Shown here: positions 1 to 64,000 of the stretch, piece after piece
Position numbering within the stretch: position 1 is the stretch's first letter
Layout: each line of letters begins with the position of its first letter
From: Candidatus Palauibacter sp.
Lineage (GTDB): Bacteria; Gemmatimonadota; Gemmatimonadetes; Palauibacterales; Palauibacteraceae
Length of the DNA: 64,000 nucleotides
Assembly: GCF_965213655.1 (NCBI RefSeq)
Contig: NZ_CBDBZT010000003.1
Location: forward strand, 1,927,733 to 1,991,732
Direction: 5' to 3'
Position numbers and translations under genes: made by a program
The notes under the pieces: generated by a model
Databases searched by the model: none
The model's input: only the letters and a program-made list of their open reading frames with translations
Told to the model about the DNA's origin: nothing

Positions 1-3000
1 GAAGGAAGGTGGCCACGAGGACGCCGAAACCGACGGACGTCGCCACCGGAACCAGATGGCGGGCGTGGGCGCTCGTCTCGAACATCAGCGGGGCCACGCC
101 GAGAAACGTCGTGAGCGACGTCAGAACGATTGCTCGGAACCGGACCTTCGAGCCGGCGATGATAGCGTCTCGCGGCGGCATGCCGGACTTCCGGAAGTCG
201 TTGATGAATTTGACCATCATCAGTGAGTCGTTGATGACGACTCCGCTCACCCCGACCAGTCCCTGCTGCGACCATACGCTGAGATCGAGGCCCAGCAGCA
301 TGTGTCCCACCAGTGCGCCGACCACGCCCAGGGGTATGACGGCCAGCACGATGAACGGCTGAAGCCACGATCCGAACGGGATTGCCAGCAGAACGTACAT
401 CAGAATCAGGGCGAAGAATCCCGATCTCGCCAGCGCGGCATTGACATTGTCCTGCTGCTTGCGCTGCCCCCCGAAAGCATAGTTGAAGCCCGGATCCTGC
501 GCTTCCAGAGGTGCGAGGAAATCACGCTCGAGGCGATCGTCCACCTGTCGACCCGTCGCGTTGACTGCGTCCACGTCCGCCGTGATCGTCACCGCTCGCC
601 GCCCGTCGAGCCGGTGGATCGCGGATGCCGGCCGCGCGAAACGCGCCGAGGCGATCTGTCCCAATGCCACCTCACCGCCGCCCGGCGTCCGCACCGTGTA
701 CCCCTCCACATCGGCGGCGGAGTCTCGCTCGTCTTCCGGGAGCCGGACGTAGACGCGGACGTCCTCGCGACCCCGAGGCACCCTGACCGCTTCGACGCCG
801 AAGAACGCGCCTCGTACCTGGCCGGCGAAGTCACCGACCGTCAACTGGAGCGATCGGCCAGCCGGCTCAAGCTGTAGCCGCAGTTCTTCGAACCCCTCAT
901 CCAGATTGCTCCGCACATCGAAGACGCCATCGATGGCGCCGAGTTCCGCGACGACGTCCTCGGCGATCGAGCGCAGCCGGTCCGCATCGGGATGGGAGAG
1001 GTCGTAGTGGACGGGAAGGTCTCCGCCGGCGATGCTGCTCGTTATCGACAGCGCCTTCGCCTCGTGGATCGTGCCCATTTCCTCCCGCCACGCCCGTTCA
1101 AGGGCTGAAGCCGGGATGCCGTGGCGTTCCCAATCGATGAGCTTGAACTGGACCGTTGCGACATGACTGCGAGGGGGTCGAAACCCGTCGCCAGCCAGAG
1201 GATCGAAGAGTTCGGCCGACCGCCCCAATGTGACGGCGACGTCGACATCGAGCGGCAGAGCGTCCGCCGCCGTCCCACGCTCCGCCGCAATGCGCGCGAC
1301 GGCCCGGTGTCCGGCGGCCTCCACGCGGTCGGCCACGGCGCTCGTCACCTCGCCCGGCGTCCCGGTGGCCAGTTGCAGATCCGCGGAGACGACGTCGCCC
1401 TCCAGCGGGACGACGAACCGGCTCGGGACGATGCCCGAGACGACGAGGCCCACCGAGAGGACGACCAACCCCGCGGCAGACGTGAGCACGATAAGCGGCT
1501 GCTCCGTGGCCAGACGCAGCCCGCGGTCCAGGGGCCCGTCCGCCAGACGCTTCAGCAGGCCGTCAACGCGTTCGCGGATCCCGTGCAGAAGTTCAGCGGT
1601 TCGGTGGCCAGCCCGTTGGCCGGGTTCAGGCAGGTGCGAGAGATGGTTCGGCAGAACCAGCAGCGACTCGAAGAGCGAAACGAGCAGGACGGTGATGACG
1701 ATGATGGGGACGGTTCGGGCCAGTTTGCCCTGGGGGCCCGGAACCGTCATGAGGGTCGAGAATGCGATGATCGTCGTGAGCACCGAGAAGACGACGGGAC
1801 CGCTGACCTGCCGTGTGCCACGTATAACCGCGGCCAGCCCACCGGTGCCCTTCTCCCGCTCCGAGTAGACGCTTTCTCCCACGACAATCGCATCATCCAC
1901 GACGATTCCCATGGCGAGGATGAGGCCCATCAGGGAGAACATGTTGATGGACATGCCCAGGAAGCCCATCACGAGGAACGTTCCCGTGTACGAGACGGCC
2001 AGACCCACGGCGACCCATAGCGCGAGCCGGATCTCCAGGAACAGTGCCAGGGCGATGAAGACCAGGACGAGCCCCATCAGCCCGTTCTTCACCATCAGCC
2101 CGAGTCGGCCGCCCACCAGGGAGGAGTCGTCGCTCCAGGTCGCGATGTCCACGCCCGCGGGCAGGCCTGGCAGAGCCTCGGTCACCCATGCCCGCACCGC
2201 CTCGCCGATTTCGAGCACATGTTCGTCGGACGTACGGTATACGTCCACGCCGGCCGCGGGACGGCCGTTGTAGCGAACGCGGAGATCGGTGTCCGCGAAG
2301 CCGTCCCGCACCGTGGCGATGTCGCCCAGCCGGACCAACGTCCCGTCCGGTTGGCTCAACACGACGATGTCCTCGAAGTCGCCCTGGTCGTAGTTGCGTC
2401 CCAGCGTGCGGACGGAGAATTCCTCTTCCGGGCTCGATACCCGGCCAGCCGAGAGCTCCAGCGACCCCTGTCGCACCGCCTGTGCGACATCCTCCAGCGT
2501 AAGACCCAGCGAGCGAAGCCTCGACTGGGGAAGCTCGATCGATACTTCGTACGGGCGAGTCCCGCTCGTGCGGGCGAGCGACACTTCGGGAAGGGCGGAG
2601 ATTCCCTCTTCGATCCTGTACGCCAGCTCCTTGAGCGTGCGCTCCGGGACGTCGCCGTATACAAGCAGTCGCAACACGCTCTGGCGGCTGGTCACCTCGC
2701 GCACCTCAGGCCGCTCCGCGGACGCCGGGAACGTGGGGATGCGGTCCACCATCGCCCTTGTTTCGTTGACGGCGCGGCTCATGTCCGTGCCCACCTCGAA
2801 TTCCGCGATCACCAGTCCGAGCCCCGCGGAAGCGGTCGCCACCACGCGTTCCAGTCCTCCCACGCCCCGGATTTGCTCCTCGATCGGGCGAAGAATGGAT
2901 TCCTCGACCGCCTCCGGGGAGGCGCCCGGATAGGGCACGAGGATCTGAACGCGGTCCAGCGACGCGTCGGGGAGTACTTCCTGCACGAGACCGAAGGCCG

Positions 3001-3064
3001 CGTACAGGCCGCCCGCCAGAAGAACCAGCATGACGGCGGTCACGGCGGTGTCGTTCGTCGCCAT
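1..3064 (-). CDS. RND-family efflux transporter permease subunit (AcrB/HAE1-like); 3' end lies beyond window start
   Basis: Absent from the ORF track because there is no stop codon inside the window. My reverse-complement reading from the ATG at 3064 (alternative in-frame ATG at 3100, bounded upstream by TAG) gives MATNDTAVTAVMLVLLAGGLYAAFGL...RVQILVPYPGASPEAVEESILRPIEEQIRGVGG..., a typical AcrB N-terminus (TM1 then the porter domain). The frame stays open to position 1 with RND-like hydrophobic blocks. The overlapping + strand ORFs (1121-2020, 2219-3109) are R/P/A-rich antisense artefacts. Confidence 0.8.
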   Translation of the reverse strand, partial: MATNDTAVTAVMLVLLAGGLYAAFGLVQEVLPDASLDRVQILVPYPGASPEAVEESILRPIEEQIRGVGGLERVVATASAGLGLVIAEFEVGTDMSRAVNETRAMVDRIPTFPASAERPEVREVTSRQSVLRLLVYGDVPERTLKELAYRIEEGISALPEVSLARTSGTRPYEVSIELPQSRLRSLGLTLEDVAQAVRQGSLELSAGRVSSPEEEFSVRTLGRNYDQGDFEDIVVLSQPDGTLVRLGDIATVRDGFADTDLRVRYNGRPAAGVDVYRTSDEHVLEIGEAVRAWVTEALPGLPAGVDIATWSDDSSLVGGRLGLMVKNGLMGLVLVFIALALFLEIRLALWVAVGLAVSYTGTFLVMGFLGMSINMFSLMGLILAMGIVVDDAIVVGESVYSEREKGTGGLAAVIRGTRQVSGPVVFSVLTTIIAFSTLMTVPGPQGKLARTVPIIVITVLLVSLFESLLVLPNHLSHLPEPGQRAGHRTAELLHGIRERVDGLLKRLADGPLDRGLRLATEQPLIVLTSAAGLVVLSVGLVVSGIVPSRFVVPLEGDVVSADLQLATGTPGEVTSAVADRVEAAGHRAVARIAAERGTAADALPLDVDVAVTLGRSAELFDPLAGDGFRPPRSHVATVQFKLIDWERHGIPASALERAWREEMGTIHEAKALSITSSIAGGDLPVHYDLSHPDADRLRSIAEDVVAELGAIDGVFDVRSNLDEGFEELRLQLEPAGRSLQLTVGDFAGQVRGAFFGVEAVRVPRGREDVRVYVRLPEDERDSAADVEGYTVRTPGGGEVALGQIASARFARPASAIHRLDGRRAVTITADVDAVNATGRQVDDRLERDFLAPLEAQDPGFNYAFGGQRKQQDNVNAALARSGFFALILMYVLLAIPFGSWLQPFIVLAVIPLGVVGALVGHMLLGLDLSVWSQQGLVGVSGVVINDSLMMVKFINDFRKSGMPPRDAIIAGSKVRFRAIVLTSLTTFLGVAPLMFETSAHARHLVPVATSVGFGVLVATFL

Positions 3065-3160
3065 GTAGGTGACCGGGCCGCGCCCGGCGCCGGGACGCAT
3101 GCTAGCTAGCTATGAATCTCGGTATGGGCTTTCACCGGCACGGCGAGCGGGACGGTAAAG

Positions 3161-5560
3161 TCATGTGCAAAGCGCGTCGATGTGGGCGGCAGTGCGGGAC
3201 GCTGTATCGCGAATCGTCGCGGGCAGCGTATCGAAATCGTCCAGCCCGCAGGCTTCGGCAATCGCGGCCTTCACGGTGGAAGTCGCCGTGTCGGGCGCGA
3301 ACTCATCTGCGGCGATAAGCCGTAGCGAGCCATCGAGATTCCGCCACAGTCCTGCCGCCGCCGCCAGCCGCTCGGCGTCACCCTCGGCGATCAACCCGCG
3401 CCTGCTTGCCGCCCGGAAAGCGGCGCCCGCGTCGTATTCCGGCAGCTCCGGCGCATGACCGTTGGGAGTCACATGTAGGTATAGGGCGGCGCGCTCGATG
3501 TCTCCAAGACCGCCGCGCATCCCGGCAATCGACGTGAGATCCGGTTCGACGCCGCGCTCTCCGGCGTCGCGCAACTCGGCCAGCAACAGCTCGCGGGCGG
3601 CTTCCTGGCCCAACGCATCCCGCAGCGCCTGCTCGACGCGTTCCCCGACCGCCGCGTCGCCGGACACGAACGCGCAGCGCGCCCGGGCGAGGGCCAGAAG
3701 CTCGGCGCCTGAACCGGGGTTCCGGAGGTTTTCCGCGAACGCGTCGAAGGAATGGAACTCGTCCAGCGCGCCGCGCGGGAGGGGGGCGAGCAGCAGGTTG
3801 TTGCGCGACAGCGCACGGAGCGCCTTCCGGAAGCGGCGGCACAGCGCCTCGTGGTACTTGGCCGGTCCGCCTTCGTACACGAACCGGACATCGAGCACCT
3901 CCCCCGGCATCGCCTCGCCGTTCGTCAGGAGCCCCGGAACAACGACCGCCACTCCGCCGCTGGCGCGCGGCCGACCCCGGTCGGCGAAGTCCTCCTCCAC
4001 CGCGGCCAGCACCGTGGCGATGGAGGCTTGGGCGACGCGAGACAGCGTCGTGCCCGCCTCGGCGATCGACAGGCTGCCACGCATCACGTGCACGGCGATC
4101 TGGAAGACCTTTCCGTTCGACCACTCCAGCGCCGCCTCGACCGCCTCGCCGGCGTCCTGCACGTGGATGTCGTCGAGCTGGGCCTTCATCTCGGGGAGGT
4201 CCAGTTCGTGCGTCCAGTAAAGGCGCGCCAGCCCGCAGCGCGCGATGGCCTCGAACTCGGGATCCGGCCCGATTCCGTCCGGCAGCTCCAGATCCGTGAA
4301 TTCCCGATCCCGCAACCTGTCCAGCAGGGCCGGGGAGCGGTTGATCCACTCGGCCAGCCGCGGGGCGGAGGCATGGATCTCCGTGATGGCATCGAACGCG
4401 TCCGGGCGCTCCGCGAACGCCCGGCTGTCGTAGGCGCTCCAGTCGTCGATCTCGGGATAGAACTGCGCGCGCTGTCGATCGAGCAGCGGATGGATGGTCT
4501 CGAACCACCGCTTCGGGAACATGGCGAGAGAGTTCATCTGGATGTAGCTGCCCGGCAGCTGCGGCGAGACTTCCTCGCCATGATGCTGCAGGAGCGGATA
4601 GCGCCGGTTGGACGTGTGATGGTCCGCGTGCCGCTGCATGTTGTAGTACAGCCAGTTGGTGAACTTGTATGCGGCGCTCCAGGCGTGCCTCGGTTTCACC
4701 GGCTCGTACCTGCCCGTGGGCATGCGGATGCGTCTTAGTCCATAGTGCTGCACGTAGTTGCTGACCTTCATCGAGAAGACGACGCTGCCGCACAGGATGA
4801 GGTAGATCAGCAGGGCCCAGGGGCCGCCCCACCAGACGAGAAGGCCGTACCAGAAGACGATTTGCACGGTGTAGCGCCAGAACGCATTCGTGTGGTGCCA
4901 CGGCGGCAGATGGCGGCGCCTCAGTCGGCGCAGTTCGAACCGCCAGGCGCCCAGGAGGTTGTTCCGGATCTCCGGGAGCAGGTACTGCCAGAAGCCAACG
5001 CCCTTCGGCGCGGACCCGGGGTCCAAGGGCGTACACACGCGGGGATGATGGATGTAGACGTGTTCGGTCGCGTAGTGCGGGTAGGACGAGGAAGCCAGCA
5101 GGAACTCGCCGAGCCGACGCTCCCAGAGAACGCGCCGGTGGACCAGTTCGTGGCCCACGATGAAGACCGTCTGGCCCACGAGCGTGAGAATGGCGGCCAT
5201 GCACCCGACTTCCCACAGGGCCAGATGACCGGAGACCAACACCTGCCAGAGCGAGAATACGAACGTCACCGGCCAGAACACGCCCCACAGCCAGAGCGAG
5301 AGCTTGTACAGGAACAGCTGGCTTTCGTGGGTCGTGGCCGGATCCATGTTCCGCTCTTCCAGGCCGAACAACCTGTCGAAGCGGTCCGCAAGCGTGAAGA
5401 AGACCAGCGGACCCGCAAGCCACCAGCCGCCGTACACGGCGGCGCAGACGACGAGCGGGAAGATCGCGAGGGGAGCGAAGTGCGGCAGCGCGTTCGAGAC
5501 CGAAGGCTCGACGACGCGACTGCCCATGGCGATGGTCGCGTCGGAACTGTGTGCTTCCAT
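3161..5560 (-). CDS. AlkB-type integral-membrane di-iron alkane/fatty-acid hydroxylase fused to a C-terminal GlnE/GlnD-like nucleotidyltransferase-type domain
   Basis: 799-aa ORF. Histidine boxes GHELVHRR (HxxxH), EHVYIHH (HxxHH), NYVQHYGL and MQRHADHH match the AlkB/desaturase family. The C-terminal ~400 aa has a polymerase-beta-like NTase signature VAVVVPGLLTNGEAMPGEVLDVRFVYEGG and GMRGGLGDIERAALYLHV, resembling the GlnE GGxRDIEF region. A strong SD GGAGGA lies 8 nt upstream of the ATG at 5560. The overlapping 759-aa ORF 3378-5657 is a low-complexity artefact. Confidence 0.8.
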   Translation of the reverse strand: MEAHSSDATIAMGSRVVEPSVSNALPHFAPLAIFPLVVCAAVYGGWWLAGPLVFFTLADRFDRLFGLEERNMDPATTHESQLFLYKLSLWLWGVFWPVTFVFSLWQVLVSGHLALWEVGCMAAILTLVGQTVFIVGHELVHRRVLWERRLGEFLLASSSYPHYATEHVYIHHPRVCTPLDPGSAPKGVGFWQYLLPEIRNNLLGAWRFELRRLRRRHLPPWHHTNAFWRYTVQIVFWYGLLVWWGGPWALLIYLILCGSVVFSMKVSNYVQHYGLRRIRMPTGRYEPVKPRHAWSAAYKFTNWLYYNMQRHADHHTSNRRYPLLQHHGEEVSPQLPGSYIQMNSLAMFPKRWFETIHPLLDRQRAQFYPEIDDWSAYDSRAFAERPDAFDAITEIHASAPRLAEWINRSPALLDRLRDREFTDLELPDGIGPDPEFEAIARCGLARLYWTHELDLPEMKAQLDDIHVQDAGEAVEAALEWSNGKVFQIAVHVMRGSLSIAEAGTTLSRVAQASIATVLAAVEEDFADRGRPRASGGVAVVVPGLLTNGEAMPGEVLDVRFVYEGGPAKYHEALCRRFRKALRALSRNNLLLAPLPRGALDEFHSFDAFAENLRNPGSGAELLALARARCAFVSGDAAVGERVEQALRDALGQEAARELLLAELRDAGERGVEPDLTSIAGMRGGLGDIERAALYLHVTPNGHAPELPEYDAGAAFRAASRRGLIAEGDAERLAAAAGLWRNLDGSLRLIAADEFAPDTATSTVKAAIAEACGLDDFDTLPATIRDTASRTAAHIDALCT

Positions 5561-5669
5561 CCTGGATATCCTCCGACGTGGTGATTCGCTGCCGGTAGAC
5601 GCCCGCTTCCAGTCTACACCTATTCGGCGCTCCTCCGCCGGTCAAACCGCAGCCCACGTAACGGCATCA

Positions 5670-8096
5670 TTACGGAACGAGGACGCGTTCGCGCTTTCTG
5701 AGCAGGAAGAGGCCCTCGTTCCAGCTCGAGATCGCGATCACGCCGCTCTCGAAGTACGGATAGTTGCTCCACGTGCCGCCGAAGGCCGTCGCGTCGTCGT
5801 CCGTGGGGACGGTGTCGAAGAAGGCCACCTCGACAGGGTTTTCAGGGTCCCGGATGTCGAGGATCCTCAAGCCGCCCAGAAGGTTCGACTGGTAGAGGAA
5901 GTCGCCCCGCACGTACTGGTTGTGGTCGATCGAGCGCGTCTCGGCGAAATACTCGGTCGCCAGCACCGGGTCGTCGAGTTCCACCACGTCCCACACGAGC
6001 GTCCGCGTATTGGAGACGGTACCCCCCTCCTCGTCGAGTTCGTCGCCGAGGAAAAAGTAGCGGTGGTCCTCGGTGAGCCATCCCTGGTGGGCGGCGACGG
6101 CGCCGGGGTAGCCGGCGCTCGCGAGCGCGACGGGATTCTCCTTGTCGGTGATGTCGGAGATCCCGAGCGCATCGATCGACGCGTGGAAGCAGATCTCCCG
6201 GCCGACGTAGTCCTCGTCGGGTCCGTCGTAGATCACGCACTGGGCGTCGTGCGTGTAGCCGCCGCCGAGGAAGCCGCCGATGTCGGGGTCCGCGAAGCAG
6301 CCGGCGAAGCGGGGGTTCGCCGGATCGCGGATGTCGATCATGTGCAGACCGCCGCCGCACGCCTCGCCGCCGCCGCTGCTGCCGACGGCGTGCGCGAAGC
6401 CGGTCTCCTCGTTGATCACGATGTTGTGCGAGCTGAACACGCCGTCGTACACGGCCGTCTCCTCGAACATCACGGGCGGATCGCGGACGTCCCTGAGTTG
6501 CGTGAGGTCGAAGATCTGGACGCCATGCGCGCCGGCGTTGTCCGCCACGATGAAGGCGTGGTCGGCGTAGGTCTTGATGTCGCGCCACAGGTTCTCGACG
6601 CCGCCCTCGGTGAGCGGGAGTTCGCCCACGTAGACCGGCGCGTTGGGGTCCGTGATGTCGACGAAGGAGGTGCCGTTGGACTTGCCGAGGAGGACGTACT
6701 CGCGGCCGGTCTGCGGATCGGTCCAGCCCCAGATGTCGTTCGCGATCGACGTGGGGCCGGCGCCGAGTTCGGCGAGCGGGAGGAAGGCGACGAGATCCAC
6801 GTCGGTGCACGCGTAGTCGAGGGCGGTCCCGTCGTCACAACTCACCGTCTCGCCGGTGACGGCGGTCATGTTCGGCCGTTCCGGATCGCGGAGCGTGGAC
6901 GACAACTCCCATGGGCCGCCGGGGCCGGAGCGTTCGAGGACCGCGGCCGCTCCGAGCCTGAGGTCGGCCTGACCGGCGCCGACCACCGCCATGTCCGGCC
7001 CGACTCCGAGGCTGGATCCGAAGGCGGCACCGGGACCGAACGGCGCCGCATCGACGGACTGGAGGTGGTCGAGCGAAACCCCGTCAAGGACGTACGCCGC
7101 CCCGGTCCCTCCGGCCGTGCCGGGCGCCCCGACCCACAGCAGCCCGCCGGCGACGGCCAGCGAGGTGCCGAAGCCGGCAGCGCCGGACACGTTGGGCGGG
7201 CTCACGAGTCGCGAGGATCCCGAGGGCTCGCTCACGTCGAAGGCTGCGACGACGCCCCCGCCCGCCTGGCCGGGCGCGCCCGCGAAAAGCGTGTTGCCCT
7301 CCAAGGCGAGGGACGCGCCGAAGCGGGCCCCGGCGTCCAGGCCCTCGAGCACGAACGAGCCGGCCGGCCGCCAGGCGTCCCCATCGCGCTCGAAGCGGTA
7401 CACCGCGCCACGGCCACGATCGCTGCCGGGCGCGCCCACGATGAGCAGGTCGGCGTCGGCGACGAGGGCGGCCCCGAAGCGATCAGCCCCTTCGGGCGAT
7501 GGGCTCCCGAGACGGCCCTGCGGGGTGACTTCGCCGTCCGGCTCGACGGCGTAGACGTAGACGACGCCTGGCTGCGCGGGCGCCGGCTGGCCGAAGCGCG
7601 GCAGGTCGCCGAGCCCGCCCGGCGCTCCGAGGAAGGCGGCGTCGGCCATCATCGCGACCGCGCTCCCCGCGCCGGCGCGCGCCTCGGCGGCCGGATCCAG
7701 CGCGGCGCGCTCGACCCAGGTCCCTTCCCGCCGCTCGAACAGGTAGGCGCGACCGCGCCTCTCCTCCGCCCCGGGGGCGCCGACGAGGAGCCGCTCACCG
7801 GCCCAGGCGACAGCCGTGCCGAACTGGTCGCCCACCGCACCCGCCCCGGGCCTTAGCGTCTCGGCCACGGCCCACGCGTCATCGCCGCCCTGCCGGTGCA
7901 CGTACACCGCACCCGCCTCCGGGTAGGTGGGAAGCCGGATCTCCGCGCCGTTGCGGGCGACGAGCACGTCGTCCCCCATGAGCGCGATGGAGGCCGCGAA
8001 CCCCGAGCCCACGGTCACCGGGAGAGTCTGGGCCGCGACGAGCCCGGGGGTGGCCAGCAGGCCTGAGATCAGGAACGGGAGCAATCCGGCACGCAT
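5670..8096 (-). CDS. secreted FG-GAP repeat / LVIVD-repeat beta-propeller protein
   Basis: I choose the internal ATG at 8096 (MRAGLLPFLISGLLATPGLVAAQ signal peptide, SD GGAGGTG upstream) over the track start at 8189. The N-terminal half has repeated ...LVGAPG.../...FAGAPG... FG-GAP-like blades. The C-terminal half has LVIVD-type motifs (HMIDIRDPANP, LRILDIRDPENP). Confidence 0.75.
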   Translation of the reverse strand: MRAGLLPFLISGLLATPGLVAAQTLPVTVGSGFAASIALMGDDVLVARNGAEIRLPTYPEAGAVYVHRQGGDDAWAVAETLRPGAGAVGDQFGTAVAWAGERLLVGAPGAEERRGRAYLFERREGTWVERAALDPAAEARAGAGSAVAMMADAAFLGAPGGLGDLPRFGQPAPAQPGVVYVYAVEPDGEVTPQGRLGSPSPEGADRFGAALVADADLLIVGAPGSDRGRGAVYRFERDGDAWRPAGSFVLEGLDAGARFGASLALEGNTLFAGAPGQAGGGVVAAFDVSEPSGSSRLVSPPNVSGAAGFGTSLAVAGGLLWVGAPGTAGGTGAAYVLDGVSLDHLQSVDAAPFGPGAAFGSSLGVGPDMAVVGAGQADLRLGAAAVLERSGPGGPWELSSTLRDPERPNMTAVTGETVSCDDGTALDYACTDVDLVAFLPLAELGAGPTSIANDIWGWTDPQTGREYVLLGKSNGTSFVDITDPNAPVYVGELPLTEGGVENLWRDIKTYADHAFIVADNAGAHGVQIFDLTQLRDVRDPPVMFEETAVYDGVFSSHNIVINEETGFAHAVGSSGGGEACGGGLHMIDIRDPANPRFAGCFADPDIGGFLGGGYTHDAQCVIYDGPDEDYVGREICFHASIDALGISDITDKENPVALASAGYPGAVAAHQGWLTEDHRYFFLGDELDEEGGTVSNTRTLVWDVVELDDPVLATEYFAETRSIDHNQYVRGDFLYQSNLLGGLRILDIRDPENPVEVAFFDTVPTDDDATAFGGTWSNYPYFESGVIAISSWNEGLFLLRKRERVLVP

Positions 8097-8206
8097 CGTC
8101 ACCTCCAGCGGAAACCTGCTACGTCCAGCGTCATCCATCATTGTCCAGCATGTCCGTCGTTGTCCGTCGTTCGCGGGACACCGGGTCATCGTCGGTCAGC
8201 CCCCGC

Positions 8207-9523
8207 TCAGCCCGGACGGGCGCGCGCCAGCGGGTTCACGCCGGCCAGCGCCGCCCCGACGAAGGGGAGCGCGAGTACCCACAGCCGGAGTCCGAGCGGC
8301 CCGGCGCCGTCCGCCGCGATGCCGCCGAGGGCGAGGAGTGCGAGTCCGGCGCAGGCCACGACCGCGCCGCCCGCGAGCAGCCAGCCTGGACGGGATCGCC
8401 CGCCGCGCCCGCTACGCTCCAGGCGCCCGAAGGCGAGCACGCACGGAACCAGCGCCAGCGCGTACACGGCAAGCCACAGGGGCCGAAGGGCCCACCAGAG
8501 TCCGGTGGCAGGGTCGACGGCGAGACCCACGTCCCCCAGCAGCAACGCGACCCCGATGACCAGCGTCGCGGCCGTCAGGTGCCACAGGAAGATCGTCATG
8601 ATCATCCCGTTCACCAGCACCGTGGCCGTCCACGGCACGGCGCGATCGAGCCAGCGCCGCATCGGACCCTCGATCGACAGCAGCAGCCCTGTGTGCACGA
8701 GCGCCAGCGCCAGCATGGGCAGTTTCGGGGGCAGCGAGTTGCTGATCTCGTCGCCCGGGACGCTCACCATGCTGACCGGGTACGGTCCGAACATCACCAG
8801 GCCGACGAGTGACACGCCGCCCAGGGCGGCCCACGCCGCGCCCCTCCGCAGGCCCGCCGTGTATCCGTCGCGCCACGCGTAGCCCAGCTGGTGGACGGCG
8901 ACCCAGATGAAGGCGTAGTTGGCCCAGCCCACGACGGTGAGGTCGGCGGCCAGGAAGAGGACGTCGTCCACGATCGCCGCGGCGACGAGCGCCCAGAACG
9001 ACCAGAGCCCGTAGCGCCGCCAGGCCGCGTACGTCAGAGGCACGAGGAGCACGACCATGATGTAGACGGCGAGGAACCAGGTGGGGATCAGCGCCATTTG
9101 CGACAGGCCGCCCACGAGCCCGGCGTCGACGCCCCCCAGTCCCATGCCGGCGCCGAGCAGCACCCACACGGCGAGCAGCGCCAGGACCGGACCCAGGAGG
9201 CGGCGGAGCCGAGCCTCCAGCCATTCCGCGTAACTCTTCCCCTTGTCGCTGGCCGACCGCCACGACACGCCGTTCGAGTAGCCGCCGACGAGGAAGAAGA
9301 TCGGCATCACCTGGAAGACCCACGTGAGCCACCGCGTCCACGGCTGGTACTCGAGCGCGTTCGAGAGCGTGATTTCCCCGCCGCCCGTGTACGGCGCCGC
9401 CTGTATCCAGTGCCCGAGCACCACCGCGCCGATCGAGAGGGCACGGAGGAAGTCCACGTACCGGTTGCGAGACTCCGGCGTCTGCGCGGCCACCCCCGCC
9501 GCCCGAGACCAGAGGCCGTTCAC
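8207..9523 (-). CDS. acyltransferase family 3 (OafA/OpgC-like) membrane protein
   Basis: GTG start at 9523 with GGAGG SD. RYVDFLRALSIGAVVLGHW followed by about 10 hydrophobic helices is typical of the acyltransferase-3 family. Confidence 0.8.
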   Translation of the reverse strand: MNGLWSRAAGVAAQTPESRNRYVDFLRALSIGAVVLGHWIQAAPYTGGGEITLSNALEYQPWTRWLTWVFQVMPIFFLVGGYSNGVSWRSASDKGKSYAEWLEARLRRLLGPVLALLAVWVLLGAGMGLGGVDAGLVGGLSQMALIPTWFLAVYIMVVLLVPLTYAAWRRYGLWSFWALVAAAIVDDVLFLAADLTVVGWANYAFIWVAVHQLGYAWRDGYTAGLRRGAAWAALGGVSLVGLVMFGPYPVSMVSVPGDEISNSLPPKLPMLALALVHTGLLLSIEGPMRRWLDRAVPWTATVLVNGMIMTIFLWHLTAATLVIGVALLLGDVGLAVDPATGLWWALRPLWLAVYALALVPCVLAFGRLERSGRGGRSRPGWLLAGGAVVACAGLALLALGGIAADGAGPLGLRLWVLALPFVGAALAGVNPLARARPG

Positions 9524-9557
9524 CCGTCAGCCTCCGCGGCGCGGCCGCCGCGAGGGC

Positions 9558-11594
9558 TCACGGCAGGCCCAGCGCGACGTATTCGGCCGGATGGTCGCTG
9601 CCCCCGACCGCGACGACGATGTACTGCTTCCCCTCGTGCAGGTACGTCATCGGTCCGCCCGTCGTCCCCGACGGGAGTTCCGTCTCCCACACCACGTCGC
9701 CCGTCGCCTTGTCGTAGGCCCGGAACGTCGTCCCCCAGTGCGTGTTCGGTGTCCCGATCACGGCATCGCTCCCCTCGCCGATGAAGAGCAGCGACCCCGT
9801 CACGAGCGGCGCCGGCCGGTTCGCGTTCCCGAGCGGGGGAAGGTCCAGGTCCTCGAGGAGCGGATGGTCGTTGGGACCGTCGCCGTTCGCCGCCATCCAA
9901 AGGTGTTCGCCCCGGTTCATGTCGATCGCCGTGATCCGCCCCCACGGCGGTTTCACGATCGGGAGGCCCTCGATCTCGGCCCGCGGCCACCCTCCCTGCG
10001 TGCCGTACTCCATCTCGTCCGGTTCGGAGATCTCCGACAGGCTCCACACATTCGGGAGCGTGTGCGACACCGCGTAGTAGACACCCGTTTCCGGGTCGAA
10101 GGCGCCGGTGTTCCAGTTACCCGCCCCCCACGCGCCGGGGATGACATAGGTCCCGATCTTCCCTTCCACCGTCCCGTCCTGGTTCGGCGGCGTGAACAGC
10201 GGACCCATAATGAGCGAGTCGGCAAGCGCCAGCACCCGCTCGCGGATCTCCGGCGTGAAGTCGATCAGGTCTTCGGGCGTCACCCCCTGGCGGTCGAAGG
10301 CGGGCGGCCGGCTCGGAATCGGCTGCGTCGGCGAGGTCGCCTCGCCCGGCACCGTCGACTGCGGCACCTCCACCTCCTCGATCGGCCACACCGGCTCCCC
10401 GGTCCGGCGGTCGAAGGCGTACAGGAACGCCGTCTTGCTCGCCTGCATCACCGCGTCGATCGGGCGTCCGTCGACGTGGATCCGGCCCAGCACGGGCGGA
10501 CCCACGGTGTCGTACTCCCAGATGTCGTGGTGCACCATCTGGAAGTGCCACACCCGCTCGCCCGTCGCCGCGTCGAGCGCCACGAGGCTGTTCGAGAACA
10601 GGTTGTCGCCGGGCCGGTGCCCCCCGTAGTAGGCGGAGGTCGGCGCCGAGAGCGGCACGTAGACGTAGCCGAGTTCGTCGTCCGCGCTCAGGCAGCACCA
10701 CGAGCCCAGGTCGCCGGATTCCGCGAGCGACCCGTCGCCCCAGGTATCCGCCCCGAACTCCCCTTCCTCCGGAATCACGTGGAACGTCCACCGGAGACGG
10801 CCCGTGCGGGCGTCGAAGCCGCGTATGTCCTCCCGGACGCTCCCCCGCCACTCCGTCCCCCCATCTCCCGCCCCGTCCACCGTCCCCGCCAGGACGATGA
10901 CGTCGCCGACCACGATGGGCCCCGAACTCCAGCCGTACCGTCCGCCGGCGGGAAGCTGCAGATCCACCCGTCCCCCGTCTCCGAAGGACGTGATGGGCTC
11001 TCCGGTTTGAGCATCGAGCGCGTACATGGAGGGGCCCCGCACCGAGATGATCCGTCCGGTGGATTCACTGTTTCCGCCATCGCCACCGGTGTCACCGCTC
11101 CCGCCGGCCGCGCCGGAGCCCCGCCAGTAGGCCACGCCGCGGAAGCTCCGCCCCGTCGCGTCTTCCGACTCCGGCCGCTGGATCCAGCGCGTCTCCCCCG
11201 TCCCGGGATCGAAGGCTTCCACGAGGCCGACGCCATTGGGCGCGTAGAGCGTCCCCTCGATGAGGACGGGCGTCCCACGCAGGTAGCTGTTGACGTTCAG
11301 GTCCGGGAACTCGTCTGTCAGCGCCGCATCGACGGCCGGCCGCCGCCACAGGACCTGCACCGCCGCCACATGCTCGCGATCGATCTGCGTGAGGGGGGAA
11401 TACCGGTTGAAGGAGTTCTGTCCCCCGTAGTACGTCCACTCATCGCTAGGGGGCGGCAGCCGGTCGGCTCCACCGTCCGCGCACGCCGTGCTCACGAGCG
11501 CCGTGGCCAACCCCACGAACGCCAACGACCGGAAGGCGACGTTCCTCACATGAAGCGCGCTTGCCGGGTCGTCTGGCCATCGCCGTGCGTTCAT
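9558..11594 (-). CDS. PQQ-dependent dehydrogenase, methanol/ethanol (quinoprotein ADH) family
   Basis: Internal ATG at 11594 with GGAGGAG SD; signal/lipoprotein-like N-terminus ending ...ALVSTAC. WTYYGGQNSFNRYSPLTQIDREHVAAVQVLW matches the first propeller blade of quinoprotein ADHs. The vicinal Cys pair in GSWCCLS matches the adjacent disulfide of this family. Eight-bladed W-repeat pattern throughout. Confidence 0.85.
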   Translation of the reverse strand: MNARRWPDDPASALHVRNVAFRSLAFVGLATALVSTACADGGADRLPPPSDEWTYYGGQNSFNRYSPLTQIDREHVAAVQVLWRRPAVDAALTDEFPDLNVNSYLRGTPVLIEGTLYAPNGVGLVEAFDPGTGETRWIQRPESEDATGRSFRGVAYWRGSGAAGGSGDTGGDGGNSESTGRIISVRGPSMYALDAQTGEPITSFGDGGRVDLQLPAGGRYGWSSGPIVVGDVIVLAGTVDGAGDGGTEWRGSVREDIRGFDARTGRLRWTFHVIPEEGEFGADTWGDGSLAESGDLGSWCCLSADDELGYVYVPLSAPTSAYYGGHRPGDNLFSNSLVALDAATGERVWHFQMVHHDIWEYDTVGPPVLGRIHVDGRPIDAVMQASKTAFLYAFDRRTGEPVWPIEEVEVPQSTVPGEATSPTQPIPSRPPAFDRQGVTPEDLIDFTPEIRERVLALADSLIMGPLFTPPNQDGTVEGKIGTYVIPGAWGAGNWNTGAFDPETGVYYAVSHTLPNVWSLSEISEPDEMEYGTQGGWPRAEIEGLPIVKPPWGRITAIDMNRGEHLWMAANGDGPNDHPLLEDLDLPPLGNANRPAPLVTGSLLFIGEGSDAVIGTPNTHWGTTFRAYDKATGDVVWETELPSGTTGGPMTYLHEGKQYIVVAVGGSDHPAEYVALGLP

Positions 11595-11707
11595 GGACTC
11601 CTCCGTATTCCGCGCGCCCCGATCCCCGGCCCTCACTCGCTCCTGTGCGTACGTGTCCCTTCAAGATTGTTCTGGAACTCGCCCAGCGGGAGGGGTCGCG
11701 TGAGCAG

Positions 11708-11998
11708 ATGAGGTCGGACCGGATGAGGGAGATCAGCTATTCCAGGGCACGCCGTAACCTCGCGGCGCTGATGGATGAGGTCGTCGACGATTGTGAGCCG
11801 ATTCTGATACGTCGGCGCGGCAAGGAACCGGTCGCCCTGGTCGCGGCCGACGAACTCACGTCGTGGATGGAGACCGCCTACGTGCTCCGCTCACCCGCCA
11901 ACGCGCGGCACCTCCACGAGTCCATCGCCTCCGTTGAACGTGGTGAGGGTGAACTCATCGACGTCGATGAACTCGCCAAGCGGCTCGGCCTGGAGTGA
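11708..11998 (+). CDS. Phd/YefM-family type II antitoxin (apparently orphan)
   Basis: MREISYSRARRNLAALMDEVVDDCEPILIRRRGKEPVALVAADELTSWMETAYVLRSPANARHLHESIASVERGE is a textbook Phd/YefM fold sequence. The start is at ATG 11708 or 11723. The track's 11561 start adds an implausible P/R-rich leader. Confidence 0.7.
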   Translation: MRSDRMREISYSRARRNLAALMDEVVDDCEPILIRRRGKEPVALVAADELTSWMETAYVLRSPANARHLHESIASVERGEGELIDVDELAKRLGLE

Positions 11999-12071
11999 TG
12001 GCCGGCTGAACGACGTTCCCGCGGCAACGCTCACACTCGTGAAAAAAGGAGAGTTTGCGACCGGTCAGGGC

Positions 12072-13317
12072 TTACCGTCGCGAGATGCGGTATCGGTAGA
12101 GGTCGGGTGTCCCGAACTCGCCTTCGCGAACACCCCACACGTATTTCCTGCCGACGTAGCGTAAGCTCAAGTCTTCCGGCGCACCCACGTGGGCCAGTTC
12201 CTGCGTCATTGGATCAAAGACGCGCCATCTCATTCCATCAGCGTCCTGCTGCGCGACCCACGTCGTTCCGTCGGCAGCCATCAGCACCCCTCCGCCCAAC
12301 CAGTTGCGGGCGTCGGATCTGACGCCTGGAAGGTACTCGGGCGTATACAAGGCGTCCGCAATCGTTCTTCTCACGGACTCAATCTCCCCTGGCCCTGGCG
12401 GCGAATCCTTCGCTCACTCCATCAAGAAACGACTTGATTTCGCTCTTCTGCAGGTCGGCCGCGACGAACTCAACCGATCTGGCACCCCTTGTCCTGCCAT
12501 CCGTATCGAGCCACTGGAGCACGTAGCGCCCTGCCCTACGCTCCGTCCCACGACCCCTGACGACGACGAACCCATCCCCGTTCGGTGAGAACGCCAACAG
12601 GTCAATCGTTGACCACGGTTGCGGGGTCGCGGCGACGATCCCGCCGGGTAGCTCGAATTGGAGCCACAGGGTTGAGGCATCCAGTGCGACAACGTCGACG
12701 ACCCCGCCGGTCTCCGCCAAGAGCAGCGCGAGCTCTCGCTCGAACCGCCCCTCGGGTTCCGCTTCGGCCACTTGGGTGCTCCCCGCGGATTCCAGCAACA
12801 GGAACCGTCCACCAACCAGGAGCGCGATCGGCATCATCCCCAGACCCCGCGCCGATGAGGCGTCGGGGACGCGCCTTGCACCGACGATACGCCCTGCCAG
12901 GTCGAAGTAGTGTGCGAGCCGCTGTGCGCCGTCTATCGCCCAGAGGGTGTCGTTCTGGATGCCGATCGATGGTGTTATCCGGAATTCGCCGGGCCCGTCA
13001 CCCTCCCGGCCGACTGTTCCTCTGTAGTCTCCATCTGGTCCCAAGAGGTGGACTGCCACGTCGCCTGTCCCCGTAACGAACGCGGATCGGTCCGGTCCGA
13101 TGGCCACCGAGAGGATCCTGCCGAACGGCAACGAGTCCGATCCCGACAATCGCATCTCATCGACCAGACTCCAGGACTCAACCTGCCCGTTCAGTGCCTT
13201 GGCTGACACGCCCCACATCAGACTCAGGAAGCTGCCCAGGACCCCAAGGCGAGTCCATCGTCCCCTCCGAAACGTCGACCGAGTCACGGCCTCACCCTCC
13301 TGCGCATCGGGTATCAT
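12072..13317 (-). pseudogene. NHL-repeat 6-bladed beta-propeller protein, paralog 3, interrupted by a frameshift near 12374-12381
   Basis: ORF 12379-13317 (signal peptide, REGDGPGEF NHL motif) and ORF 12072-12374 (…GTPDLYRYRISRR, homologous to the C-terminus …GVPTVALYGLVAN of the 26868 paralog) are adjacent and in different frames. Together they span the length of the intact paralogs. Confidence 0.5.
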
Positions 13318-13417
13318 GCCATCGGATGTCCGTGGCGTTCCGCTGCCGTCTCGGGTTGCCTACGGCTCGTGCGGGCATCGTGGCGACAAGCGCTACGATG
13401 CAACGGCTACCGCTATC

Positions 13418-13441
13418 AACTAAGTATATAGTAGGGCACCC
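13418..13441 (-). promoter_or_regulatory. AT-rich promoter-like patch (TAAGTATATAGTA) about 100 nt upstream of the 13317 start
   Basis: Locally AT-rich sequence in a very GC-rich background, in the intergenic region between 13317 and 13639. Confidence 0.25.
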
Positions 13442-13638
13442 GACCGCGCGAACCCTGAGCAGAATCGACCATGAAGACGAGTCCCGCCCCCCCCGCGAAG
13501 AAGTCATCCCCGGGAAGGATCTTGTGTCTGAGTGGAAGCTGTTCCCCGCAGGGAAGCGGCCAGCAGGAGGGCCAACGTGGCAGCGACTCTCAATGTCGGC
13601 GTCGGCCGCTCCCTTTCACGCACCCGGGGGCCTGCGGT

Positions 13639-14034
13639 TCAGAGCTTCCCGCATTGGTCCAGCAAGCGCTCGGCGTCGGAGATCGCTTCACGGGCTGGCG
13701 CTATATCTTCATGCTCCCCAACCCTCGCGGCCTTCACCTGGATCACGTCGTCCACGCCGTCGTCCACCGTACCTGCGCTGATGTAGTTCACGACGAGCAC
13801 ATCTGTGAACAGACGACCCGTCGGGAAGGCTTCGCGCGTACGCATGCGCTCCGCTCTCACAAAGCCGAGTGAACGATCGCCGGCGGTGATCATGTATCCG
13901 AGACGCTGCACCGTCGTGCGCACGCAGTCGAGCCCACCGGCTTGCACACTTGCCGGACGTGTCATGATCAATGGTTGTGCCGCACAGGCCAACGTTGCCG
14001 TCACGGCCATTAACAGCGCTGCAAGGCGTCTCAT
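13639..14034 (-). CDS. small secreted hypothetical protein
   Basis: 131 aa starting at ATG 14034 with a clear signal peptide MRRLAALLMAVTATLACAAQP and balanced composition. I prefer it to the overlapping + ORF 13471-13872. Confidence 0.4.
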   Translation of the reverse strand: MRRLAALLMAVTATLACAAQPLIMTRPASVQAGGLDCVRTTVQRLGYMITAGDRSLGFVRAERMRTREAFPTGRLFTDVLVVNYISAGTVDDGVDDVIQVKAARVGEHEDIAPAREAISDAERLLDQCGKL

Positions 14035-14178
14035 CCATGCCCTCCCGAAGTCACGAGCCCGGTTTTCTCCGGAGCCGGAGGCCTTCCCGTCATCCCGATG
14101 ACGTGAGAGCGTCCGGCTAGGTCACATCCCTGGGAGATACCCGAGAGCGGCCGCCGGACCTGAGACGGTCGGTCGGCG

Positions 14179-16560
14179 TTACGGGACCAGCGGCTGGAGA
14201 CGCCCGAATTCGTACTCTGCGGGCGGCTCGGCGCCGAGGAGGTGGCGGACGAAGTAGTCCCAGCGGCGGCGCATCATGTAGGGCTCGTTGCCGAAGCCGT
14301 GGCCGCGGTTCGGGAAGAGCAGCAGGTCGAAGTCCTTGTTCGCGGCGATGAGGGCGTCCACGACGAGCATCGTGTTCGAGTGCGGGACGTTCGTGTCCAT
14401 CGTACCGTGCGCAATGAGGAGCTTGCCCTTGAGGTTCTCGGCCACGAGCTGGTTCGCCTGGTTGTCGTAGTTCGTGGCGCCGTCGGCGTACGTCTCGAGC
14501 AGCCCCTGGTACTTCTCTCCCCAGTCGTCCTCGTAGTTGCGGTTGTCGTGGTTCCCCGCCTGGGAGACGGCGACCTTGTAGAAGTCGGGGTAGCGCAGGA
14601 TCCCGGAGGTGGAGGCGAAGCCGCCGCCGGAATGGCCGTAGATCCCGACCCGGCCGATGTCGATCCAGGGGTGGCGCTCGGCGAGTTGACGGATGCCGGC
14701 GATCTGATCCGGGAGCCCGTTGTCGCCCATGTTCCCGTAGTAGGCGTCCTGGAACGTCTTCGAGCGCCTCGGTGTGCCCATCGCGTCGAGTTCGATGACC
14801 ACGAACCCGAGTTCGGCCAGCGACTGCAGATCTCGGTGCGCGGCGCGGAAGCTCCGGCTTCCCACGCTCCCGCTCTGCGGCCCCGGATACAGGTAGTTGA
14901 TCACGGGATACTGCGCGGCCTGGTCGAAGTTCGAGGGACGGAACATCAATCCGTACAGATCGGTTTCGCCGTCGCGGGCCTTCACCGTGAAGGGGGTGGG
15001 CGGCCGCCAGCCGGTCCGCTCGAGGCGTGAGATGTCTGCCCGTTGGACGGTCTGGAGAAGCTCGCCGTCCATGTCCCGGACGACCGTCACGGGCGGGCTC
15101 GTGGGCGTCGAGTACTGGTCGACGAACGTCTCCCCGTCGGGCGCCAGCCACGCCACGTGGTTCGCGCTGTCCGGCGTGAGCAGCGCGGCGTCGCCTCCCT
15201 CCAGCCGGGCGCGGTAGACATACGCGAAGTACGGATCGCCCGGCTCACGCCCGTTCCCGATGAAGAGGATGTCCCCCGCATCCTCGTCGACGCGGAGGAC
15301 GCGTTCCACATTCCAGGCGCCCGACGTCACCTGCCGCTTCAGTTCCCCGGTGTTCGCGTCGTAGAGATAGAGGTGCCCCCAGTCGTCGCGCTGCGAGTAC
15401 CAGAGGATCTCGTCGGAAGCGGAGAGGTAGCGCCAGTTTGCGTGCGACTCGAAGAACGTCTCCACGACCTCCTCGAACAGGTCGCGCACCTCGCCCGTGG
15501 CCGCGTCGGCGATGCGAACCAGGGCCCGCTTGTGGTCGCGTGAACTCGAGACGAAGACGAGACGCGAACCGTCGGCGCTCCACTCCACGTCGGAGAAGCT
15601 CCCGCGGCACGCCACGTGGTCGCACACCGTGGAGCGGTGCTGGTCGGGGGGCATGTCGAGGCGGACGAGGCGACTCCCCTCCGGGGCCTCCGTGTCGATC
15701 ACCACGCGGTGGATCCGGAAGATGACCGAGTCCTCCGGGAGCGGGTAGCGCCATGCCTCGAGTTCGGGGTGCCCGACCTCCGTCGTGACCATGTACATCA
15801 TCCCCACCCCGCGCCCGTCGTGCTGGAAGGTGGCGATGCGGCGCGAGTCCGGAGACCACTTGAGCACGGGACGGTCGCTCTTCACCCACCCCGCGTTGTT
15901 CGTCGCGTAGCCGAAGTCCTCGACCCCGTCCTCGGTGAGCTGCGTCGTCTCCCCGGTCGTCAGGTCGCGGAGCCACAGGTTGTGGTCGCGGATGAAGGCC
16001 GCCTTCGTCCCATCGGGCGACACGATGTCGAAGCGGCCGGCCGGCCTGGCCTCGGGCGACGGGACCGCCTCGCAGCGGTCGGGGTCGAGCCCACAGGCGT
16101 AGGTCTCTCCTTCGACCTCGACCTCGAAGCGGACCGACCCGGCCTCCAGGGCGAGATCTCCGAACGGGAGCGCGAAGGCGGTGTACTCCGCGCCGCTCGC
16201 CGCGGTGAGAACGGCGGCCATGCGCGCGTGGTCGAAGGCGCGCTCCCGCGTCCCCGCGGCCGGATCGACAATGACGTACTCGTTGCCACCCTCGAACCGG
16301 TTCCGATACCAGAACCGTCCGTTGTCCAGCCACACGGGGAGGACGGAAGCCCCGAGCACGAGCGGGTTCGTGTGGTTCCCGAGCCGCCCTTCCGCCCGCT
16401 CGTAGTCCGCCTCCGTCAGCGCGGCGGGCGCGTCCTGACCAGCCGCTGGCGATCCGCGAACAGAGAGCGCCGCCCCCAAGCCGCATACCACCACGGCGAG
16501 GCGATGGAACGCGAGACGTGTGGCTGCGGACGCGCAACGTGCATTCGGGACGAGAGCCAT
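14179..16560 (-). CDS. S9-family serine peptidase, dipeptidyl-peptidase IV-like
   Basis: DPP-IV-type N-terminal propeller plus a C-terminal alpha/beta-hydrolase with GYSGGGF (GxSxG) and a conserved HG...D tail. The start is ATG 16560 (signal peptide) or the track start 16608. The overlapping ORFs 14117-15151 and 15245-17275 are R-rich artefacts. Confidence 0.85.
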   Translation of the reverse strand: MALVPNARCASAATRLAFHRLAVVVCGLGAALSVRGSPAAGQDAPAALTEADYERAEGRLGNHTNPLVLGASVLPVWLDNGRFWYRNRFEGGNEYVIVDPAAGTRERAFDHARMAAVLTAASGAEYTAFALPFGDLALEAGSVRFEVEVEGETYACGLDPDRCEAVPSPEARPAGRFDIVSPDGTKAAFIRDHNLWLRDLTTGETTQLTEDGVEDFGYATNNAGWVKSDRPVLKWSPDSRRIATFQHDGRGVGMMYMVTTEVGHPELEAWRYPLPEDSVIFRIHRVVIDTEAPEGSRLVRLDMPPDQHRSTVCDHVACRGSFSDVEWSADGSRLVFVSSSRDHKRALVRIADAATGEVRDLFEEVVETFFESHANWRYLSASDEILWYSQRDDWGHLYLYDANTGELKRQVTSGAWNVERVLRVDEDAGDILFIGNGREPGDPYFAYVYRARLEGGDAALLTPDSANHVAWLAPDGETFVDQYSTPTSPPVTVVRDMDGELLQTVQRADISRLERTGWRPPTPFTVKARDGETDLYGLMFRPSNFDQAAQYPVINYLYPGPQSGSVGSRSFRAAHRDLQSLAELGFVVIELDAMGTPRRSKTFQDAYYGNMGDNGLPDQIAGIRQLAERHPWIDIGRVGIYGHSGGGFASTSGILRYPDFYKVAVSQAGNHDNRNYEDDWGEKYQGLLETYADGATNYDNQANQLVAENLKGKLLIAHGTMDTNVPHSNTMLVVDALIAANKDFDLLLFPNRGHGFGNEPYMMRRRWDYFVRHLLGAEPPAEYEFGRLQPLVP

Positions 16561-16750
16561 GGCGATCGACCTTCTTCCGATTGATACCTGGATGAACCGG
16601 ACCGCCAAGATGCTTGTTGTCGCAGGGCCCGGCCACGGTCGTTCGCGGGCGGTGGCAACCGCCTGCTTGTGGACACCACAGGATGAGGATTATGGTATGT
16701 ATGACACTAGATACCACATACGACAGAATCACCATTTCAGGAATCGTGCC

Positions 16751-17032
16751 ATGGCCATACCGGATCACGCAGCGGGCAACATGGTCGAATGCGAGCGGGT
16801 GGCGATCGACGCCGCGGGGCGGCTGGTCGTGCCCGGTAGATTCCGGAAGGCTCTGGGAATCCAGGGGCCACAGCACCTGGTCATTGGACTTGAGGGCGAT
16901 ACGCTTCGGCTGAGCACGACGGACGGTGTGATTCGCCGCTACCAGGAGCTGGCCCGACGGCGGAAGCGGACCCCCGGCAGTGTCGTGGATGCGTTTATTG
17001 CGGAGCGGCGTCGAGAGGCTGCCGAGGAGTGA
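16751..17032 (+). CDS. vapB: VapB-type antitoxin (AbrB/MazE/SpoVT swapped-hairpin DNA-binding domain)
   Basis: ATG 16751 with an AGGAA SD. MAIPDHAAGNMVECERVAIDAAGRLVVPGRFRKALGIQG... The stop overlaps the vapC start by 4 nt. Confidence 0.75.
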   Translation: MAIPDHAAGNMVECERVAIDAAGRLVVPGRFRKALGIQGPQHLVIGLEGDTLRLSTTDGVIRRYQELARRRKRTPGSVVDAFIAERRREAAEE

Positions 17033-17424
17033 TGCCGGCATCGGTGTTGCTGGATGCGTCGGCGCTCCTGGCCCTCGTTTTCGAGGAGGACGGGGCTCCG
17101 CAGGTTCGGGAAAACGTGCGTCGGGGCGCGGCGATCTCGGCCGTGAACGCCGCCGAGGTGGCTGCGCGTCTCGGCGGTGAAGGTTGGACGCCCGATGAAG
17201 TTGAGGGGTTCTTCGCTGAATCGAACATCGATGTGTTACCCTTCGATTCCTCGGCCGCACTTCTGAGCGGATCATATCGCCGGTTGACCCGGCACATCGG
17301 CCTGAGCCTGGGCGACAGAGCGTGCCTGGCCACCGCCCGGCAACTCGGCCTCACAACGCTCACCGCCGACAGGGTGTGGACCGAGTTGGAGCTGGACGGC
17401 GTCGACATCGTCTGCATCCGCTGA
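17029..17424 (+). CDS. vapC: PIN-domain toxin VapC
   Basis: 131 aa with the PIN signature (LLDASALLALVFEED..., acidic residues, ...LTADRVWTELELDGVDIV). It overlaps vapB in an ATGA arrangement. Confidence 0.85.
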   Translation: MMPASVLLDASALLALVFEEDGAPQVRENVRRGAAISAVNAAEVAARLGGEGWTPDEVEGFFAESNIDVLPFDSSAALLSGSYRRLTRHIGLSLGDRACLATARQLGLTTLTADRVWTELELDGVDIVCIR

Positions 17425-17489
17425 CCGCCGAAGTCTCCTGCCGCAGTCCCGTTCAACCGCGATCCGAGGCAGGCTTATCCGGGGATTTC

Positions 17490-18647
17490 CTACCTGTCGG
17501 TTTCGACGAGTTCGTAGAGGGCCACGGCGGGGACGCCGAACGCGTCGCGTTGCCGGACGAGCACCCAGTCCCGGCCGGCGTCGAGCAGGACAAAGCCGCC
17601 GGGCATCGTGAGGCGCCGCAGCCACACGCCGTCCCGGTCCAGGAGGTGCAGTTTCTCGCCGGGCGCCCGCCAGCGGTACGTCCTGATCCATATGCCCCCG
17701 TCCGGCAGGGCGAGGAGGGATTCGTAGGCGGGGAAGCGCTCGGGTAGGTACGCCCGCCTCTCCGGCCAGACCTCGCGCTCGAAGCGGCGGCGGCCCTCCC
17801 TGTCGGAATACCGGTCCAGACCCGAGAGGTAGTCCCGGTACCTGTCGACCTGCTGGTCGGTGACGGCGAGGTCCGGGCCGAGCCAGCGAGCGGTGCGGGT
17901 GACCCGGCCTGTCCAGTCCAGATGCTGCAGTTCGTAGTCGTCGGATGTACCGAACCATACGCCCGTGTCCACGGCTGCCAAGACCATGCTTCGTCCCCAG
18001 TAGCTCGGCATGACGCTGCCGCGGGAAATGCGGGTCCGCTCTGCGCCCGGAATCCCGGACTGCAGGACGGTCACGCTGTCGGTCACGGCAACCCTCAGAG
18101 ACACGCGCCAGCGCCACTGCTCGCCCACGGTCCGCTCCAAGACGCTTCGCCGATCCTCCGGCCACGGCGTGAAGACGAGGCGACCATCGGTTGAGCAGGC
18201 GGGTTCCCCGTACGGATTCACGCCGATGGAGTTGAGCGTGCGCGTGTCGACGACGTTGCCGTCGAGATCCAGTTGGGTGATGCGGTCCTGGACCCAGTCG
18301 AAGACGGTGACCGCCGCACCGGGGCAATTCCGCAGGAGGCGCAGGCCCCGGTATTCTCCGGGCCCGTCCCCTTCCCTCCCGTTCGTCCACAGGTGTCGTC
18401 CGTTCGCGTCGTATCGGCGCACGTTGTCGCTCTGCTCGTCCACGACGACGAAGCTGCCGTCGTCCAGACGAATGGCGCCCGTCACGTCGCCGAAGATGTA
18501 CTCGAGCGGACCATCGAGCGCGCCGATGCGGACCAGCGGCTTCTCGGCCAGCGTCAGATCGGGGTCGCGCGCTTCGGCGCTCTCTACGACATCCTGCGCC
18601 CCAATGGACGCGGCCGCGAAAGCTGCGAGAGTGAGCGTCGAGATCAT
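17490..18647 (-). CDS. secreted NHL-repeat 6-bladed beta-propeller protein, paralog 1
   Basis: Real start at ATG 18647 (MISTLTLAAFAAASIGAQD signal). The track's 18965 start adds an S/R/P-rich artefact. About 70% identical to the 26868-28052 product (PLVRIG.DGPLEYIFG.VTG..RL.DGS.VV.DEQS.N.RRYDANGRHLWT.GR.G.GPGEY.GLRLLRNCPGA...). Confidence 0.75.
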   Translation of the reverse strand: MISTLTLAAFAAASIGAQDVVESAEARDPDLTLAEKPLVRIGALDGPLEYIFGDVTGAIRLDDGSFVVVDEQSDNVRRYDANGRHLWTNGREGDGPGEYRGLRLLRNCPGAAVTVFDWVQDRITQLDLDGNVVDTRTLNSIGVNPYGEPACSTDGRLVFTPWPEDRRSVLERTVGEQWRWRVSLRVAVTDSVTVLQSGIPGAERTRISRGSVMPSYWGRSMVLAAVDTGVWFGTSDDYELQHLDWTGRVTRTARWLGPDLAVTDQQVDRYRDYLSGLDRYSDREGRRRFEREVWPERRAYLPERFPAYESLLALPDGGIWIRTYRWRAPGEKLHLLDRDGVWLRRLTMPGGFVLLDAGRDWVLVRQRDAFGVPAVALYELVETDR

Positions 18648-18675
18648 CGGCCGTGGATCACCGCAGTCGCCGCAG

Positions 18676-20697
18676 TCAAGACGAAGCCGGCGCGTCGGCC
18701 GTAGTGCGCAGGGCGTCGACGCGGCGGGCGACGCCTTCTTCGTAGCCGGATTCCTCGAAGCCTTCGCGCTTGAACTGGATGAACCCCGCTTGATCCAGGT
18801 AGAACGTCGTCGGATAGCCGAGGATCTCGTAGTCGAGGGCGAGCCCCTGCTCGTCGAACAGGACGGGGAACGTGAAGCCGCCCTCCTCGATCTGCCGCGC
18901 GACCTCTTCGCGGGGAGATCCGGCCGTGGCGACGGTGAGGAACACGACATCCTCGTCGTCTTCATACGTTTTCAGGAGTTCGACGAAATGTGGGAACTCC
19001 AGGAGGCACGGACCGCACCAGGTCGCCCAGAACTTGAGCACGACGATCTTCCCCTCGAGGTCGCTCAGCCGCCACTCGATTCCGGTCTGGTCCGTGAGCA
19101 CGAACGCCGGGGCCTCGCGCTCGAGTCGATCGCCCAGTTCGCGCCGCTCCATCTCCTCCTCGACGACGGGGCGCCGTACGGCGAGCCGCTCCTCGACGGT
19201 TTCGGGAGACAGATCAGCGGCTGCGGCGGCTTCTTCCGCGAGGGGCTCAAACCGGGAACCGCCGAAGGCGATCGCCTCCACGAAGGCGTCGAGCGCTTCC
19301 ACCGGCCGGTCCGTGCGGAGGAGATGACGCCCGTACTCCCCAAGCGTGGTCTCACGTCTGGACTCGGTCGCCACCTGCTCGAACAGTTCGCCCGCCGCTT
19401 CGATCTCGCCGAGTTGCGTGAGGGCGCGGGCCTGGAGGATGCGGGCCCTGTCGATCAGGATCTGCCGCGACCGCTCGCGCTCGTCGCCGCGGACGCCGGG
19501 GTACAGGTATCCCGGGCTGTGTGCGCGCAAGTCTCCCTCGATCGCGGTCGCCGCATCGAGCACGGCCCGCGGCTCGATCCCGAAGTAGAGCAGGCCGCGG
19601 AGTGCGGAAAACACACCCTCACGCCAGCGGACCACGGCCATCGAGGCATCGAGCAGCTGCTCGGCCGCCTCCGGGTCGAGCGGCGCATGCGGTGGTTCTG
19701 CCGCGACGGTCGCCGCCCCCCACACCGTCCTGCTGCTCGGCGCATCACCGGCGATTGAAGCGAGCACACGCTGCGTCACAACCGTGTGGTGCCGGTCTAC
19801 CCACGCGCCGCGGCGCCCGAGATCCCGTGACTTCAACCCCTCGGCGGCGAGGCGCCCCATGTCGACCGTACTGTCCGCATGGCCGAGCCGGGCCATATTG
19901 AAGTCCACGGTCAGATCCCAGTACCGCAGGTCATCCGCCAACACACCCCGGTCGGGCGCCGCCTCGAGTCGTTCCAGCCAGCGGTCCGCGTCGCCTTCCC
20001 GCCGGAGGATCCCGAAGTCGTCGTATCCCGCCGCGAGCCGGTACAGGACCGGGGCCGCAACGTCCGCATCGTCTTCGGCCCGGGCCGCGATCGCGTCGAG
20101 CGCCCCCGCGATGGAATCCCTCACGACCTGTGCCCGTTCGCCCTCCTCCCTATCGGCGAGCGCGGCACGGAGCGCATCGGCGGCGTGGAGCAGGATCTGG
20201 TCATCCGGCCGCAGCGCCCGTACCTTGGCGAGGATCGCGCCGTACGCGTCGAGCTGTCCGAGGTCCTCCGCCGCGTCCTGTGCTTCGCTGTAGATGACGG
20301 GCCGGGCCGGCGCGTGGCGGAGTGCCTCCGGGAGGACCTGGAGGATTCTTTCTCCGTACCTCCGGTCGGTCTCGAAGATGCCGGCCCAGCGAAGATCGTG
20401 GATGTAGCCTTCCCAGGCAGCGGAATCGCCGGGTTCCAGTTCGAGCACGCGCCGCCAGGCCCGCACGGCGGCCGCATGCAGGCTGAAATAGCTGGCGAGC
20501 GTGGCGTACTGCCGGTGCGCCTCGGCGTCGTCGGGCGATGCGGCGCGCGCCGAGTCGTAGCGGGCCATGGCGCGCTCGAACTCGACGGCTTCCGCATCGG
20601 CGGCCGCGTCGGCCATCAGTTCGGCGTGCGAGCGGGCGTCGCCACAACCCGCGAGGACCGATAGACACACCCCCGTGAGGATCAGATGCCGCCTCAT
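18676..20697 (-). CDS. lipoprotein with an N-terminal TPR-like helical domain and a C-terminal TlpA/thioredoxin-fold thiol-disulfide oxidoreductase domain
   Basis: Start ATG 20697 (MRRHLILTGVCLSVLAGCGD lipobox). The C-terminal KIVVLKFWATWCGPCLLEFPHF carries the thioredoxin CxxC motif. It lies 28 nt upstream of the paralog-1 propeller, co-directional. Confidence 0.8.
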   Translation of the reverse strand: MRRHLILTGVCLSVLAGCGDARSHAELMADAAADAEAVEFERAMARYDSARAASPDDAEAHRQYATLASYFSLHAAAVRAWRRVLELEPGDSAAWEGYIHDLRWAGIFETDRRYGERILQVLPEALRHAPARPVIYSEAQDAAEDLGQLDAYGAILAKVRALRPDDQILLHAADALRAALADREEGERAQVVRDSIAGALDAIAARAEDDADVAAPVLYRLAAGYDDFGILRREGDADRWLERLEAAPDRGVLADDLRYWDLTVDFNMARLGHADSTVDMGRLAAEGLKSRDLGRRGAWVDRHHTVVTQRVLASIAGDAPSSRTVWGAATVAAEPPHAPLDPEAAEQLLDASMAVVRWREGVFSALRGLLYFGIEPRAVLDAATAIEGDLRAHSPGYLYPGVRGDERERSRQILIDRARILQARALTQLGEIEAAGELFEQVATESRRETTLGEYGRHLLRTDRPVEALDAFVEAIAFGGSRFEPLAEEAAAAADLSPETVEERLAVRRPVVEEEMERRELGDRLEREAPAFVLTDQTGIEWRLSDLEGKIVVLKFWATWCGPCLLEFPHFVELLKTYEDDEDVVFLTVATAGSPREEVARQIEEGGFTFPVLFDEQGLALDYEILGYPTTFYLDQAGFIQFKREGFEESGYEEGVARRVDALRTTADAPASS

Positions 20698-20767
20698 GGA
20701 ATTCGCGCCTGTGGACGTCGAGTTGCCAGACGCGAGCGATGCCGGGATGAATCGCACGAACCGGTGA

Positions 20768-21364
20768 TCACGTCTGGTCAATTCTAGGTGTCACGATCAG
20801 GATGAGCACGGGTTCCCCCGCGGAGCGGCGAGCCGATCCCAACACCACTCTCTGACCATCGCGGATCGTGACCGATGCTTCGAGCAGGGGCCCCGACAGA
20901 TCCATCAGGACGCCCCCCCACTCACGCCCCTCATACCTCCGGGAGCCGGAGGTCCCCTCGGTGAGGGTCACCTTGGCACGTACGTGCCTCTCGTACCGGC
21001 GTGTGGTAACCTCGGCGTGGATCGTCAGGGGTGTCTCCGAATCATCAGCGAAGACTCTCTGGGACCCGGTGCCGCCAAAGGCGACGTTCGAGGTCCGGGC
21101 CAGGCCGACATTCAGCATCGAGGTCGACAGGAGCCGGTATCCCTCGAAGTTGAACAGCTTCCTGAGTTCGCTCACGACGTCGCTGATCTCGGGGTCGTCA
21201 TCGGTGAAGCCGTCCGCCTCGACCAGGTGAAAGAAGAGCTGCACGTTCCGGACGGGCTCCACGGGCTCCTCCGACTCCTGCGCGCTTACGACGCCCGGAA
21301 GCGTGCCGAGGGCCAGCGCCAGGATCAAAGCGCATCGGATACTCCTTCTCGCATTCTCGATCAT
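20768..21364 (-). CDS. secreted hypothetical protein
   Basis: 198 aa with signal peptide MIENARRSIRCALILALALGTLPGVVSAQ and a GGAGGAGAG SD. Its ATG overlaps the stop of the upstream anti-sigma-like gene (TGATG arrangement on the - strand). Confidence 0.55.
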   Translation of the reverse strand: MIENARRSIRCALILALALGTLPGVVSAQESEEPVEPVRNVQLFFHLVEADGFTDDDPEISDVVSELRKLFNFEGYRLLSTSMLNVGLARTSNVAFGGTGSQRVFADDSETPLTIHAEVTTRRYERHVRAKVTLTEGTSGSRRYEGREWGGVLMDLSGPLLEASVTIRDGQRVVLGSARRSAGEPVLILIVTPRIDQT

Positions 21365-21729
21365 CAGTCACTCTCCTCCGGGCTGAGCAGCCATACGACG
21401 GCGATGTCGGGATCATTCGTGGGGAAGACCACGAACGGCCTGTCGGCCTCCACATCCATTTCGCTCACCATGCTGCGTGGAGGGGACGCAGGGGGGGGGC
21501 CGACTTCTTCGATAGCTCCGTTGGGCAACAGGATCAGGGCCGCCATGACGGCGGCCGCCGCGAGCGGGCCCACGGTCCACCGGCGCCACACGAGTCGCCG
21601 CTGCACGGGCGTGGCATGCTCGGGGGCTATGGCAGGCAGGCCTTCGCTGAGCTGGTTTGCCAGCGCCGACAGGACGGCGTGCATGTTCCGTGCGTCCCGT
21701 GCGATGCGCTCGGCGTCTCGTTCAGCCAT
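21364..21729 (-). CDS. putative anti-sigma factor (small single-pass membrane protein)
   Basis: 121 aa with one TM helix (WTVGPLAAAAVMAALILL). It overlaps the 3' end of the ECF sigma gene by 8 nt, the classic sigma/anti-sigma arrangement. No Zn-binding HxxxCxxC motif is seen. Confidence 0.5.
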   Translation of the reverse strand: MAERDAERIARDARNMHAVLSALANQLSEGLPAIAPEHATPVQRRLVWRRWTVGPLAAAAVMAALILLPNGAIEEVGPPPASPPRSMVSEMDVEADRPFVVFPTNDPDIAVVWLLSPEESD

Positions 21730-22309
21730 CGGTCCCCCTGGTGTCCGTCTCCGTGGGTCGCGCCAACATCTTTTTCCGCATCCTGCGCCGCGCGCGAAGC
21801 AGGTGTACGCGCAGCGTGTTCGGGTTCATCCCCAGCAGCCTCGCCGCTTCCGCGGGTCTCAGTCCCTGCAGATCCACCAGATCGAAGACCTCCCGCTGCC
21901 TCATGGACAGTCCGCCCAGCAGCGACCGAATCAATCGCATGGTTCTCTTCATCTCGATGTCATCGAGCGGATCCTCCAGTAGCGGCGCCTGGACCTCCGC
22001 CATCCACTCCGCCCTCTCGGCCAACCGCCGGTCCCGCCGCTTGCTTCGCCGGAGGTCCAGGCTGGCGTTCCGAGTAATCCGGTAGACCCAGCTCGTCACC
22101 CTGGCGCGACCATCGAAGCTCCCGATCGATCTCAGCGTCTTCATCAGGACGAGCTGCGCGATGTCCTCCGCATCATCCGGATCGCCGGTCATGACCAGGG
22201 CCCACCGGCACACGAGGGGACGGAGAGCACCCACCAGCCTATCGAGCGCCCCTCGCTCTCCCTTCCCGGCCTTTTCGGCCAACTCCAGGATCTCTCGGTC
22301 GGAGAGCAT
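21722..22309 (-). CDS. ECF (sigma-70 family group 4) RNA polymerase sigma factor
   Basis: Region 2 (DAEDIAQLVLMKTLRSIGSFDGRARVTSWVYRITRN) and region 4 HTH (LSMRQREVFDLVDLQGLRPAEAARLLGMNPNTLRVHLLRARRRMRK). ATG 22309. Confidence 0.85.
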   Translation of the reverse strand: MLSDREILELAEKAGKGERGALDRLVGALRPLVCRWALVMTGDPDDAEDIAQLVLMKTLRSIGSFDGRARVTSWVYRITRNASLDLRRSKRRDRRLAERAEWMAEVQAPLLEDPLDDIEMKRTMRLIRSLLGGLSMRQREVFDLVDLQGLRPAEAARLLGMNPNTLRVHLLRARRRMRKKMLARPTETDTRGTDG

Positions 22310-22444
22310 GGGGCGCTCGGTCCCTTTTCTTCTCGTGTGGTTTCGAGAGGTGAAACGCCGGCAGAGGGAGGAGCGTTTACCCGGCGTGCCGTCGCAAGAG
22401 CTGTTCCTCGCCCGCCGAGGGGTGGCGTGGCGCGCTGAGCCCGT

Positions 22445-25400
22445 CTAACGCCGTTCGGGCGGCGGCTCGGGGAGACCGCGGCTGAAGAGGACCTCGAGGT
22501 TCGGCGGCAGAGGCAGTGCGCCGGGTTCGCCCGCGGCGGCGGCCAGCGCGGAGGCCCGGTCCAGCAGGATGGCCCGCACGCGGCCGCTGGCGGGATCGCG
22601 CAGGATCGCGGAGGGGCGATCCGTCGTTCGGTCGAGGGCCGCCGATCCCGTCGGACCCGTGAGTTCGATTGCGTCGAGGAGGCCGGCCCATTCGGGACGA
22701 TAGGGGACGCCGAACACGAAGCCCGCCCGGCCTTCCCGATCCGCCACGGGCGTCATCGCGAAGCTGATCGAGAACAGGATCTCGCCGTTGCCCGTCCGCC
22801 CGACGAGCCGACTTGGACCCGCAGAGTCCGGGAGCGCCGGGGGCGCTTCGATGGCGAAGGCGGGGCGCAGATAGGGCGTGCCGTCCACCTCCGTGCCGCC
22901 CCACAGGAGGAGCGTGGGCTCCGGCGACGCCGCGCGATCCGCCGCCGCTTCGCTGGCCAGGCGGTAGCGGAGCGCACCCGAAAAATGGTACTCGCTGATC
23001 CAGTTCGGATCACAGTAGGACATCAGATCCGACACCGTCGGCGGTATCAGGACCTCCTGGCCGGAACGGGAGTCGAGGCCCCACGCACCGATGGCTCCGC
23101 CACGGTGGGGGTAAGCGGGATCCACCGCGGCTCGGACACCGCAGGGGGCATGCCAAAGCCGCATGTTGTGGCCGAGTTCGTGCGCCACCGTTCTCACCAC
23201 ATCCGGTCCGCCTCCGGCGAGTCGGACATAGCTCGTCCGGCCGGGGATCCAGGCCACGCCCCAGGCGCCCGTGGCTTCCCCGGAGAGCACTGCCATCCAA
23301 TAGCCGGTCCCACCCTCCATGTAACGGACGACACCCACCTCATCGAGGAGACTGTCCGAATCGTTGCTGGTGGTCCACACGGGCCCATGAGCCTGTACGG
23401 ACAGGTCACCGACCGGCATGAGGTTGTGAAGCTCCCCGAGCAGCTCGTGGCCCTCGGGATCCGCCGCCATCTCCGCGGCGGTCCTCACTGCCGCGGAATC
23501 CGGACCGCTCCGCCAGAGGAATGGCACCACGGTCAGATTGAAGGGCGGCATCGCCCGAACCGGCACGGCCCTCCGGCCCGACTCGGGAATCCGAGTCGAC
23601 ACACCAAGACCGGGATCCAGCGTCCCGGCCGGATCGATTTCGACCACCATCTCGAGGCCGGGCCGGATCACCTCGCCCGGAATCCACACGTTGGCGGAAC
23701 GGTCCAGCGCACGCTCCGCATCGGCGATTCGGGTCGGCATGGGTGTCGACTGTCCCGGGACGTCGACCGTGTAGATCTCACCGCCACCGACGAAGAAGGT
23801 CGCCCGGGCCGGAGGGATCGGCTCGCCGGTGCTCTCCTCTGTTGTGACGAAGATGCGCAGGAGCGCCGTCTCGCCGGCAATGAGCGACACAGGGAAGTCC
23901 CGCGACTGCACCGCCTGAGTCAGGTACGCCCCGGAACCGGCGTCCGCTACCGACTCGCATGGGGGCAGGCGCACGAGGCCCGACCACTCCGGGTCGACGG
24001 CTCCGCCTGCCACGCACAAGCCGGTCCCCCTCCCTTCGAACCGCGACAGCGCCGGGAGTTCCCTGAGACTCGGCGGCAATGGGCCGGTCAGTCCTGCATT
24101 GCCCGCCAGATCCAGCCAATCGAGGCGTGTCATCGCGCCGAGTTCGGGAGGCACCGGCCCCTGGAGATGGTTGTGACCAAGCAGCAGTGTCTCCAGACTC
24201 CGGAGGTTCCCCAACTCGGCCGGAATCGGACCCGAGAGACTGTTGAGCCTCAGGTTGAGTTCACCATCCATGGGGTAGGCTCCACGCGCGCCGAGCGCGC
24301 CAAGTTCGGGGGGGATCGGCCCGGCCAGTTCGTTGCCGTCAAGGGCCAAACCCCGAATGCTCCTGAGGGAGCCAAGCTCGGGGGGGATCTCTCCGGACAG
24401 ATGGTTGAATCCCAGGTACAGGGTCTCGACGGAGGGCAGGTCCGCGAGCTCCGGCGGTATCTGACCTTCCAGCTCGTTGTTGTCCAGCCATATGACGATC
24501 ACTTCCGACAGGTTCGCCAACTCCGGCGGGATCGGTCCAGTCAGCCGGTTATTGCTGAGCAGCAGTTCCTCGAGTGTCGACAGGTTCCCCAGTTCGGGGG
24601 GGATCGGGCCACTCAGCCGGTTTGAGTCAAGATGCAGGTTCGTCAACGCCGGAAAGGCGCCCAACTCGGGCGGTATCGGACCGGAAAGCTGGTTGTCCCT
24701 GAAGTTGAACCACTCGAGCCCCTCAAGCTCGATCAGCGCGGGAGGGATCCCGCCTGTCAGCCAGTTGTGGGGCAGTTCCAGGCTCCGGAGCGCGGCGAAC
24801 TGACTAAGCTCCGCTGGTATGGGGCCGCGCAGGTTGTTCGACGGGAGACTCAGCCACGCCACATTCCCATCAGCGTCCGTCTCAACGCCGTACCAGTCCC
24901 CCAGCGGCGCGTCGCTCAGCCAGTTGTCGCGCCTCTCCCAGCGCTCTCCTTCCGTCGCCTCGTACAACAGGCCGAGAATCTCGCGATCCGTGAGACGCGG
25001 ACATTGCTCATCCGTTCCCGACCTGACGGGTATCGCCTCCAGCCAGGCTCGGAAGTGTGGTGACGGCGGCACGCAGAGTTCCGTACCCCCGTAGCGAAAC
25101 TCCTCCAGCGCGAGCGAGGACAGAGCCTGAGGGATCGAGCCCTCCAGGGCATTCCCTCCGAGTCGAAGCACGGTCATTTGCTGCAGCAGTGTGATCACGA
25201 GCGGAATGCGTCCCGTCAGCCCATTACGCGACAGATCGAGGCTGCTGACGCGTCCGAGCGAGTCGGCGCCGATGCCGTGCCATTCTTCCAGTGCTTCGTC
25301 GCTCTGCCAGCCGGTGGACCGGACCCAGATCGCTCCGTCCATGGCTTCGAACAGGCCCGCGAGGGTGGATCGATCCGCTTCGTTACAGCGGGGCCCCACC

Positions 25401-26719
25401 GCATCTCTCTGGCGCAGCCACCGCTCGAAGCTCGTCGTCCCCGGAGCACAGAGACCGCCGGCTCCCGCCCATCTGAAGCTGTCAAGGTTCGTGAGATCGA
25501 CGAATGAGGACGGGATCGCTCCAGTCAACGCGTTCTCGTCCAAGAACAGCCGTTCAAGCATGCGGAGGCCGGAAAGGTCGGCCGGAACCGGGCCACTCAG
25601 TTTGTTGCGGAACAGGTTGAGGAAACTCAACTCGGACAGGGCCCCCAACTCCGGCGGGATCGGACCGCTGAGTTGGTTCGACTCGAAGCTTATTCTGCGC
25701 AGATTGACGAGCCTGCCCAGCGTCGGCGGGATCGGACCGGTAAGCTCGTTCCATCCGAGATCGAGGTTGCCGAGACGGGCCGCATTCCCGATTTCGGGCG
25801 GGAGCGGTCCCGAGATGCCGTTCCGGTAGAGGTTCAACTCTTCCAGGTGTGACAGGTCTCCGACTTCCGTGGGGAGAGTACCGATCAGGTTGTTCTCGGG
25901 CAGGTGCAGGCTCGTCACCCTTCCGCCCGCGTCCGTCTTCACGCCATGCCATTGCCCCAGCGGCTCGTCGCTCAGCCAGCCGTCGCGATTCCTCCAGCCG
26001 GGACCGCCGGCTGATCGATACAGCGCGTTGAGGGCGGCCCGCTCCGGGTCCGGGTCCGGGACGTTGATCGCAGAGGTCCCGGTGATCGGACCGGACTGGG
26101 CGGTGATGGTCGCCATGCCCTCGGCGAGCCCCCGCACCAGCCCACCGTCGTCGACGGTCGCGACTGTGGGGTCGCTCGAACTCCACGCGAAGACCGTGCC
26201 CGACACCGGATGGCCGTTTGCGTCCCGCGCCTCCGCCGACAGCCGCGCCGTGTCGCCAATGGCGAGTGTGGCTGCCGATGGCGTGATCCCCACCCAAGCC
26301 ACGGACGGCCGCACCGACACGCGGGCCGTCCCCGTCACGGATCGGGCCTGCGCCGTGACCTCCGCAGTACCCGCGCCGGTCGCCGTCACGAGGCCAGCCG
26401 GGTCCACCGCCACCACCGACGTGTCACCGCTCGACCAGGACACCGCGGCGCCCGTTATCACCTGGCCCGTCTGGTCGCGCACCTCCGCCCCCAATCGCAG
26501 GGTGCCTCCCAAGGCGCTCATTTCGGCCGGGGCCGGGGTCACGGTCACCGAGGTCGGTTGCGGCGAGGGGGTCGGCGGCGGCGGAGGAGGGGTCGGCGCC
26601 GTCGAAGCGTCTCCGCAGGAGAGGCCGGCAACGAGCCCGAACAACAGGATGGTCCGGTCTCGCCGCCGGATCAGGGCACCGCCACCCTGCGATGTGTCGC
26701 CCAATAGTTGTGTCGCCAT
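22445..26719 (-). CDS. giant surface lipoprotein: 2x Big_2 Ig-like domains, 3x (plant-type LRRNT-like cap + plant-specific LRRs + Cys-pair C-cap) modules, C-terminal metzincin-type Zn-metallopeptidase domain
   Basis: I place the start at ATG 26719 (…IRRRDRTILLFGLVAGLSCGD lipobox). The upstream codons of the track ORF from 26761 fall in an AT-rich non-coding-looking patch. Pro-rich linker and Big_2-like blocks (VTAQARSVTGTARVSV, ATITAQSGPITGTSAINV). Dozens of LxxLxLxxNxLSGPIPPELGNL repeats. Three caps of the form ...W..D.WLSDEPLGQWHGV.TD..GRVTSL.L..NNL.G.IP. HELGHNMRLWH (HExxHxxxxxH) plus the Met-turn-like SDLMSY. Confidence 0.85.
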   Translation of the reverse strand: MATQLLGDTSQGGGALIRRRDRTILLFGLVAGLSCGDASTAPTPPPPPPTPSPQPTSVTVTPAPAEMSALGGTLRLGAEVRDQTGQVITGAAVSWSSGDTSVVAVDPAGLVTATGAGTAEVTAQARSVTGTARVSVRPSVAWVGITPSAATLAIGDTARLSAEARDANGHPVSGTVFAWSSSDPTVATVDDGGLVRGLAEGMATITAQSGPITGTSAINVPDPDPERAALNALYRSAGGPGWRNRDGWLSDEPLGQWHGVKTDAGGRVTSLHLPENNLIGTLPTEVGDLSHLEELNLYRNGISGPLPPEIGNAARLGNLDLGWNELTGPIPPTLGRLVNLRRISFESNQLSGPIPPELGALSELSFLNLFRNKLSGPVPADLSGLRMLERLFLDENALTGAIPSSFVDLTNLDSFRWAGAGGLCAPGTTSFERWLRQRDAVGPRCNEADRSTLAGLFEAMDGAIWVRSTGWQSDEALEEWHGIGADSLGRVSSLDLSRNGLTGRIPLVITLLQQMTVLRLGGNALEGSIPQALSSLALEEFRYGGTELCVPPSPHFRAWLEAIPVRSGTDEQCPRLTDREILGLLYEATEGERWERRDNWLSDAPLGDWYGVETDADGNVAWLSLPSNNLRGPIPAELSQFAALRSLELPHNWLTGGIPPALIELEGLEWFNFRDNQLSGPIPPELGAFPALTNLHLDSNRLSGPIPPELGNLSTLEELLLSNNRLTGPIPPELANLSEVIVIWLDNNELEGQIPPELADLPSVETLYLGFNHLSGEIPPELGSLRSIRGLALDGNELAGPIPPELGALGARGAYPMDGELNLRLNSLSGPIPAELGNLRSLETLLLGHNHLQGPVPPELGAMTRLDWLDLAGNAGLTGPLPPSLRELPALSRFEGRGTGLCVAGGAVDPEWSGLVRLPPCESVADAGSGAYLTQAVQSRDFPVSLIAGETALLRIFVTTEESTGEPIPPARATFFVGGGEIYTVDVPGQSTPMPTRIADAERALDRSANVWIPGEVIRPGLEMVVEIDPAGTLDPGLGVSTRIPESGRRAVPVRAMPPFNLTVVPFLWRSGPDSAAVRTAAEMAADPEGHELLGELHNLMPVGDLSVQAHGPVWTTSNDSDSLLDEVGVVRYMEGGTGYWMAVLSGEATGAWGVAWIPGRTSYVRLAGGGPDVVRTVAHELGHNMRLWHAPCGVRAAVDPAYPHRGGAIGAWGLDSRSGQEVLIPPTVSDLMSYCDPNWISEYHFSGALRYRLASEAAADRAASPEPTLLLWGGTEVDGTPYLRPAFAIEAPPALPDSAGPSRLVGRTGNGEILFSISFAMTPVADREGRAGFVFGVPYRPEWAGLLDAIELTGPTGSAALDRTTDRPSAILRDPASGRVRAILLDRASALAAAAGEPGALPLPPNLEVLFSRGLPEPPPERR

Positions 26720-26760
26720 ATATATATGTAAGATATATAAGCAGCTATGGAATCGGGGCA
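26717..26760 (-). promoter_or_regulatory. AT-rich island (catatatatatgtaagatatataagcagctatgg) immediately upstream of the giant lipoprotein start; promoter / 5' leader candidate
   Basis: A conspicuous AT-rich run in a very GC-rich genome. Codons through it (tta tat atc tta cat ata tat) are atypical for this genome's coding regions. Confidence 0.35.
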
Positions 26761-26867
26761 AGCGACGGAGCAGGTGGCAACAGTGGGTGGCGCGCCGTCG
26801 GATGGATCGGTGGAGTCGCCGGAGGAGCGAACCAGAGACGTGGAGCTACGGCAGCACTACGTCACCG

Positions 26868-28052
26868 TCAGTTCGCGACCAGTCCGTAGAGGGCGACGGT
26901 CGGAACGCCCAGTTCGTCGCGCTGGCGCAGGAGGACCCAGTCCCGCCCCGCGTCGAGGACGACGCCGCTCGGCAGCGTGAGGCGGCGAAGCCATACGCCG
27001 TTCGCGTCCAGAAGATGCAGCTCCTCGCCCGCAGCCAGCCAGGCGTGGGTCTTGACCCAGAAGGCGCCGTCCGGCAGTGGGATAAGAGCCTCGTACGCCG
27101 GGAAGCGCTCCGGAAGCTGATCCCGGATGTCGGGCCAGACGTCCCGCTCGAAGTTCCGCCGGGCTTCGTCCTCGTCGTACCGCGCCAGCCACCCTTCCCG
27201 ATAGCTGTCGACGCGGTCGCCCGTCACCGTGAGGTCGGGACCGCCCCAGCGGGCCACCCGCGTCACCCGACCCGTCCAGTCCAGGTGCTCGAGTTCGTAG
27301 TCATCGGCCGTCCCGTACCACACGCCGGTGCCGGCAGGCGCGAACTCCATGTCACGCCCCCACCAGCGCGGACCGCTGGCCCCGGCCTGGATGAAGAACC
27401 GTTCGGCGCCCGGGATCCCCGAGCGGAGGGTGACGACGCTATCCCTCTCGAAGGATTCGAGGACCGTTTGCCACCGGTAGAGGTCCCCCTCGGCCAGGTC
27501 TTCCTCGTAGCTCGCACCCATGTCGTCGGGCCACGGCGTGTAGACCAGGCGGCCGTCAGGCGCACAGAAGGGGTCGTTGTAAGGGCGGACGCCGGCTGCA
27601 AGGAGCGAGCGCGTCGCGAGTACGTTGCCATCGAGATCCAGCTCGGTGATGCGGTCGAGACTCCAGTCGAAGACGGTGAGCGGTGCCCCGGGGCAGTTCC
27701 TGAGCAGCCGCAGCCCCTTGTACTCCCCCGGCCCCTCGCCCGATCGCCCGCTGGTCCACAGGTGACGACCGTTCGCGTCGTAACGGCGGAGGTTGCCGCT
27801 CTGCTCGTCCGCGACGACGACGCTTCCGTCCTCGAGACGAACCCCACCCGTCACGTTGCCGAAGATGTATTCGAGCGGACCGTCGACGATCCCGATCCGC
27901 ACCAGCGGCTCGTCGGCCAGCGTCAGGTCGGCGTCACGCGGGGCTGCGCTCTCAACGACCTCCTGGCCGGCGAGCGCCTGCGGCGCCATGAGAATCGAAA
28001 CGGTGAGCAGTAGTACGGCGCCGCCTGGCAGGCCGAACCTGGGTCGGTGCAT
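26868..28052 (-). CDS. secreted NHL-repeat 6-bladed beta-propeller protein, paralog 2
   Basis: 394 aa with signal peptide MHRPRFGLPGGAVLLLTVSILMAPQALAGQ and SGEGPGEY NHL motifs. Close paralog of the 17490-18647 product. Confidence 0.8.
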   Translation of the reverse strand: MHRPRFGLPGGAVLLLTVSILMAPQALAGQEVVESAAPRDADLTLADEPLVRIGIVDGPLEYIFGNVTGGVRLEDGSVVVADEQSGNLRRYDANGRHLWTSGRSGEGPGEYKGLRLLRNCPGAPLTVFDWSLDRITELDLDGNVLATRSLLAAGVRPYNDPFCAPDGRLVYTPWPDDMGASYEEDLAEGDLYRWQTVLESFERDSVVTLRSGIPGAERFFIQAGASGPRWWGRDMEFAPAGTGVWYGTADDYELEHLDWTGRVTRVARWGGPDLTVTGDRVDSYREGWLARYDEDEARRNFERDVWPDIRDQLPERFPAYEALIPLPDGAFWVKTHAWLAAGEELHLLDANGVWLRRLTLPSGVVLDAGRDWVLLRQRDELGVPTVALYGLVAN

Positions 28053-28232
28053 TTGCGCCCCGCGGGGGAGGTGTGGACAGGGAACATCGATCTCGGACTG
28101 GGGACACAGGTTCGACGCGAGAGAGTTGCGTCGCGTTTACGTCATCTGCCACGAGGCTCGATCCATCGTTCACGCAATACGAAAGTCGTATGATTGGGAC
28201 AGACTACACGTTACCCATGGTACCGAGGTTCA

Positions 28233-30471
28233 GATGCGTTCCCTTTCCGTCGCCCTCGTTCTTCCCGCCGCAGTGCTCGCGCTGCCCCCGCAGATGCCGC
28301 TCGCCGCGCAGGAGCGGCCATTCACGTTCATGGATGTGCAGGAGATGAAACGCGCCGGCTCATGGACGCCGAGTCCGGACGGCGCGTGGATGCTCTACAC
28401 CGTGACGACCCCCGACTGGGAGGCGGCCGAGTCCCAGACGGACATCCACCTCGTGTCGCTGAGCGAGGGCGTCCCGTCGGATCGCCGGCTCACCTACACC
28501 GAGGACAAGGACGAACGCAGCCCGACCTGGGGTCCGGACGGGTCGTTTTTCCTCTTCGCCTCCAACCGGGATGGGGACGACACCCAGCTCTACATGATGC
28601 GCCACGACGGGGGCGAGGCCCGGAAGATCACCGACGCGGAGGAAGGCGTGTCCGGCTTCGCGTTCAGCCCCGACGGGCGCTGGCTCGTGTATCGCTCCGG
28701 GGAATCCAACCGGGAGCAACTCTACCGGCTGCCGGCCGACGACCTCGCGGACGCCGAGCCCGAACAGATCACCGACGGCGAGGCGGGCGTGGACCAGTGG
28801 GACTTCTCCCCTGACGGAAGCCGCGTCTACTTCGCGCGCCCCGATTCGTTCGACGAGGACGAGGTGAAGCGGCGCGAGGAGGGCTTCACGGTCGACGTCC
28901 GGAACGCGGTCACCCCGCTCTCGAGCCTGTGGAGCGTCGAGGTCGAGTCGGCCGCCGAGGAGCGCGAGACCGACGACCCCTCCTACAGCGTGAACAGCTT
29001 CACGATCTCCGACGACGGACGCTGGATCGGGATCACGGGCGGCTCGACGAAGCGCTACGAGCGCAACATCACTGCGCAGCGGCTCTATGCGGACCTCCAC
29101 CTCATGGAAGTGGCGACGGGCGAGATCGAGCGCTTGACCGACAACTACGAGGTCGGCGAGGGCGGACTCAGCTTCTCCCCGGATGGCCGCTGGATCGCTT
29201 TCTCCGCGCCGGACGAGATGGAGCGCTACTCGATGACGGAGAACCGCATCTACATCCGCGAGCTCGGGGACCGCGGGGGGGCGTTCCGGAAGCTGGGCGC
29301 GGAGTTCGACCAGAGTTCGAGCGTCGGGTTCTGGTCGGAGGATGCGAACACGATCTACTTCAACGCCGGCGTGAAGGTAACGACGCAGTTGCACGCCCTC
29401 GACGTGGAGACCGGCGCGGTGCGGCAGCTCACCGACGAGCTCGCGGCGCTCTCGGTGTCCCGGAATGACGACACGGGCACGCTTCTCATCAACTACAGCG
29501 ACCCGAAGACGCCGCCCACCGTATTCGCCGTCGCGAGCGTGGACGATGTCCCGGACCGCTCGAAGTGGACACAACTCGTCGACGTGAACCCCCAACTGCG
29601 CGAGGTGGCGTTCGGCGAGGAGGCGGAGGTCAACTGGCGTTCGTCCGATGGGAAGATGGTCGGAGGCGTTCTCGTCTATCCCGTGGACTACGAGGAGGGG
29701 ACGCGCTATCCGCTCATCGTCGCGATCCACGGGGGGCCGGCGTCGGCCGACATCCTGCGCTTCAACGGCGGGTACAGCGCGCAGGTGTACGCGGGGGCGG
29801 GCTACGCCGTGCTCAAGCCCAACTACCGCGGCTCGCGGAACTACGGGAACGCGCACCGCACGGACATCGTCGGCGACTACTTCACGATGGGCTACGAGGA
29901 CATCATCACGGGCGTGGACCACCTGATCGCCGAGGGCATCGTGGACGGCGACCGCATGGGCGCGCTCGGCTGGAGTGCGGGCGGCCACTGGTCCAACTGG
30001 ATCCTCACGCAGACGGACCGCTTCAAGGCGATCAGTTCGGGCGCCGGGACGATGAACTGGATCAGCATGTACGCGCAGAGTGATGTGCAGCGTAACCGGC
30101 AGTTCTACGTGGGCGACGGCTTCCTGTACGAGGACTTCGACACGTACTTCGACCAGTCCCCGCTCAAGTACATCGCGAACGCGAAGACGCCGACGATGAT
30201 CCACGTGGTGGAGGGCGACCCGCGCGTGCCGAGCCCGCAGTCGGTTGAACTCCACATGGCGCTCAAGAAGCTGGGCGTCCCGACGGAACTGTTCATGTAT
30301 CCCGGCCGGAGCCACGGCATCCCCGACCCGCGCAACCGGCTTGTGAAGGCGGTGAGCGAGATGGCCTGGATGGATTACTACGTGCGCGGCATGGGAGAGA
30401 AGTTCCAGTGGCGACAGGTGCTCGAAACGCTTGAGGCCGAGGAGGCCCCGACGGTCGTCTCGGAGCGTTAG
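28233..30471 (+). CDS. secreted S9-family serine peptidase (prolyl oligopeptidase / acylaminoacyl-peptidase-like, TolB-type propeller N-domain)
   Basis: Start ATG 28233 (MRSLSVALVLPAAVLALPPQMPLAAQE signal). The track start 27793 is an antisense artefact. Repeated FSPDG propeller blades. C-terminal hydrolase domain with GWSAGG (GxSxG) and the ...D...H tail. Confidence 0.85.
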
Positions 30472-30482
30472 CCGGAGCTCCA

Positions 30483-31571
30483 ATGAAGGGGAAACCGCGC
30501 CGTTTGGTCTGGCGGGCGGCCCGGACTGCGGCCGCGGTCGCGCTCGTCGTGGTGCCCTTCGGTTACGCGATCACCGAGGTCCACCGCGATGTCTGGATGG
30601 GAGCGGGCTGCGGGCTCGCCATCGGCGTGGGCATCGGCCTCCGGGGAGGCCCGCAAGCCGGTTCGTGGATGGGTATCCTCATTGGTTCGATGGTCGGGAT
30701 CTCCACCGCCTTGATTGCCGGCGCCACGCCCTGGAACAGCGTTAGCCTTCTCGTCGCACCGAACCTGGCACTGGCGGTCGGCATGCATGACGGGCTCCGC
30801 GAGACCTCCTTCTCCCGGTATCGGGGCATGAGCCGGGAGACAGTCATCCTGTCTGTCCTCATCGGCTTGGGGCTTTCCCCCGCCTGGGTCGCGTCGGACA
30901 GCCTGCGCTTCGTTCTGGTTCCACTCCTCTGCACGCCCTGGATCGCGCTGATGGCGGGGCTCCTCAGCCACCGCCGGGAGGGCTGGCAGGACACCCGTCC
31001 TCCCTGGCTCCTCGTCGTGAGTGCGGCACTGTCGTTTGCGCTCTTGCTCTTTCTGATTGTGCAAGGGCAGGCGGTATGGCTCTCGACCCCATGGACGGTT
31101 CCGGCTCTGCAATACGCCGGCCTCAGGGCGCTCGTGCTGGTTACGGCTCCCGCCGCCGCGTTCCTGCTGGGGCGCGTCGCCATCACGTGGCTGCAGCCGC
31201 GCCTTGGCGTGTACGGCCGGCTTGCCGACTACCTGCGCATCATGTGGGTGCCCATCGGAGGGTTCGCCGTCGGCTACCTGATGATCATCGTGCTGTTCGC
31301 GGGGTTCTACGGAATGCTCGAGCGTTTCAGCCCCGGCGCCTTCGCCGACGCCGCCGTCGGCATCAAGGAGTGGCTCTTCTTCGCGTTCTTCACCGGCCTC
31401 GCCCAGGATTACGCGACGACGGCCCCGGTCTCTGACGGCGCGCGCTTGCTGGTCGGTACCCACCTGATCCTCTCGGCGGGGTGGGTCGTGGTACTGTTTG
31501 CGGCGGTGATGTCATTCGTGGGCCCGAAGCTCAATCGGATCGCCAGACGCCACGCGGAGGAGGAACCATGA
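30483..31571 (+). CDS. polytopic membrane protein with a C-terminal K-channel-like pore module (Ion_trans_2-like) carrying DYA in place of GYG; copy A
   Basis: 362 aa with about 8 N-terminal TM segments. Then TM (VPIGGFAVGYLMIIVLFAGFYGML), pore-helix/filter WLFFAFFTGLAQDYATTAPVSDGARLL, and TM (VGTHLILSAGWVVVLFAAVMSFV). This aligns well to the 2TM K-channel consensus YFSFVTLTTVGYGDIVPVTDGGRLF. It starts 12 nt after the S9 peptidase stop. Confidence 0.75.
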   Translation: MKGKPRRLVWRAARTAAAVALVVVPFGYAITEVHRDVWMGAGCGLAIGVGIGLRGGPQAGSWMGILIGSMVGISTALIAGATPWNSVSLLVAPNLALAVGMHDGLRETSFSRYRGMSRETVILSVLIGLGLSPAWVASDSLRFVLVPLLCTPWIALMAGLLSHRREGWQDTRPPWLLVVSAALSFALLLFLIVQGQAVWLSTPWTVPALQYAGLRALVLVTAPAAAFLLGRVAITWLQPRLGVYGRLADYLRIMWVPIGGFAVGYLMIIVLFAGFYGMLERFSPGAFADAAVGIKEWLFFAFFTGLAQDYATTAPVSDGARLLVGTHLILSAGWVVVLFAAVMSFVGPKLNRIARRHAEEEP

Positions 31572-32664
31572 GTCGTTTGATCTGGCTGGGGATCCGGATT
31601 GCGGCCGCGGTCGCGCTCGTCGTCGCAACCTGTGGGTACGCGATCACCCGGGAACCACACCGACGTTCTGCTGGGGGCGGGGTTTGCGGTTGCCGTCGGT
31701 GTCGGCGTCGGCCTCCGGGGGGGATCGGGGCGTCACCCGTGGACCGGCATCCTGATCGGCTCCACGCTCGGCGTCTTCACGACGTTCCTGAGCGCGGCGT
31801 GGACCGGCTGGGGCGTCATCCTGGCGCCCCAGCTCGCCCTGGCGGTCGGCTTGATCGATGGGCTCGGCCGGTCGTCGTTCCACAGGTACCGGGATGTGAT
31901 CCGGGAGACGTTCATCATCGCCGTCCTGCTGAGCCTGGGGCTCATCCCCGCAATGGCAGCGGGGGTAGTGAACGATCTCCTTCTGGGACTATTGCTGGTG
32001 CTCATGCCTCTGCTGCTCATGCCTTGGACCGCGCTGCTGCTCGGCCTCCTCAGCCGGCGCCGCGAGAGATGGGACCGACGCCCGCCCCCCCCTGCTGCTG
32101 GTCCTCGGTGCGGTTGCGCTGCCCGTCGGCTTCGGCCTCCTGTTCGGGTTCGGGGTGATTAGGGATTTCGAAGCCTTGTCGGGCATCCAGCAGGTTGCGG
32201 CAATCGTGATATCCATGACCTCCATTTTGGTGCTGATTCCGGCGGCCGGGTTTCTTCTGGGGCGCGCCGCCGCCGCCTGGCTCCGTCCGCGGCTGGAGGT
32301 GTACGGCCAGCTCGCCGCCTACCTGCGGGTCATGTGGGTCCCGATCGGCGGGTTCGCGGCCGGCTATCTGACGATCATCTTTCTCTTCGCGGGATTCTAC
32401 GGAACGCTGGAGCGTTTCAGCCCGGGCGCGTTCGCCGACCCGGGCACAGGGATTGCGGACTGGGTGTCCTTCTCTTTCTTCACCGCGGTGGCCCAGGACT
32501 ACGCGGCCATCGTCCCGGTCTCGTCCGGTGCCAGAATGCTGGTCGGCGTGCACCTGATCCTCGCGGTAGGCTGGGCACTGGTGTTGTTCGCGGCGGTGAT
32601 GACCTCCATCGAGCCGAAGCTCGCCCGGATCGCGCGGCAGCAGGAGGACGAAGACGGCGAATGA
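31568..32664 (+). pseudogene. copy B of the channel-like paralog, disrupted by two frameshifts (near 31655-31662 and in a C8 run at 32085-32092)
   Basis: The N-terminus MSRLIWLGIRIAAAVALVVATCGYAITRE is in frame 2 (ATG 31568 overlaps the copy-A stop, ATGA). Homology continues in frame 0 (…HTDVLLGAGFAVAVGVGVGLRGG…). After the poly-C tract it continues in frame 1 (…LLLVLGAVALPVGFGLL…VAQDYAAIVPVSSGARMLVGVHLILAVGWALVLFAAVMTSIEPKL). All three segments are collinear with copies A and C. Confidence 0.55.
32085..32092 (+). repeat. C8 homopolymer tract at the second frameshift of channel copy B
   Basis: cgcccgccccccccctgctg. The reading frame switches across this run. Confidence 0.6.
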
Positions 32665-32683
32665 CCACCGTGAGGCGGAACCC

Positions 32684-33778
32684 GTGCACCGCTTGATCTG
32701 GCTGGCAGTCCGGATTGCGGCCGCGGTCGCCGTCATCGTCGTGCCCTTCGGCTACGCCACGGCGGGGAGCAACGCCGGCGTCGCGGTGGGCGCCGGGTGC
32801 GGTCTCGCCATCGGTGCGGCGGTCGGCCTCAGCGGGAACCGGGGGCCGAGGCCGTGGACCGGCATCCTCGTCGGCTCGCTGGTCGGCATCGGCGCCGTGC
32901 TTGCCTCCAGGGTGGCCGTCACAAGCGGAGCCATTGCCATGTCGCCGGTGCTCGCCTTCGGCGTCGGCCTGATCCACGGCGAAGACCTGCTGGACGGGGT
33001 CGGGGGGACCTCCTTCGCGGGCTATCGGGACGCGTTCAAGGAGACGTTGTTCGTATCCGTCCTCCTCGCGCTTGGGCTCCTGCCCGCCATCTATGCGCTG
33101 GCGACACCGTCGCTCTTCGTGGACATCTTTCTGTTCGTGCCTTTCGTGGCGCTTTCGGCCGGCCTGCTCAGCCGCCGCGCCGCCGGATGGCGCGACACCC
33201 GCCCTCCCGCGCTGCTGGTGCTCGCCACGGTTCCCACCGTCGGGTATGCGGGTGGCGCGATTGTCCTGGGTTTGATGGAGGACGACCCCCGGTTGGGCAT
33301 CGGCACCGGCCTGGGGACCGCAGCGGGCTTGCTGCTCCTTGAACTGGCCGTCACGGCGGCTTTCTTCGTATTCGGGCGCGCAGCGATCATCTGGTTCCGC
33401 CCGCGGTTTCGAGTGTACAGCGGCCTCTCCGACTACCTGCGCGTCATGTGGATCCCGATCGGCGGGTTCGCCATCGGCTACGTGACGATCATCGTCCTGT
33501 TCGCCGGTTTCTACGGCATGTTGGAACACTTCAGCCCGGGGGCGTTCTCCGCCGCCGGCACCGGGATCGTCGACTGGCTGTTCTTTTCGTTCTTCGCTGC
33601 CCTCGGCCAGGACTTCGCGACCGTTGCCCCGGTTTCGGTCGGCGCCCGCGCGCTCGTCGGCATCCACCTGATCCTCTCGGCGGGTTGGGTCGTGGTGCTG
33701 TTCGCGGCGGTGATGACCTCCATCGGCCCCAAGCTGGAGCGGATCGCGAGACGCCACGCGGAGGACGACGGCGACTGA
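32684..33778 (+). CDS. copy C of the channel-like paralog (intact)
   Basis: 364 aa; MHRLIWLAVRIAAAVAVIVVPFGYA…; pore module WLFFSFFAALGQDFATVAPVSVGARALVGIHLILSAGWVVVLFAAVMTSIGPKL. Confidence 0.75.
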   Translation: MHRLIWLAVRIAAAVAVIVVPFGYATAGSNAGVAVGAGCGLAIGAAVGLSGNRGPRPWTGILVGSLVGIGAVLASRVAVTSGAIAMSPVLAFGVGLIHGEDLLDGVGGTSFAGYRDAFKETLFVSVLLALGLLPAIYALATPSLFVDIFLFVPFVALSAGLLSRRAAGWRDTRPPALLVLATVPTVGYAGGAIVLGLMEDDPRLGIGTGLGTAAGLLLLELAVTAAFFVFGRAAIIWFRPRFRVYSGLSDYLRVMWIPIGGFAIGYVTIIVLFAGFYGMLEHFSPGAFSAAGTGIVDWLFFSFFAALGQDFATVAPVSVGARALVGIHLILSAGWVVVLFAAVMTSIGPKLERIARRHAEDDGD

Positions 33779-33799
33779 CCCTGACGCCGCGACTGACCC

Positions 33800-35155
33800 T
33801 CAGGCTTTCCTGAAGCGCCAGCCGTACATGACGCGGCCGTAGTAGTTGAACATCTTCCGCGCCCCGGAGTCCTCGAAGGGGTAGTCCGCGCCGATCTGTC
33901 TCGCAGCCGCGAGTCCCGTGACGAAAGCCGTTTCCTGGCTGTTGATCAGCGTGTGGGCACCGCAGTGCCAGCTCCCCTTCCTGCCCTGAATGAGGCGGAA
34001 CAGGGGGACGATCCACGCGACGTGGCGCACGTCGTGCACGATATGCTGGAACCACCAGCGCTTGATGACCTTCCCGTCATCGATCTTGCTGATCGGGTTG
34101 TATGTCACCAGGCAGGGCTTGTCCGACCGCTTCGCCCACGGCTGCTGGTTGTGCATGATGTACGTGATCTCGTAGTTGTCCGGCCTGGCGCCGTACTGCT
34201 CGATATGGTTGCTCCGCGTCTCCACCGCCTTCACCTCGTCATCCGGCAGGACCGAGGCGTCCGAATGCACGACGGTATGGTTGTGGAGTTCGCTCTCGTA
34301 GCGGATCGATGAGAGGATGTAGCGCTCCAGGAACGACGGCTCGTCCAGCATCATCAGCGTCTGGTTCGCGTTGCTAGCGAAAATCACCGCGTCGAACCTT
34401 TCCTCTGCGCCGTTCTCGTCCTCGACGACGACATGGGACGGCCGCCGGTACACCTTACGGACGGGCCGGTTGAGATAGATCCTGTCCCGGAAACCCGCCG
34501 ACAGCTTCTCGTAGATCCGCCTGGTACCCTGGTCCCATGTCTGCATCGTCGTCGCGACTTCGATGTCGAAGAATTCGAGGTACTTGGAGAACAGAGAGGC
34601 GGGCATGTCGAAGACGTTGGTCGCCATCAGGAAGTTGACGAACATCGGCTTCAGGATCTTGTACCTGAAGTCCCCGGAGAGGCCGGCCAAATTGAGGACC
34701 GTTCCCATGCTGATGTAGTTGAACGGATTGAGGGCGTTCAGGAACTTCGAGCGCGCATTCGTGAGCCGGCCGAAGCGGTGCAGCACCCGCAGGATGCGCT
34801 GGAACTTCCGGATCTCGTGCTGCAGTTGTTCTCTGATGTCCGAATCGAAATCGTGAGCGTAGGTCCCCCCGCGATATTTGACGCTGTAGCTGAACCTCGT
34901 GTCGATCAGGTCGATGCCGAACTGTTCCAGCAACGCCATGAAGTGCTGATATACGGACGGAATGCAGGCGGTGACGGAGATGTCGAAGGGGATCGAGCCG
35001 CCGTCCTCCTGGGGCATGTCGACCGTGACGGCGTTCCCGCCCAACTGCTCGCGGGCCTCGAAGAGCCGGAAGTCGAACCGGTCCGAATCGTGATGCAGCG
35101 CCCATGCGGCCCCGAGGCCAGAGACGCCTCCACCGATGATGGCGATCTTCCGCAT
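33800..35155 (-). CDS. NAD(P)/FAD-dependent oxidoreductase (COG2907-like, amine-oxidase fold)
   Basis: N-terminal Rossmann motif MRKIAIIGGGVSGLGAAW. C-terminal WWFQHIVHDVRH…GSWHCGAHTLINSQETAFVTGLAAARQI, typical of the COG2907 family often found next to cfa genes. Confidence 0.8.
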   Translation of the reverse strand: MRKIAIIGGGVSGLGAAWALHHDSDRFDFRLFEAREQLGGNAVTVDMPQEDGGSIPFDISVTACIPSVYQHFMALLEQFGIDLIDTRFSYSVKYRGGTYAHDFDSDIREQLQHEIRKFQRILRVLHRFGRLTNARSKFLNALNPFNYISMGTVLNLAGLSGDFRYKILKPMFVNFLMATNVFDMPASLFSKYLEFFDIEVATTMQTWDQGTRRIYEKLSAGFRDRIYLNRPVRKVYRRPSHVVVEDENGAEERFDAVIFASNANQTLMMLDEPSFLERYILSSIRYESELHNHTVVHSDASVLPDDEVKAVETRSNHIEQYGARPDNYEITYIMHNQQPWAKRSDKPCLVTYNPISKIDDGKVIKRWWFQHIVHDVRHVAWIVPLFRLIQGRKGSWHCGAHTLINSQETAFVTGLAAARQIGADYPFEDSGARKMFNYYGRVMYGWRFRKA

Positions 35156-35445
35156 TCAGCTCCCTTTCCCGGCGGCGGTCCCGGCGTCGCGCCGGCATCC
35201 CCGCATTCCGGCTGCAGTCCGTCACGCGCCGCCCACCTTTCGCCCCGCGATCCCGGTTGGCAAGTCGCCCTCGCCGGGGAAACGCTGCTCCGCGCATGGG
35301 TGTTCACAGTGCGTGGGCCGGGAGATGCTGCCGACGCTTGCCCACCGCCTGGTCTGGCGAGCCTTGCTGTTCGGGGGCTGCGCGCGACAGTTTTTTCGGG
35401 TTGCGGCAACAAATGTGAACGACGTGATTTTCTCCGGGAGTTGAG

Positions 35446-36606
35446 ATGAGCAAGCGCACCCCTCTGGCGATCTTCGCCGCCGGGCTTCTTCTGTCGACCG
35501 CGACTCCGGCCCTGGGTCAGGAGGTAATGCAGTCGGCGTACCACGACTACAGGCTCGTCCCGGTTGTGGAGGGACTGGTTCGCCCGTGGTCGATCGCGTT
35601 TCTGCCGGATGGCGAGATGCTGGTCACCGAGAAGGCGGGCACGCTTCGCGTCGTGCGCGACGGGCTGCTCCTGCCGGACCCCGTGAAGGGCGTGCCGGAG
35701 GTGATCTCGGCCGGGCAGGGCGGACTCCTCGACGTCGTGCCGCACCCGAACTTCGAGGACAACCGCCTCCTCTACCTGAGCTACTCGAAGCCCGACGACA
35801 CGGAGCGCGGGACGACTGCGGTCATCCGCGGGCGGTACGAGGACGGCGCTCTCACCGGCATCGAGGAGATCTTCCTGGCCGTCTCCGAGGGGCGGGGCCA
35901 CTACGGATCCCGCCTCGTCTTCGACGGGCAGGGACACATTTTCATCACGGTCGGGGATCGCCAGGCCTCGACGCGCGGCGACCTCTACGCCCATCCCGCG
36001 CAGAATCCCTCGAACCATCACGGCACGGTCAGCCGCGTGTACGAGGACGGCGGGATCCCCGAGGACAACCCGTTCGTGGACGACCCGAACATCCGCCCCG
36101 AGATCTGGAGCTTCGGCCACCGCAACCAGCAGGGGATGGTCATGAACCCGGAAACGGGCGAACTGTGGGCCACGGAGCACGGCCCGCAGGGCGGTGATGA
36201 GCTGAACCTCGTTCAGCCGGGGCTCAACTACGGCTGGCCCGTCGTGGGCTACGGGGTCAACTACGGTTCGGGCACCGCGATCCATGAGGGGACGCACAAG
36301 GAGGGGATGGAGCAGCCGGTCCACTTCTGGGTGCCGTCGATCGCGGTCTCCGGCCTCCTCTTCTACACGGGCGACCGCTTCCCGCACTGGAAGGGGAGCC
36401 TGTTCGTGGGCGGGATGGCCGGGGAGCAGTTGGCGCGTCTCACACTCGACGGGCAGGAGGTCGTGCGCGAGGAAACGCTCGTGCAGGGGTTCGGGCGCAT
36501 CCGCGATGTCCGGCAGGGTCCCGACGGGCTGATCTACCTGGCGATCGACGGCCGGCGGGGCGAAGCGACCGCGATCCTGCGCATGGAGCCCGTCGCTACG
36601 CGGTAG
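35446..36606 (+). CDS. PQQ-dependent sugar dehydrogenase (soluble glucose/sorbosone dehydrogenase family)
   Basis: Signal peptide, then PWSIAFLPDGEMLVTEKAGTLRVV and NHHGTVSRV… / GWPVVGYG… motifs of the sGDH six-bladed propeller. Confidence 0.85.
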   Translation: MSKRTPLAIFAAGLLLSTATPALGQEVMQSAYHDYRLVPVVEGLVRPWSIAFLPDGEMLVTEKAGTLRVVRDGLLLPDPVKGVPEVISAGQGGLLDVVPHPNFEDNRLLYLSYSKPDDTERGTTAVIRGRYEDGALTGIEEIFLAVSEGRGHYGSRLVFDGQGHIFITVGDRQASTRGDLYAHPAQNPSNHHGTVSRVYEDGGIPEDNPFVDDPNIRPEIWSFGHRNQQGMVMNPETGELWATEHGPQGGDELNLVQPGLNYGWPVVGYGVNYGSGTAIHEGTHKEGMEQPVHFWVPSIAVSGLLFYTGDRFPHWKGSLFVGGMAGEQLARLTLDGQEVVREETLVQGFGRIRDVRQGPDGLIYLAIDGRRGEATAILRMEPVATR

Positions 36607-37507
36607 GTATCACGGACCTCCGGTAGGCTTCCGACAGCGCCCGGGTGATCTCGCCCGGGCGACCGCCCCCCACGGGCCGGCCGTCCAGTTCCACGGTCGG
36701 GCGTATCTCCGTCGTCGTGCCCGTGAAGAAGATCTCCTCGGCGCCCCGCAGTTCGTCCACCGTGAAGGCGCGCTCCCGCGCGGGAATCCCCAGTCCGGCA
36801 CACAACTCGAGCGTGAAGGCGCGGGTGACGCCGTGCAGGATGTGGTTCGTGGCCGGGGCCGTCGTCGCTTCCCCGCCGATGACGGCGAACACGTTGTTGT
36901 GCGTCCCCTCCTGCACCATGCCCTCGCGGATGAAGATCGCATCCTCGACCTCCGCCTCCGCCGCGGCCTGCTGCGCGAGGACGTTGGGCAGGAGGCCGGT
37001 CGTCTTGATGTCGGCGCGGGCCCAGCGCTGGTCGGGCAGGGTGATGGCGCCGAAGCCGCGCTCCCAGCGTTCGGGCGTCGTGCGCACGAGTGCCTTCGCG
37101 AAGGCGTAGACGGTGGGCGGGACCGGCCGCGCCGGGAACGCGTGGGTGCGGGGCGCGGCGCCGCGCGTCACCTGCATGTAGAAGACGGAGAACTCTGCCT
37201 CGATGAGGTCGTTGCGCGCCATGAGTTCGTCGCCCACGTCGGCGAGAGGGGCCACGTCGGCCTCGATCCGGAGTGTCCGCAGGCCCCAGGCGAGCCGGGC
37301 CAGGTGGCGATCGAGAAGAAAGCAGCGGCCGGCGTACGCCGGGATCGCTTCGTAGACCGCGTCCGCGAACAGGAAGCCCCGGTCGTTCACCGAGACCCGC
37401 GCCTCGCCGACGGGGAGATAGTCTCCATTCAGGTAGACGATGATGGTCCGCAGCTCCTTCGCTTTCGGGAATCGCGCGCGGTCCCGCCACACAGCGGGCC
37501 GGCCCAC
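36596..37507 (-). CDS. class IV aminotransferase (D-amino-acid / branched-chain aminotransferase family)
   Basis: GTG start at 37507. …IIVYLNGDYLPVGEARVSVNDRGFLFADAVYE… and EGTHNNVFAV (ExGxxNhF) are the fold-type IV PLP signatures. It overlaps the 3' end of the sGDH gene convergently by 11 nt. Confidence 0.8.
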   Translation of the reverse strand: MGRPAVWRDRARFPKAKELRTIIVYLNGDYLPVGEARVSVNDRGFLFADAVYEAIPAYAGRCFLLDRHLARLAWGLRTLRIEADVAPLADVGDELMARNDLIEAEFSVFYMQVTRGAAPRTHAFPARPVPPTVYAFAKALVRTTPERWERGFGAITLPDQRWARADIKTTGLLPNVLAQQAAAEAEVEDAIFIREGMVQEGTHNNVFAVIGGEATTAPATNHILHGVTRAFTLELCAGLGIPARERAFTVDELRGAEEIFFTGTTTEIRPTVELDGRPVGGGRPGEITRALSEAYRRSVIPTA

Positions 37508-37632
37508 TAGATGTCCGCGCGGGACCCGGCGTGCAAGCTCCCCCCTCGATCTGGTTCACGCTCGTGCGCCGCGTTAGCGTTCAGCGTGTGGGTCCCGCTG
37601 TGGGCCCGTTTTCTCCTGCTTCCGGAGGACAG

Positions 37633-38850
37633 ATGAAGGTTTCGCGGCGAGTTCTCGGCATCCCGGCCGCTCGGTGGCTCTTCCTGGCGATCATCCTGCC
37701 CTCGACGATCCTCGCGGGCGCTACGCGGTTCACCCCCGGGCTGGCGGCGCAGGAAGCGCGCACCCTCTCCTACGGCGAACCGGAGGAGGTCGGCATGTCC
37801 CGCGCCGTCCTCGAGGGCGCCCTCGGACTGTACCACGAGGCCGTCGAGCGGGGAGACATCGTGGGCGCCGTTCTGCTCGTCGCCCGCAAGGGGAAGATCG
37901 TCCTCCACGAGGCGGTCGGCATGCGCGACAAGGAGCGGGGGCTGCCGATGGAGCGGAATTCGATGTTCCGCATGGCCTCCAATACGAAACCGGTCGTGGC
38001 CACTGCGATCGGGCAACTCGTCGAGGAGGGCAAGCTCTCCTACGACGACCTGGTGCGCGAGTACATCCCCGAGTGGGACAACTACCGCGCCGGGTTCATC
38101 ACGGTCGGGCACCTGCTCTCCCACAGCAGCGGTCTCCGCATCCCCACGCTCTTCCTGCAGCCGCTGGGGGAGAACCCGACCCTGCAGAGCGAGTCGGCCC
38201 GCTTCGGTCCGATCGGGGCGGAGGTGACGCCGGGCGAGACGTACTCCTACAACAATCCCGGCTACAACACGCTGGGTGCGCTGGTCGAGATCGCCTCGGG
38301 CCAACTGCTGGAGGACCGGCTCATGGAGACGGTCTACGGACCGCTCGGGATGGCGGACAGCTACAACCATCACGCCGCGCACGAGGTCGACGGGAAGGTG
38401 GACCGCATGGGCGCGGTCTACTACCAGCGCGGACCCGATGGGGACTGGGCCCCCGGCGGCACTCCGGGAGGGCCGGTGGCCTTTCCGTTCGCGCGGGCTT
38501 CGGGCGGTATGATTTCGTCGGCGTGGGACTATGCGGTGTTCTCGCAGATGTTCCTTAACGGCGGCAGCTATGACGGGGCCGAGATCCTGACGCCGGAGAC
38601 CATCGACGTCATGACCTCGCCGAAGATTCACATCGCCGGAGAGGGTGACGAGGCGAGCTACTACGGCTACGGCTGGCGGATCGCCGACGGGACGTTCGGC
38701 CACGGGGGCTCGGACGGTACGAACGCGTGGCTCGACCCCGATCGCGAGATCATCGGTCTCGTGTTCACGCAGACGCCGCGCGGCGACAGCCGCGGGACCC
38801 GGCTCGAGCGCTTCCGCGAACTCGTGAACCTGTCGCTCGAGGGTAACTGA
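37633..38850 (+). CDS. secreted serine hydrolase of the beta-lactamase / penicillin-binding-protein-like family
   Basis: ATG 37633 with GGAGGA SD 4 nt upstream; signal peptide MKVSRRVLGIPAARWLFLAIILPSTILAGA. The SxxK motif lies in FRMASNTKPVV, with a YxN-like YSYNNPGYN. Confidence 0.8.
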   Translation: MKVSRRVLGIPAARWLFLAIILPSTILAGATRFTPGLAAQEARTLSYGEPEEVGMSRAVLEGALGLYHEAVERGDIVGAVLLVARKGKIVLHEAVGMRDKERGLPMERNSMFRMASNTKPVVATAIGQLVEEGKLSYDDLVREYIPEWDNYRAGFITVGHLLSHSSGLRIPTLFLQPLGENPTLQSESARFGPIGAEVTPGETYSYNNPGYNTLGALVEIASGQLLEDRLMETVYGPLGMADSYNHHAAHEVDGKVDRMGAVYYQRGPDGDWAPGGTPGGPVAFPFARASGGMISSAWDYAVFSQMFLNGGSYDGAEILTPETIDVMTSPKIHIAGEGDEASYYGYGWRIADGTFGHGGSDGTNAWLDPDREIIGLVFTQTPRGDSRGTRLERFRELVNLSLEGN

Positions 38851-38878
38851 CGGCGCCTCGGCGCGGCGCATCGCCGAC

Positions 38879-39688
38879 TCAGGCTGATGCGCGGCGGCGG
38901 AGCCATTCCACGGTCAGGAGGAGGCCGAGGGCGAAGACGACCAGGAAGGTGGCGACCGCGAGGATCGCGGGGCTGATCTGTTCCCGGATCCCGGCCCACA
39001 TCTGGCGCGGGATCGTCCTCTGCTCCAGCCCGCCCATGAAGAGGACGACGACGACTTCGTCGAACGACGTGGCGAAGGCGAACAGGGCCCCGGAGATCAC
39101 GCCGGGGGCGATGAGCGGCAGTTGCACCGTCCGGAAGGTGCGCACGGGACCGGCGCCGAGACTGGCCGCGGCCCGCGTGAGGTTGCGGTCGAAGCCCGCC
39201 AGCGTGGCCACGACCGTGATCACGACGAAGGGCATGCCGAGAGTTGCGTGGGCCAGGATGAGTCCGAGGTGCGTCTGGGCCAGACCGACGTTGGTGTAGA
39301 AGAAGAACATCCCGGCCGCGGAGATGATCACCGGCGTGACCATGGGCGAGATCAGGAGTCCCGTGATGAAGCGGCGGGCCGGCATGGCGGGGCTCGAGAG
39401 CCCGAGCGCCGCCAGCGTGCCCAGAGCCGTCGCGAGCACCGTGGCGGAGACGCCGATCACGAGGCTGTTCACGAGGCTCCGGGTCCAGGCCTCGTTCTCG
39501 ACGATCTCCCGGTACCAGCGCAGCGACCACGCCTCGGGGTCGAGGCGCAGCATCCCCTCGGTGAAGGTGAAGTAGGGCTCCGCGTTGAAGCTCAGCGGCA
39601 CGATCACGATGATCGGCGCCACGAGGAAGATGAAGACGAGGACGCAGAAGGCGAGGTAGGCGAAGCGGCCGAGGCGGGCTCCGGTCAC
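38879..39688 (-). CDS. ABC transporter permease (PotC-like)
   Basis: GTG start at 39688. Six TM helices with the EAA-like loop …FDRNLTRAAASLGAGPVRTFRTVQLPLIAPGV…. Confidence 0.85.
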   Translation of the reverse strand: MTGARLGRFAYLAFCVLVFIFLVAPIIVIVPLSFNAEPYFTFTEGMLRLDPEAWSLRWYREIVENEAWTRSLVNSLVIGVSATVLATALGTLAALGLSSPAMPARRFITGLLISPMVTPVIISAAGMFFFYTNVGLAQTHLGLILAHATLGMPFVVITVVATLAGFDRNLTRAAASLGAGPVRTFRTVQLPLIAPGVISGALFAFATSFDEVVVVLFMGGLEQRTIPRQMWAGIREQISPAILAVATFLVVFALGLLLTVEWLRRRASA

Positions 39689-39704
39689 GGTTTCTCCGGC
39701 CTCC

Positions 39705-40898
39705 TCAACCCAGGCTCATGCGTTCGACACCCACCAGCCGGTCGTAAAGCAGGTAGAGGACGAGCACGCCCGCGAGGAGGAGCGCGCCGAGCGCGGCCGC
39801 CAGCCCCCAGTTGAGCGACGTCTGCATGTGGTAGGCGACCATGTTCGAGATCAGCTGGCCGCTGCTGCCGCCGACGAGCGCGGGAGTGATGTAGTAGCCG
39901 ATCGCGAGGATGAAGACGAGGAGCGAGCCGGCCCCCACGCCGGGCAGCGTCTGCGGCCAGTACACCCGTCTGAACGCCTGCGCGGGCGTCGCTCCCATGG
40001 AGGCCGCGGCCCGCATGTGCAGCGGCGGAATCGAGCGCATGACGGAGTACAGCGGCAGGACCATGAAGGGCAGCAGGACGTGCGTCATGGCCACCAGCGT
40101 GCCGGTCATGTTGTAGACCATCGCGAGTCGGCCATCGTCGCCGACGAGCCCGATCGCCACGAGCACGTCGTTGATCACCCCCTGGGTCTGGAGAAGGACG
40201 ATCCAGGACGTGGTTCGCACCAGGAGCGAGGTCCAGAAGGGGACGAGCACGAGGGCGAGCAGAAGGCCCGCTCGCCGTGGCTTCGCATGGGCGATGAGGT
40301 GGGCGATCGGATAGCCGAGGATCAGGCAGAAGACGGTGATCGCCAGACTCACCAGAAGCGTACGCCAGAAGAGCGGCAGGTAGATGCGGCGCTCCTCGGG
40401 CTGGCGAGCCACGGAACCGTCCGGCAACCGCTGCATATCGACGGCATTCAGGTAGTGCCGGGCCGTGAAACGCTCGCCCGCCCCGCGGATCGCGTGCCAG
40501 GTCGCCGGCTCGACCCAGGCGGAATCGATGCCTGCGAGGGCATCGCGCCACGGCGCCCCCGTCGCATCCTGGAGACCCCGGGCGGTGCGCGTGAACACGC
40601 TGCGCAGCCCGCTCTGCAGCCGGTTGACGCGGCCGGCGACCTGCCCCAGCGTCCTCGCCTCCCGCGCCGATCCAAGTTCCCGGGCCGCCGCTTCGTACAC
40701 CGGCTCGGGAGGCAGCCCTTCCCCGTCCCACTCACGCAGCGCGGTGAGGGTCGCGGGCAGCGCATCCGCCACCACCGGGTCGTGGACGCTCCGCATCAGC
40801 ATGGTCCCCAGCGGGGCCAGGAAGGTGACGCCGAGAAAGACGAGGAGCGGCAGCACGAGCCCCATCGCCCGCAGGCGTTCGCGAGGAGCCGGACCCAT
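39705..40898 (-). CDS. ABC transporter permease (PotB-like, with a large periplasmic loop)
   Basis: Internal ATG 40898 overlaps the stop of the upstream binding-protein gene (TGATG). The track's extension to 41339 is a low-complexity artefact. …HMRAAASMGATPAQAFRRVYWPQTLPGV… EAA motif. Confidence 0.8.
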   Translation of the reverse strand: MGPAPRERLRAMGLVLPLLVFLGVTFLAPLGTMLMRSVHDPVVADALPATLTALREWDGEGLPPEPVYEAAARELGSAREARTLGQVAGRVNRLQSGLRSVFTRTARGLQDATGAPWRDALAGIDSAWVEPATWHAIRGAGERFTARHYLNAVDMQRLPDGSVARQPEERRIYLPLFWRTLLVSLAITVFCLILGYPIAHLIAHAKPRRAGLLLALVLVPFWTSLLVRTTSWIVLLQTQGVINDVLVAIGLVGDDGRLAMVYNMTGTLVAMTHVLLPFMVLPLYSVMRSIPPLHMRAAASMGATPAQAFRRVYWPQTLPGVGAGSLLVFILAIGYYITPALVGGSSGQLISNMVAYHMQTSLNWGLAAALGALLLAGVLVLYLLYDRLVGVERMSLG

Positions 40899-42001
40899 CA
40901 GCGCGCCAGCCAGGCGCTGAAGCGCTCGTTCAGCGCGTCCTGGTTGTCCACCCACCAGGCCCAGTCCCTCCGGAGCGCGCGCGCCAGATTGGGGGGATGC
41001 GTGGGCAGGTGCGGTCCCATCTCCACGCCCGTCTCGAGATGGGTGGTGATCAGCGGCGCGGCCGAGGCCCGCGAGGGGCCGTACGAGATCCTGCGGCCGA
41101 GGGCCGCGAGAGCCTCGGTGGTGCTGGCGAAACTCACGAGGCGCATCGCCTCCTCGAATCTCGGCGTGCCCGCGACGACGGCCAGCTGATTGATGTCCAG
41201 GACCTGTCCGTCCCAGACGATCGCGAACGGCTGGTTCTCGAGCATTTGGGCGTTGAAGATGCGGCCGTTGTAGGCCGTGCTCATGACGACCTCGCCGTCC
41301 GCGAGCATCTGGGGCGGCTGGGCGCCCGCCTCCCACCACACGACCTGGTCCTTGATCGTGTCGAGCTTGCGAAAGGCCCGATCCAGGCCCTCCGCCGTGT
41401 CCAGTAGGGCGTACACGGCCTCCGCCGGAACGCCATCCGCCAGGAGGGCGAATTCGAGATTGACCATGGGGACACGGCGCATCCCGCGGCGCCCGGGGAA
41501 CTTCTCGAGATCGAAGAAGTCGGCGATCGTCTCCGGTCTGGCGCCGGGGAAACGGCTTGTGTCATACGCGTAGATCGTGGACCAGACGACACCCCCGACC
41601 CCGCAGTCGGAGAGGGTCCCGGGCGCAAAATCCTCCGCTGCCGGCGTACCGTCCGTTCCGGCGGGCAGCAACTCCTCATCGATGTACTCCAGCAGCCCCT
41701 CGTCGCAGGCGACCGTCACTTCCGAAGCGTTGAGGTCCACGACATCCCAGTAGACGTTGCCCACTTCCACCTGGGCCCGGATCTGGGCCAGACCGCCATT
41801 GAAATCCTCGACGGCCACCCGGATCCCCGTGGCGGCGGTGAACGGTTCGTACCACGCCTCCGTGCTCGCTTTCTGATACGAGCCACCGTAGGAGACGGCG
41901 GTAATCGATTGCGCGGTCGCGGGGCCGGCGAAACATGCGAGGAGAACGGCCGTGCAGGCGGACGTGCGCGCCACGGCACGCGCGAGCGGGTCAGTTCGCA
42001 C
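40898..42001 (-). CDS. ABC transporter periplasmic substrate-binding protein (family-1 SBP), copy 2
   Basis: Signal peptide MRTDPLARAVARTSACTAVLLACFAGPATAQ. About 75% identical to the upstream SBP across its length. Confidence 0.8.
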   Translation of the reverse strand: MRTDPLARAVARTSACTAVLLACFAGPATAQSITAVSYGGSYQKASTEAWYEPFTAATGIRVAVEDFNGGLAQIRAQVEVGNVYWDVVDLNASEVTVACDEGLLEYIDEELLPAGTDGTPAAEDFAPGTLSDCGVGGVVWSTIYAYDTSRFPGARPETIADFFDLEKFPGRRGMRRVPMVNLEFALLADGVPAEAVYALLDTAEGLDRAFRKLDTIKDQVVWWEAGAQPPQMLADGEVVMSTAYNGRIFNAQMLENQPFAIVWDGQVLDINQLAVVAGTPRFEEAMRLVSFASTTEALAALGRRISYGPSRASAAPLITTHLETGVEMGPHLPTHPPNLARALRRDWAWWVDNQDALNERFSAWLAR

Positions 42002-43111
42002 GGGTCAGCCAAGCGCTGAAGCGCTCGTTCAGCGCATCCTGGTTGTCCACCCAGAATTCCCAGTCGTTCCGCAGGGCGCGCGCGATGTTGTCGGGGCTCG
42101 TCGGCATATGGGGCGCCATCTCGACGCCGGTGGCCAGGTGGGTGGTGACGAGCGGTTCTCCCGACCGGCGGGCCGGACCATAGGAAATCCGGCGCGCGAT
42201 CGCAGCCAGCGATTCTCCGGTCGTGGCGAAGGCCACGAAACGCCGCGCGTCTTCAAGGCGCGGCGTGCCCGCCACGATGCCCAGCTGGCCGTAGTCGAGA
42301 ACCTGGCCGTCCCACACGATGACGAACGGCTGCTCCTCGAGGACCTGGGCGTTGAAGATGCGGCCGTTGTAGGCCGTGCTCATCACGACCTCGCCGTCCG
42401 CCAGCATCTGGGGCGGTTGGGCGCCCGCCTCCCACCAGACGACCTGGTCCTTGATCGTATCGAGCTTGTCGAAGGCGCGGTCGAGCCCCTCCGGCGTGCC
42501 GAGCGTGGCGTACACGTCCTCGAGCGGGACCCCGTCCGCGATTAGAGCGAATTCGAGGTTCACCTGCGGCACGCGGCGCATTCCGCGACGGCCCGGGAAC
42601 TCCTCGAGGTCGAAGAAATCCGCCATCGTAGCGGGTTGCTCGCCCGGGAAGAGGTCGGCGTTGTAGGCATACACCGTGGAGTAGAAGAGCATCCCTGCCC
42701 CGCACTCACCGTGCATCTCCGGGTAGAAGTCCTCACGGGCAAGCGTCCCGTCGAGGGCCGGTGGCAGCATGTCGATGTCGATCCGCTCCAGTAGACCCTC
42801 GTCGCAGCCGCGCATCGCGTCGGCCATCTCGAGGTCCACGACATCCCAATACACGGCGCCGACATCGACCTGCGCCCGTACCTGGGCCAGCCCGCCGTTG
42901 TAATCCTCCATGTCGACGCGGATCCCCGTCTCCTCCATGAACGGGATCTGAACCGCCCCGCGATACGCGCGGCCGTAGGATCCTCCCCACGACACGGCCG
43001 TGATCGACGGTCCTTCGGGAGCCTGGGGTCCGCAGGCCTGGATGAACGCGGGAACGGCAGCCCCGACGACGAGGACCAGGGCGCGCGTACAGTGGATCGG
43101 ACGCCTCTTCT

Positions 43112-43115
<4 letters not shown>
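41991..43115 (-). CDS. ABC transporter periplasmic substrate-binding lipoprotein (family-1 SBP), copy 1
   Basis: GTG start at 43115 (VKKRRPIHCTRALVLVVGAAVPAFIQACG lipobox) with a purine-rich GGAAGGGGAAG SD. The track's 43253 start adds an R-rich artefact. Confidence 0.8.
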
Positions 43116-44245
<1,130 letters not shown>

Positions 44246-44370
44246 CTGGCGATTTCGTCTCGTTTTCCGGAATATGGGATGGTGCTGCACCCCGGTTCGG
44301 GGTGGACCAACTTGAAGCCGCCGACATCAATCCGCGAGGGCGCGCGGCCGTGGTGAGCAGAGGAGGAAAG

Positions 44371-45414
44371 ATGAAGATCAGGAATCGGACGGCGGGACGG
44401 GTCACGTGGGCGGCCTGCCTGCTCGTCCCCGTCGCGGCGTTGGCGCTGGCGGTCGGAGGAGAACCGACCGAGAAGATGGACTCGGCCTCCGCCGCGCAGG
44501 CCTTCGTCTCCCTGCTCGACGAGGCGGGACGGGGGAAGGCGCTCTTCTCTCTCGAGGACGAGGAGCGCTTCAACTGGCACTTTGTCCCGAGGTCGCGGAA
44601 CGGACTGCCGCTAGCCGACATGACGACCGAGCAGCGAGGCGCCGCGCACGATCTCCTTCAGGCCGCAATGAGCAGCCAGGGCTTTCTGAAGGCGAGCGCG
44701 ATCATCGAACTGGAGCGAATCCTCGGACTCCTCGAGGGGCGGCCCGAGCGCCGCGACCCCGAGAACTACTACGTCGCAATCTTCGGCGATCCGTCGGCGG
44801 AGGGTCCGTGGGCATGGCGGTTCGAAGGGCACCACCTCTCCCTCAACTTCTCGTCGCCTTCGGGCTTGCTCACGGTGACGGGGCCCGCGTTCATGGGCGC
44901 GAATCCGGCGCGCGTGCCATCGGGTCCGAAGGCCGGCTGGCGGCCACTGGGGCGGGAGGAAGACCTCGCCCGCGCGCTGATGCGGAGCTTCACGCCCGAC
45001 CAGCGGGAGCGTGCGACCATCGCGGCCGAGGCGCCCAGCGACATCCTCACCGGCAACGACCGCGAGGCGCGGCTCGACGCGTTCGAGGGCCTCCCTGCCG
45101 ACGCCATGACCGCCGAGCAGCGCGCGATCCTGTTCGAGATCGTGCACGAATACGTGGGGAACACGACGACGGACTTCGACTGGATGGTGCGGGTCGAGAA
45201 CGAGATTCCGGCGAGCGACATCCACTTCGCCTGGGCGGGGTCGCTGGAACCCGGCGAGGGACACTACTACCGCGTCCACGCCCCCGTCTTCCTGATCGAG
45301 TACGACAACACACAGAACGACGCCAACCACGTCCACTCGGTGTGGCGAGACCTGGAGAACGACTTCGGGGGCGACGCGCTCGCGCGCCACTACGAGGAGT
45401 CCGACCACCACTAG
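44371..45414 (+). CDS. secreted DUF3500-like protein
   Basis: ATG 44371 directly after AGGAGGAAAG; signal peptide MKIRNRTAGRVTWAACLLVPVAALALAVGG. The WRFEGHHLSLN motif is as I recall it for DUF3500. This call is from memory only. Confidence 0.55.
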   Translation: MKIRNRTAGRVTWAACLLVPVAALALAVGGEPTEKMDSASAAQAFVSLLDEAGRGKALFSLEDEERFNWHFVPRSRNGLPLADMTTEQRGAAHDLLQAAMSSQGFLKASAIIELERILGLLEGRPERRDPENYYVAIFGDPSAEGPWAWRFEGHHLSLNFSSPSGLLTVTGPAFMGANPARVPSGPKAGWRPLGREEDLARALMRSFTPDQRERATIAAEAPSDILTGNDREARLDAFEGLPADAMTAEQRAILFEIVHEYVGNTTTDFDWMVRVENEIPASDIHFAWAGSLEPGEGHYYRVHAPVFLIEYDNTQNDANHVHSVWRDLENDFGGDALARHYEESDHH

Positions 45415-45463
45415 CTAGCGGGCCGCGGCGGAGACCTCCTCCGCGGCTACGCCGGGTTCAGCC

Positions 45464-47926
45464 CTAGCGGCCGATGATGCTCAGGAAGCGGGGGTCGTCG
45501 CGTATGCTCTCGAAGTCGTCATCGTTCGGGAGCGTGCGCCGGCGTCCGGGATTCAGCTCGACCGCCCTCTCCAGAGCGTCGAAAGCGAGGTCCTCGCGGC
45601 CGGCTTCGACGAGGATCGCGGCCATCGACACCCACACGTTGTCGTTCTCGGGTGACAAGGCGGAGGCTCGCCGCGCAATCCCCGCGGCCCCGCGCAGGTC
45701 GCCGTCCCGCCGCAGCCGGGCGGCTTCGCGCAGCATCTGGCCCGAGCGGTACATGTTGAGGACGCGGCGCAGTTCGGCGAGCGGTTCGTCGTGGTCGTCC
45801 ACGCGGATGTCGACGACGCGATCGCTGTAGCCGCCGTTGACCCGCGGCGCCACGACCAGGATGGCGCCGGACTGCATCCCGCGCGCGTCGCCGCCGGCCG
45901 CCTGGGCAGCGTCGAGCGCGTCCATGAGCCGCTCCGCCAGCGGGCCGGTGGACGATTCGAACGAGGCCGCCATCGCGTCGACGACTTCGGGCCCGGTGAG
46001 GATGTTCCCCTGCGCGCAGTAGTCCACGCCACACTTGTGACCCTTCCAGTCGCTCGCGCCGGTGCCGGTCCAGGCCGCAGTCCGTCCCTGCTGGTCGAGG
46101 ATCGAAACCTGGCGGCGATCCCGGCCCTCGTCGCTCCCCACCATCATCTCGAGCGCTTCCTCGGGTGAGTAGCCGGCCTGGAGGAGTTGGATGCCGATCG
46201 CCCCGTACATGGGGTTCGCGGCGGCCTGGTGCGCGATGATCACGAGTCCGCCCTTCGCGTGCATGGCGCGATTCCCTGCCCCGAACGCCTTCGACTGCAC
46301 GCCCATCCCCAGTTCGCCGGTCGCGGGATCGCGCCCGATGATCGAGAAGGTCCCCAGGTAGTTCGGGTCGAGGAGGTTCTCGCTGTTCCCGGTGGCCGGA
46401 ACCATGCGCGGCTCGGGGACCGCCTCGGCCGAAGCCCAGGCGCCGCCCAGCGCCCGATGGACCGCCAGCCTCGCCAGGGCCAGATCCCGCGTCGCACCCG
46501 CCAGCGCCGCCTCCACGTTCAGGAGCGTGCGCAGCGCGTCGAGGTAGTCGGTGTAACCCACGACCCCCGACTCGTATCGCTGCGACTGCAGGTCCCTGGT
46601 AGCCCGCGCTTCCTCGCGCTGGGAGGCGAGGAAGGCGTGCCGCCGGGTCTCGTTCTCCAAGCCGGCGAGCGCCGTTTCCACTTCGTTCACCGCCGTGACC
46701 ACCGCCCGCCCGTATGTCGCCGCGGCCTCACCAAAGCGGCCTTCGGCAAGCGCGAGATTGTTCCGGAGCCGGCCGCCCTGGAAGATGGGCGCAATCAAGT
46801 TCGTGATCAGATTCGTGAACCACTGTTGCGCGTTGAAGAGTTCGCCGGCGTCGGCGCTGGCCAGCCCGATGGAACCGGACAGCGAGAGCGACGGAAGCAA
46901 TTGGGCGCGGCGTGCGCCGATACTGTAGCGCGCCGCATCGAGGCGCTGCCCGGCAGCCCTCACGTCGGGCCGCTGGAAGAGGAGATCCGCCGGAACCCCG
47001 GCGGGGACGGGATCCGCCGCGAGCTCCGGCGTGAGAGCTTCGGGCAGGAGCGCCTCCACATCCTCCCGATAGCCGCCCATCAGAACGGCCAGTCGAGCTT
47101 CGGCGTTCGTGAGCTGCGTCTCAAGTTGTGGCAGCCCCGCCTGCGTGTTCCTGAGGTCCTGGCGAACCAGGGACAGCGTCCAGGAGTCGATGAGGCCCCG
47201 GTCGTAGCGCGTCGAAGCCAGCGACTCGCGTTCGAGCAGCACGTCCACCGTCTCGGTCGCCAACTCGGTCTGCCGCCGCAGGCTGACGATGTCGAAATAC
47301 GTGGTGATGGTCTCGGCCAGGATGCCGATGCGCGCCGCATGGAAATCCGACTCCGAGGCCAGGTATTCCGAGCCCGCGGCCCGGGCGTCGTTGCGGGCGC
47401 GTCCCCAGAAATCCAGCTCGTAGGCGAAATCCGCGCTGACCGAATACGTCGTCAGCTCGATTCTCTCGGGAAGCGCGAAACCCGCGATCGTATCTCCCGG
47501 ACTGCCCAGCCCGAGGGCCTGGATCTGGGCGCCGATGCCGGCGTCCGTCGGCGTGTCGATGTCGTTGACGGCGGCGCTCGCCCCCACGCTGGGGAAGAGG
47601 TCGGCCCGCGCCATGCGCGCCCTGGCGCGAGCCTGTTGAACGCGCGCGACGCCGGCGGCAAGGTCGAAATTGGAGGCGAGCACGGAATCGACGACGGTGT
47701 TGAGTACCGGGTCCCGGAACGTCGTCCACCACTCCAGCGGCTCGTACGTCCCCGGCTGCAGCCTGGCCGAGAAATCGTCCGGCATCTCCGCCACCGGCTC
47801 CGGAAGGGACGGCCCCGGAGCCAGGGAACAGGCGGAGAGCAGCAAGAGCGGGGCGGCCCGCCCCAGTCTCGCCAGTCTCGCCAGTCTCGCCAGTCTCGCC
47901 ACAAGCGGTACTCCCCTGCGCGTCAC
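45464..47926 (-). CDS. fusion: NodT/TolC-type outer-membrane-factor lipoprotein (N-terminal ~500 aa) + DUF1028 Ntn-hydrolase-like domain + short TPR-like tail
   Basis: GTG start at 47926; lipobox LLLLSACSLAPG. OMF coiled-coil/beta-barrel repeats end with the family-typical …LAVHRALGGAW at about aa 497. Then …NYLG|TFSIIGRDPATGELGMGVQSKAFGAGNRAMHAKGGLVIIAHQAAANPMYG…, the DUF1028 signature whose stand-alone members begin Met-Thr-Phe-Ser-Ile. No stop codon separates the two parts. Confidence 0.75.
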   Translation of the reverse strand: MTRRGVPLVARLARLARLARLGRAAPLLLLSACSLAPGPSLPEPVAEMPDDFSARLQPGTYEPLEWWTTFRDPVLNTVVDSVLASNFDLAAGVARVQQARARARMARADLFPSVGASAAVNDIDTPTDAGIGAQIQALGLGSPGDTIAGFALPERIELTTYSVSADFAYELDFWGRARNDARAAGSEYLASESDFHAARIGILAETITTYFDIVSLRRQTELATETVDVLLERESLASTRYDRGLIDSWTLSLVRQDLRNTQAGLPQLETQLTNAEARLAVLMGGYREDVEALLPEALTPELAADPVPAGVPADLLFQRPDVRAAGQRLDAARYSIGARRAQLLPSLSLSGSIGLASADAGELFNAQQWFTNLITNLIAPIFQGGRLRNNLALAEGRFGEAAATYGRAVVTAVNEVETALAGLENETRRHAFLASQREEARATRDLQSQRYESGVVGYTDYLDALRTLLNVEAALAGATRDLALARLAVHRALGGAWASAEAVPEPRMVPATGNSENLLDPNYLGTFSIIGRDPATGELGMGVQSKAFGAGNRAMHAKGGLVIIAHQAAANPMYGAIGIQLLQAGYSPEEALEMMVGSDEGRDRRQVSILDQQGRTAAWTGTGASDWKGHKCGVDYCAQGNILTGPEVVDAMAASFESSTGPLAERLMDALDAAQAAGGDARGMQSGAILVVAPRVNGGYSDRVVDIRVDDHDEPLAELRRVLNMYRSGQMLREAARLRRDGDLRGAAGIARRASALSPENDNVWVSMAAILVEAGREDLAFDALERAVELNPGRRRTLPNDDDFESIRDDPRFLSIIGR
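47864..47899 (-). repeat. perfect 9-bp tandem repeat x4 (cagtctcgc) encoding (ARL)4 in the n-region of the OMF signal peptide
   Basis: The repeat is seen directly in the sequence. It encodes …VARLARLARLARLGRA…. Confidence 0.7.
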
Positions 47927-47933
47927 CGCGTGC

Positions 47934-48644
47934 TCAGGGCGCGAGACTGAAGCCGAACACGAGGTGCGCGCGCTCCTGGTCGGGATTCAGGATGTAGGCG
48001 ACGCTCACCGGCACAGCGAAGGTCTCCGTGATCGCGAGGTCCTTGCTCGCCGTGATGCCCACGTTGACGAGAGCAGCCTCCTCGGTGCCGTAGAAGTCGC
48101 TCTCGCCGCCCACGAACCCCATGTGCAGCCCGACACCCACTCCCGAGACCTCGAAGGGCACGCCCACCTCCGCGTACAGCACGCTGCTCTCGGTGAGCAG
48201 GCCGCCGAAAAGGGAGATCGGAAAAGTCTCCGGACCCGTGAAGCCGAGCGACATCTCCACCGTGTGCGCCTCGCCGTCCCCGAATCCGGCGTCGGCGTCG
48301 GGCGAGGGGAAGTAGTAGTCGGTGATGCCGACCGCGACGGAGAGGCCGGATGAGGCCGTCACCGTGTAGGTCGCCCAGAGATCGTTCTCGTTCGCGGAGG
48401 CGCCCGACGCGGAGATGGAATACGAACCCCATGCGCCGAACTCGAGCCCTCCCGCCGCGAAGGTGAGCGCCGGTTGCACCGCCATGGATTCCCCGAAGTC
48501 GACGCCGCGCCAGACGTAGCGGCTGACGACGTCGGCCCCGATGGAGGCGGACTGGCCCCACACGGGGGCGGCGAAGACGAAGAGGGCCGCGACGGCGAGG
48601 CCAGGGCCCCGGAACCGATTCGAATCAGTGCGGATTACGGACAC
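47934..48644 (-). CDS. small outer-membrane beta-barrel protein (hypothetical)
   Basis: GTG start at 48644 with a GAGAGAGGAGAAG SD. It overlaps the transglutaminase 3' end by 10 nt. Signal peptide …GLAVAALFVFAAPVWGQ, alternating amphipathic beta-strands, C-terminal …LVFGFSLAP. It lies 7 nt upstream of the OMF fusion gene. Confidence 0.55.
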   Translation of the reverse strand: MSVIRTDSNRFRGPGLAVAALFVFAAPVWGQSASIGADVVSRYVWRGVDFGESMAVQPALTFAAGGLEFGAWGSYSISASGASANENDLWATYTVTASSGLSVAVGITDYYFPSPDADAGFGDGEAHTVEMSLGFTGPETFPISLFGGLLTESSVLYAEVGVPFEVSGVGVGLHMGFVGGESDFYGTEEAALVNVGITASKDLAITETFAVPVSVAYILNPDQERAHLVFGFSLAP

Positions 48645-49507
48645 GATTCTTCTCCTCTCTCGATGGTGACCCGGGTACGGAGCATGGACTCCGCCGAACC
48701 CCGGAAGACGCCGCGCGTGGGCGGAACGTCGGCATAATCGCGGCCCACCGCGACCCTTATGTGACGCACGTCACACTGTGTGTCGTTGGTCGGATCGAAG
48801 CCGATCCACCCCACCCCGGGGAGCCAGCTCTCGACCCACGCGTGGCTTTCGCCGGTCGTAACGTCACCTTCGCGCTCAAGATCGGGACCAAGGTAGCCGG
48901 ATACGTAACGGGTCGGGATCCCCCAGCCCCGGAGGATCGAAGCCATCACGTGGGCGTAGTCCTGGCACACACCCTCCCGGCTTTCAAGGATGCGCTCGAT
49001 CGGCGAATCGACGGCGGTCGTACCTGGAATATAGTCAAACAGCTCGTGCAGCCGACTCCGCAGGGCAACGGCGGTCGCAAGCGGATCGTCCCCGCGCTCG
49101 AGACCGCAGCTACTGATGAAGTCGGCGAGGACCGGCGAAGCACGGACGAAACGGCTCGGCTGCAGCATGAGGCCGAGGTCGGGAGTGCCCGCCTCGTCGC
49201 CGAGCCGGGCCCAGCCATCTTTTCCGACCTCGATGGGCGACTCCGGTATCGGCCCCACCTCGACGGTCGAACGCCCGACAATCGAGAGGCGGCGATGTGT
49301 CCCGGGCCGATCGAAGAAGTGCCCGCGGTTGTGGAAGGGTCCCTCGAACTCGAACACGGCCCCGGACGGATCAGTCTCGATCTCGAACCCGCGCACGACC
49401 TGAGTGCGGTCCTGCGCCGGGTGCAGAAAGAGCGTCATCACGGACGCCTGAACCGGCGCACTGTACACGAACTCGATCGCGTGCTCGATCGTGTAGCGCG
49501 CGATCAT
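48635..49507 (-). CDS. transglutaminase-family protein (Bact_transglu_N + transglutaminase core)
   Basis: Internal ATG 49507 (MIARYTIEHAIEFVYSAPV, the typical Bact_transglu_N start) overlaps the alpha-E stop (ATGA). Cys-His-Asp triad in GVCQDYAHV…, HAWVESW and FDPTND. The track extension to 49930 is an R/G-rich artefact. Confidence 0.85.
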   Translation of the reverse strand: MIARYTIEHAIEFVYSAPVQASVMTLFLHPAQDRTQVVRGFEIETDPSGAVFEFEGPFHNRGHFFDRPGTHRRLSIVGRSTVEVGPIPESPIEVGKDGWARLGDEAGTPDLGLMLQPSRFVRASPVLADFISSCGLERGDDPLATAVALRSRLHELFDYIPGTTAVDSPIERILESREGVCQDYAHVMASILRGWGIPTRYVSGYLGPDLEREGDVTTGESHAWVESWLPGVGWIGFDPTNDTQCDVRHIRVAVGRDYADVPPTRGVFRGSAESMLRTRVTIERGEESCP

Positions 49508-50487
49508 GCCGGGAGCCCCACGGCCACCGGGTAATCGACGTACCTGGCCTGGACAAGGTCGTGCAGGGCCCGGCTGTCGCGTGTCAGAGAGTCGAAGACC
49601 TCCCCGGGCGCAACAGGGGACGCGGCGTCGGCTTCGCCCATTTCGAGTTCGATGGTCGCCGCCATGCGAAGCACCATGCGATGGGGCGGCGCGAGCGGAG
49701 GGCGTCCGCCCGCGGGATCGATCCCCCCCAGCACGGACTCGATGCGATCGGTCGCGTAGCGCAGGGAACGGGCGACCTCCGGGTTTCGTATCAGAAAGCC
49801 GAGCACGGGGCCACGGTGCAGCGTGAGCGACCGGTCCCGGCGGTAGGGTTCGAAAGCACCGCACACGCGCAGGAGATCGGCCCAGGAGAGGACGAGGCCA
49901 TCGCCCTCCGGCCGGGCGATCCGGTCCCACACATCGAGCAGTACGATCTGCTGCTGCAGACGCTCGACGTACCGGCCCAGTTCAAGGAAGCGCCACGCAT
50001 CGTCCCGCGCCATGTTGGCGTCCACGACGCCCGCCAGCAGACGGAGGCGGTCGATGGCCTGGCTCACGAGAGCCACCGGTCCCTCACCCCACACGTCGGC
50101 GAACTCCGTCTCCTGAAGCCAGAGGTATCCCTGGTTCAGGCACACCCACACGCGCAGGGGCAGCCGGGGACGGATCTCCCTCGCGTTCTCCCTCGCCATC
50201 CCCCAGCACGAGATCATCGACGCCGGATTCGTCGTGTCCTCGACGAGACCGCCCGTCAACGTGTAGGCATCCGCGATGAGGAAAGCTTCGGCCTCGTCCA
50301 CATCGGCCGGCGCCTCGGGCGGGGACTGGCTCAGCGCCCGGTACACGACGTGCCATCCGAGGGCGATTTCGTCGGCGTCCGTATCCACGAGCCGTGCCAA
50401 CTGATACTCGAGCAGGCGGGCCGTGTTCTCGGTCCGCTCCGCGTAGCGGCCCAGCCAGTAGAAGTTCGCCGCCATCCGGGCTAGCAT
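49504..50487 (-). CDS. alpha-E domain protein (DUF403)
   Basis: MLARMAANFYWLGRYAERTENTARLL is the hallmark alpha-E N-terminus. Confidence 0.85.
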   Translation of the reverse strand: MLARMAANFYWLGRYAERTENTARLLEYQLARLVDTDADEIALGWHVVYRALSQSPPEAPADVDEAEAFLIADAYTLTGGLVEDTTNPASMISCWGMARENAREIRPRLPLRVWVCLNQGYLWLQETEFADVWGEGPVALVSQAIDRLRLLAGVVDANMARDDAWRFLELGRYVERLQQQIVLLDVWDRIARPEGDGLVLSWADLLRVCGAFEPYRRDRSLTLHRGPVLGFLIRNPEVARSLRYATDRIESVLGGIDPAGGRPPLAPPHRMVLRMAATIELEMGEADAASPVAPGEVFDSLTRDSRALHDLVQARYVDYPVAVGLPA

Positions 50488-50511
50488 CGTCCGTCGCCTC
50501 TCTCCCGGCCG

Positions 50512-52011
<1,500 letters not shown>

Positions 52012-52035
52012 TGAACGGTACTCGTCGAGGGACGC

Positions 52036-53445
52036 TCAGTCCGCGTCGCGGAAGTCGTTGTCGTCGTCCGGATCCACCATGAGGACGAATTCGGGATAGG
52101 CATCGAGCCCGAGTTCCGCCGCATCCTGGCCGATGCTCTCGACGCTTCGCGACACGCGTACACCCATCGCCCTGTCCAGTACCATCCAGAGGATCCATGA
52201 AGTGGAAAAGGCGAATGCGCCGACGGCCGCGACGCCGGCCAGCTGCACCCAGAAATCGCCGCCGGCCGCGATGCAGGTGGCCAGAGTGCCCCACACTCCG
52301 GCGAAGAGGTGCGCCGGCACCGCGCCGACCACGTCGTCGATCCGCCTGACCTCCAGCACCTTCAGTCCGATCATGCACAGGAAGGAGCCGACGGCGCCGA
52401 TCAGGATCGCCCACAGCGAGTTCGTGATGTTCGGTCCCGCCGTGATTGCCACCATGCCGGAGATTGCCCCGTTGAGCGTGGCGAAGAGGTCGACCCGGCC
52501 GAGCAAAGGCCTGGAGAGGCAGAGCGCCGTGATAACACCGGCCGCGGCAGCGAGGTTCGTGTTCACGAGGATGTTGCTCATCGCAACCGCGTTGGCGACG
52601 CCCGAGAGGGCGAGTTCGGAGCCGCCGTTGAAGCCGAACCATCCCATCCAGAGGATGAACACGCCCAGCGTGACGGCGGGGATGTTCGACGGAGGGGTCA
52701 GCTTGACGGAGCCATCCCTTTTGAACTTGCCCCAGCGCGGACCCACGACGAGCGCGCCGGCGAGCGCGGCCCAGCCGCCTGTCGAGTGCACGATCGTCGA
52801 GCCGGCGAAGTCCGTGAAGCCCAGCTGGGCGAGCCAGCCGCCGCCCCACGTCCACGCGCCGACGATGGGGTAGATGATCGCAGTGAGCCCGGCGACGAAG
52901 ACGAAGAAGGTCCACAGCTTGACGCGCTCGGCCAGCGCCCCGGAAACGATCGAGGCGGTCGTGGCGACGAAGACCATCTGGAAGAACCAGTCGGACATGA
53001 CGGCGTAGCCGTTCTCCGTCACGGCGGCGGCTGCCCCTTCGTTCCCGCCGAGGAGGGCCACTTCGTCGGCCGACGGACCGTAGAGGAAGCCGATCCTCCC
53101 GATCAGATCGCCGACATCCACGTACATGAGATTGTAGCCGATGACGTAGTAGGTGAGGCCGGCGATCGCGTAGAGTCCGATGTTCTTCATGCAGATCATC
53201 GAAGCGCTCTTCGACCGCACCGAACCGGCCTCGAGCATCGTGAACCCGGCACACATCCACATCACCAGCACGCCCCAGACGAGGAACGAGTACGTGTTGA
53301 GGACGAAGCCGAGATCTCCAATGCCGTCCTGCGCGGCAAGCGCCGCTGGTGCGAGTAGGAGACTCGCGCCGGAAAGCAGCGCGATGGAGGCGAGATTCCT
53401 TCCCGCCGTTAACCGGCGGAACCAGCGTATTCGATGGGTGCTCAC
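52036..53445 (-). CDS. amt: ammonium transporter (Amt family)
   Basis: GTG start at 53445 with an AGGAAGGAG SD; cleavable signal peptide. Eleven-TM Amt pattern (…SGALAERVKLWTFFVFVAGLTAIIYPIVGAWTWGGGWLAQLGFTDFAGSTIVHSTGGWAALAGALVVGPR…). It lies 25 nt upstream of the ATP-grasp gene, same strand. Confidence 0.9.
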   Translation of the reverse strand: MSTHRIRWFRRLTAGRNLASIALLSGASLLLAPAALAAQDGIGDLGFVLNTYSFLVWGVLVMWMCAGFTMLEAGSVRSKSASMICMKNIGLYAIAGLTYYVIGYNLMYVDVGDLIGRIGFLYGPSADEVALLGGNEGAAAAVTENGYAVMSDWFFQMVFVATTASIVSGALAERVKLWTFFVFVAGLTAIIYPIVGAWTWGGGWLAQLGFTDFAGSTIVHSTGGWAALAGALVVGPRWGKFKRDGSVKLTPPSNIPAVTLGVFILWMGWFGFNGGSELALSGVANAVAMSNILVNTNLAAAAGVITALCLSRPLLGRVDLFATLNGAISGMVAITAGPNITNSLWAILIGAVGSFLCMIGLKVLEVRRIDDVVGAVPAHLFAGVWGTLATCIAAGGDFWVQLAGVAAVGAFAFSTSWILWMVLDRAMGVRVSRSVESIGQDAAELGLDAYPEFVLMVDPDDDNDFRDAD

Positions 53446-53626
53446 AGCGGCTCCTTCCTCAACAGGTTTCCAGCCCGATCGTGGCCTTCCGCGACCCCCG
53501 GCTTAGGTTGCGTCCCTACTCCGCATCGCGCAATGGGCCCGGTGGCCAGTAGCCGAACGGCCGGAGCCGATTATCTTCGGGTGTGACCGGACTGCACCGG
53601 AATCTTCGACGAGAGGGCAGATCACT

Positions 53627-54685
53627 ATGTGGAAACGCTCCAGCGGAGTAGCCGCCGGACTCGGGCTGGGACTTACGCTGTTCGCGGTTCACCCCCTCCT
53701 TGCGCAGGAAATCCGGGCGCGTGGCGGCTCCACCGTCACCGTCGGCGCCAGGGTTCAGGCTCAGTACGAGGCCTCGAGCGTCGACGAGACGCCTTCCTCC
53801 TTCTTCGTCCGCCGCGCATGGGTGACGATCGACGGGCAGCTGAACGATCTCGTCGGAGCCCGGGCCCAGTTCAACATCGACGGAGCATCGGTGCTGGAGG
53901 CGTACCTTGAATTCACACCCAGCGAGGCGCTCGAGGTCCAGCTGGGGCAGTTCAAGAAGGGGATGTCGTATTTCTGGCTCGTGCCGAACTCCTGGCTCCC
54001 GATCATCGAACGGGACGCCAGGGTCACAGGCGTGGATCACTGCCCCGGCGTCGGCAGCGTATGCACGTTCGGCCGTCTCACGGGCGCGCTGGGCCTGGAC
54101 AACTACGAGCCGGGCATCCTCGCGCAGGGGCGCGTGAGCGAGCGCTTCGGCTACCGCTTCACGCTCACCAACGGGGAGGGGATCGGGAACAAGGACGTGA
54201 ACACCGGAAAGTCGGCCTCGGGCCAGCTCTCGCTCTTCCCGACGGGAGGCGACACGCGGGTGTCGGCCTATTTCGCCCTGGACGAGACGCTCGACAGCCA
54301 GGGGGAGACGATGGGTGTTCCGGCGGTCGGAGCGGAAGTCGAACTCGGCACATGGCTGGGCGGCCCCCACCTCATCGCCAACGTCCTCCAGGGTCGTAAC
54401 TGGAAGCTGAACGATGACGCGAAGTTCTCCGCTTTCCAGATGATGGCCTTCTGGTATCTGCCGATGGCACCCGAGTCCCGGATCGCCGGGATCGAACCCA
54501 TGCTTCGGGTGAGCTGGGTCGATTCGGGCGCGGAGGATCCGGAGAAGGTGACGGGGACGGTGATCACGCCCGGCGTGATGTTCTACTTCGTGGGCCGGAA
54601 CGGAATCTCCACCAACGTGGACTTCTACAGCTCAGGAGGCCGGTCGGACTTCTCCTGGAAGGTCCAGGCGTTCGCTTTCTTCTGA
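53627..54685 (+). CDS. outer-membrane beta-barrel porin-like protein (putative)
   Basis: Signal peptide MWKRSSGVAAGLGLGLTLFAVHPLLAQE, alternating beta-strand pattern, C-terminal aromatic …WKVQAFAFF. Divergent from amt. Confidence 0.6.
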   Translation: MWKRSSGVAAGLGLGLTLFAVHPLLAQEIRARGGSTVTVGARVQAQYEASSVDETPSSFFVRRAWVTIDGQLNDLVGARAQFNIDGASVLEAYLEFTPSEALEVQLGQFKKGMSYFWLVPNSWLPIIERDARVTGVDHCPGVGSVCTFGRLTGALGLDNYEPGILAQGRVSERFGYRFTLTNGEGIGNKDVNTGKSASGQLSLFPTGGDTRVSAYFALDETLDSQGETMGVPAVGAEVELGTWLGGPHLIANVLQGRNWKLNDDAKFSAFQMMAFWYLPMAPESRIAGIEPMLRVSWVDSGAEDPEKVTGTVITPGVMFYFVGRNGISTNVDFYSSGGRSDFSWKVQAFAFF

Positions 54686-54759
54686 TCGGGTCCGGACGGG
54701 CCGCGAAGCCGCCGGCGATGGCGCGGGGGGACGGCCAAGAGTAAGGGCCAAGGCGGCGC

Positions 54760-54791
54760 GGGGGCCGCACCGGCGATTCGGTACGGCCCCC
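54760..54791. terminator. GC-rich hairpin (8-bp perfect stem gggggccg / cggccccc, 16-nt loop) between convergent genes; bidirectional terminator candidate
   Basis: The inverted repeat is seen directly. It lies between the porin-like gene stop (54685) and the STAS gene stop (54812). There is no clean U-tract. Confidence 0.3.
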
Positions 54792-54811
54792 TCATGTCCT
54801 GCCGGTCTTTC

Positions 54812-55147
54812 CTACTTGAAGCTCGCCTGAGCCTCGTCGACCGTGTCGAAGACCTTGGTCAGCCGGACGAACCCGCTGACTTCCAGCACCTCGAGGATGT
54901 TCTCCGGTACCTGGCAGAGGGCGAGTCCCCCGCCGGCCTGGTTGGTCTTCCGGATGGCGATCAGCAGCGCCCGGAGCCCGGCACTGCTGATGTAGCGCAG
55001 GCTCCCGCAGTCCAGAACCAGATTGGTCGCTCCCCCATCGATGATGCCGGAGAGCTCACCGTCGAAGTCCTTGGCGTTGCTGGAGTCTACGCGGCCGCTG
55101 ACCACCCCCACGGCGGTGTCTCCGGAATAGCTGGTCTCAATGTTCAT
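54812..55147 (-). CDS. STAS-domain anti-sigma-factor antagonist (RsbV/SpoIIAA-like)
   Basis: 111 aa; …LVLDCGSLRYISSAGLRALLIAIRK… conserved phosphorylatable Ser context. Confidence 0.8.
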   Translation of the reverse strand: MNIETSYSGDTAVGVVSGRVDSSNAKDFDGELSGIIDGGATNLVLDCGSLRYISSAGLRALLIAIRKTNQAGGGLALCQVPENILEVLEVSGFVRLTKVFDTVDEAQASFK

Positions 55148-55581
55148 TCTGGCGGTTCCTCGCTTCCGGCAGCCCCCAGCGGCTGCGTCAGGGTCAAGCA
55201 GTTGAATCCATCGACCCGCTCGTACGCAAGCGTGTCAATAAAAGACTTCGTAAGGTGGATGCCAAGACCTCCAATGGGACGATCCTCCGCCGCGAGAGTC
55301 AAATCCGGCTCCGCAGCGTCCTCCAGCGGGTTGAAGGGTTGGCCGTTGTCTCGAATCGTAAGCTCAATCTCGGCTTCCTCGAGACGAATGTCCACCGTGA
55401 TGACCGGATCCTCCGTCACTCCTTCGAAACCATACGAGATGATGTTCGCCAGCAACTCGTCCAACGAGAGCTGGAAGCGGAAGATGACATCCTGCGAGAG
55501 CGCGTTCTCGACGCAGAAGCGCTCGACCGCGTCCACCACGCGACGTGGTTCGCTCGGATCCGGCTTAACGGCAATCCGCAC
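55144..55581 (-). CDS. anti-sigma regulatory factor (RsbW/SpoIIAB-like GHKL Ser/Thr kinase)
   Basis: HATPase_c N and G boxes (IRDNGQPFNPLED…RPIGGLGIHLTKSFID). 4-nt overlap with the STAS gene. Confidence 0.75.
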   Translation of the reverse strand: MRIAVKPDPSEPRRVVDAVERFCVENALSQDVIFRFQLSLDELLANIISYGFEGVTEDPVITVDIRLEEAEIELTIRDNGQPFNPLEDAAEPDLTLAAEDRPIGGLGIHLTKSFIDTLAYERVDGFNCLTLTQPLGAAGSEEPPE

Positions 55582-55815
55582 TCCCGTTCCGCTCCTGTTG
55601 GCTGACGGCCCCCGTTTTCGCGGGCGCCCTGGCTGCCGAAGCTACCCGTGCTCCCATAGCCTGAGATATTGCGCGCCCGGTGCCCGTTTGCGGAGATTCC
55701 CGCACCGTGGCCCCGGGACCGCCCCCAGTGAATCGACAGGGACGATGACGATTGGAGCCGGTTCCAGACAAGTGCAGGAGTTCATGACTCACGGTTCACC
55801 TCAGCCGAGGCCTTG

Positions 55816-56973
55816 ATGCCGAAGATCCTTGTAGTAGACGACGAGCCCGATCTGGAGTTGCTGCTCCGGCAGAAATTCCGGCGCCGGGTCCGCGCGGGCG
55901 AACTCACGCTGGTCTTCGCCCAAAACGGGGTCGAAGCTCTTCAGAAACTTGACGAACATGAGGATGTGGACCTCGTCCTCTCCGACATCAACATGCCGGA
56001 GATGGACGGGCTGACGCTCCTCGGGCAGTTGAGCGAACTCGAACGGGACCTGCGCGCGGTGATGGTCACGGCCTACGGGGACATGAAGAACATCCGCACC
56101 GCCATGAACCGCGGCGCGTTCGACTTCGTCACCAAGCCGATCGATTTCACCGACCTGGACACCACGATCCAGAAGACGCTCGAACACCTGGAGGTGATGC
56201 GGGCGGCGCTTCGCGATCGGGATGCACTGGTCGCGTTACGTCAGGAACTCGGGGTGGCGGCGCGGATGCAGGAGTCGATCCTGCCCACGAACTTTCCCGA
56301 GGACCCCCGTTACGACCTTCACGCATGGATGACGCCGGCCCGCGAGGTGGGAGGAGACTTCTACGACTTTTTCCGCCTCGAAGAGGGCCAGATGGCGATT
56401 GTGATGGCCGATGTCTCGGGAAAGGGCGTGCCGGCCGCTTTCTTCATGATGGTGAGCCGTACGCTGCTGAAGGGGACGGCGATCGGCGAGACGGACCCCT
56501 CGCTGTGCCTGAAGGAGGTGAACCAACTCCTCATCAACGAGAACGAAGAGTCGATGTTCGTGACTCTGTTCTACACCAAGTTCAATCCCGAGAACGGTCA
56601 CGCCACGTTCGCGAACGCCGGGCACAACCTCCCGTTCCTCATCAAGGCGTCGGGCGAGGTCGAGCCGATCGTCTCCGAGCCGGGTCTCGTCCTCGGGATC
56701 ATGTCGGGATTCGAGTTTCCGAAAGGGTCCGTCACCCTCGAGCCGGGCGACGCGATCTTCTTCTACACGGATGGCGTGACGGAAGCCATGGATGAAGACG
56801 GCGTCGAACTCGGAGAGGCCGAGTTGGCCGAGGTTCTGCGGCAATGCGCCGGCCATACCGCGGAGGATATCAACGTCCACGTGATACGGGCGGTACAGGA
56901 GCACGCCGGGGAAGCGCCCCAATCGGATGACATCACCTGCCTGACACTGCGGTACCTGGGGGCGCCTGACTGA
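55816..56973 (+). CDS. response-regulator receiver domain fused to a PP2C-type (SpoIIE/RsbU-like) phosphatase
   Basis: ATG 55816 (the track's TTG at 55813 is 1 codon earlier). REC with ILVVDDEPD…DLVLSDINMPEMDG…KP. PP2C motifs GGDFYDF, MADVSGKG, FYTDGVTEA. Confidence 0.85.
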   Translation: MPKILVVDDEPDLELLLRQKFRRRVRAGELTLVFAQNGVEALQKLDEHEDVDLVLSDINMPEMDGLTLLGQLSELERDLRAVMVTAYGDMKNIRTAMNRGAFDFVTKPIDFTDLDTTIQKTLEHLEVMRAALRDRDALVALRQELGVAARMQESILPTNFPEDPRYDLHAWMTPAREVGGDFYDFFRLEEGQMAIVMADVSGKGVPAAFFMMVSRTLLKGTAIGETDPSLCLKEVNQLLINENEESMFVTLFYTKFNPENGHATFANAGHNLPFLIKASGEVEPIVSEPGLVLGIMSGFEFPKGSVTLEPGDAIFFYTDGVTEAMDEDGVELGEAELAEVLRQCAGHTAEDINVHVIRAVQEHAGEAPQSDDITCLTLRYLGAPD

Positions 56974-58154
56974 TGCGCCGCTGGCTGTTCCTGCTCGCAG
57001 CCGCCCTGGCGGCCGGCACGCTGCCCGGCCCTTCCGCCTCCGCCCAGCAGGGTGGATCCGCGACCGAGGGCGTGTACGCCGACTCCATCGTCTTCGGCCA
57101 GTCCGCCGCGCTGGACGGCCCCGCCGGCGAACTGGGCCGCAACATGAACCTCGGCATCCGTGCAGCCTTCGAGGAGGCCAATCGCGAGGGAGGGGTCCAC
57201 GGACGCCTGCTCCGGCTTCGGGCGCGCGACGACGGCTACGAACCCGAGCAGGCGGCCGTCAACACGCGCGAACTCATTGCGCTGGGCGTGTTCGGCCTCA
57301 TCGGCGCGGTCGGAACCCCTACATCGAACGCCGCCGAGCCCGTCGCGAGGGAATTCGCCGTACCCTATATCGGGGCCTTCACCGGGGCCGGACTTCTGAG
57401 ACAGCCGGACCAGCGCCATGTCGTCAACCTCCGCGCGTCATACGATCAGGAGACCAAGGAGATGGTGGACCGGCTCGTCGAGGATCTCGGATTCCGCCGG
57501 ATCGCCGTCTTCTACCAGAACGACAGCTACGGCCAGGCCGGCCTGAACGGGGTTCGCCGCGCAATGGACAGCCGGCGCATGGAGCTCGTCAGCGAGGCCG
57601 CGTACATGCGGAACACGCTGGCCGTGAAGCAAGGCCTCCTCGATATCCGGGAGGGTAATCCGCAGGCCGTGATCATTATCGGGGCCTACGCCCCGGTAGC
57701 CCACTTCATCAGGTGGGCGCGGAAGATCGGCCTCGACGCGGTGTTCGTGAACATCTCGTTCGTGGGGAGCAGCGCGCTCCTCGACGATCTTGGTCGCGCG
57801 GGAGACGGCGTGGTGGTGACTCAGGTCGTGCCCTTCCCCGGAGATACGAACATCCCGGCCGTGGCTCGCTACCAGGCGGCCCTGCGCGAAGTCGACGGGA
57901 GGGCGACCCCCGGATTCGTATCTCTGGAGGGCTACCTGGCGGGACGGCTCGTCGTGGAGGCGCTGCGGGCCGGGGACGCCGCCACACCTCCGACCCGGGC
58001 GTCCTTTCTCCGCACGCTAAACGATTCGGGACCCATCGACCTCGGCGGCTTTGTGGTGGAATACGCCGAAGAGGACAATCAGGGCTCGGATCTCGTCTTC
58101 CTCACGGTGATTCGAGGAGGACGCTTCGTCCCGGTGACGCGCCTCTCCGGATGA
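56973..58154 (+). CDS. periplasmic binding protein (Peripla_BP_6 / LivJ-like), probable co-sensor of the downstream kinase
   Basis: Signal peptide MRRWLFLLAAALAAGTLPGPSASAQQ. The start overlaps the RR-PP2C stop (TGATG) and the stop overlaps the kinase start (ATGA). Confidence 0.75.
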   Translation: MRRWLFLLAAALAAGTLPGPSASAQQGGSATEGVYADSIVFGQSAALDGPAGELGRNMNLGIRAAFEEANREGGVHGRLLRLRARDDGYEPEQAAVNTRELIALGVFGLIGAVGTPTSNAAEPVAREFAVPYIGAFTGAGLLRQPDQRHVVNLRASYDQETKEMVDRLVEDLGFRRIAVFYQNDSYGQAGLNGVRRAMDSRRMELVSEAAYMRNTLAVKQGLLDIREGNPQAVIIIGAYAPVAHFIRWARKIGLDAVFVNISFVGSSALLDDLGRAGDGVVVTQVVPFPGDTNIPAVARYQAALREVDGRATPGFVSLEGYLAGRLVVEALRAGDAATPPTRASFLRTLNDSGPIDLGGFVVEYAEEDNQGSDLVFLTVIRGGRFVPVTRLSG

Positions 58155-60454
58155 ACGACGAGGGCCGACCGGTGAACGACGAGGAACACCCGCTGGAGGG
58201 CGGAGTCAAGTCCGCCAACGGGGAAGCCGAACCCGCGGAGGACGAGGGCAAGCCGGCGAAGACGGTCAACGAGCGCATCCACACGGCATTCGAGTGGGTA
58301 CTGGTCCGAATCCCCGGCCGATTCGGCGACTGGGCCCGGGAGGCGTCCGGAGGTCGCTTCGGGATCGGCAGCCAGGTCGTCGTCGGGCTGGGGGGCAGCG
58401 TCAGCCTCACGATCGGGGCCTTCCTGCTCGTGAGCCTCCTGATGAGCGTGGTCCAGCGGGGACAGAGCGAAGTAACGGAGGAGCAGATCCCGGCCCTCGT
58501 CGCCGCCTACCAGCTCTACAAGCACAGCGAGACGCTCGCGAGTGCGCTGCCCGAGCTCCTCGCCGCGGCCGACCCCGAAGAGCTGGCGGACGTGCAGTCC
58601 CGCGTCCTGCGCGGCGATGACAGCCTCCAAGTATGGATCGAGCAGGTCGAGGAAGGGTCCGACGCGGCCGTCGAGACGCTGGCACAGGACCTACAGGCAA
58701 GCCTCGGCGAGATCTACGAGTCGGTCGACAACCGCATGACCTACCAGGAGCAGCTCCGCACGATGCAGGATGAGGTACTGACGGCCGATCTGCGCCTCCA
58801 GGCCCGGCTCGAGGAGGAGATCGATGACCAGTACTTCTTCATCCAGACGGGGCTGCGCGAACTCGACGACGTGCCGGCCCCGCTGGCGCGGCGCACGACG
58901 CTCGGCGAATTCGGCCATCACTCCGGGCTTCTGAGCTTCAGGGCCTCCCAGGGTCAGGCCACGAGTCTGATTCAGCAGGCCTTCACGGAGACGGACAGCG
59001 AGCAGCTACTAGCCGACCGGGAACGGTTCGAGACGGCCCTGAGCGATACACGCGACGCTCTGGGCGAGATCCGCCCTCCGATGCGGGACACGCTTGCGCT
59101 CCAGGTCGATGTTCTGGAGGACATCTACGGCGGCGCCACGGGGATCTTCGCGACGCGGCGGCGTGAACTCGAAGAGGTGGGCCGAGCCGACAGCCTGGTG
59201 GTGCGCAATCGGGCGACGACGGCCGCACTCGTGTCGGGCGTCGGGGGGCTCGTGGATCGCGTGCAGGTGGCCGCCCGCGACGCCGCGAATCGATCCAGCT
59301 TGCTCGTCACGCTCGGCTTCTGGTTCCTCCTCGCCGTGACGCTGTTCATGGTCGGTTCGGCGAACCTCGCCTGGAAGCACTTCGGCCGCCCGGTGATCGT
59401 CAGGCTGCACCGGCTGTTCGAGACCACCCGGCGCATGTCCGAGGGCGACCTCGAGGCGAAGGTGGAGGTCGAGGGCAACGACGAAGTCACCGACATGGCG
59501 CACGCGCTGGAGGTTTTTCGGAAGCACGCCCTCGAAGTGCAGAGGCTGAACCTGGTCGAGAAGCTCGCTCAGGAGGTCCAGGCCAAGAACGACGCGCTCG
59601 AAGAGACGCTCGACGACCTCCAGCGCACGCAGCAGCAGGTCATCACCCAGGAGAAGCTGGCCTCGCTCGGCGCTCTCACGGCGGGGGTAGCCCATGAGAT
59701 CCGCAATCCCCTCAACTTCGTGAACAACTTCGCCGCCCTGTCCAGGGAACTGATCGAAGAGTTGAAGGAGGAGTTGAAGGGGGTGGCGGAGGGGAGCGCC
59801 GAGATGGACCGCGAGTTCATCGAGGAAGTGCTCGACGATCTCGACATGAACGTGACCAAGGTCCGGGAACACGGCGGCCGCGCCGACCGGATCGTGGAGG
59901 GGATGCTCGCGCATTCGCGGGAGGATGCCGGCGACGCGGAGACCATCGACGTCAACCAGCTCGTCGACGAGTACGCGAAACTCGCCTACCACGGCCTGCG
60001 CGGTAACGACGCCTCCTTCAACGTGACGCTGGACCGGGACTTCGACGACGAAGCCGGCGAGGTCACCGGCATCGCGCGCGACCTGAGCCGGGTCTTCCTG
60101 AACGTCGTGACGAACGCCTGTCACGCGACGGCTGCCCGCAGGGAGGAGGAAGGCGCCGACTATTCGCCCACCGTCGCGCTCAGGACGAGGGGCTTCGAGG
60201 ACCACGTTATCGTGTCGGTTAGAGACAACGGCACGGGGATCCCCGACTCGATCGTCAAGAAGATCTTCGAACCGTTCTTCACGACCAAGTCCGGCACCCA
60301 GGGGACCGGGCTCGGGCTCTCGATCTCGCGTGATATAGTGGTCGGCCACGGGGGCGATCTCGAAGTGGAGACGGAACCCGGGGAATTCACCGAATTCAGG
60401 ATCAAGTTGATGCGGCAGAGCAACATTTCCGCGGTGACCGCGGCCGTCACCTGA
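58151..60454 (+). CDS. sensor histidine kinase (TM - large extracytoplasmic domain - TM - HAMP - HisKA - HATPase_c)
   Basis: ATG 58151. The track's 57713 start is an artefact. HAMP (…LHRLFETTRRMSEGDLEAKVEVEGNDEVTDMAHALEVF…), H-box AGVAHEIRNPLNFV, G-boxes …DNGTGIP… and GTGLGLSISRDIV. Confidence 0.85.
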   Translation: MNDEGRPVNDEEHPLEGGVKSANGEAEPAEDEGKPAKTVNERIHTAFEWVLVRIPGRFGDWAREASGGRFGIGSQVVVGLGGSVSLTIGAFLLVSLLMSVVQRGQSEVTEEQIPALVAAYQLYKHSETLASALPELLAAADPEELADVQSRVLRGDDSLQVWIEQVEEGSDAAVETLAQDLQASLGEIYESVDNRMTYQEQLRTMQDEVLTADLRLQARLEEEIDDQYFFIQTGLRELDDVPAPLARRTTLGEFGHHSGLLSFRASQGQATSLIQQAFTETDSEQLLADRERFETALSDTRDALGEIRPPMRDTLALQVDVLEDIYGGATGIFATRRRELEEVGRADSLVVRNRATTAALVSGVGGLVDRVQVAARDAANRSSLLVTLGFWFLLAVTLFMVGSANLAWKHFGRPVIVRLHRLFETTRRMSEGDLEAKVEVEGNDEVTDMAHALEVFRKHALEVQRLNLVEKLAQEVQAKNDALEETLDDLQRTQQQVITQEKLASLGALTAGVAHEIRNPLNFVNNFAALSRELIEELKEELKGVAEGSAEMDREFIEEVLDDLDMNVTKVREHGGRADRIVEGMLAHSREDAGDAETIDVNQLVDEYAKLAYHGLRGNDASFNVTLDRDFDDEAGEVTGIARDLSRVFLNVVTNACHATAARREEEGADYSPTVALRTRGFEDHVIVSVRDNGTGIPDSIVKKIFEPFFTTKSGTQGTGLGLSISRDIVVGHGGDLEVETEPGEFTEFRIKLMRQSNISAVTAAVT

Positions 60455-60484
60455 CGGTCCGGCCGCATCCATCATGGAGAGACG

Positions 60485-62146
60485 ATGAACAAGAAGACGA
60501 GCACGAAACGGAGTTTCCTCGGGGCCCTGATGGCCACCGCCGTCCTCTTCCTCGGCGCCGGGGGACTGCGCGCGCAGGATGGGCGCCCGGAGACGACCCC
60601 GCGCGGAGACGACGAGGGCGACGGCCCCTACGACCGCCTGATCCTCCGCGGCGTCACGATCATCGACGGGACGGGCGCGCCGCCGCAGGGCCCGGTCGAC
60701 ATCGTCATCGAGGGCGACCGCATCGCCTCCGTCAGTACCGTCGGTTACCCGGGACTCGACATCAACGAGGACCGCCGTCCGGACCTCGAGATCGAGGACA
60801 ACCCGGATGCGAGCGTGCACGAGATCGACCTCTCGGGGCACTACCTCATGCCCGGCTTCGTCGACATGCACGCGCACACCGGCGGCTTCCCGAAGGCGCC
60901 GCAGCCGGAGTACGTGTACAAGCTCTGGATGGGACACGGGATCACGACCTCCCGCGGCGTTGGACACGGGCCGATGATGTGGGCGCTGGGGGAGAAGGCG
61001 AAGGCCGCCCGCCACGAGATCGTCGCCCCGCGCATGTACACCTACGTGCGGCCAGGCGAGGCTTGGGACCAGGGGTCCGTGGATTCGCCGGAGAAGGCGC
61101 GGGAGTGGGTGCGCTGGGCCGCGGCGCAGGAGGTCGAGGGGCAGAAGATCGACGGCCTCAAGCTGGGTTCCTACGACCCGCCGATCATGGAAGCGCTTAT
61201 CGACGAGGCGCACCAGCACGGGCTCGGCACCGTGGCCCACCTCGGCCAGATGGGCGTGGGGCGGATGACCGCGCTCGACGCGGCCGAGATCGGGCTCGAC
61301 ATGATGACGCACTACTACGGCCTGTTCGAGTCGATGCTGTCCGACTACAGCGTCCAGGACTGGCCGCTCGACTACAACTACCAGAATGAGCAGCACCGCT
61401 TCGGCAACGTGGCCCGGCTCTGGGATCAGGTCGATGGGCCGGGCTCCGATAGCTGGAATGCGCTCCAGGAGCGCTTCCTCGAACTCGGGTTCGGGATCGA
61501 TCCGACCATGACGATCTACGAGGCGAGCCGGGACGTGATGGCGGCGCGCAACGCGGACTGGCACGAGGAGTACACGCTGCCCAGCCAGTGGGACTTCTAC
61601 CAGCCCAGCCGGGCCGCGCACGGTTCGTACTGGTTCTACTGGGGGACGGAGGACGAGGTCGCGTGGCGGAACTTCTACAAGGTGTGGATGCAGTTCCTCA
61701 ACGAGTACAAGAACCGTGGCGGCCGGGTCACGACGGGTTCGGACTCGGGCTTCATCTACAAGCTGTACGGCTTCGACTACATCCGGGAGTTCGAGCTGCT
61801 GCGCGAGGCCGGGTTCCACCCGGTGGAGGTGATCCGCTCGGCCACCCTGCACGGTGCTCAGGAGCTGAACGATCCCAAGGGACTCCAGCCCGATTTCGGA
61901 ATGATCCGGGCGGGGCTCAAGGCCGATTTCGTCGTCGTCGAGGAAAACCCGCTTCAGAACCTGAAGGTCCTGTACGGAACCGGCGCGGTGAAGCTCAATG
62001 ACGAGACCGGCGAGACCGAGCGCGTCGGCGGCATCAAGTACACGATCAAGGACGGCATCGTCTACGACGCGAAGCAGTTGCTGGCCGATGTGCGCGAGAT
62101 GGTGCGGGCGGCGAAGGCCGAACTCGCGACGCAGGACGAGAATTAG
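60485..62146 (+). CDS. secreted metal-dependent amidohydrolase-family protein
   Basis: Signal peptide; MPGFVDMHAHTGG metal-binding HxH motif; later …TGSDSGF… region. Confidence 0.8.
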   Translation: MNKKTSTKRSFLGALMATAVLFLGAGGLRAQDGRPETTPRGDDEGDGPYDRLILRGVTIIDGTGAPPQGPVDIVIEGDRIASVSTVGYPGLDINEDRRPDLEIEDNPDASVHEIDLSGHYLMPGFVDMHAHTGGFPKAPQPEYVYKLWMGHGITTSRGVGHGPMMWALGEKAKAARHEIVAPRMYTYVRPGEAWDQGSVDSPEKAREWVRWAAAQEVEGQKIDGLKLGSYDPPIMEALIDEAHQHGLGTVAHLGQMGVGRMTALDAAEIGLDMMTHYYGLFESMLSDYSVQDWPLDYNYQNEQHRFGNVARLWDQVDGPGSDSWNALQERFLELGFGIDPTMTIYEASRDVMAARNADWHEEYTLPSQWDFYQPSRAAHGSYWFYWGTEDEVAWRNFYKVWMQFLNEYKNRGGRVTTGSDSGFIYKLYGFDYIREFELLREAGFHPVEVIRSATLHGAQELNDPKGLQPDFGMIRAGLKADFVVVEENPLQNLKVLYGTGAVKLNDETGETERVGGIKYTIKDGIVYDAKQLLADVREMVRAAKAELATQDEN

Positions 62147-62147
62147 C

Positions 62148-62792
62148 GTGAAGTTCGTGCGCGGGACCGGACTCCTGCTCCTCGCGCTTGTTGCGTGCCG
62201 CGGCGACGCGGGCGAGGGGGAGGTGCGGACGGTTCAGCCCGGCGCCCCCGGCGAGGCCACGCGCGTCCTGACCGTGGAGGAAGCGGCATCCCTCGATCAC
62301 GTCACGCATACGCCGGCGGACGTCCGCTTCATGCAGGGGATGATCCCGCATCACGCCCAGGCGCTGGAGATGGCTGCGCTCATTCCGGAGCGGACGGATC
62401 ACGAGGGCCTGCGGCTCCTCGGACTGCGGATCGAGATCTCCCAGCGAGACGAGATCGCATGGATGACGCGCTGGCTCGAGCGGCGGGACGAGACGGCTCC
62501 GATGGTGGGGGCCGGACATGCGCACGGACTCGGCGACGGCGAACTCATGCCGGGGATGCTGTCGCACGAGGAGATGGCCGCGCTCGCCGCGGCTCGGGGT
62601 TCCGAGTTCGACCGGCTCTTCCTCGAGGGGATGATCAAGCATCACGAGGGCGCCCTGATGATGGTGGCCGAGTTGTTCGGGAGTCCGGGCGGAGGTCAGG
62701 AGACCGAGATTTTTCGGTTCGCGGCGGATGTGGACGCGGACCAGGACATGGAGATCCTGCGCATGCAGGATTTGTTGAACAGGATTCCATGA
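62148..62792 (+). CDS. DUF305-family lipoprotein (four-helix-bundle, putative Cu-binding)
   Basis: GTG start at 62148 right after the amidohydrolase TAG; lipobox LLLALVACRGD. Duplicated MIPHHAQAL… / MIKHHEGAL… motifs are typical of DUF305. Confidence 0.75.
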   Translation: MKFVRGTGLLLLALVACRGDAGEGEVRTVQPGAPGEATRVLTVEEAASLDHVTHTPADVRFMQGMIPHHAQALEMAALIPERTDHEGLRLLGLRIEISQRDEIAWMTRWLERRDETAPMVGAGHAHGLGDGELMPGMLSHEEMAALAAARGSEFDRLFLEGMIKHHEGALMMVAELFGSPGGGQETEIFRFAADVDADQDMEILRMQDLLNRIP

Positions 62793-62824
62793 CCACTCAT
62801 TGGCGTTTCACGGGAGGTAGAAAG

Positions 62825-64000
62825 ATGTCACGCAGAGAGATCTTGACGGTGCCCGGGCGGATCGGCCTGGCGGCGCTGCTGCCGGGCATGGCGTTCGCCT
62901 GGCTGGCGAGCGCGGAGGCCCTCGCGGCGCAGGACCCGCCGCCCCCGCCGCCGGAGGCGGTCTGGGAATGGGATCCCGACGATCCGCGCATCGGGCTCGC
63001 GCCGGGCCTCCACGATGCCGGCATGGCGATCGGCAACCTCGAGCGGCTGATCAGCCTCCCGAAACCCGATCCGTTCCTCACCGATGAGGCCGGTGGACGC
63101 GGCCCGACGAACTCGGACCTCGCCTTCCAGGACAACTTCGTCTTCCAGGGCAGCTACTGGGGCTTCCAGGTTTTCGACGCCTCGGACCCCGCGCAGCCCG
63201 AACTCGTCGTCGCGGTCGTGTGCCCCGGCGGGCAGGGCGACGTGAGCGTGCATGAGAACCTTCTTTTCATGTCGGTTCAGCAGACGTCGGCCCGCCTCGA
63301 TTGCGGCACGGAAGGAGTGCAGGACAGCGTCAGTACCGTGCGCCTGCAGGGGATCCGAATCTTCGACATCTCCGACATCGGGAATCCGCGCCAGGTGAAG
63401 ACGGTCCAGACGTGCCGCGGCTCCCACACGCACACGCTCGTCACCGATCCAGGCGACGACTCCCGCGTCTACATCTACGTCTCGGGCACGGGACGCGTGC
63501 GGTCGGGGAGCGAGCTCGAGGGCTGCTCCGGCCTGCCGGTCGAGGAGGACGAGAACACGGCGCTGTTCCGGATCGAGATCATCGAGGTACCGGTGGACGC
63601 GCCGGAGAACGCGGAAGTCGTCAACATGCCGCGCATCTTCGCGGATCCCGAAACAGGGGAGATCGCGGGCCTGTGGGCGGGAGGCGACCACGGCGAAGGC
63701 TCGCAGGCGTCTCGCCGCACGAACCAGTGCCACGACATCACGGTGCGCTCCGATCTGGGACTCGCCGCCGGAGCCTGCTCGGGGAACGGCATCCTGCTGG
63801 ACATCTCCGACCCCGCGAATCCGGTCCGCATCGACCAGGTCGTCGATCCGAACTTCGCCTACTGGCATTCGGCGACGTTCAACAACGACGGCACCGCGAT
63901 CGTCTTCACGGACGAGTGGGGCGGCGGCGGCGCGCCCCGGTGCCGCGGCTCCGATCCGGAGACGTGGGGCGCCAACGCGATCTTCACGATCCGCGACCGG
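62825..64000 (+). CDS. secreted LVIVD-repeat beta-propeller protein; 3' end beyond window end
   Basis: Absent from the ORF track (no stop in the window). My translation from ATG 62825 (GGAGGT SD) gives MSRREILTVPGRIGLAALLPGMAFAWLASAEALAAQ… followed by …IRIFDISDIGNP…ILLDISDPANPVRIDQV…FTDEWGGGG…, resembling the C-terminal half of the 5670-8096 product. Confidence 0.7.
   Translation, partial: MSRREILTVPGRIGLAALLPGMAFAWLASAEALAAQDPPPPPPEAVWEWDPDDPRIGLAPGLHDAGMAIGNLERLISLPKPDPFLTDEAGGRGPTNSDLAFQDNFVFQGSYWGFQVFDASDPAQPELVVAVVCPGGQGDVSVHENLLFMSVQQTSARLDCGTEGVQDSVSTVRLQGIRIFDISDIGNPRQVKTVQTCRGSHTHTLVTDPGDDSRVYIYVSGTGRVRSGSELEGCSGLPVEEDENTALFRIEIIEVPVDAPENAEVVNMPRIFADPETGEIAGLWAGGDHGEGSQASRRTNQCHDITVRSDLGLAAGACSGNGILLDISDPANPVRIDQVVDPNFAYWHSATFNNDGTAIVFTDEWGGGGAPRCRGSDPETWGANAIFTIRDR

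Follow-up and report, generated by a model that had tools for sequence, protein, structure and literature searches.

Among the closest described relatives of the gene cluster reported here is the Anbu operon (Valas & Bourne 2008; Iyer et al. 2009; Fuchs et al. 2017; Piasecka et al. 2018), in whose classic form genes for an ATP-grasp protein, an alpha-E protein and a transglutaminase are followed by the gene of the Ntn hydrolase Anbu (PMC5666114, PMC6376114, PMC3235984). Cassettes of this type have been associated experimentally with nitrogen limitation in Pseudomonas and Burkholderia. Nitrogen-limited P. putida reportedly up-regulates a homologous operon more than any other (note added in proof, PMC3235984; also PMC5666114, PMC6376114), and the B. 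cenocepacia cluster I35_5080-83, with DUF404/407 (circularly permuted, or CP-, ATP-grasp), DUF403 (alpha-E) and transglutaminase-like genes, showed a 6- to 9-fold dependence on NtrC/sigma-54 within a nitrogen-limitation regulon that also includes glnA, P-II, and urea and pot transporters (PMC5491218). In marine metagenomes, the abundance of the cassette domains tracks urea genes (PMC3597751).

We analysed a stretch of 64,000 nucleotides from Candidatus Palauibacter sp., a member of the Gemmatimonadota (the whole stretch is called the window below). The same three families occur here in the same order, as overlapping or nearly abutting genes. Unlike in the Anbu operon, however, no Anbu gene is present, an amt gene heads the operon and an outer-membrane barrel closes it, and the sole nearby Ntn hydrolase (DUF1028) is secreted and a late arrival. 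The nitrogen link differs as well: in Burkholderia it is regulatory and the genes are dispersed, whereas here it takes a physical form, a shared operon with amt, and comes from gene linkage alone. As in glnK-amtB, Amt, which acts first in the response to ammonium limitation, shares an operon with proteins acting on nitrogen status, but the triad of ATP-grasp, alpha-E and transglutaminase holds the place beside amt. The original prediction, made from the sequence of the window, had remarked on an amt without its glnK partner, and a tblastn search with E. coli GlnB as query gave no P-II (glnK/glnB) match in the window or any fetched locus. On balance, and with modest confidence, the cluster is best read as a nitrogen-scavenging or nitrogen-limitation operon of a marine Gemmatimonadota bacterium near Candidatus Palauibacter, built by accretion. 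Its features and immediate surroundings are as follows.

38879-44290, minus strand: PotA-type ABC importer (ATPase, binding protein, two permeases; TIGR01187, SBP_bac_8, two BPD_transp_1), context only
44302-45414, plus strand: convergent neighbour DUF3500, bounding the cluster
45415-45463, no strand: GC-rich stem-loop between the convergent genes, possible bidirectional terminator without U-tract
45464-47926, minus strand: OMF::DUF1028::TPR fusion (two PF02321 and TIGR01845, PF06267, TPR)
45473-45712, minus strand: C-terminal TPR domain of the fusion (NF047558, TPR end)
45770-46351, minus strand: DUF1028 Ntn-hydrolase domain, predicted periplasmic (PF06267)
46349-46414, minus strand: fusion junction ...PRMVPATGNSE/NLLDPNYLG/T526, deletion site and predicted Gly525/Thr526 self-cleavage site
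46412-47926, minus strand: NodT/TolC-type OMF, a lipoprotein (lipobox Cys33), the gene itself being a Palauibacter-specific insertion (TIGR01845, two OEP repeats)
47934-48644, minus strand: Gcw_chp/TorF outer-membrane beta-barrel with signal peptide, final gene of the conserved core (PF09694)
48635-49507, minus strand: transglutaminase-like papain-fold enzyme, cytoplasmic (PF08379, PF01841)
49504-50487, minus strand: alpha-E protein, obligate ATP-grasp partner (PF04168)
50512-52011, minus strand: CP-ATP-grasp amidoligase, cytoplasmic (PF14403/PF04174)
52036-53445, minus strand: Amt, ammonium transporter with N-terminal signal sequence, first gene of the operon (PF00909)
53446-53626, no strand: divergent intergenic region 5' of amt, likely operon promoter region
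53627-54685, plus strand: divergent neighbour Porin_O_P, bounding the cluster (PF07396)

The ORF listing and junction reads confirm six coupled minus-strand genes over 45464-53445, at the coordinates originally predicted and with spacings of 24, 24, -4, -10 and 7 nt. Alpha-E and transglutaminase overlap by 4 nt (ATGA), transglutaminase and barrel by 10 nt, the GTG start of the barrel being preceded by the ribosome-binding site GAGAGGAGAAG, and a gap of 7 nt separates the barrel from the OMF. Every predicted domain was recovered with Pfam and NCBIfam models. Terminators between the genes, named in the prediction as evidence against it, were sought with a consensus scan of the minus strand, which found no terminator-like site inside the cluster. 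A strong Shine-Dalgarno sequence, GAGGAAGGAG, lies ahead of the GTG start of amt. In relatives, a promoter-like TTGCG-N16-17-TAnnnT stands at the equivalent place upstream of amt; in the window, TTGCGC is retained and the -10 element is unclear. No sigma-54 spacing or Rfam element was found in the intergenic region upstream of amt, nor any recognisable NtrC/sigma-54 or NtcA-type site. Unlike in the B. cenocepacia cluster, no sigma-54 type promoter was recognised here. At the other end, the stem-loop folds at -36.5 kcal/mol, with a z-score against shuffled sequences of just -1.3, a weak signal.

Five of the six genes form a stable core. We scanned the neighbourhoods of 80 loci of this ATP-grasp subfamily, 10 of them from Gemmatimonadota, and in all ten amt lies directly 5' and Gcw_chp directly 3' of the triad. 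The same order is found in L001, L085, L171 and L172, which bears out the predicted coupling of the triad to amt: amt, CP-ATP-grasp, alpha-E, transglutaminase and Gcw_chp stay together as one block in all the relatives sampled from Gemmatimonadota. Amt scores 322 bits with PF00909 and 507.8 bits with the 'marine subtype' model TIGR03644, slightly below the cutoff of 514. The CP-ATP-grasp protein (PF14403, 510 bits; PF04174, 452 bits) matches PDB 3N6X at E = 1e-154, and alpha-E scores 213.6 bits with PF04168; a solved-structure relative was sought for alpha-E and none was found. In the transglutaminase, Cys181, His222 and Asp238 are intact and align with the catalytic triad residues of 6G49. 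None of the proteins of the cassette has a signal peptide. The barrel scores 46.5 bits with PF09694 (cutoff 24); its AlphaFold model has 12 strands (pLDDT 84.5), and its Foldseek neighbours are the outer-membrane barrels FapF, OmpG, PcoB, KdgM and COG4313.

The association with nitrogen genes extends beyond this order of genes. In the Binatia MAG L012 the arrangement is triad-glnA-amt, in the Dehalococcoidia locus L026 amt heads a same-strand run of a sensor cassette, ATP-grasp and alpha-E, and in L009, L021, L171 and L172 glnA lies no more than about 2.5 kb upstream of amt. The subfamily is thus joined to amt and/or glnA in at least three gene orders and three phyla (Gemmatimonadota, Binatia, Dehalococcoidia). 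A conserved operon that unites an ammonium transporter, the triad and a small outer-membrane pore ties an enigmatic cassette to nitrogen supply. By analogy with the homologous cassettes of Pseudomonas and Burkholderia, we infer that scarce nitrogen would switch the operon on. The barrel and Amt would then carry ammonium across the two membranes, and the cytoplasmic ATP-grasp protein with alpha-E would make an amide bond via an acyl-phosphate intermediate, which the Cys-His-Asp transglutaminase-like enzyme would hydrolyse or transfer. Such a reaction would be a step of nitrogen recycling or assimilation rather than a step to an exported product, 'nitrogen recycling' naming a role of the triad and not a reaction.

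The sixth gene has another history. An OMF or DUF1028 occurs at only 2 of the 80 scanned loci, and both are absent from an otherwise identical cluster at 8 of the 10 Gemmatimonadota loci and in L171 and L172. Among the loci examined, Palauibacter alone (L001, L005, L006) has the OMF in this cluster. Orthologues of the DUF1028 protein (78-82% identity) stand alone between the genes that enclose the entire region in the window: in L089 and L090, Amidohydro_1/DUF305 lie to one side and beta-lactamase/Aminotran_4/GSDH to the other. On a 3.3-Mb contig, about 0.9 Mb separates the cluster from DUF1028. The DUF1028-TPR gene occupied its chromosomal site independently of the cluster; the cluster consists of layers of different age, and its last gene is evolutionary baggage, a recent strain-level add-on. 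DUF1028 may still have been recruited functionally, given its tight coupling to the core in Palauibacter (at 7 nt in the window and 9 nt in L001, persisting across species with OMFs 80-95% identical) and in L085, where it lies 17 nt after the porin without an OMF.

The OMF resembles NodT/OprM-type RND OMFs in its TIGR01845 score (286, cutoff 210), lipobox cysteine and two OEP repeats (PF02321), and its closest paralogues (64-71% identity) lie in OMF-MFP-RND operons. Unlike these, it stands by itself, without an adaptor or pump in its vicinity, and its C-terminus is fused to the Ntn hydrolase and TPR (45464-46351). When fused and split alleles (L006, L001) are aligned, a stop codon, a start codon and a signal peptide are seen to be lost: the fusion arose by a deletion of about 90 nt, in which the stop codon of the OMF and the signal peptide of DUF1028 disappeared. 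Close strains differ in whether they have the fusion, which in this protein family is found only at 88% identity or more. The 820-aa form is carried by about 12 independent protein clusters (88-95% identity) and by the complete chromosome L005, which makes it a genuine allele rather than an assembly error.

The DUF1028 domain (PF06267, 219.5 bits, residues 526-719 of the fusion) shares the alpha-beta-beta-alpha fold of SPO2555 (PDB 2IMH) and of self-processing Ntn hydrolases such as proteasome beta subunits; its model (pLDDT 88) matches 2IMH at E = 9e-14. As in these enzymes, a Gly precedes an invariant Thr: Thr526 occupies the first position of the Pfam model, lines up with the Thr at the N-terminus of 2IMH and does not vary across 39 homologues. 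In cytoplasmic DUF1028 proteins this Thr is exposed after removal of Met1, whereas members of the present clade are secreted and have a short propeptide and a TPR tail, the window copy being embedded at residue 526. All stand-alone homologues have Sec signal peptides, followed by a conserved ...LG/T(F/Y)SII motif, and the protein P0146 carries a second, internal FG/TFSII domain. The DUF1028-TPR protein is a secreted enzyme of the Ntn-hydrolase class. In Palauibacter a NodT-type OMF, paralogous to RND channels, was inserted ahead of DUF1028-TPR. We propose that the fused hydrolase would enter the periplasm on the OMF lipoprotein signal and release itself by autoproteolysis at Gly525/Thr526, yielding a putative periplasmic amidase or peptidase compatible with nutrient scavenging.

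Do the six genes make up one self-contained pathway, as first proposed, in which ammonium is imported and a ligation product, an amide or peptide-like compound, is processed by the transglutaminase and Ntn hydrolase and led out through the outer-membrane components, for secretion or envelope modification? Their tight translational coupling, the seven-gene or fused six-gene arrangement kept in Palauibacter species and the position of DUF1028 in L085 speak for it. However, OMF and DUF1028 are missing from most related clusters, DUF1028 holds its chromosomal position with or without the cluster, and neither an inner-membrane exporter nor a periplasmic adaptor was found among the 48 window ORFs scanned, the nearby ABC system being an importer with binding proteins. 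Moreover, since the triad lacks signal peptides and DUF1028 is secreted, the two are in different compartments. We consider such a pathway unlikely, and because the layers of the cluster differ in age, the first interpretation is only partly supported. Conversely, the genes may be functionally unrelated altogether, with synteny passed down in a single bacterial order accounting even for the proximity of amt and the triad. Phylogenetically, the loci from Gemmatimonadota do not count as independent cases, and most triads of the subfamily in other groups (Caulobacteraceae, Planctomycetota, others) have no amt nearby and adjoin unrelated genes, such as TamA, class-V aminotransferase or CoA-transferase. 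Yet the several gene orders and phyla that join the subfamily to amt or glnA, together with the nitrogen-limitation control published in Proteobacteria (PMC5491218, PMC3235984), make this explanation rather improbable.

The original remark that the locus recalls ligase/peptidase systems was apt, the classic partner of the triad being the Ntn hydrolase Anbu (PMC5666114, PMC6376114), and one may ask whether DUF1028 replaces the absent Anbu in tagging or degradation. Outside its own family, the nearest solved folds to the DUF1028 model include Anbu, a proteasome beta subunit and HslV, and its Gly/Thr site resembles that of proteasome beta subunits; the fold similarity is weak, however (E about 2e-3, TM 0.3-0.45). 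DUF1028, like every one of its close homologues, is a secreted protein, and export signals are lacking in the triad; their linkage is limited to Palauibacter and one other lineage, and a Pfam scan of 30 neighbour ORFs around the 80 loci gave nothing proteasome-like; this ATP-grasp subfamily therefore generally works without an Ntn partner. A substitution for Anbu seems very unlikely. Amines or polyamines could instead be used as a nitrogen source, the ATP-grasp enzyme acylating an imported amine that the papain-fold enzyme would later release, on the model of glutathionylspermidine synthetase/amidase or the Puu pathway. The best PDB match, 3N6X, is named 'putative glutathionylspermidine synthase', but this is an unverified depositor annotation. 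An amine oxidase gene lies at 33800-35155, but the operon itself encodes no oxidase or dehydrogenase step. The PotA-type importer (TIGR01187, 365.5; cutoff 355.6) follows the cluster in the window and in L001, L005, L006 and L085, in the last on the same strand, after His_Phos_1; in the other four the convergent DUF3500 gene stands between, and the other Gemmatimonadota clusters have no pot genes. Amine use of this kind is unlikely.

Beyond the divergent porin lies a sensor/partner-switch cassette (54812-60454), identified with Pfam.

54812-55147, minus strand: STAS
55144-55581, minus strand: RsbW-like kinase
55813-56973, plus strand: REC-PP2C
56973-58154, plus strand: Peripla_BP_6
about 58151-60454, plus strand: HAMP histidine kinase

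Its parts (periplasmic binding protein, HAMP kinase, REC-PP2C, STAS with a phosphorylatable Ser in ISSAG, HATPase_c_2 kinase) recall binding-protein-dependent kinases such as TorT/TorS and LuxP/LuxQ feeding an RsbU/RsbV/RsbW-type switch (for example HsbR/HsbA), but unlike in such switches there is no sigma factor gene in the window cassette. We did not find its recurrent placement beside CP-ATP-grasp/alpha-E genes described in the literature. Orthologous cassettes adjoin the ATP-grasp subfamily at 16 of the 80 loci, in at least five gene orders and several phyla, the link not being reciprocal. The intervening Porin_O_P-like gene (PF07396, 22.4 bits; cutoff 20.9) has orthologues beside amt at the equivalent position in L001, L005-L008 and L011.

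The original prediction described six minus-strand genes joined by overlaps or short gaps, and both the ORF listing and a reading of each junction find this arrangement as described. Searches of Pfam and NCBIfam likewise confirmed every family that had been named. The genes, starting from the head of the cluster, are as follows.

52036-53445, minus strand: ammonium transporter, amt (PF00909 full length, 322 bits, profile positions 3-399 of 399)
50512-52011, minus strand: circularly permuted (CP) ATP-grasp protein (PF14403, 510 bits, and PF04174, 452 bits, full-length models)
49504-50487, minus strand: alpha-E protein (PF04168, 213.6 bits), directly downstream of CP-ATP-grasp after a 24-nt gap
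48635-49507, minus strand: transglutaminase-like gene (PF08379, Bact_transglu_N, and PF01841)
47934-48644, minus strand: beta-barrel of the Gcw_chp/TorF type (PF09694, 46.5 bits for a gathering score of 24)
45464-47926, minus strand: OMF::DUF1028::TPR fusion of 820 codons (TIGR01845, PF02321 twice, PF06267 and a terminal TPR region; OMF, outer-membrane factor)

The Amt protein scores 507.8 bits against TIGR03644, the NCBIfam marine subtype (cutoff 514). CP-ATP-grasp aligns end to end with 3N6X (E = 1e-154), and the transglutaminase-like protein retains the residue triad Cys181/His222/Asp238, which aligns with 6G49. The barrel stays below the cutoff of the stricter TIGR02001 (26.1 against 47.15 bits); it has a signal peptide and is confidently modelled (pLDDT 84.5), with an N-terminal helix and 12 strands forming an outer-membrane beta-barrel, and its Foldseek neighbours are outer-membrane barrels too (KdgM, PcoB, COG4313 and OmpG-type channels). 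In the last protein, the OMF part reaches 286.3 bits for a TIGR01845 cutoff of 210.05, with PF02321 (OEP) in two stretches and an N-terminal lipobox cysteine, Cys33 (...LLLLSAC33S...), and the DUF1028 domain occupies residues 526-719 (PF06267, 219.5 bits). Counting from amt, the first two junctions are gaps of 24 nt each; then come an ATGA overlap of 4 nt, an overlap of 10 nt and a gap of 7 nt. At the 10-nt overlap between the transglutaminase and barrel genes, the GTG start is preceded by a GAGAGGAGAAG ribosome-binding site. A consensus scan of the minus strand found no terminator-like site within the cluster, which is flanked by a divergent Porin_O_P-like gene on one side and a convergent DUF3500 gene on the other. 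By its best protein matches, the window belongs to Candidatus Palauibacter (Gemmatimonadota).

All six genes had been proposed to form a single pathway of import, ligation, processing and export. With the ATP-grasp protein as query, a scan of GTDB at one genome per species yielded 80 loci from many phyla, and we searched the ORFs of these loci with the proteins of the window; gene calls in these fetched loci come from simple ORF/GC3 heuristics. The front of the cluster is strongly conserved: amt lies directly 5' and Gcw_chp directly 3' of the CP-ATP-grasp/alpha-E/transglutaminase triad in all ten Gemmatimonadota loci (L005-L009, L011, L013, L014, L021 and L023), and the same order occurs in four contigs reached through other proteins (L001, L085, L171 and L172). 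Beyond Gcw_chp, the genes vary in loci outside Palauibacter (Lnb_N, MobA-like, XdhC), so the conserved unit ends at the barrel. Of the 80 loci, just two have an OMF or DUF1028 gene, and both are from Palauibacter. The link between amt and the triad thus stands, whereas the export and Ntn-hydrolase part of the proposed pathway does not, all the more as none of the 48 window ORFs scanned encodes an adaptor or inner-membrane exporter. These frequencies describe samples of 80 loci that are not phylogenetically independent, and all of the evidence comes from uncultured genomes.

The triad itself is already known from the 'Anbu operon' (PMC3235984, PMC5666114, PMC6376114). The window cluster shares CP-ATP-grasp, alpha-E and transglutaminase with this operon type but has no Anbu gene, a frequent though not universal member: no proteasome-family match was found among the six cluster proteins or the flanking genes. 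An Anbu gene hidden near related triads was also rejected, with 0 of the 30 neighbouring ORFs scanned being proteasome-like in Pfam. With amt at its head and a Gcw_chp barrel at its end, the cluster represents a new contextual variant of the triad cassette family.

This long-enigmatic cassette, described in 2008-2009, is widespread in bacteria, has been sampled structurally and responds to nitrogen starvation. According to a note added in proof (PMC3235984), the operon that carries the triad shows the strongest up-regulation in P. putida under nitrogen limitation, the B. cenocepacia triad homologues I35_5080-83 show a 6- to 9-fold dependence on NtrC/sigma-54 (PMC5491218), and in marine metagenomes the triad domains co-vary with urea genes (PMC3597751). 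In our loci, the triad is physically linked to amt and glnA. In L009, L021, L171 and L172, glnA is found some 2.3-2.5 kb 5' of amt; a Binatia MAG (L012) has the order triad-glnA-amt; and in a Dehalococcoidia locus (L026) amt comes first in a same-strand run that continues with a sensor cassette, ATP-grasp and alpha-E. That the triad shares one operon with amt and an outer-membrane pore throughout a Gemmatimonadota lineage, and adjoins glnA-amt in another phylum, gives independent genomic evidence placing its role in nitrogen acquisition or recycling, not in generic proteolysis.

Taken with the published nitrogen responses and with the features of the barrel and the enzymes, this linkage makes a nitrogen-limitation operon the best explanation for the core formed by amt, the triad and the Gcw_chp barrel; the linkage is observed directly, the regulation and the reaction being inferred. 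The Gcw_chp pore and Amt would supply ammonium, and the cytoplasmic trio of ligase, alpha-E protein and thiol enzyme may carry out an ATP-driven amide-bond cycle serving nitrogen recycling or assimilation. Unlike in the glnK-amtB pairing, amt has no adjacent glnK (P-II) gene: as had been noticed from the sequence, the usual partner is missing, and tblastn with an E. coli GlnB query returned no match in the window or in 90 loci.

Different genes adjoin the triad elsewhere. In two Acidobacteriota loci, a class-V aminotransferase gene (PF00266; L018 2569-3873 and L025 8589-9941) abuts ATP-grasp on the same strand, with a 33-nt gap in L018 and an overlap of about 4 nt in L025, and holds the position that amt has in Gemmatimonadota. 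In a Caulobacteraceae contig (L034 4088-5611), the triad is followed by a gamma-glutamyltranspeptidase, another periplasmic self-processing Ntn hydrolase.

Upstream of amt, the single GG...GC candidate for a sigma-54 promoter was rejected, as its spacing is 16 nt and not 12. A sigma-70 consensus scan of the minus strand returned nothing, with a consensus that is uncalibrated for this phylum, and k-mer enrichment upstream of amt yielded GC-rich noise and no conserved regulator-binding site. No riboswitch or other RNA element (for example, glnA RNA) matched Rfam, whether at the gathering threshold or at E<=1. In L007, L008, L011, L013, L014 and L023, a promoter-like motif, TTGCG(N)-N16-17-TA(T/C)nTT, recurs 5' of amt; the Palauibacter sequences in this region (53446-53626 in the window) keep TTGCGC and have ACGCAACCTAA at the expected -10 position. 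A stem-loop exists 3' of the last gene, but it is no better than shuffled sequence (z = -1.3) and was rejected as an intrinsic terminator.

Is the OMF::DUF1028 fusion real, and how did it arise? The full OMF, DUF1028 and TPR architecture recurs in roughly twelve other protein clusters, independent of one another and 88-95% identical, and the fused allele is also found on a complete chromosome (L005). An assembly or frameshift artefact can be rejected, given the many independent assemblies and the in-frame deletion visible in the DNA alignment. In L001 (80% identity), a 505-aa OMF and a 334-aa DUF1028-TPR protein with its own signal peptide are encoded by separate genes 52 nt apart, and split alleles persist at 90-95% identity (homologues P0014 and P0015, and locus L006). 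The DNA alignment shows that about 90 nt are missing from the fused alleles, comprising the OMF stop codon and the DUF1028 start codon and signal peptide; the fused and split versions compare at the junction as ...GNSE|EGGR*...MKRRSV...|NLLDPNYLGT. The fusion is young and polymorphic. A perfect 9-bp tandem repeat of 4.3 copies (window 47863-47901) codes for (ARL)n within the n-region of the signal peptide on the OMF lipoprotein; among close relatives, P0014 has one ARL only and others differ at the N-terminus, so the repeat has expanded in this strain specifically.

The fused domain retains the features of an Ntn hydrolase. Its model shows the alpha-beta-beta-alpha Ntn fold and matches 2IMH, a solved DUF1028 protein (E = 9e-14, TM 0.77 normalised to the target). 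The predicted nucleophile, T526, stands at position 1 of the Pfam profile, lines up with the Thr that begins 2IMH and is kept without exception in 39 homologues. In every stand-alone homologue, a Sec signal peptide precedes a short and conserved propeptide ending LG|T(F/Y)SII, and a 470-aa DUF1028-TPR homologue (P0146) carries after its TPR region a second DUF1028 domain starting ...WFG|TFSIIAVD. The LG|T motif has the appearance of the signature of an Ntn hydrolase needing self-cleavage at Gly-1|Thr1, and the internal domain of P0146 could be activated only in this way. The motif behind a signal peptide and the tandem-domain protein together lead us to infer autoproteolytic exposure of the Thr and hydrolase activity. 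The fused protein would then carry DUF1028-TPR to the periplasm on the OMF lipoprotein signal and release it there, which would explain why loss of the DUF1028 signal peptide is tolerated. This natural 'polyprotein' may provide a test of DUF1028 self-cleavage. A literature search on DUF1028 and on Gcw_chp/TorF found nothing relevant.

The OMF has the family score, lipobox Cys and two OEP repeats of NodT/TolC factors, but no cognate adaptor or pump was found among the 48 window ORFs scanned; its next relatives (64-71% identity) belong to classical OMF-MFP-RND operons, and paralogues in L002 and L003 are accompanied by adaptor and pump. For DUF1028-TPR, we compared orthologues in six contexts outside Palauibacter (L085-L090). 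L085 has amt-triad-Gcw-DUF1028 and lacks the OMF, in L086 the gene adjoins a SusC/SusD pair, and L087 and L088 present unrelated contexts. In L089 (82% identity) and L090 (78%), DUF1028 stands alone between Amidohydro_1/DUF305 and beta-lactamase/Aldo-keto reductase, with Aminotran_4 and GSDH further out in L090. The same genes bracket the entire region in the window, with Amidohydro_1 and DUF305 at 60485-62792 and beta-lactamase, Aminotran_4 and GSDH at 35446-38850, so DUF1028 is the resident gene of this chromosomal site. Around it, the presence of the sensor cassette, the porin, amt-triad-Gcw, the OMF, DUF3500 and a pot-type importer varies. The last of these is a PotA-type ABC importer (TIGR01187 above cutoff) whose genes, on the minus strand at 38879-44290, include one for a binding protein and two for permeases; the same pot-type genes follow the cluster in L001, L005, L006 and L085, where L085 has them in the same orientation, immediately behind DUF1028 and a His_Phos_1 gene.

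This synteny bears directly on the proposed route from the ligase through the Ntn hydrolase to exit by the OMF. On one 3.31-Mb contig, about 0.9 Mb separates the amt-triad-Gcw cluster (3.02 Mb) from DUF1028 (2.13 Mb), and the compartments differ, the triad proteins having no export signals while DUF1028 is secreted. Synteny, the unlinked contig and the differing compartments all speak against a single pathway, and DUF1028 is probably a bystander. One structural resemblance points the other way: after 2IMH and generic TPR proteins, the solved folds nearest to the DUF1028 model (m2f23b349759f, window 45467-46414) are Anbu (5NYW), the M. tuberculosis proteasome beta subunit and HslV. These matches are weak (E about 2e-3, TM 0.3-0.45). 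The likeness is a curious echo of the Anbu partnership, yet the separate compartments and the synteny stand against it. The locus also shows that recent gene accretion can produce both a striking fusion protein and tight coupling at the level of translation.

The sensor cassette directly upstream of the cluster provides the most promising lead from the window, and a fresh one on the control of the triad. It comprises five genes.

54812-60454: STAS protein, RsbW-like HATPase_c_2 kinase, REC-PP2C phosphatase, Peripla_BP_6 binding protein and HAMP histidine kinase

Like RsbU/V/W-type modules, it combines a STAS protein bearing a phosphorylatable Ser (PF01740; ISSAG motif, ...YISSAGL...), a HATPase_c_2 kinase (PF13581) and a PP2C phosphatase (PF07228 with PF00072). 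No sigma factor gene lies in or beside it, the nearest ECF sigma factor being 33 kb away. Orthologous cassettes occur within 10 kb of ATP-grasp/alpha-E genes in 16 of the 80 loci, from several phyla (among them L012, L017-L020, L022, L025, L026 and L040), with scores across phyla of 420-460 bits for REC-PP2C and 400-440 bits for the binding protein; all 16 fall within the 36 loci most similar to the window. Their placement follows at least five gene orders.

Gemmatimonadota: sensor cassette divergent, upstream
Acidobacteriota: RsbW-STAS immediately after the transglutaminase gene
Binatia and a locus titled 'Candidatus Azophilus': ATP-grasp, alpha-E, RsbW, STAS, PP2C, binding protein, kinase
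Dehalococcoidia: STAS, PP2C, RsbW, binding protein, kinase, ATP-grasp, alpha-E
L012: sensor cassette after glnA-amt, on the opposite strand

Such recurrence could mean that CP-ATP-grasp and alpha-E, with or without the transglutaminase, are the output or a co-regulated arm of a previously undescribed nitrogen-status pathway running from the binding protein through the HAMP kinase and REC-PP2C to STAS/RsbW. This pathway would adjoin amt/glnA in Gemmatimonadota, Acidobacteriota, Binatia and Chloroflexi, taking the place that GlnK/NtrBC logic has in Proteobacteria. Control of the triad by the partner switch, direct or via a sigma factor, would then follow and would offer a way into the function of the triad. 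We consider this arrangement rather unlikely. When the REC-PP2C protein was used in turn to scan metagenome contigs, 80 loci resulted, of which 10 carried the binding protein; none had ATP-grasp or alpha-E in the available flank, one had a marine-type amt directly upstream and two had a DAO-type oxidase. The association is therefore one-sided and the case for it weakened. The cassette is a mobile sensing unit which in many loci, though not in all, accompanies this ATP-grasp subfamily and amt. A literature search found no description of a connection between a partner switch and the triad.

Other genes deserve mention. A 799-aa ORF on the minus strand at 3161-5560 combines a fatty-acid desaturase domain with a weak match (28.8 bits) to the nucleotidyltransferase of GlnE, the glutamine synthetase adenylyltransferase. 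At 22445-26761, also on the minus strand, a 1438-aa protein carries leucine-rich repeats and Big_2 domains in the manner of eukaryote-like repeat proteins, and a related genome encodes a large, eukaryote-like ankyrin-repeat protein (L086 2388-4304). Species of this genus bear NCBI names (irciniicola, poriticola, rhopaloidicola) that suggest a sponge or coral as host.

Follow-up and report, generated by a model that had tools for sequence, protein, structure and literature searches.

The gene described here is a single open reading frame (ORF) at positions 45464–47926 on the reverse strand of the window, that is, the whole 64,000-nucleotide stretch of Candidatus Palauibacter DNA that was analysed. 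The ORF listing and translation give a protein of 820 amino acids (aa) that begins with GTG; relatives have ATG at this place. The bacterium is sponge- and coral-associated. From the N-terminus, the protein consists of a lipoprotein signal, a NodT-type outer-membrane factor (OMF, aa 25–497), a 28-aa linker, Thr526 at the head of a DUF1028 domain, and a tetratricopeptide repeat (TPR) tail. The start codon, signal peptide, and lipobox LLLLSAC with its Cys33 lie at 47828–47926 (reverse strand, as are all further parts of the ORF), and this OMF signal, whose LLSAC lipobox is common to all relatives, is the sole export signal in the entire precursor. The n-region of this signal contains four successive ARL units, encoded by a perfect 9-bp tandem repeat of 4.3 copies (47863–47901), while relatives carry ARL once.

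The OMF domain is complete (46436–47854) and ends with RALGGAW. In the NCBIfam scan, TIGR01845 (efflux transporter outer-membrane subunit), the model of the lipoprotein NodT subfamily, matches aa 25–495 with 286.3 bits (curated cut-off, 210.05 bits) over profile positions 2–459 of 460, and in the Pfam scan OEP matches two stretches of the same part (E = 9e-45). The motif is closed by W497, as the preliminary description had placed it (about aa 497). The next 28 residues, rather than the roughly 25 first estimated, are ASAEAVPEPRMVPATGNSENLLDPNYLG; they end in LLDPNYLG and are followed by Thr526, and no stop codon or change of frame interrupts the junction. Within this linker, aa 498–517 (46376–46435) comprise the tail with which the OMF naturally ends, ASAEAVPEPRMVPATGNSE, and a deletion scar at about 46379|46378, as alignment to the two-gene relatives L001 and L003 reveals. 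This portion varies in length across fused alleles and has low pLDDT in the AlphaFold2 (AF2) model. The conserved segment LLDPNYLG (aa 518–525; 46352–46375), with Gly525 at position −1, is a putative propeptide by its recurrence as a motif in homologs. The codon of Thr526 (46349–46351) specifies the putative N-terminal nucleophile and P1' residue of a Gly525|Thr526 site. The DUF1028 domain (aa 526–719; 45770–46351), the C-terminal helical TPR domain (aa 720–820; 45467–45769), and the stop codon (45464–45466) complete the gene. The proposal that an OMF is fused in frame to DUF1028 is thus borne out by one ORF in which both domains are full-length.

Upstream, a gene for a putative outer-membrane protein of the Gcw_chp family (Pfam PF09694; 47934–48644, reverse strand) stops 7 nt short of the OMF start codon. 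This synteny holds in all Palauibacter loci, and the two genes probably belong to the same operon. Downstream, a convergent gene encoding a DUF3500 protein (PF12006, E = 7e-89; 44302–45414, forward strand) is a conserved neighbor within Palauibacter. The 29 ORFs picked by a codon-composition filter across the 64-kb window include no gene for a HlyD/membrane fusion protein (MFP), an RND pump, or an ABC exporter; in a sister lineage, an MFP gene adjoins the OMF gene. Orphan OMF genes are common, so the missing pump partner does not exclude membership in the NodT-type OMFs. The window contains no paralog of either half. A promoter and terminator scan of 45200–49000 gave nothing above shuffle expectation and no promoter inside the gene ahead of the DUF1028 part, and an exact-sequence look-up of the window protein returned no record.

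Origin and spread of the fused gene

The in-frame OMF–DUF1028 fusion recurs in orthologs, where the preliminary description had proposed to look for it. It is found in 13 protein clusters of 88–95% identity and, at the species level, in 12 other GTDB representatives of Ca. Palauibacter, several of which are complete chromosomes, and it is seen in independent short- and long-read assemblies. Over the 13 fused alleles, dN/dS is 0.126 for the OMF, 0.043 for DUF1028, 0.30 for the linker, and 0.27 for the TPR part; purifying selection acts on the OMF and on the DUF1028 half alike. The fusion in the 820-aa ORF is real and inherited, a fixed and selected allele and not a sequencing error.

A relative with two separate genes belongs to the same species (L001) and has 96.7% nucleotide identity to the window on both sides of a 92-bp insert. 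This insert carries GAGGGAGGA, an ATGA overlap of stop and start, and MKRRSVLVAVGWLIAGPAAASA|QSTAADILDPNYLG-TFSI. BLAST places the breakpoints of the 92-bp difference at window positions 46380 and 46377. Lost with these 92 bp are the stop codon of the OMF gene and the ribosome-binding site, start codon, and whole Sec signal peptide of the DUF1028 gene, whereas the pre-Thr segment LLDPNYLG is kept. The ancestor had an OMF gene and a secreted DUF1028–TPR gene that overlapped at ATGA, and the 92-bp deletion fused them. A stop codon was therefore lost in the evolutionary sense, as one branch of the alternative first offered had it, and the other branch, sequencing error, falls away. Likewise, the two separate genes that had been linked to a stop or frameshift do occur in some very close relatives, but these differ by the 92-bp indel and not by a frameshift error. 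It is hardly credible that the fusion is an error of assembly or sequencing, or a pseudogene decaying after loss of a stop codon: two genes are indeed present in L001, L003, and L007, and some relatives' assemblies (L003, L004) carry frameshifted genes, but a clean indel is unlike a homopolymer slip, the fusion is repeated in 12 species representatives from independent assemblies, and purifying selection on both halves is strong.

One species-level group, at about 97% nucleotide identity, contains both fused and unfused alleles, as is expected if both yield the same mature products. The OMF fusion junctions are of three types, SE-NLLDPNYLG, SEEADLLDPNYLG, and SGAANLLDPNYLG, and could stem from one event followed by linker indels or from several deletions. 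Unfused alleles are placed inside the fused clade, and the 27 nt beside the window scar are 96% identical to a fused allele (L017) compared with 85% to L001. This resemblance of the scar flank to fused alleles, seen over very few sites, suggests exchange of alleles by recombination around the scar. An internal start at Met508 (PEPRMVP) was considered and rejected: unfused OMFs share this conserved Met, the two-gene form has its ribosome-binding site in the segment that was deleted, and the product would have no signal peptide.

DUF1028 enzymes are joined to other proteins as well. In L002 and L013, an HlyD-type adaptor (MFP) is fused to DUF1028 through an 89-bp deletion relative to the two-gene locus L004, similar to the 92-bp one; this MFP–DUF1028 fusion is independent of the OMF–DUF1028 fusion. 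In L025 and L029, a secreted short-chain dehydrogenase (SDR) is joined just before the pre-Thr segment, and a search of other loci for an SDR homolog, as a two-gene precursor of this form, found none. GNAT and SnoaL-like domains are further N-terminal partners joined at this place, and tandem forms carry a second DUF1028–TPR or DUF1028–peptidoglycan-binding unit in which the unit's own pre-Thr motif is repeated. In L086 and L019, the OMF body is deleted in frame, and the OMF lipobox, tail, and DPNYLG|T are kept; these lineages keep the enzyme, which relies on the signal upstream of it, and loss of the OMF is later than the fusion. The DPNYLG|T junction singled out in the preliminary description is a conserved module boundary in every architecture found.

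Thr526 and the fold of the DUF1028 domain

DUF1028 (COG3342) is a family of 6,450 representatives at 50% clustering. Pfam PF06267 matches aa 526–719 of the window protein with E = 4.8e-65 over its full length (profile 1–193 of 193), and Thr526 is profile position 1. Among 143 family representatives at 50% clustering, the aligned residue is Thr in all but one, which has Ser, in keeping with the role of presumed nucleophile first assigned to it; in the DUF1028 alignment A2, it is invariant. In some family members this Thr is position 2, next to the initiator Met; in others it directly follows an AxA signal-peptidase site, or a propeptide that itself comes behind a signal peptide. The residue at −1 is Ala, Ser, or Gly in 99 of the 143 representatives and the initiator Met in 23. 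Stand-alone proteins had been described as beginning with M-TFSI, which holds for about a sixth of the representatives, these being cytoplasmic; the close relatives are instead secreted proteins that have a Sec signal peptide and, ahead of the Thr, a short conserved segment. Some 118 secreted homologs have the motif [ED][YFW]DP[DN]xx[GAS] before T[FY]SII; the OMF, MFP, and SDR fusions preserve it, as do the tandem copies and the forms that have lost the OMF body.

The AF2 model of the C-terminal part (pLDDT 87.5) has a disordered linker and alternating blocks of strands and helices, and its first strand (aa 527–533) starts right after Thr526. Confidence in the modelled propeptide is low, and the model therefore shows no docking of it into the active site. 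The TPR tail is modelled as seven helices with pLDDT above 95; NF047558, a TPR end-of-group domain, matches aa 765–818 (NCBIfam scan, E = 8e-13), and the Foldseek matches of the tail include designed TPR proteins. For the DUF1028 domain, the best Foldseek match is 2IMH (E = 2e-14, target-normalised TM 0.77–0.80, rmsd 2.2–2.3 Å over about 200 columns), which phmmer also finds by sequence (E = 9e-22, 32% identity). This protein, SPO2555 of Silicibacter pomeroyi (PF06267/COG3342) and the one family member with a solved structure, shares the TFSI start and a full-length HMM domain with the window protein. It is, however, a cytoplasmic stand-alone protein that begins with M-TFSI, whereas the window domain is predicted to be periplasmic, with a propeptide-like segment and an OMF before it and a TPR domain after it.

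After 2IMH, the Foldseek matches are the proteasome β subunit, BPH, and HslV, and they are weak (E about 1e-3, TM 0.3–0.6). These enzymes (Thr1, MEROPS T1) are the best folds outside DUF1028, and they resemble the window domain in a Thr at the start of a strand and a Gly at −1. They differ in having no detectable sequence or profile similarity to it, and ring formation is not known for DUF1028. When a 65-sequence DUF1028 profile was aligned by hhalign to Escherichia coli HslV, the probability was 0.6%, and a PDB sequence search with the DUF1028 domain returned no T1 peptidase. Since no profile alignment to HslV was obtained, kinship with proteasome-type enzymes is a matter of fold alone. The modelled α-β-β-α sandwich, with the nucleophile at the start of a central strand, and the invariance of that nucleophile support placing the DUF1028 domain among the Ntn hydrolases, and the fold expected of the C-terminal part in the preliminary description is recovered by AF2 and Foldseek. 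Its predicted mode of action is that of the T1 peptidases, among which it is nevertheless not classed. A literature search returned DUF1028 in an irrelevant context only, with no mention of COG3342, PF06267, or IPR010430 and no characterised member.

Proposed maturation of the precursor and its alternatives

The 820-aa protein is best read as a Sec-exported precursor that would process itself at Gly525|Thr526, a bacterial "polyprotein", and we give this reading a probability of roughly 65% from the sequence comparisons. The precursor would be exported through the OMF lipoprotein signal. The C-terminus of the OMF is periplasmic in TolC/OprM-type structures, which would place folding of the DUF1028 domain in the periplasm. 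The side chain of Thr526 would then attack the Gly525–Thr526 bond in an N-to-O acyl shift, the reaction used by proteasome β subunits and other Ntn hydrolases. Cleavage would leave the OMF carrying a tail of 28 residues and would set free a soluble enzyme of about 295 aa, in which the newly exposed N-terminal Thr would act as catalytic nucleophile. The released enzyme would be a periplasmic Ntn amidohydrolase that borrows the export signal of the upstream protein. With self-excision, any exported upstream protein could replace the enzyme's signal peptide, and this would explain the recurrent fusions. We infer intramolecular autoproteolysis from these recurrent N-terminal fusions and the conserved junction. 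On the other side, a folded 33-kDa domain might disturb Lol/BAM handling if cleavage is slow, and the OMF and MFP partners, as parts of a tripartite export machine, may indicate a functional link with export.

Such a link is the core of the stronger alternative, which we nevertheless consider improbable: the hydrolase–TPR part would stay bound to the OMF or adaptor, covalently in an intact fusion or through the TPR domain after cleavage, and would serve the efflux duct as a periplasmic accessory, for example in cargo processing or peptidoglycan remodelling at the channel. The result would be a TolC-like duct with a built-in amidohydrolase, and the fusions to two components of the same export machine would, in Rosetta-stone fashion, indicate that the proteins form a physical complex. 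In Palauibacter, the enzyme gene always follows an OMF gene, or OMF and MFP genes, with a 4-bp overlap; the two independent fusions are both to components of export machines, some DUF1028 proteins have peptidoglycan-binding domains, and TPR domains mediate protein–protein contacts. However, an uncleaved Thr526 would have no free α-amino group, yet its domain is the most constrained of the protein, at a dN/dS of 0.043. The SDR, GNAT, and SnoaL-like partners and the tandem copies are unrelated to efflux, two lineages keep the enzyme and have deleted the OMF body, one species-level group holds both fused and unfused alleles, and the 64-kb window offers no pump partner. Outside the genus, the usual neighbors of DUF1028 are TonB-dependent receptors and peptidases, with OEP in 2 of 88 flanking ORFs. 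This context points to a predicted periplasmic amidohydrolase for imported peptide-like or amide compounds rather than to a role in efflux.

Slightly less probable still is a non-autocatalytic route, in which another protease of the periplasm would cut the precursor close to the junction. The linker is disordered and so accessible to proteases, and self-processing is without precedent in DUF1028. Such a protease would, however, need to recognise the bond immediately ahead of Thr across many phyla and unrelated contexts, and the tandem copies each repeat their own pre-Thr motif. A conserved Thr with a small residue at −1 is, moreover, the signature of intramolecular Ntn processing, which occurs in proteasome β subunits, glycosylasparaginase, γ-glutamyltranspeptidase (GGT), and acylases.

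Self-cleavage of the 820-aa precursor would have several parallels. Proteasome β-type precursors have N-terminal propeptides that are removed by intramolecular autolysis at Gly|Thr; by comparison, the "propeptide" in the window is an independently functional membrane protein of 525 residues. Penicillin G acylase, cephalosporin acylase, PvdQ, and GGT are likewise Sec-exported Ntn precursors, in which a single chain is autoprocessed in the periplasm and exposes a Ser or Thr as N-terminal nucleophile. Their upstream fragment is a bound subunit of the same enzyme, whereas in the window it is an unrelated OMF (elsewhere an adaptor, a dehydrogenase, or an enzyme copy), and the window enzyme's own signal peptide has been deleted. 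The OMF part resembles NodT/OprM OMFs (TIGR01845) in its lipobox, two OEP repeats, and full-length match; it differs from them in a 323-residue C-terminal extension and in the lack of an adaptor or pump gene nearby. Self-cleaving autotransporters (SPATEs) also hold an outer-membrane protein and an enzyme in one chain parted by autoproteolysis, but with the opposite domain order and topology, an extracellular passenger, Asn cyclisation inside the barrel, and no homology.

As a natural experiment, the locus predicts that DUF1028 proteins are self-processing Thr-Ntn hydrolases and that the pre-Thr segment is their propeptide. It would also illustrate a route of gene evolution in which a self-excising enzyme may drop its signal peptide and borrow that of an upstream exported protein, the products being bacterial polyproteins of unrelated parts. 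The census of neighbors gives a first idea of the role of DUF1028, possibly in processing peptide-like or amide nutrients in the periplasm after their import. Database entries annotated as "efflux transporter outer membrane subunit" may conceal a second enzyme. For co-expression in the periplasm, the junction offers a candidate for a minimal self-cleaving cassette. The predicted tryptic peptide across the OMF–DUF1028 junction is MVPATGNSENLLDPNYLGTFSIIGR.

Architecture and recurrence of the fused reading frame

The feature at 45464-47926 (minus strand) is a single, uninterrupted open reading frame of 820 amino acids in which a NodT-type outer-membrane factor (OMF) is joined in frame to a DUF1028 domain, as the preliminary description had correctly stated. 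Pfam recognizes OEP in two stretches of the OMF part and DUF1028 at residues 526-719, where the whole profile (positions 1-193) is covered, while NCBIfam identifies a lipoprotein NodT-type efflux outer-membrane subunit (TIGR01845, residues 25-495, 286 bits; cut-off 210) and a TPR end-of-group domain at residues 765-818. The single export signal is the OMF lipobox, LLLLSAC, with Cys33 at the N-terminus. The OMF part ends in RALGGAW, of which W497 is the last residue, and a 28-residue linker (ASAEAVPEPRMVPATGNSENLLDPNYLG) leads to the presumed N-terminal nucleophile Thr526 (codon 46351-46349). The n-region of the OMF signal peptide contains a perfect 9-bp tandem repeat (47863-47901, minus strand; 4.3 copies of the coding-strand unit GGCGAGACT) encoding (ARL)x4, where relatives have one ARL; it may be a slippage-prone site that changes signal-peptide charge.

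When the same fusion was sought in orthologs, a search of 5.8 billion proteins recovered 13 clusters with the OEP and DUF1028 (plus TPR) architecture. These are 803-813 residues long, 88-95% identical, and mostly from Candidatus Palauibacter (Gemmatimonadota), and several originate in Mb-scale contigs. With one genome scanned for each GTDB species, the fusion turned up in 12 species representatives (loci L008-L012, L015-L017, and L020-L023), the carriers including P. irciniicola, P. ramosifaciens, P. denitrificans, P. rhopaloidicola, and complete chromosomes. NCBI labels the fused proteins just 'efflux transporter outer membrane subunit'. Pairwise dN/dS among the 13 fused alleles has a median of 0.126 in the OMF, 0.043 in DUF1028, 0.30 in the linker, and 0.27 in the TPR part; selection maintains both halves, and the enzyme is the most constrained.

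Origin of the fusion and related locus states

The metagenomic contig L001 carries two separate genes and is 96.7% identical to the window at the nucleotide level on both sides of the junction. Aligned with the window, it has 92 extra bp containing a Shine-Dalgarno-like GAGGGAGGA, an ATGA overlap of the OMF stop and the DUF1028 start, and a typical Sec signal peptide, MKRRSVLVAVGWLIAGPAAASA/QSTAADILDPNYLG-TFSI (a slash marks the presumed cleavage point). Because the two-gene relatives L001, L003, and L007, all with this arrangement, have the extra segment, the window allele is a 92-bp deletion (2 mod 3). Exactly the translation signals and signal peptide of the enzyme were lost, and the enzyme was brought into the OMF frame with LLDPNYLG kept before the Thr. 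That the fusion is real and deletion-derived is virtually certain. Of the alternative raised in the preliminary description, the lost stop codon holds, the OMF stop lying inside the deleted segment, while a sequencing error is contradicted by recurrence and purifying selection.

Both the fused and the two-gene allele occur among genomes that share about 97% identity (the window and L001), and unfused alleles are nested within the fused clade of the tree. Beside the deletion scar (46349-46380 region), 27 nt of the window are closer to other fused alleles (96% for L017) than to L001 (85%); this match, together with the coexisting alleles, hints at allele exchange via recombination. The L003 and L004 contigs, the latter at 2x coverage, contain several split genes (ATP-grasp, DUF3500, OMF, and MFP fragments) that are probably long-read frameshift errors, so their gene calls were relied on only in regions with an unambiguous DNA alignment.

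DUF1028 has acquired other partners as well. In a sister Palauibacter lineage, represented by the MAG GCA_965219195.1 (L002, 7527-9689) and another (L013), the OMF gene is followed by a 720-residue HlyD-type periplasmic adaptor fused to DUF1028-TPR. In the near-identical relative L004, adaptor and enzyme are encoded by two genes with an ATGA overlap; the 89 bp missing from the fusion (2 mod 3) comprise this stop/start overlap and the signal peptide MRDTRRDIVVALGILIAIPAVALC, in a deletion independent of the 92-bp event. Two other Gemmatimonadota (L025, around 4960-6909; L029, around 5040-6909) have a signal-peptide-bearing short-chain dehydrogenase (SDR, adh_short) in frame before DPDYLA/T and DPNYLG/T; no two-gene precursor of this fusion occurs among the relatives' loci examined. 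GNAT-like and SnoaL-like domains are further N-terminal partners. Tandem [DUF1028-TPR]x2 and [DUF1028-PG_binding]x2 proteins occur family-wide (P0241, P0242, P0252; loci L039, L050, L052, L074, and L072, 6952-8985), and since each copy has its own short preceding motif, as in TDPWFG/TFSI and ADPWFG/TFSI, the second nucleophile is internal. In a Tara scaffold (L086, 211-1257) and Ca. P. poriticola (L019, around 5800-6903), the OMF body is deleted in frame with differing boundaries, bounded in L019 by two PEP motifs, leaving the OMF lipoprotein signal, the OMF tail, DPNYLG/T, and DUF1028-TPR. The locus thus exists in five states in Palauibacter, all of which keep DPNYLG/T[FY]SII.

A candidate self-processing precursor

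All of about 118 close homologs (325-350 residues; Gemmatimonadota and some Vicinamibacterales) have a Sec signal peptide, then [ED][YFW]DP[DN]xx[GAS], then T[FY]SII. Searching 1.84 billion representatives exhaustively with HMMER gave 6,450 matches at E <= 1e-3; of the best 150, which were inspected, 143 aligned from query position 1 or 2, and 142 of these have Thr opposite Thr526 and one has Ser. In roughly a sixth of the 143 this residue follows the initiator Met as position 2; a few have it straight behind an AxA signal-peptidase site (P0270, P0361, P0374), and in the remainder it is preceded by a signal peptide and short peptide or by a long N-terminal region. At -1 there is Ala in 44, Ser in 28, Gly in 27, and the initiator Met in 23. 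As judged from these alignments, the pattern is that expected for an N-terminal nucleophile needing exposure by methionine aminopeptidase, signal peptidase, or autoprocessing, and the junction appears to be the start of the mature enzyme.

Structure prediction of the C-terminal domain yielded the Ntn fold that had been anticipated. The AF2 model of residues 496-820 (65 aligned sequences) has a mean pLDDT of 87.5, with low confidence in the linker and pre-Thr segment (54-60), Thr526 directly before the first beta-strand, and a confident helical repeat at the C-terminus. Foldseek against the PDB retrieved 2IMH, the sole DUF1028 structure (E 2e-14, TM 0.80), and, after TPR matches, proteasome subunits, the bacterial proteasome homolog BPH, and HslV (E about 1e-3). 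A sequence search of the DUF1028 domain against the PDB returned 2IMH alone, and its profile comparison with HslV was negative. Since fold matches stand against these sequence and profile negatives, the model places DUF1028 in an Ntn fold with an architecture like the Thr1 peptidases but outside that family.

We propose, with a probability of about 0.65, that the fusion is a self-processing precursor. The OMF signal would take it across the inner membrane, and DUF1028 would fold in the periplasm, because the OMF C-terminus is periplasmic in TolC/OprM structures. Thr526 would then attack the Gly525-Thr526 bond, a Thr attack on the preceding bond being established chemistry in proteasome beta subunits and other Ntn hydrolases. 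Cleavage would yield an OMF with a 28-residue tail and a soluble 295-residue DUF1028-TPR enzyme with a free Thr N-terminus. The observed basis is one reading frame with one export signal, deletion of the enzyme's signal peptide, and the conserved pre-Thr segment and Thr, to which are added the Ntn fold, purifying selection on both halves, allele coexistence, and the enzyme's persistence where the OMF was lost. Self-excision would make the upstream partner's identity irrelevant if that partner is exported, and all three partners checked are exported: the OMF lipoprotein, the adaptor with an N-terminal membrane anchor, and the SDR with a signal peptide.

An enzyme that stays tethered to or docked on the efflux duct would fit the conserved adjacency and the two export-machine partners, OMF and adaptor, but is unlikely: the partners are diverse, the OMF has been deleted in some loci, fused and two-gene alleles are polymorphic, and the Thr N-terminus has to be free. 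Cleavage of the precursor by another protease is slightly less likely again, as it does not account for the conservation of the Thr and of a small residue at -1 in unrelated contexts. An artefact or pseudogene is refuted, as the fusion recurs and selection acts on both halves.

The proposed self-processing precursor most closely resembles the periplasmic Ntn precursors (penicillin and cephalosporin acylases, PvdQ, GGT) and proteasome-type Gly/Thr autoprocessing. In contrast to those systems, what lies upstream is an entire functional outer-membrane channel unrelated to the enzyme, which has lost its own export signal. The evolutionary story of the fusion is clean, and it gives a prediction that can be tested directly for a large family without known function.

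Genomic context and putative role

DUF1028 has no characterised member, and no literature on the family was found. Across Palauibacter the locus context (43112-53445 in the window) is conserved: ammonium transporter, circularly permuted ATP-grasp, Alpha-E, transglutaminase, Gcw_chp, OMF(-DUF1028), convergent DUF3500, and PotA-type ABC importer. In the window, the fusion is flanked by ammonium transporters, the ATP-grasp/Alpha-E/transglutaminase set, and the importer; none of the 29 ORFs picked by a codon-composition filter in these 64 kb is an adaptor or efflux pump partner for the OMF.

Outside Palauibacter, the loci compared lack the OMF, DUF3500, and Gcw_chp neighbours. In about 58 non-Palauibacter loci, TonB-dependent-receptor-like outer-membrane proteins carrying a CarboxypepD_reg domain account for 21 of 88 flanking ORFs and for 5 of another 10 scanned separately. 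A SusD-like protein and further DUF1028 copies are also among the commonest flanking genes, as are those for peptidases M19, S9, and S15, for an amidase, and for proteins with a beta-lactamase fold; OEP occurs only twice. Our best guess, by inference from this context, is a putative periplasmic amidohydrolase acting on imported peptide-like or amide compounds, for which OMF adjacency would be a genus-specific accident of gene order that enabled the fusion. DUF1028-TPR in the non-Palauibacter loci L024-L085 lies mostly beside TonB-dependent-receptor-like or SusC/SusD-like proteins, peptidases, and TMEM164-family proteins, neighbours that suggest a role in nutrient uptake and processing. The window also contains two large S9-family (DPP IV/prolyl oligopeptidase) genes, at 14179-16608 (minus strand) and 27793-30471 (plus strand); S9 peptidases are recurrent DUF1028 neighbours in other phyla.
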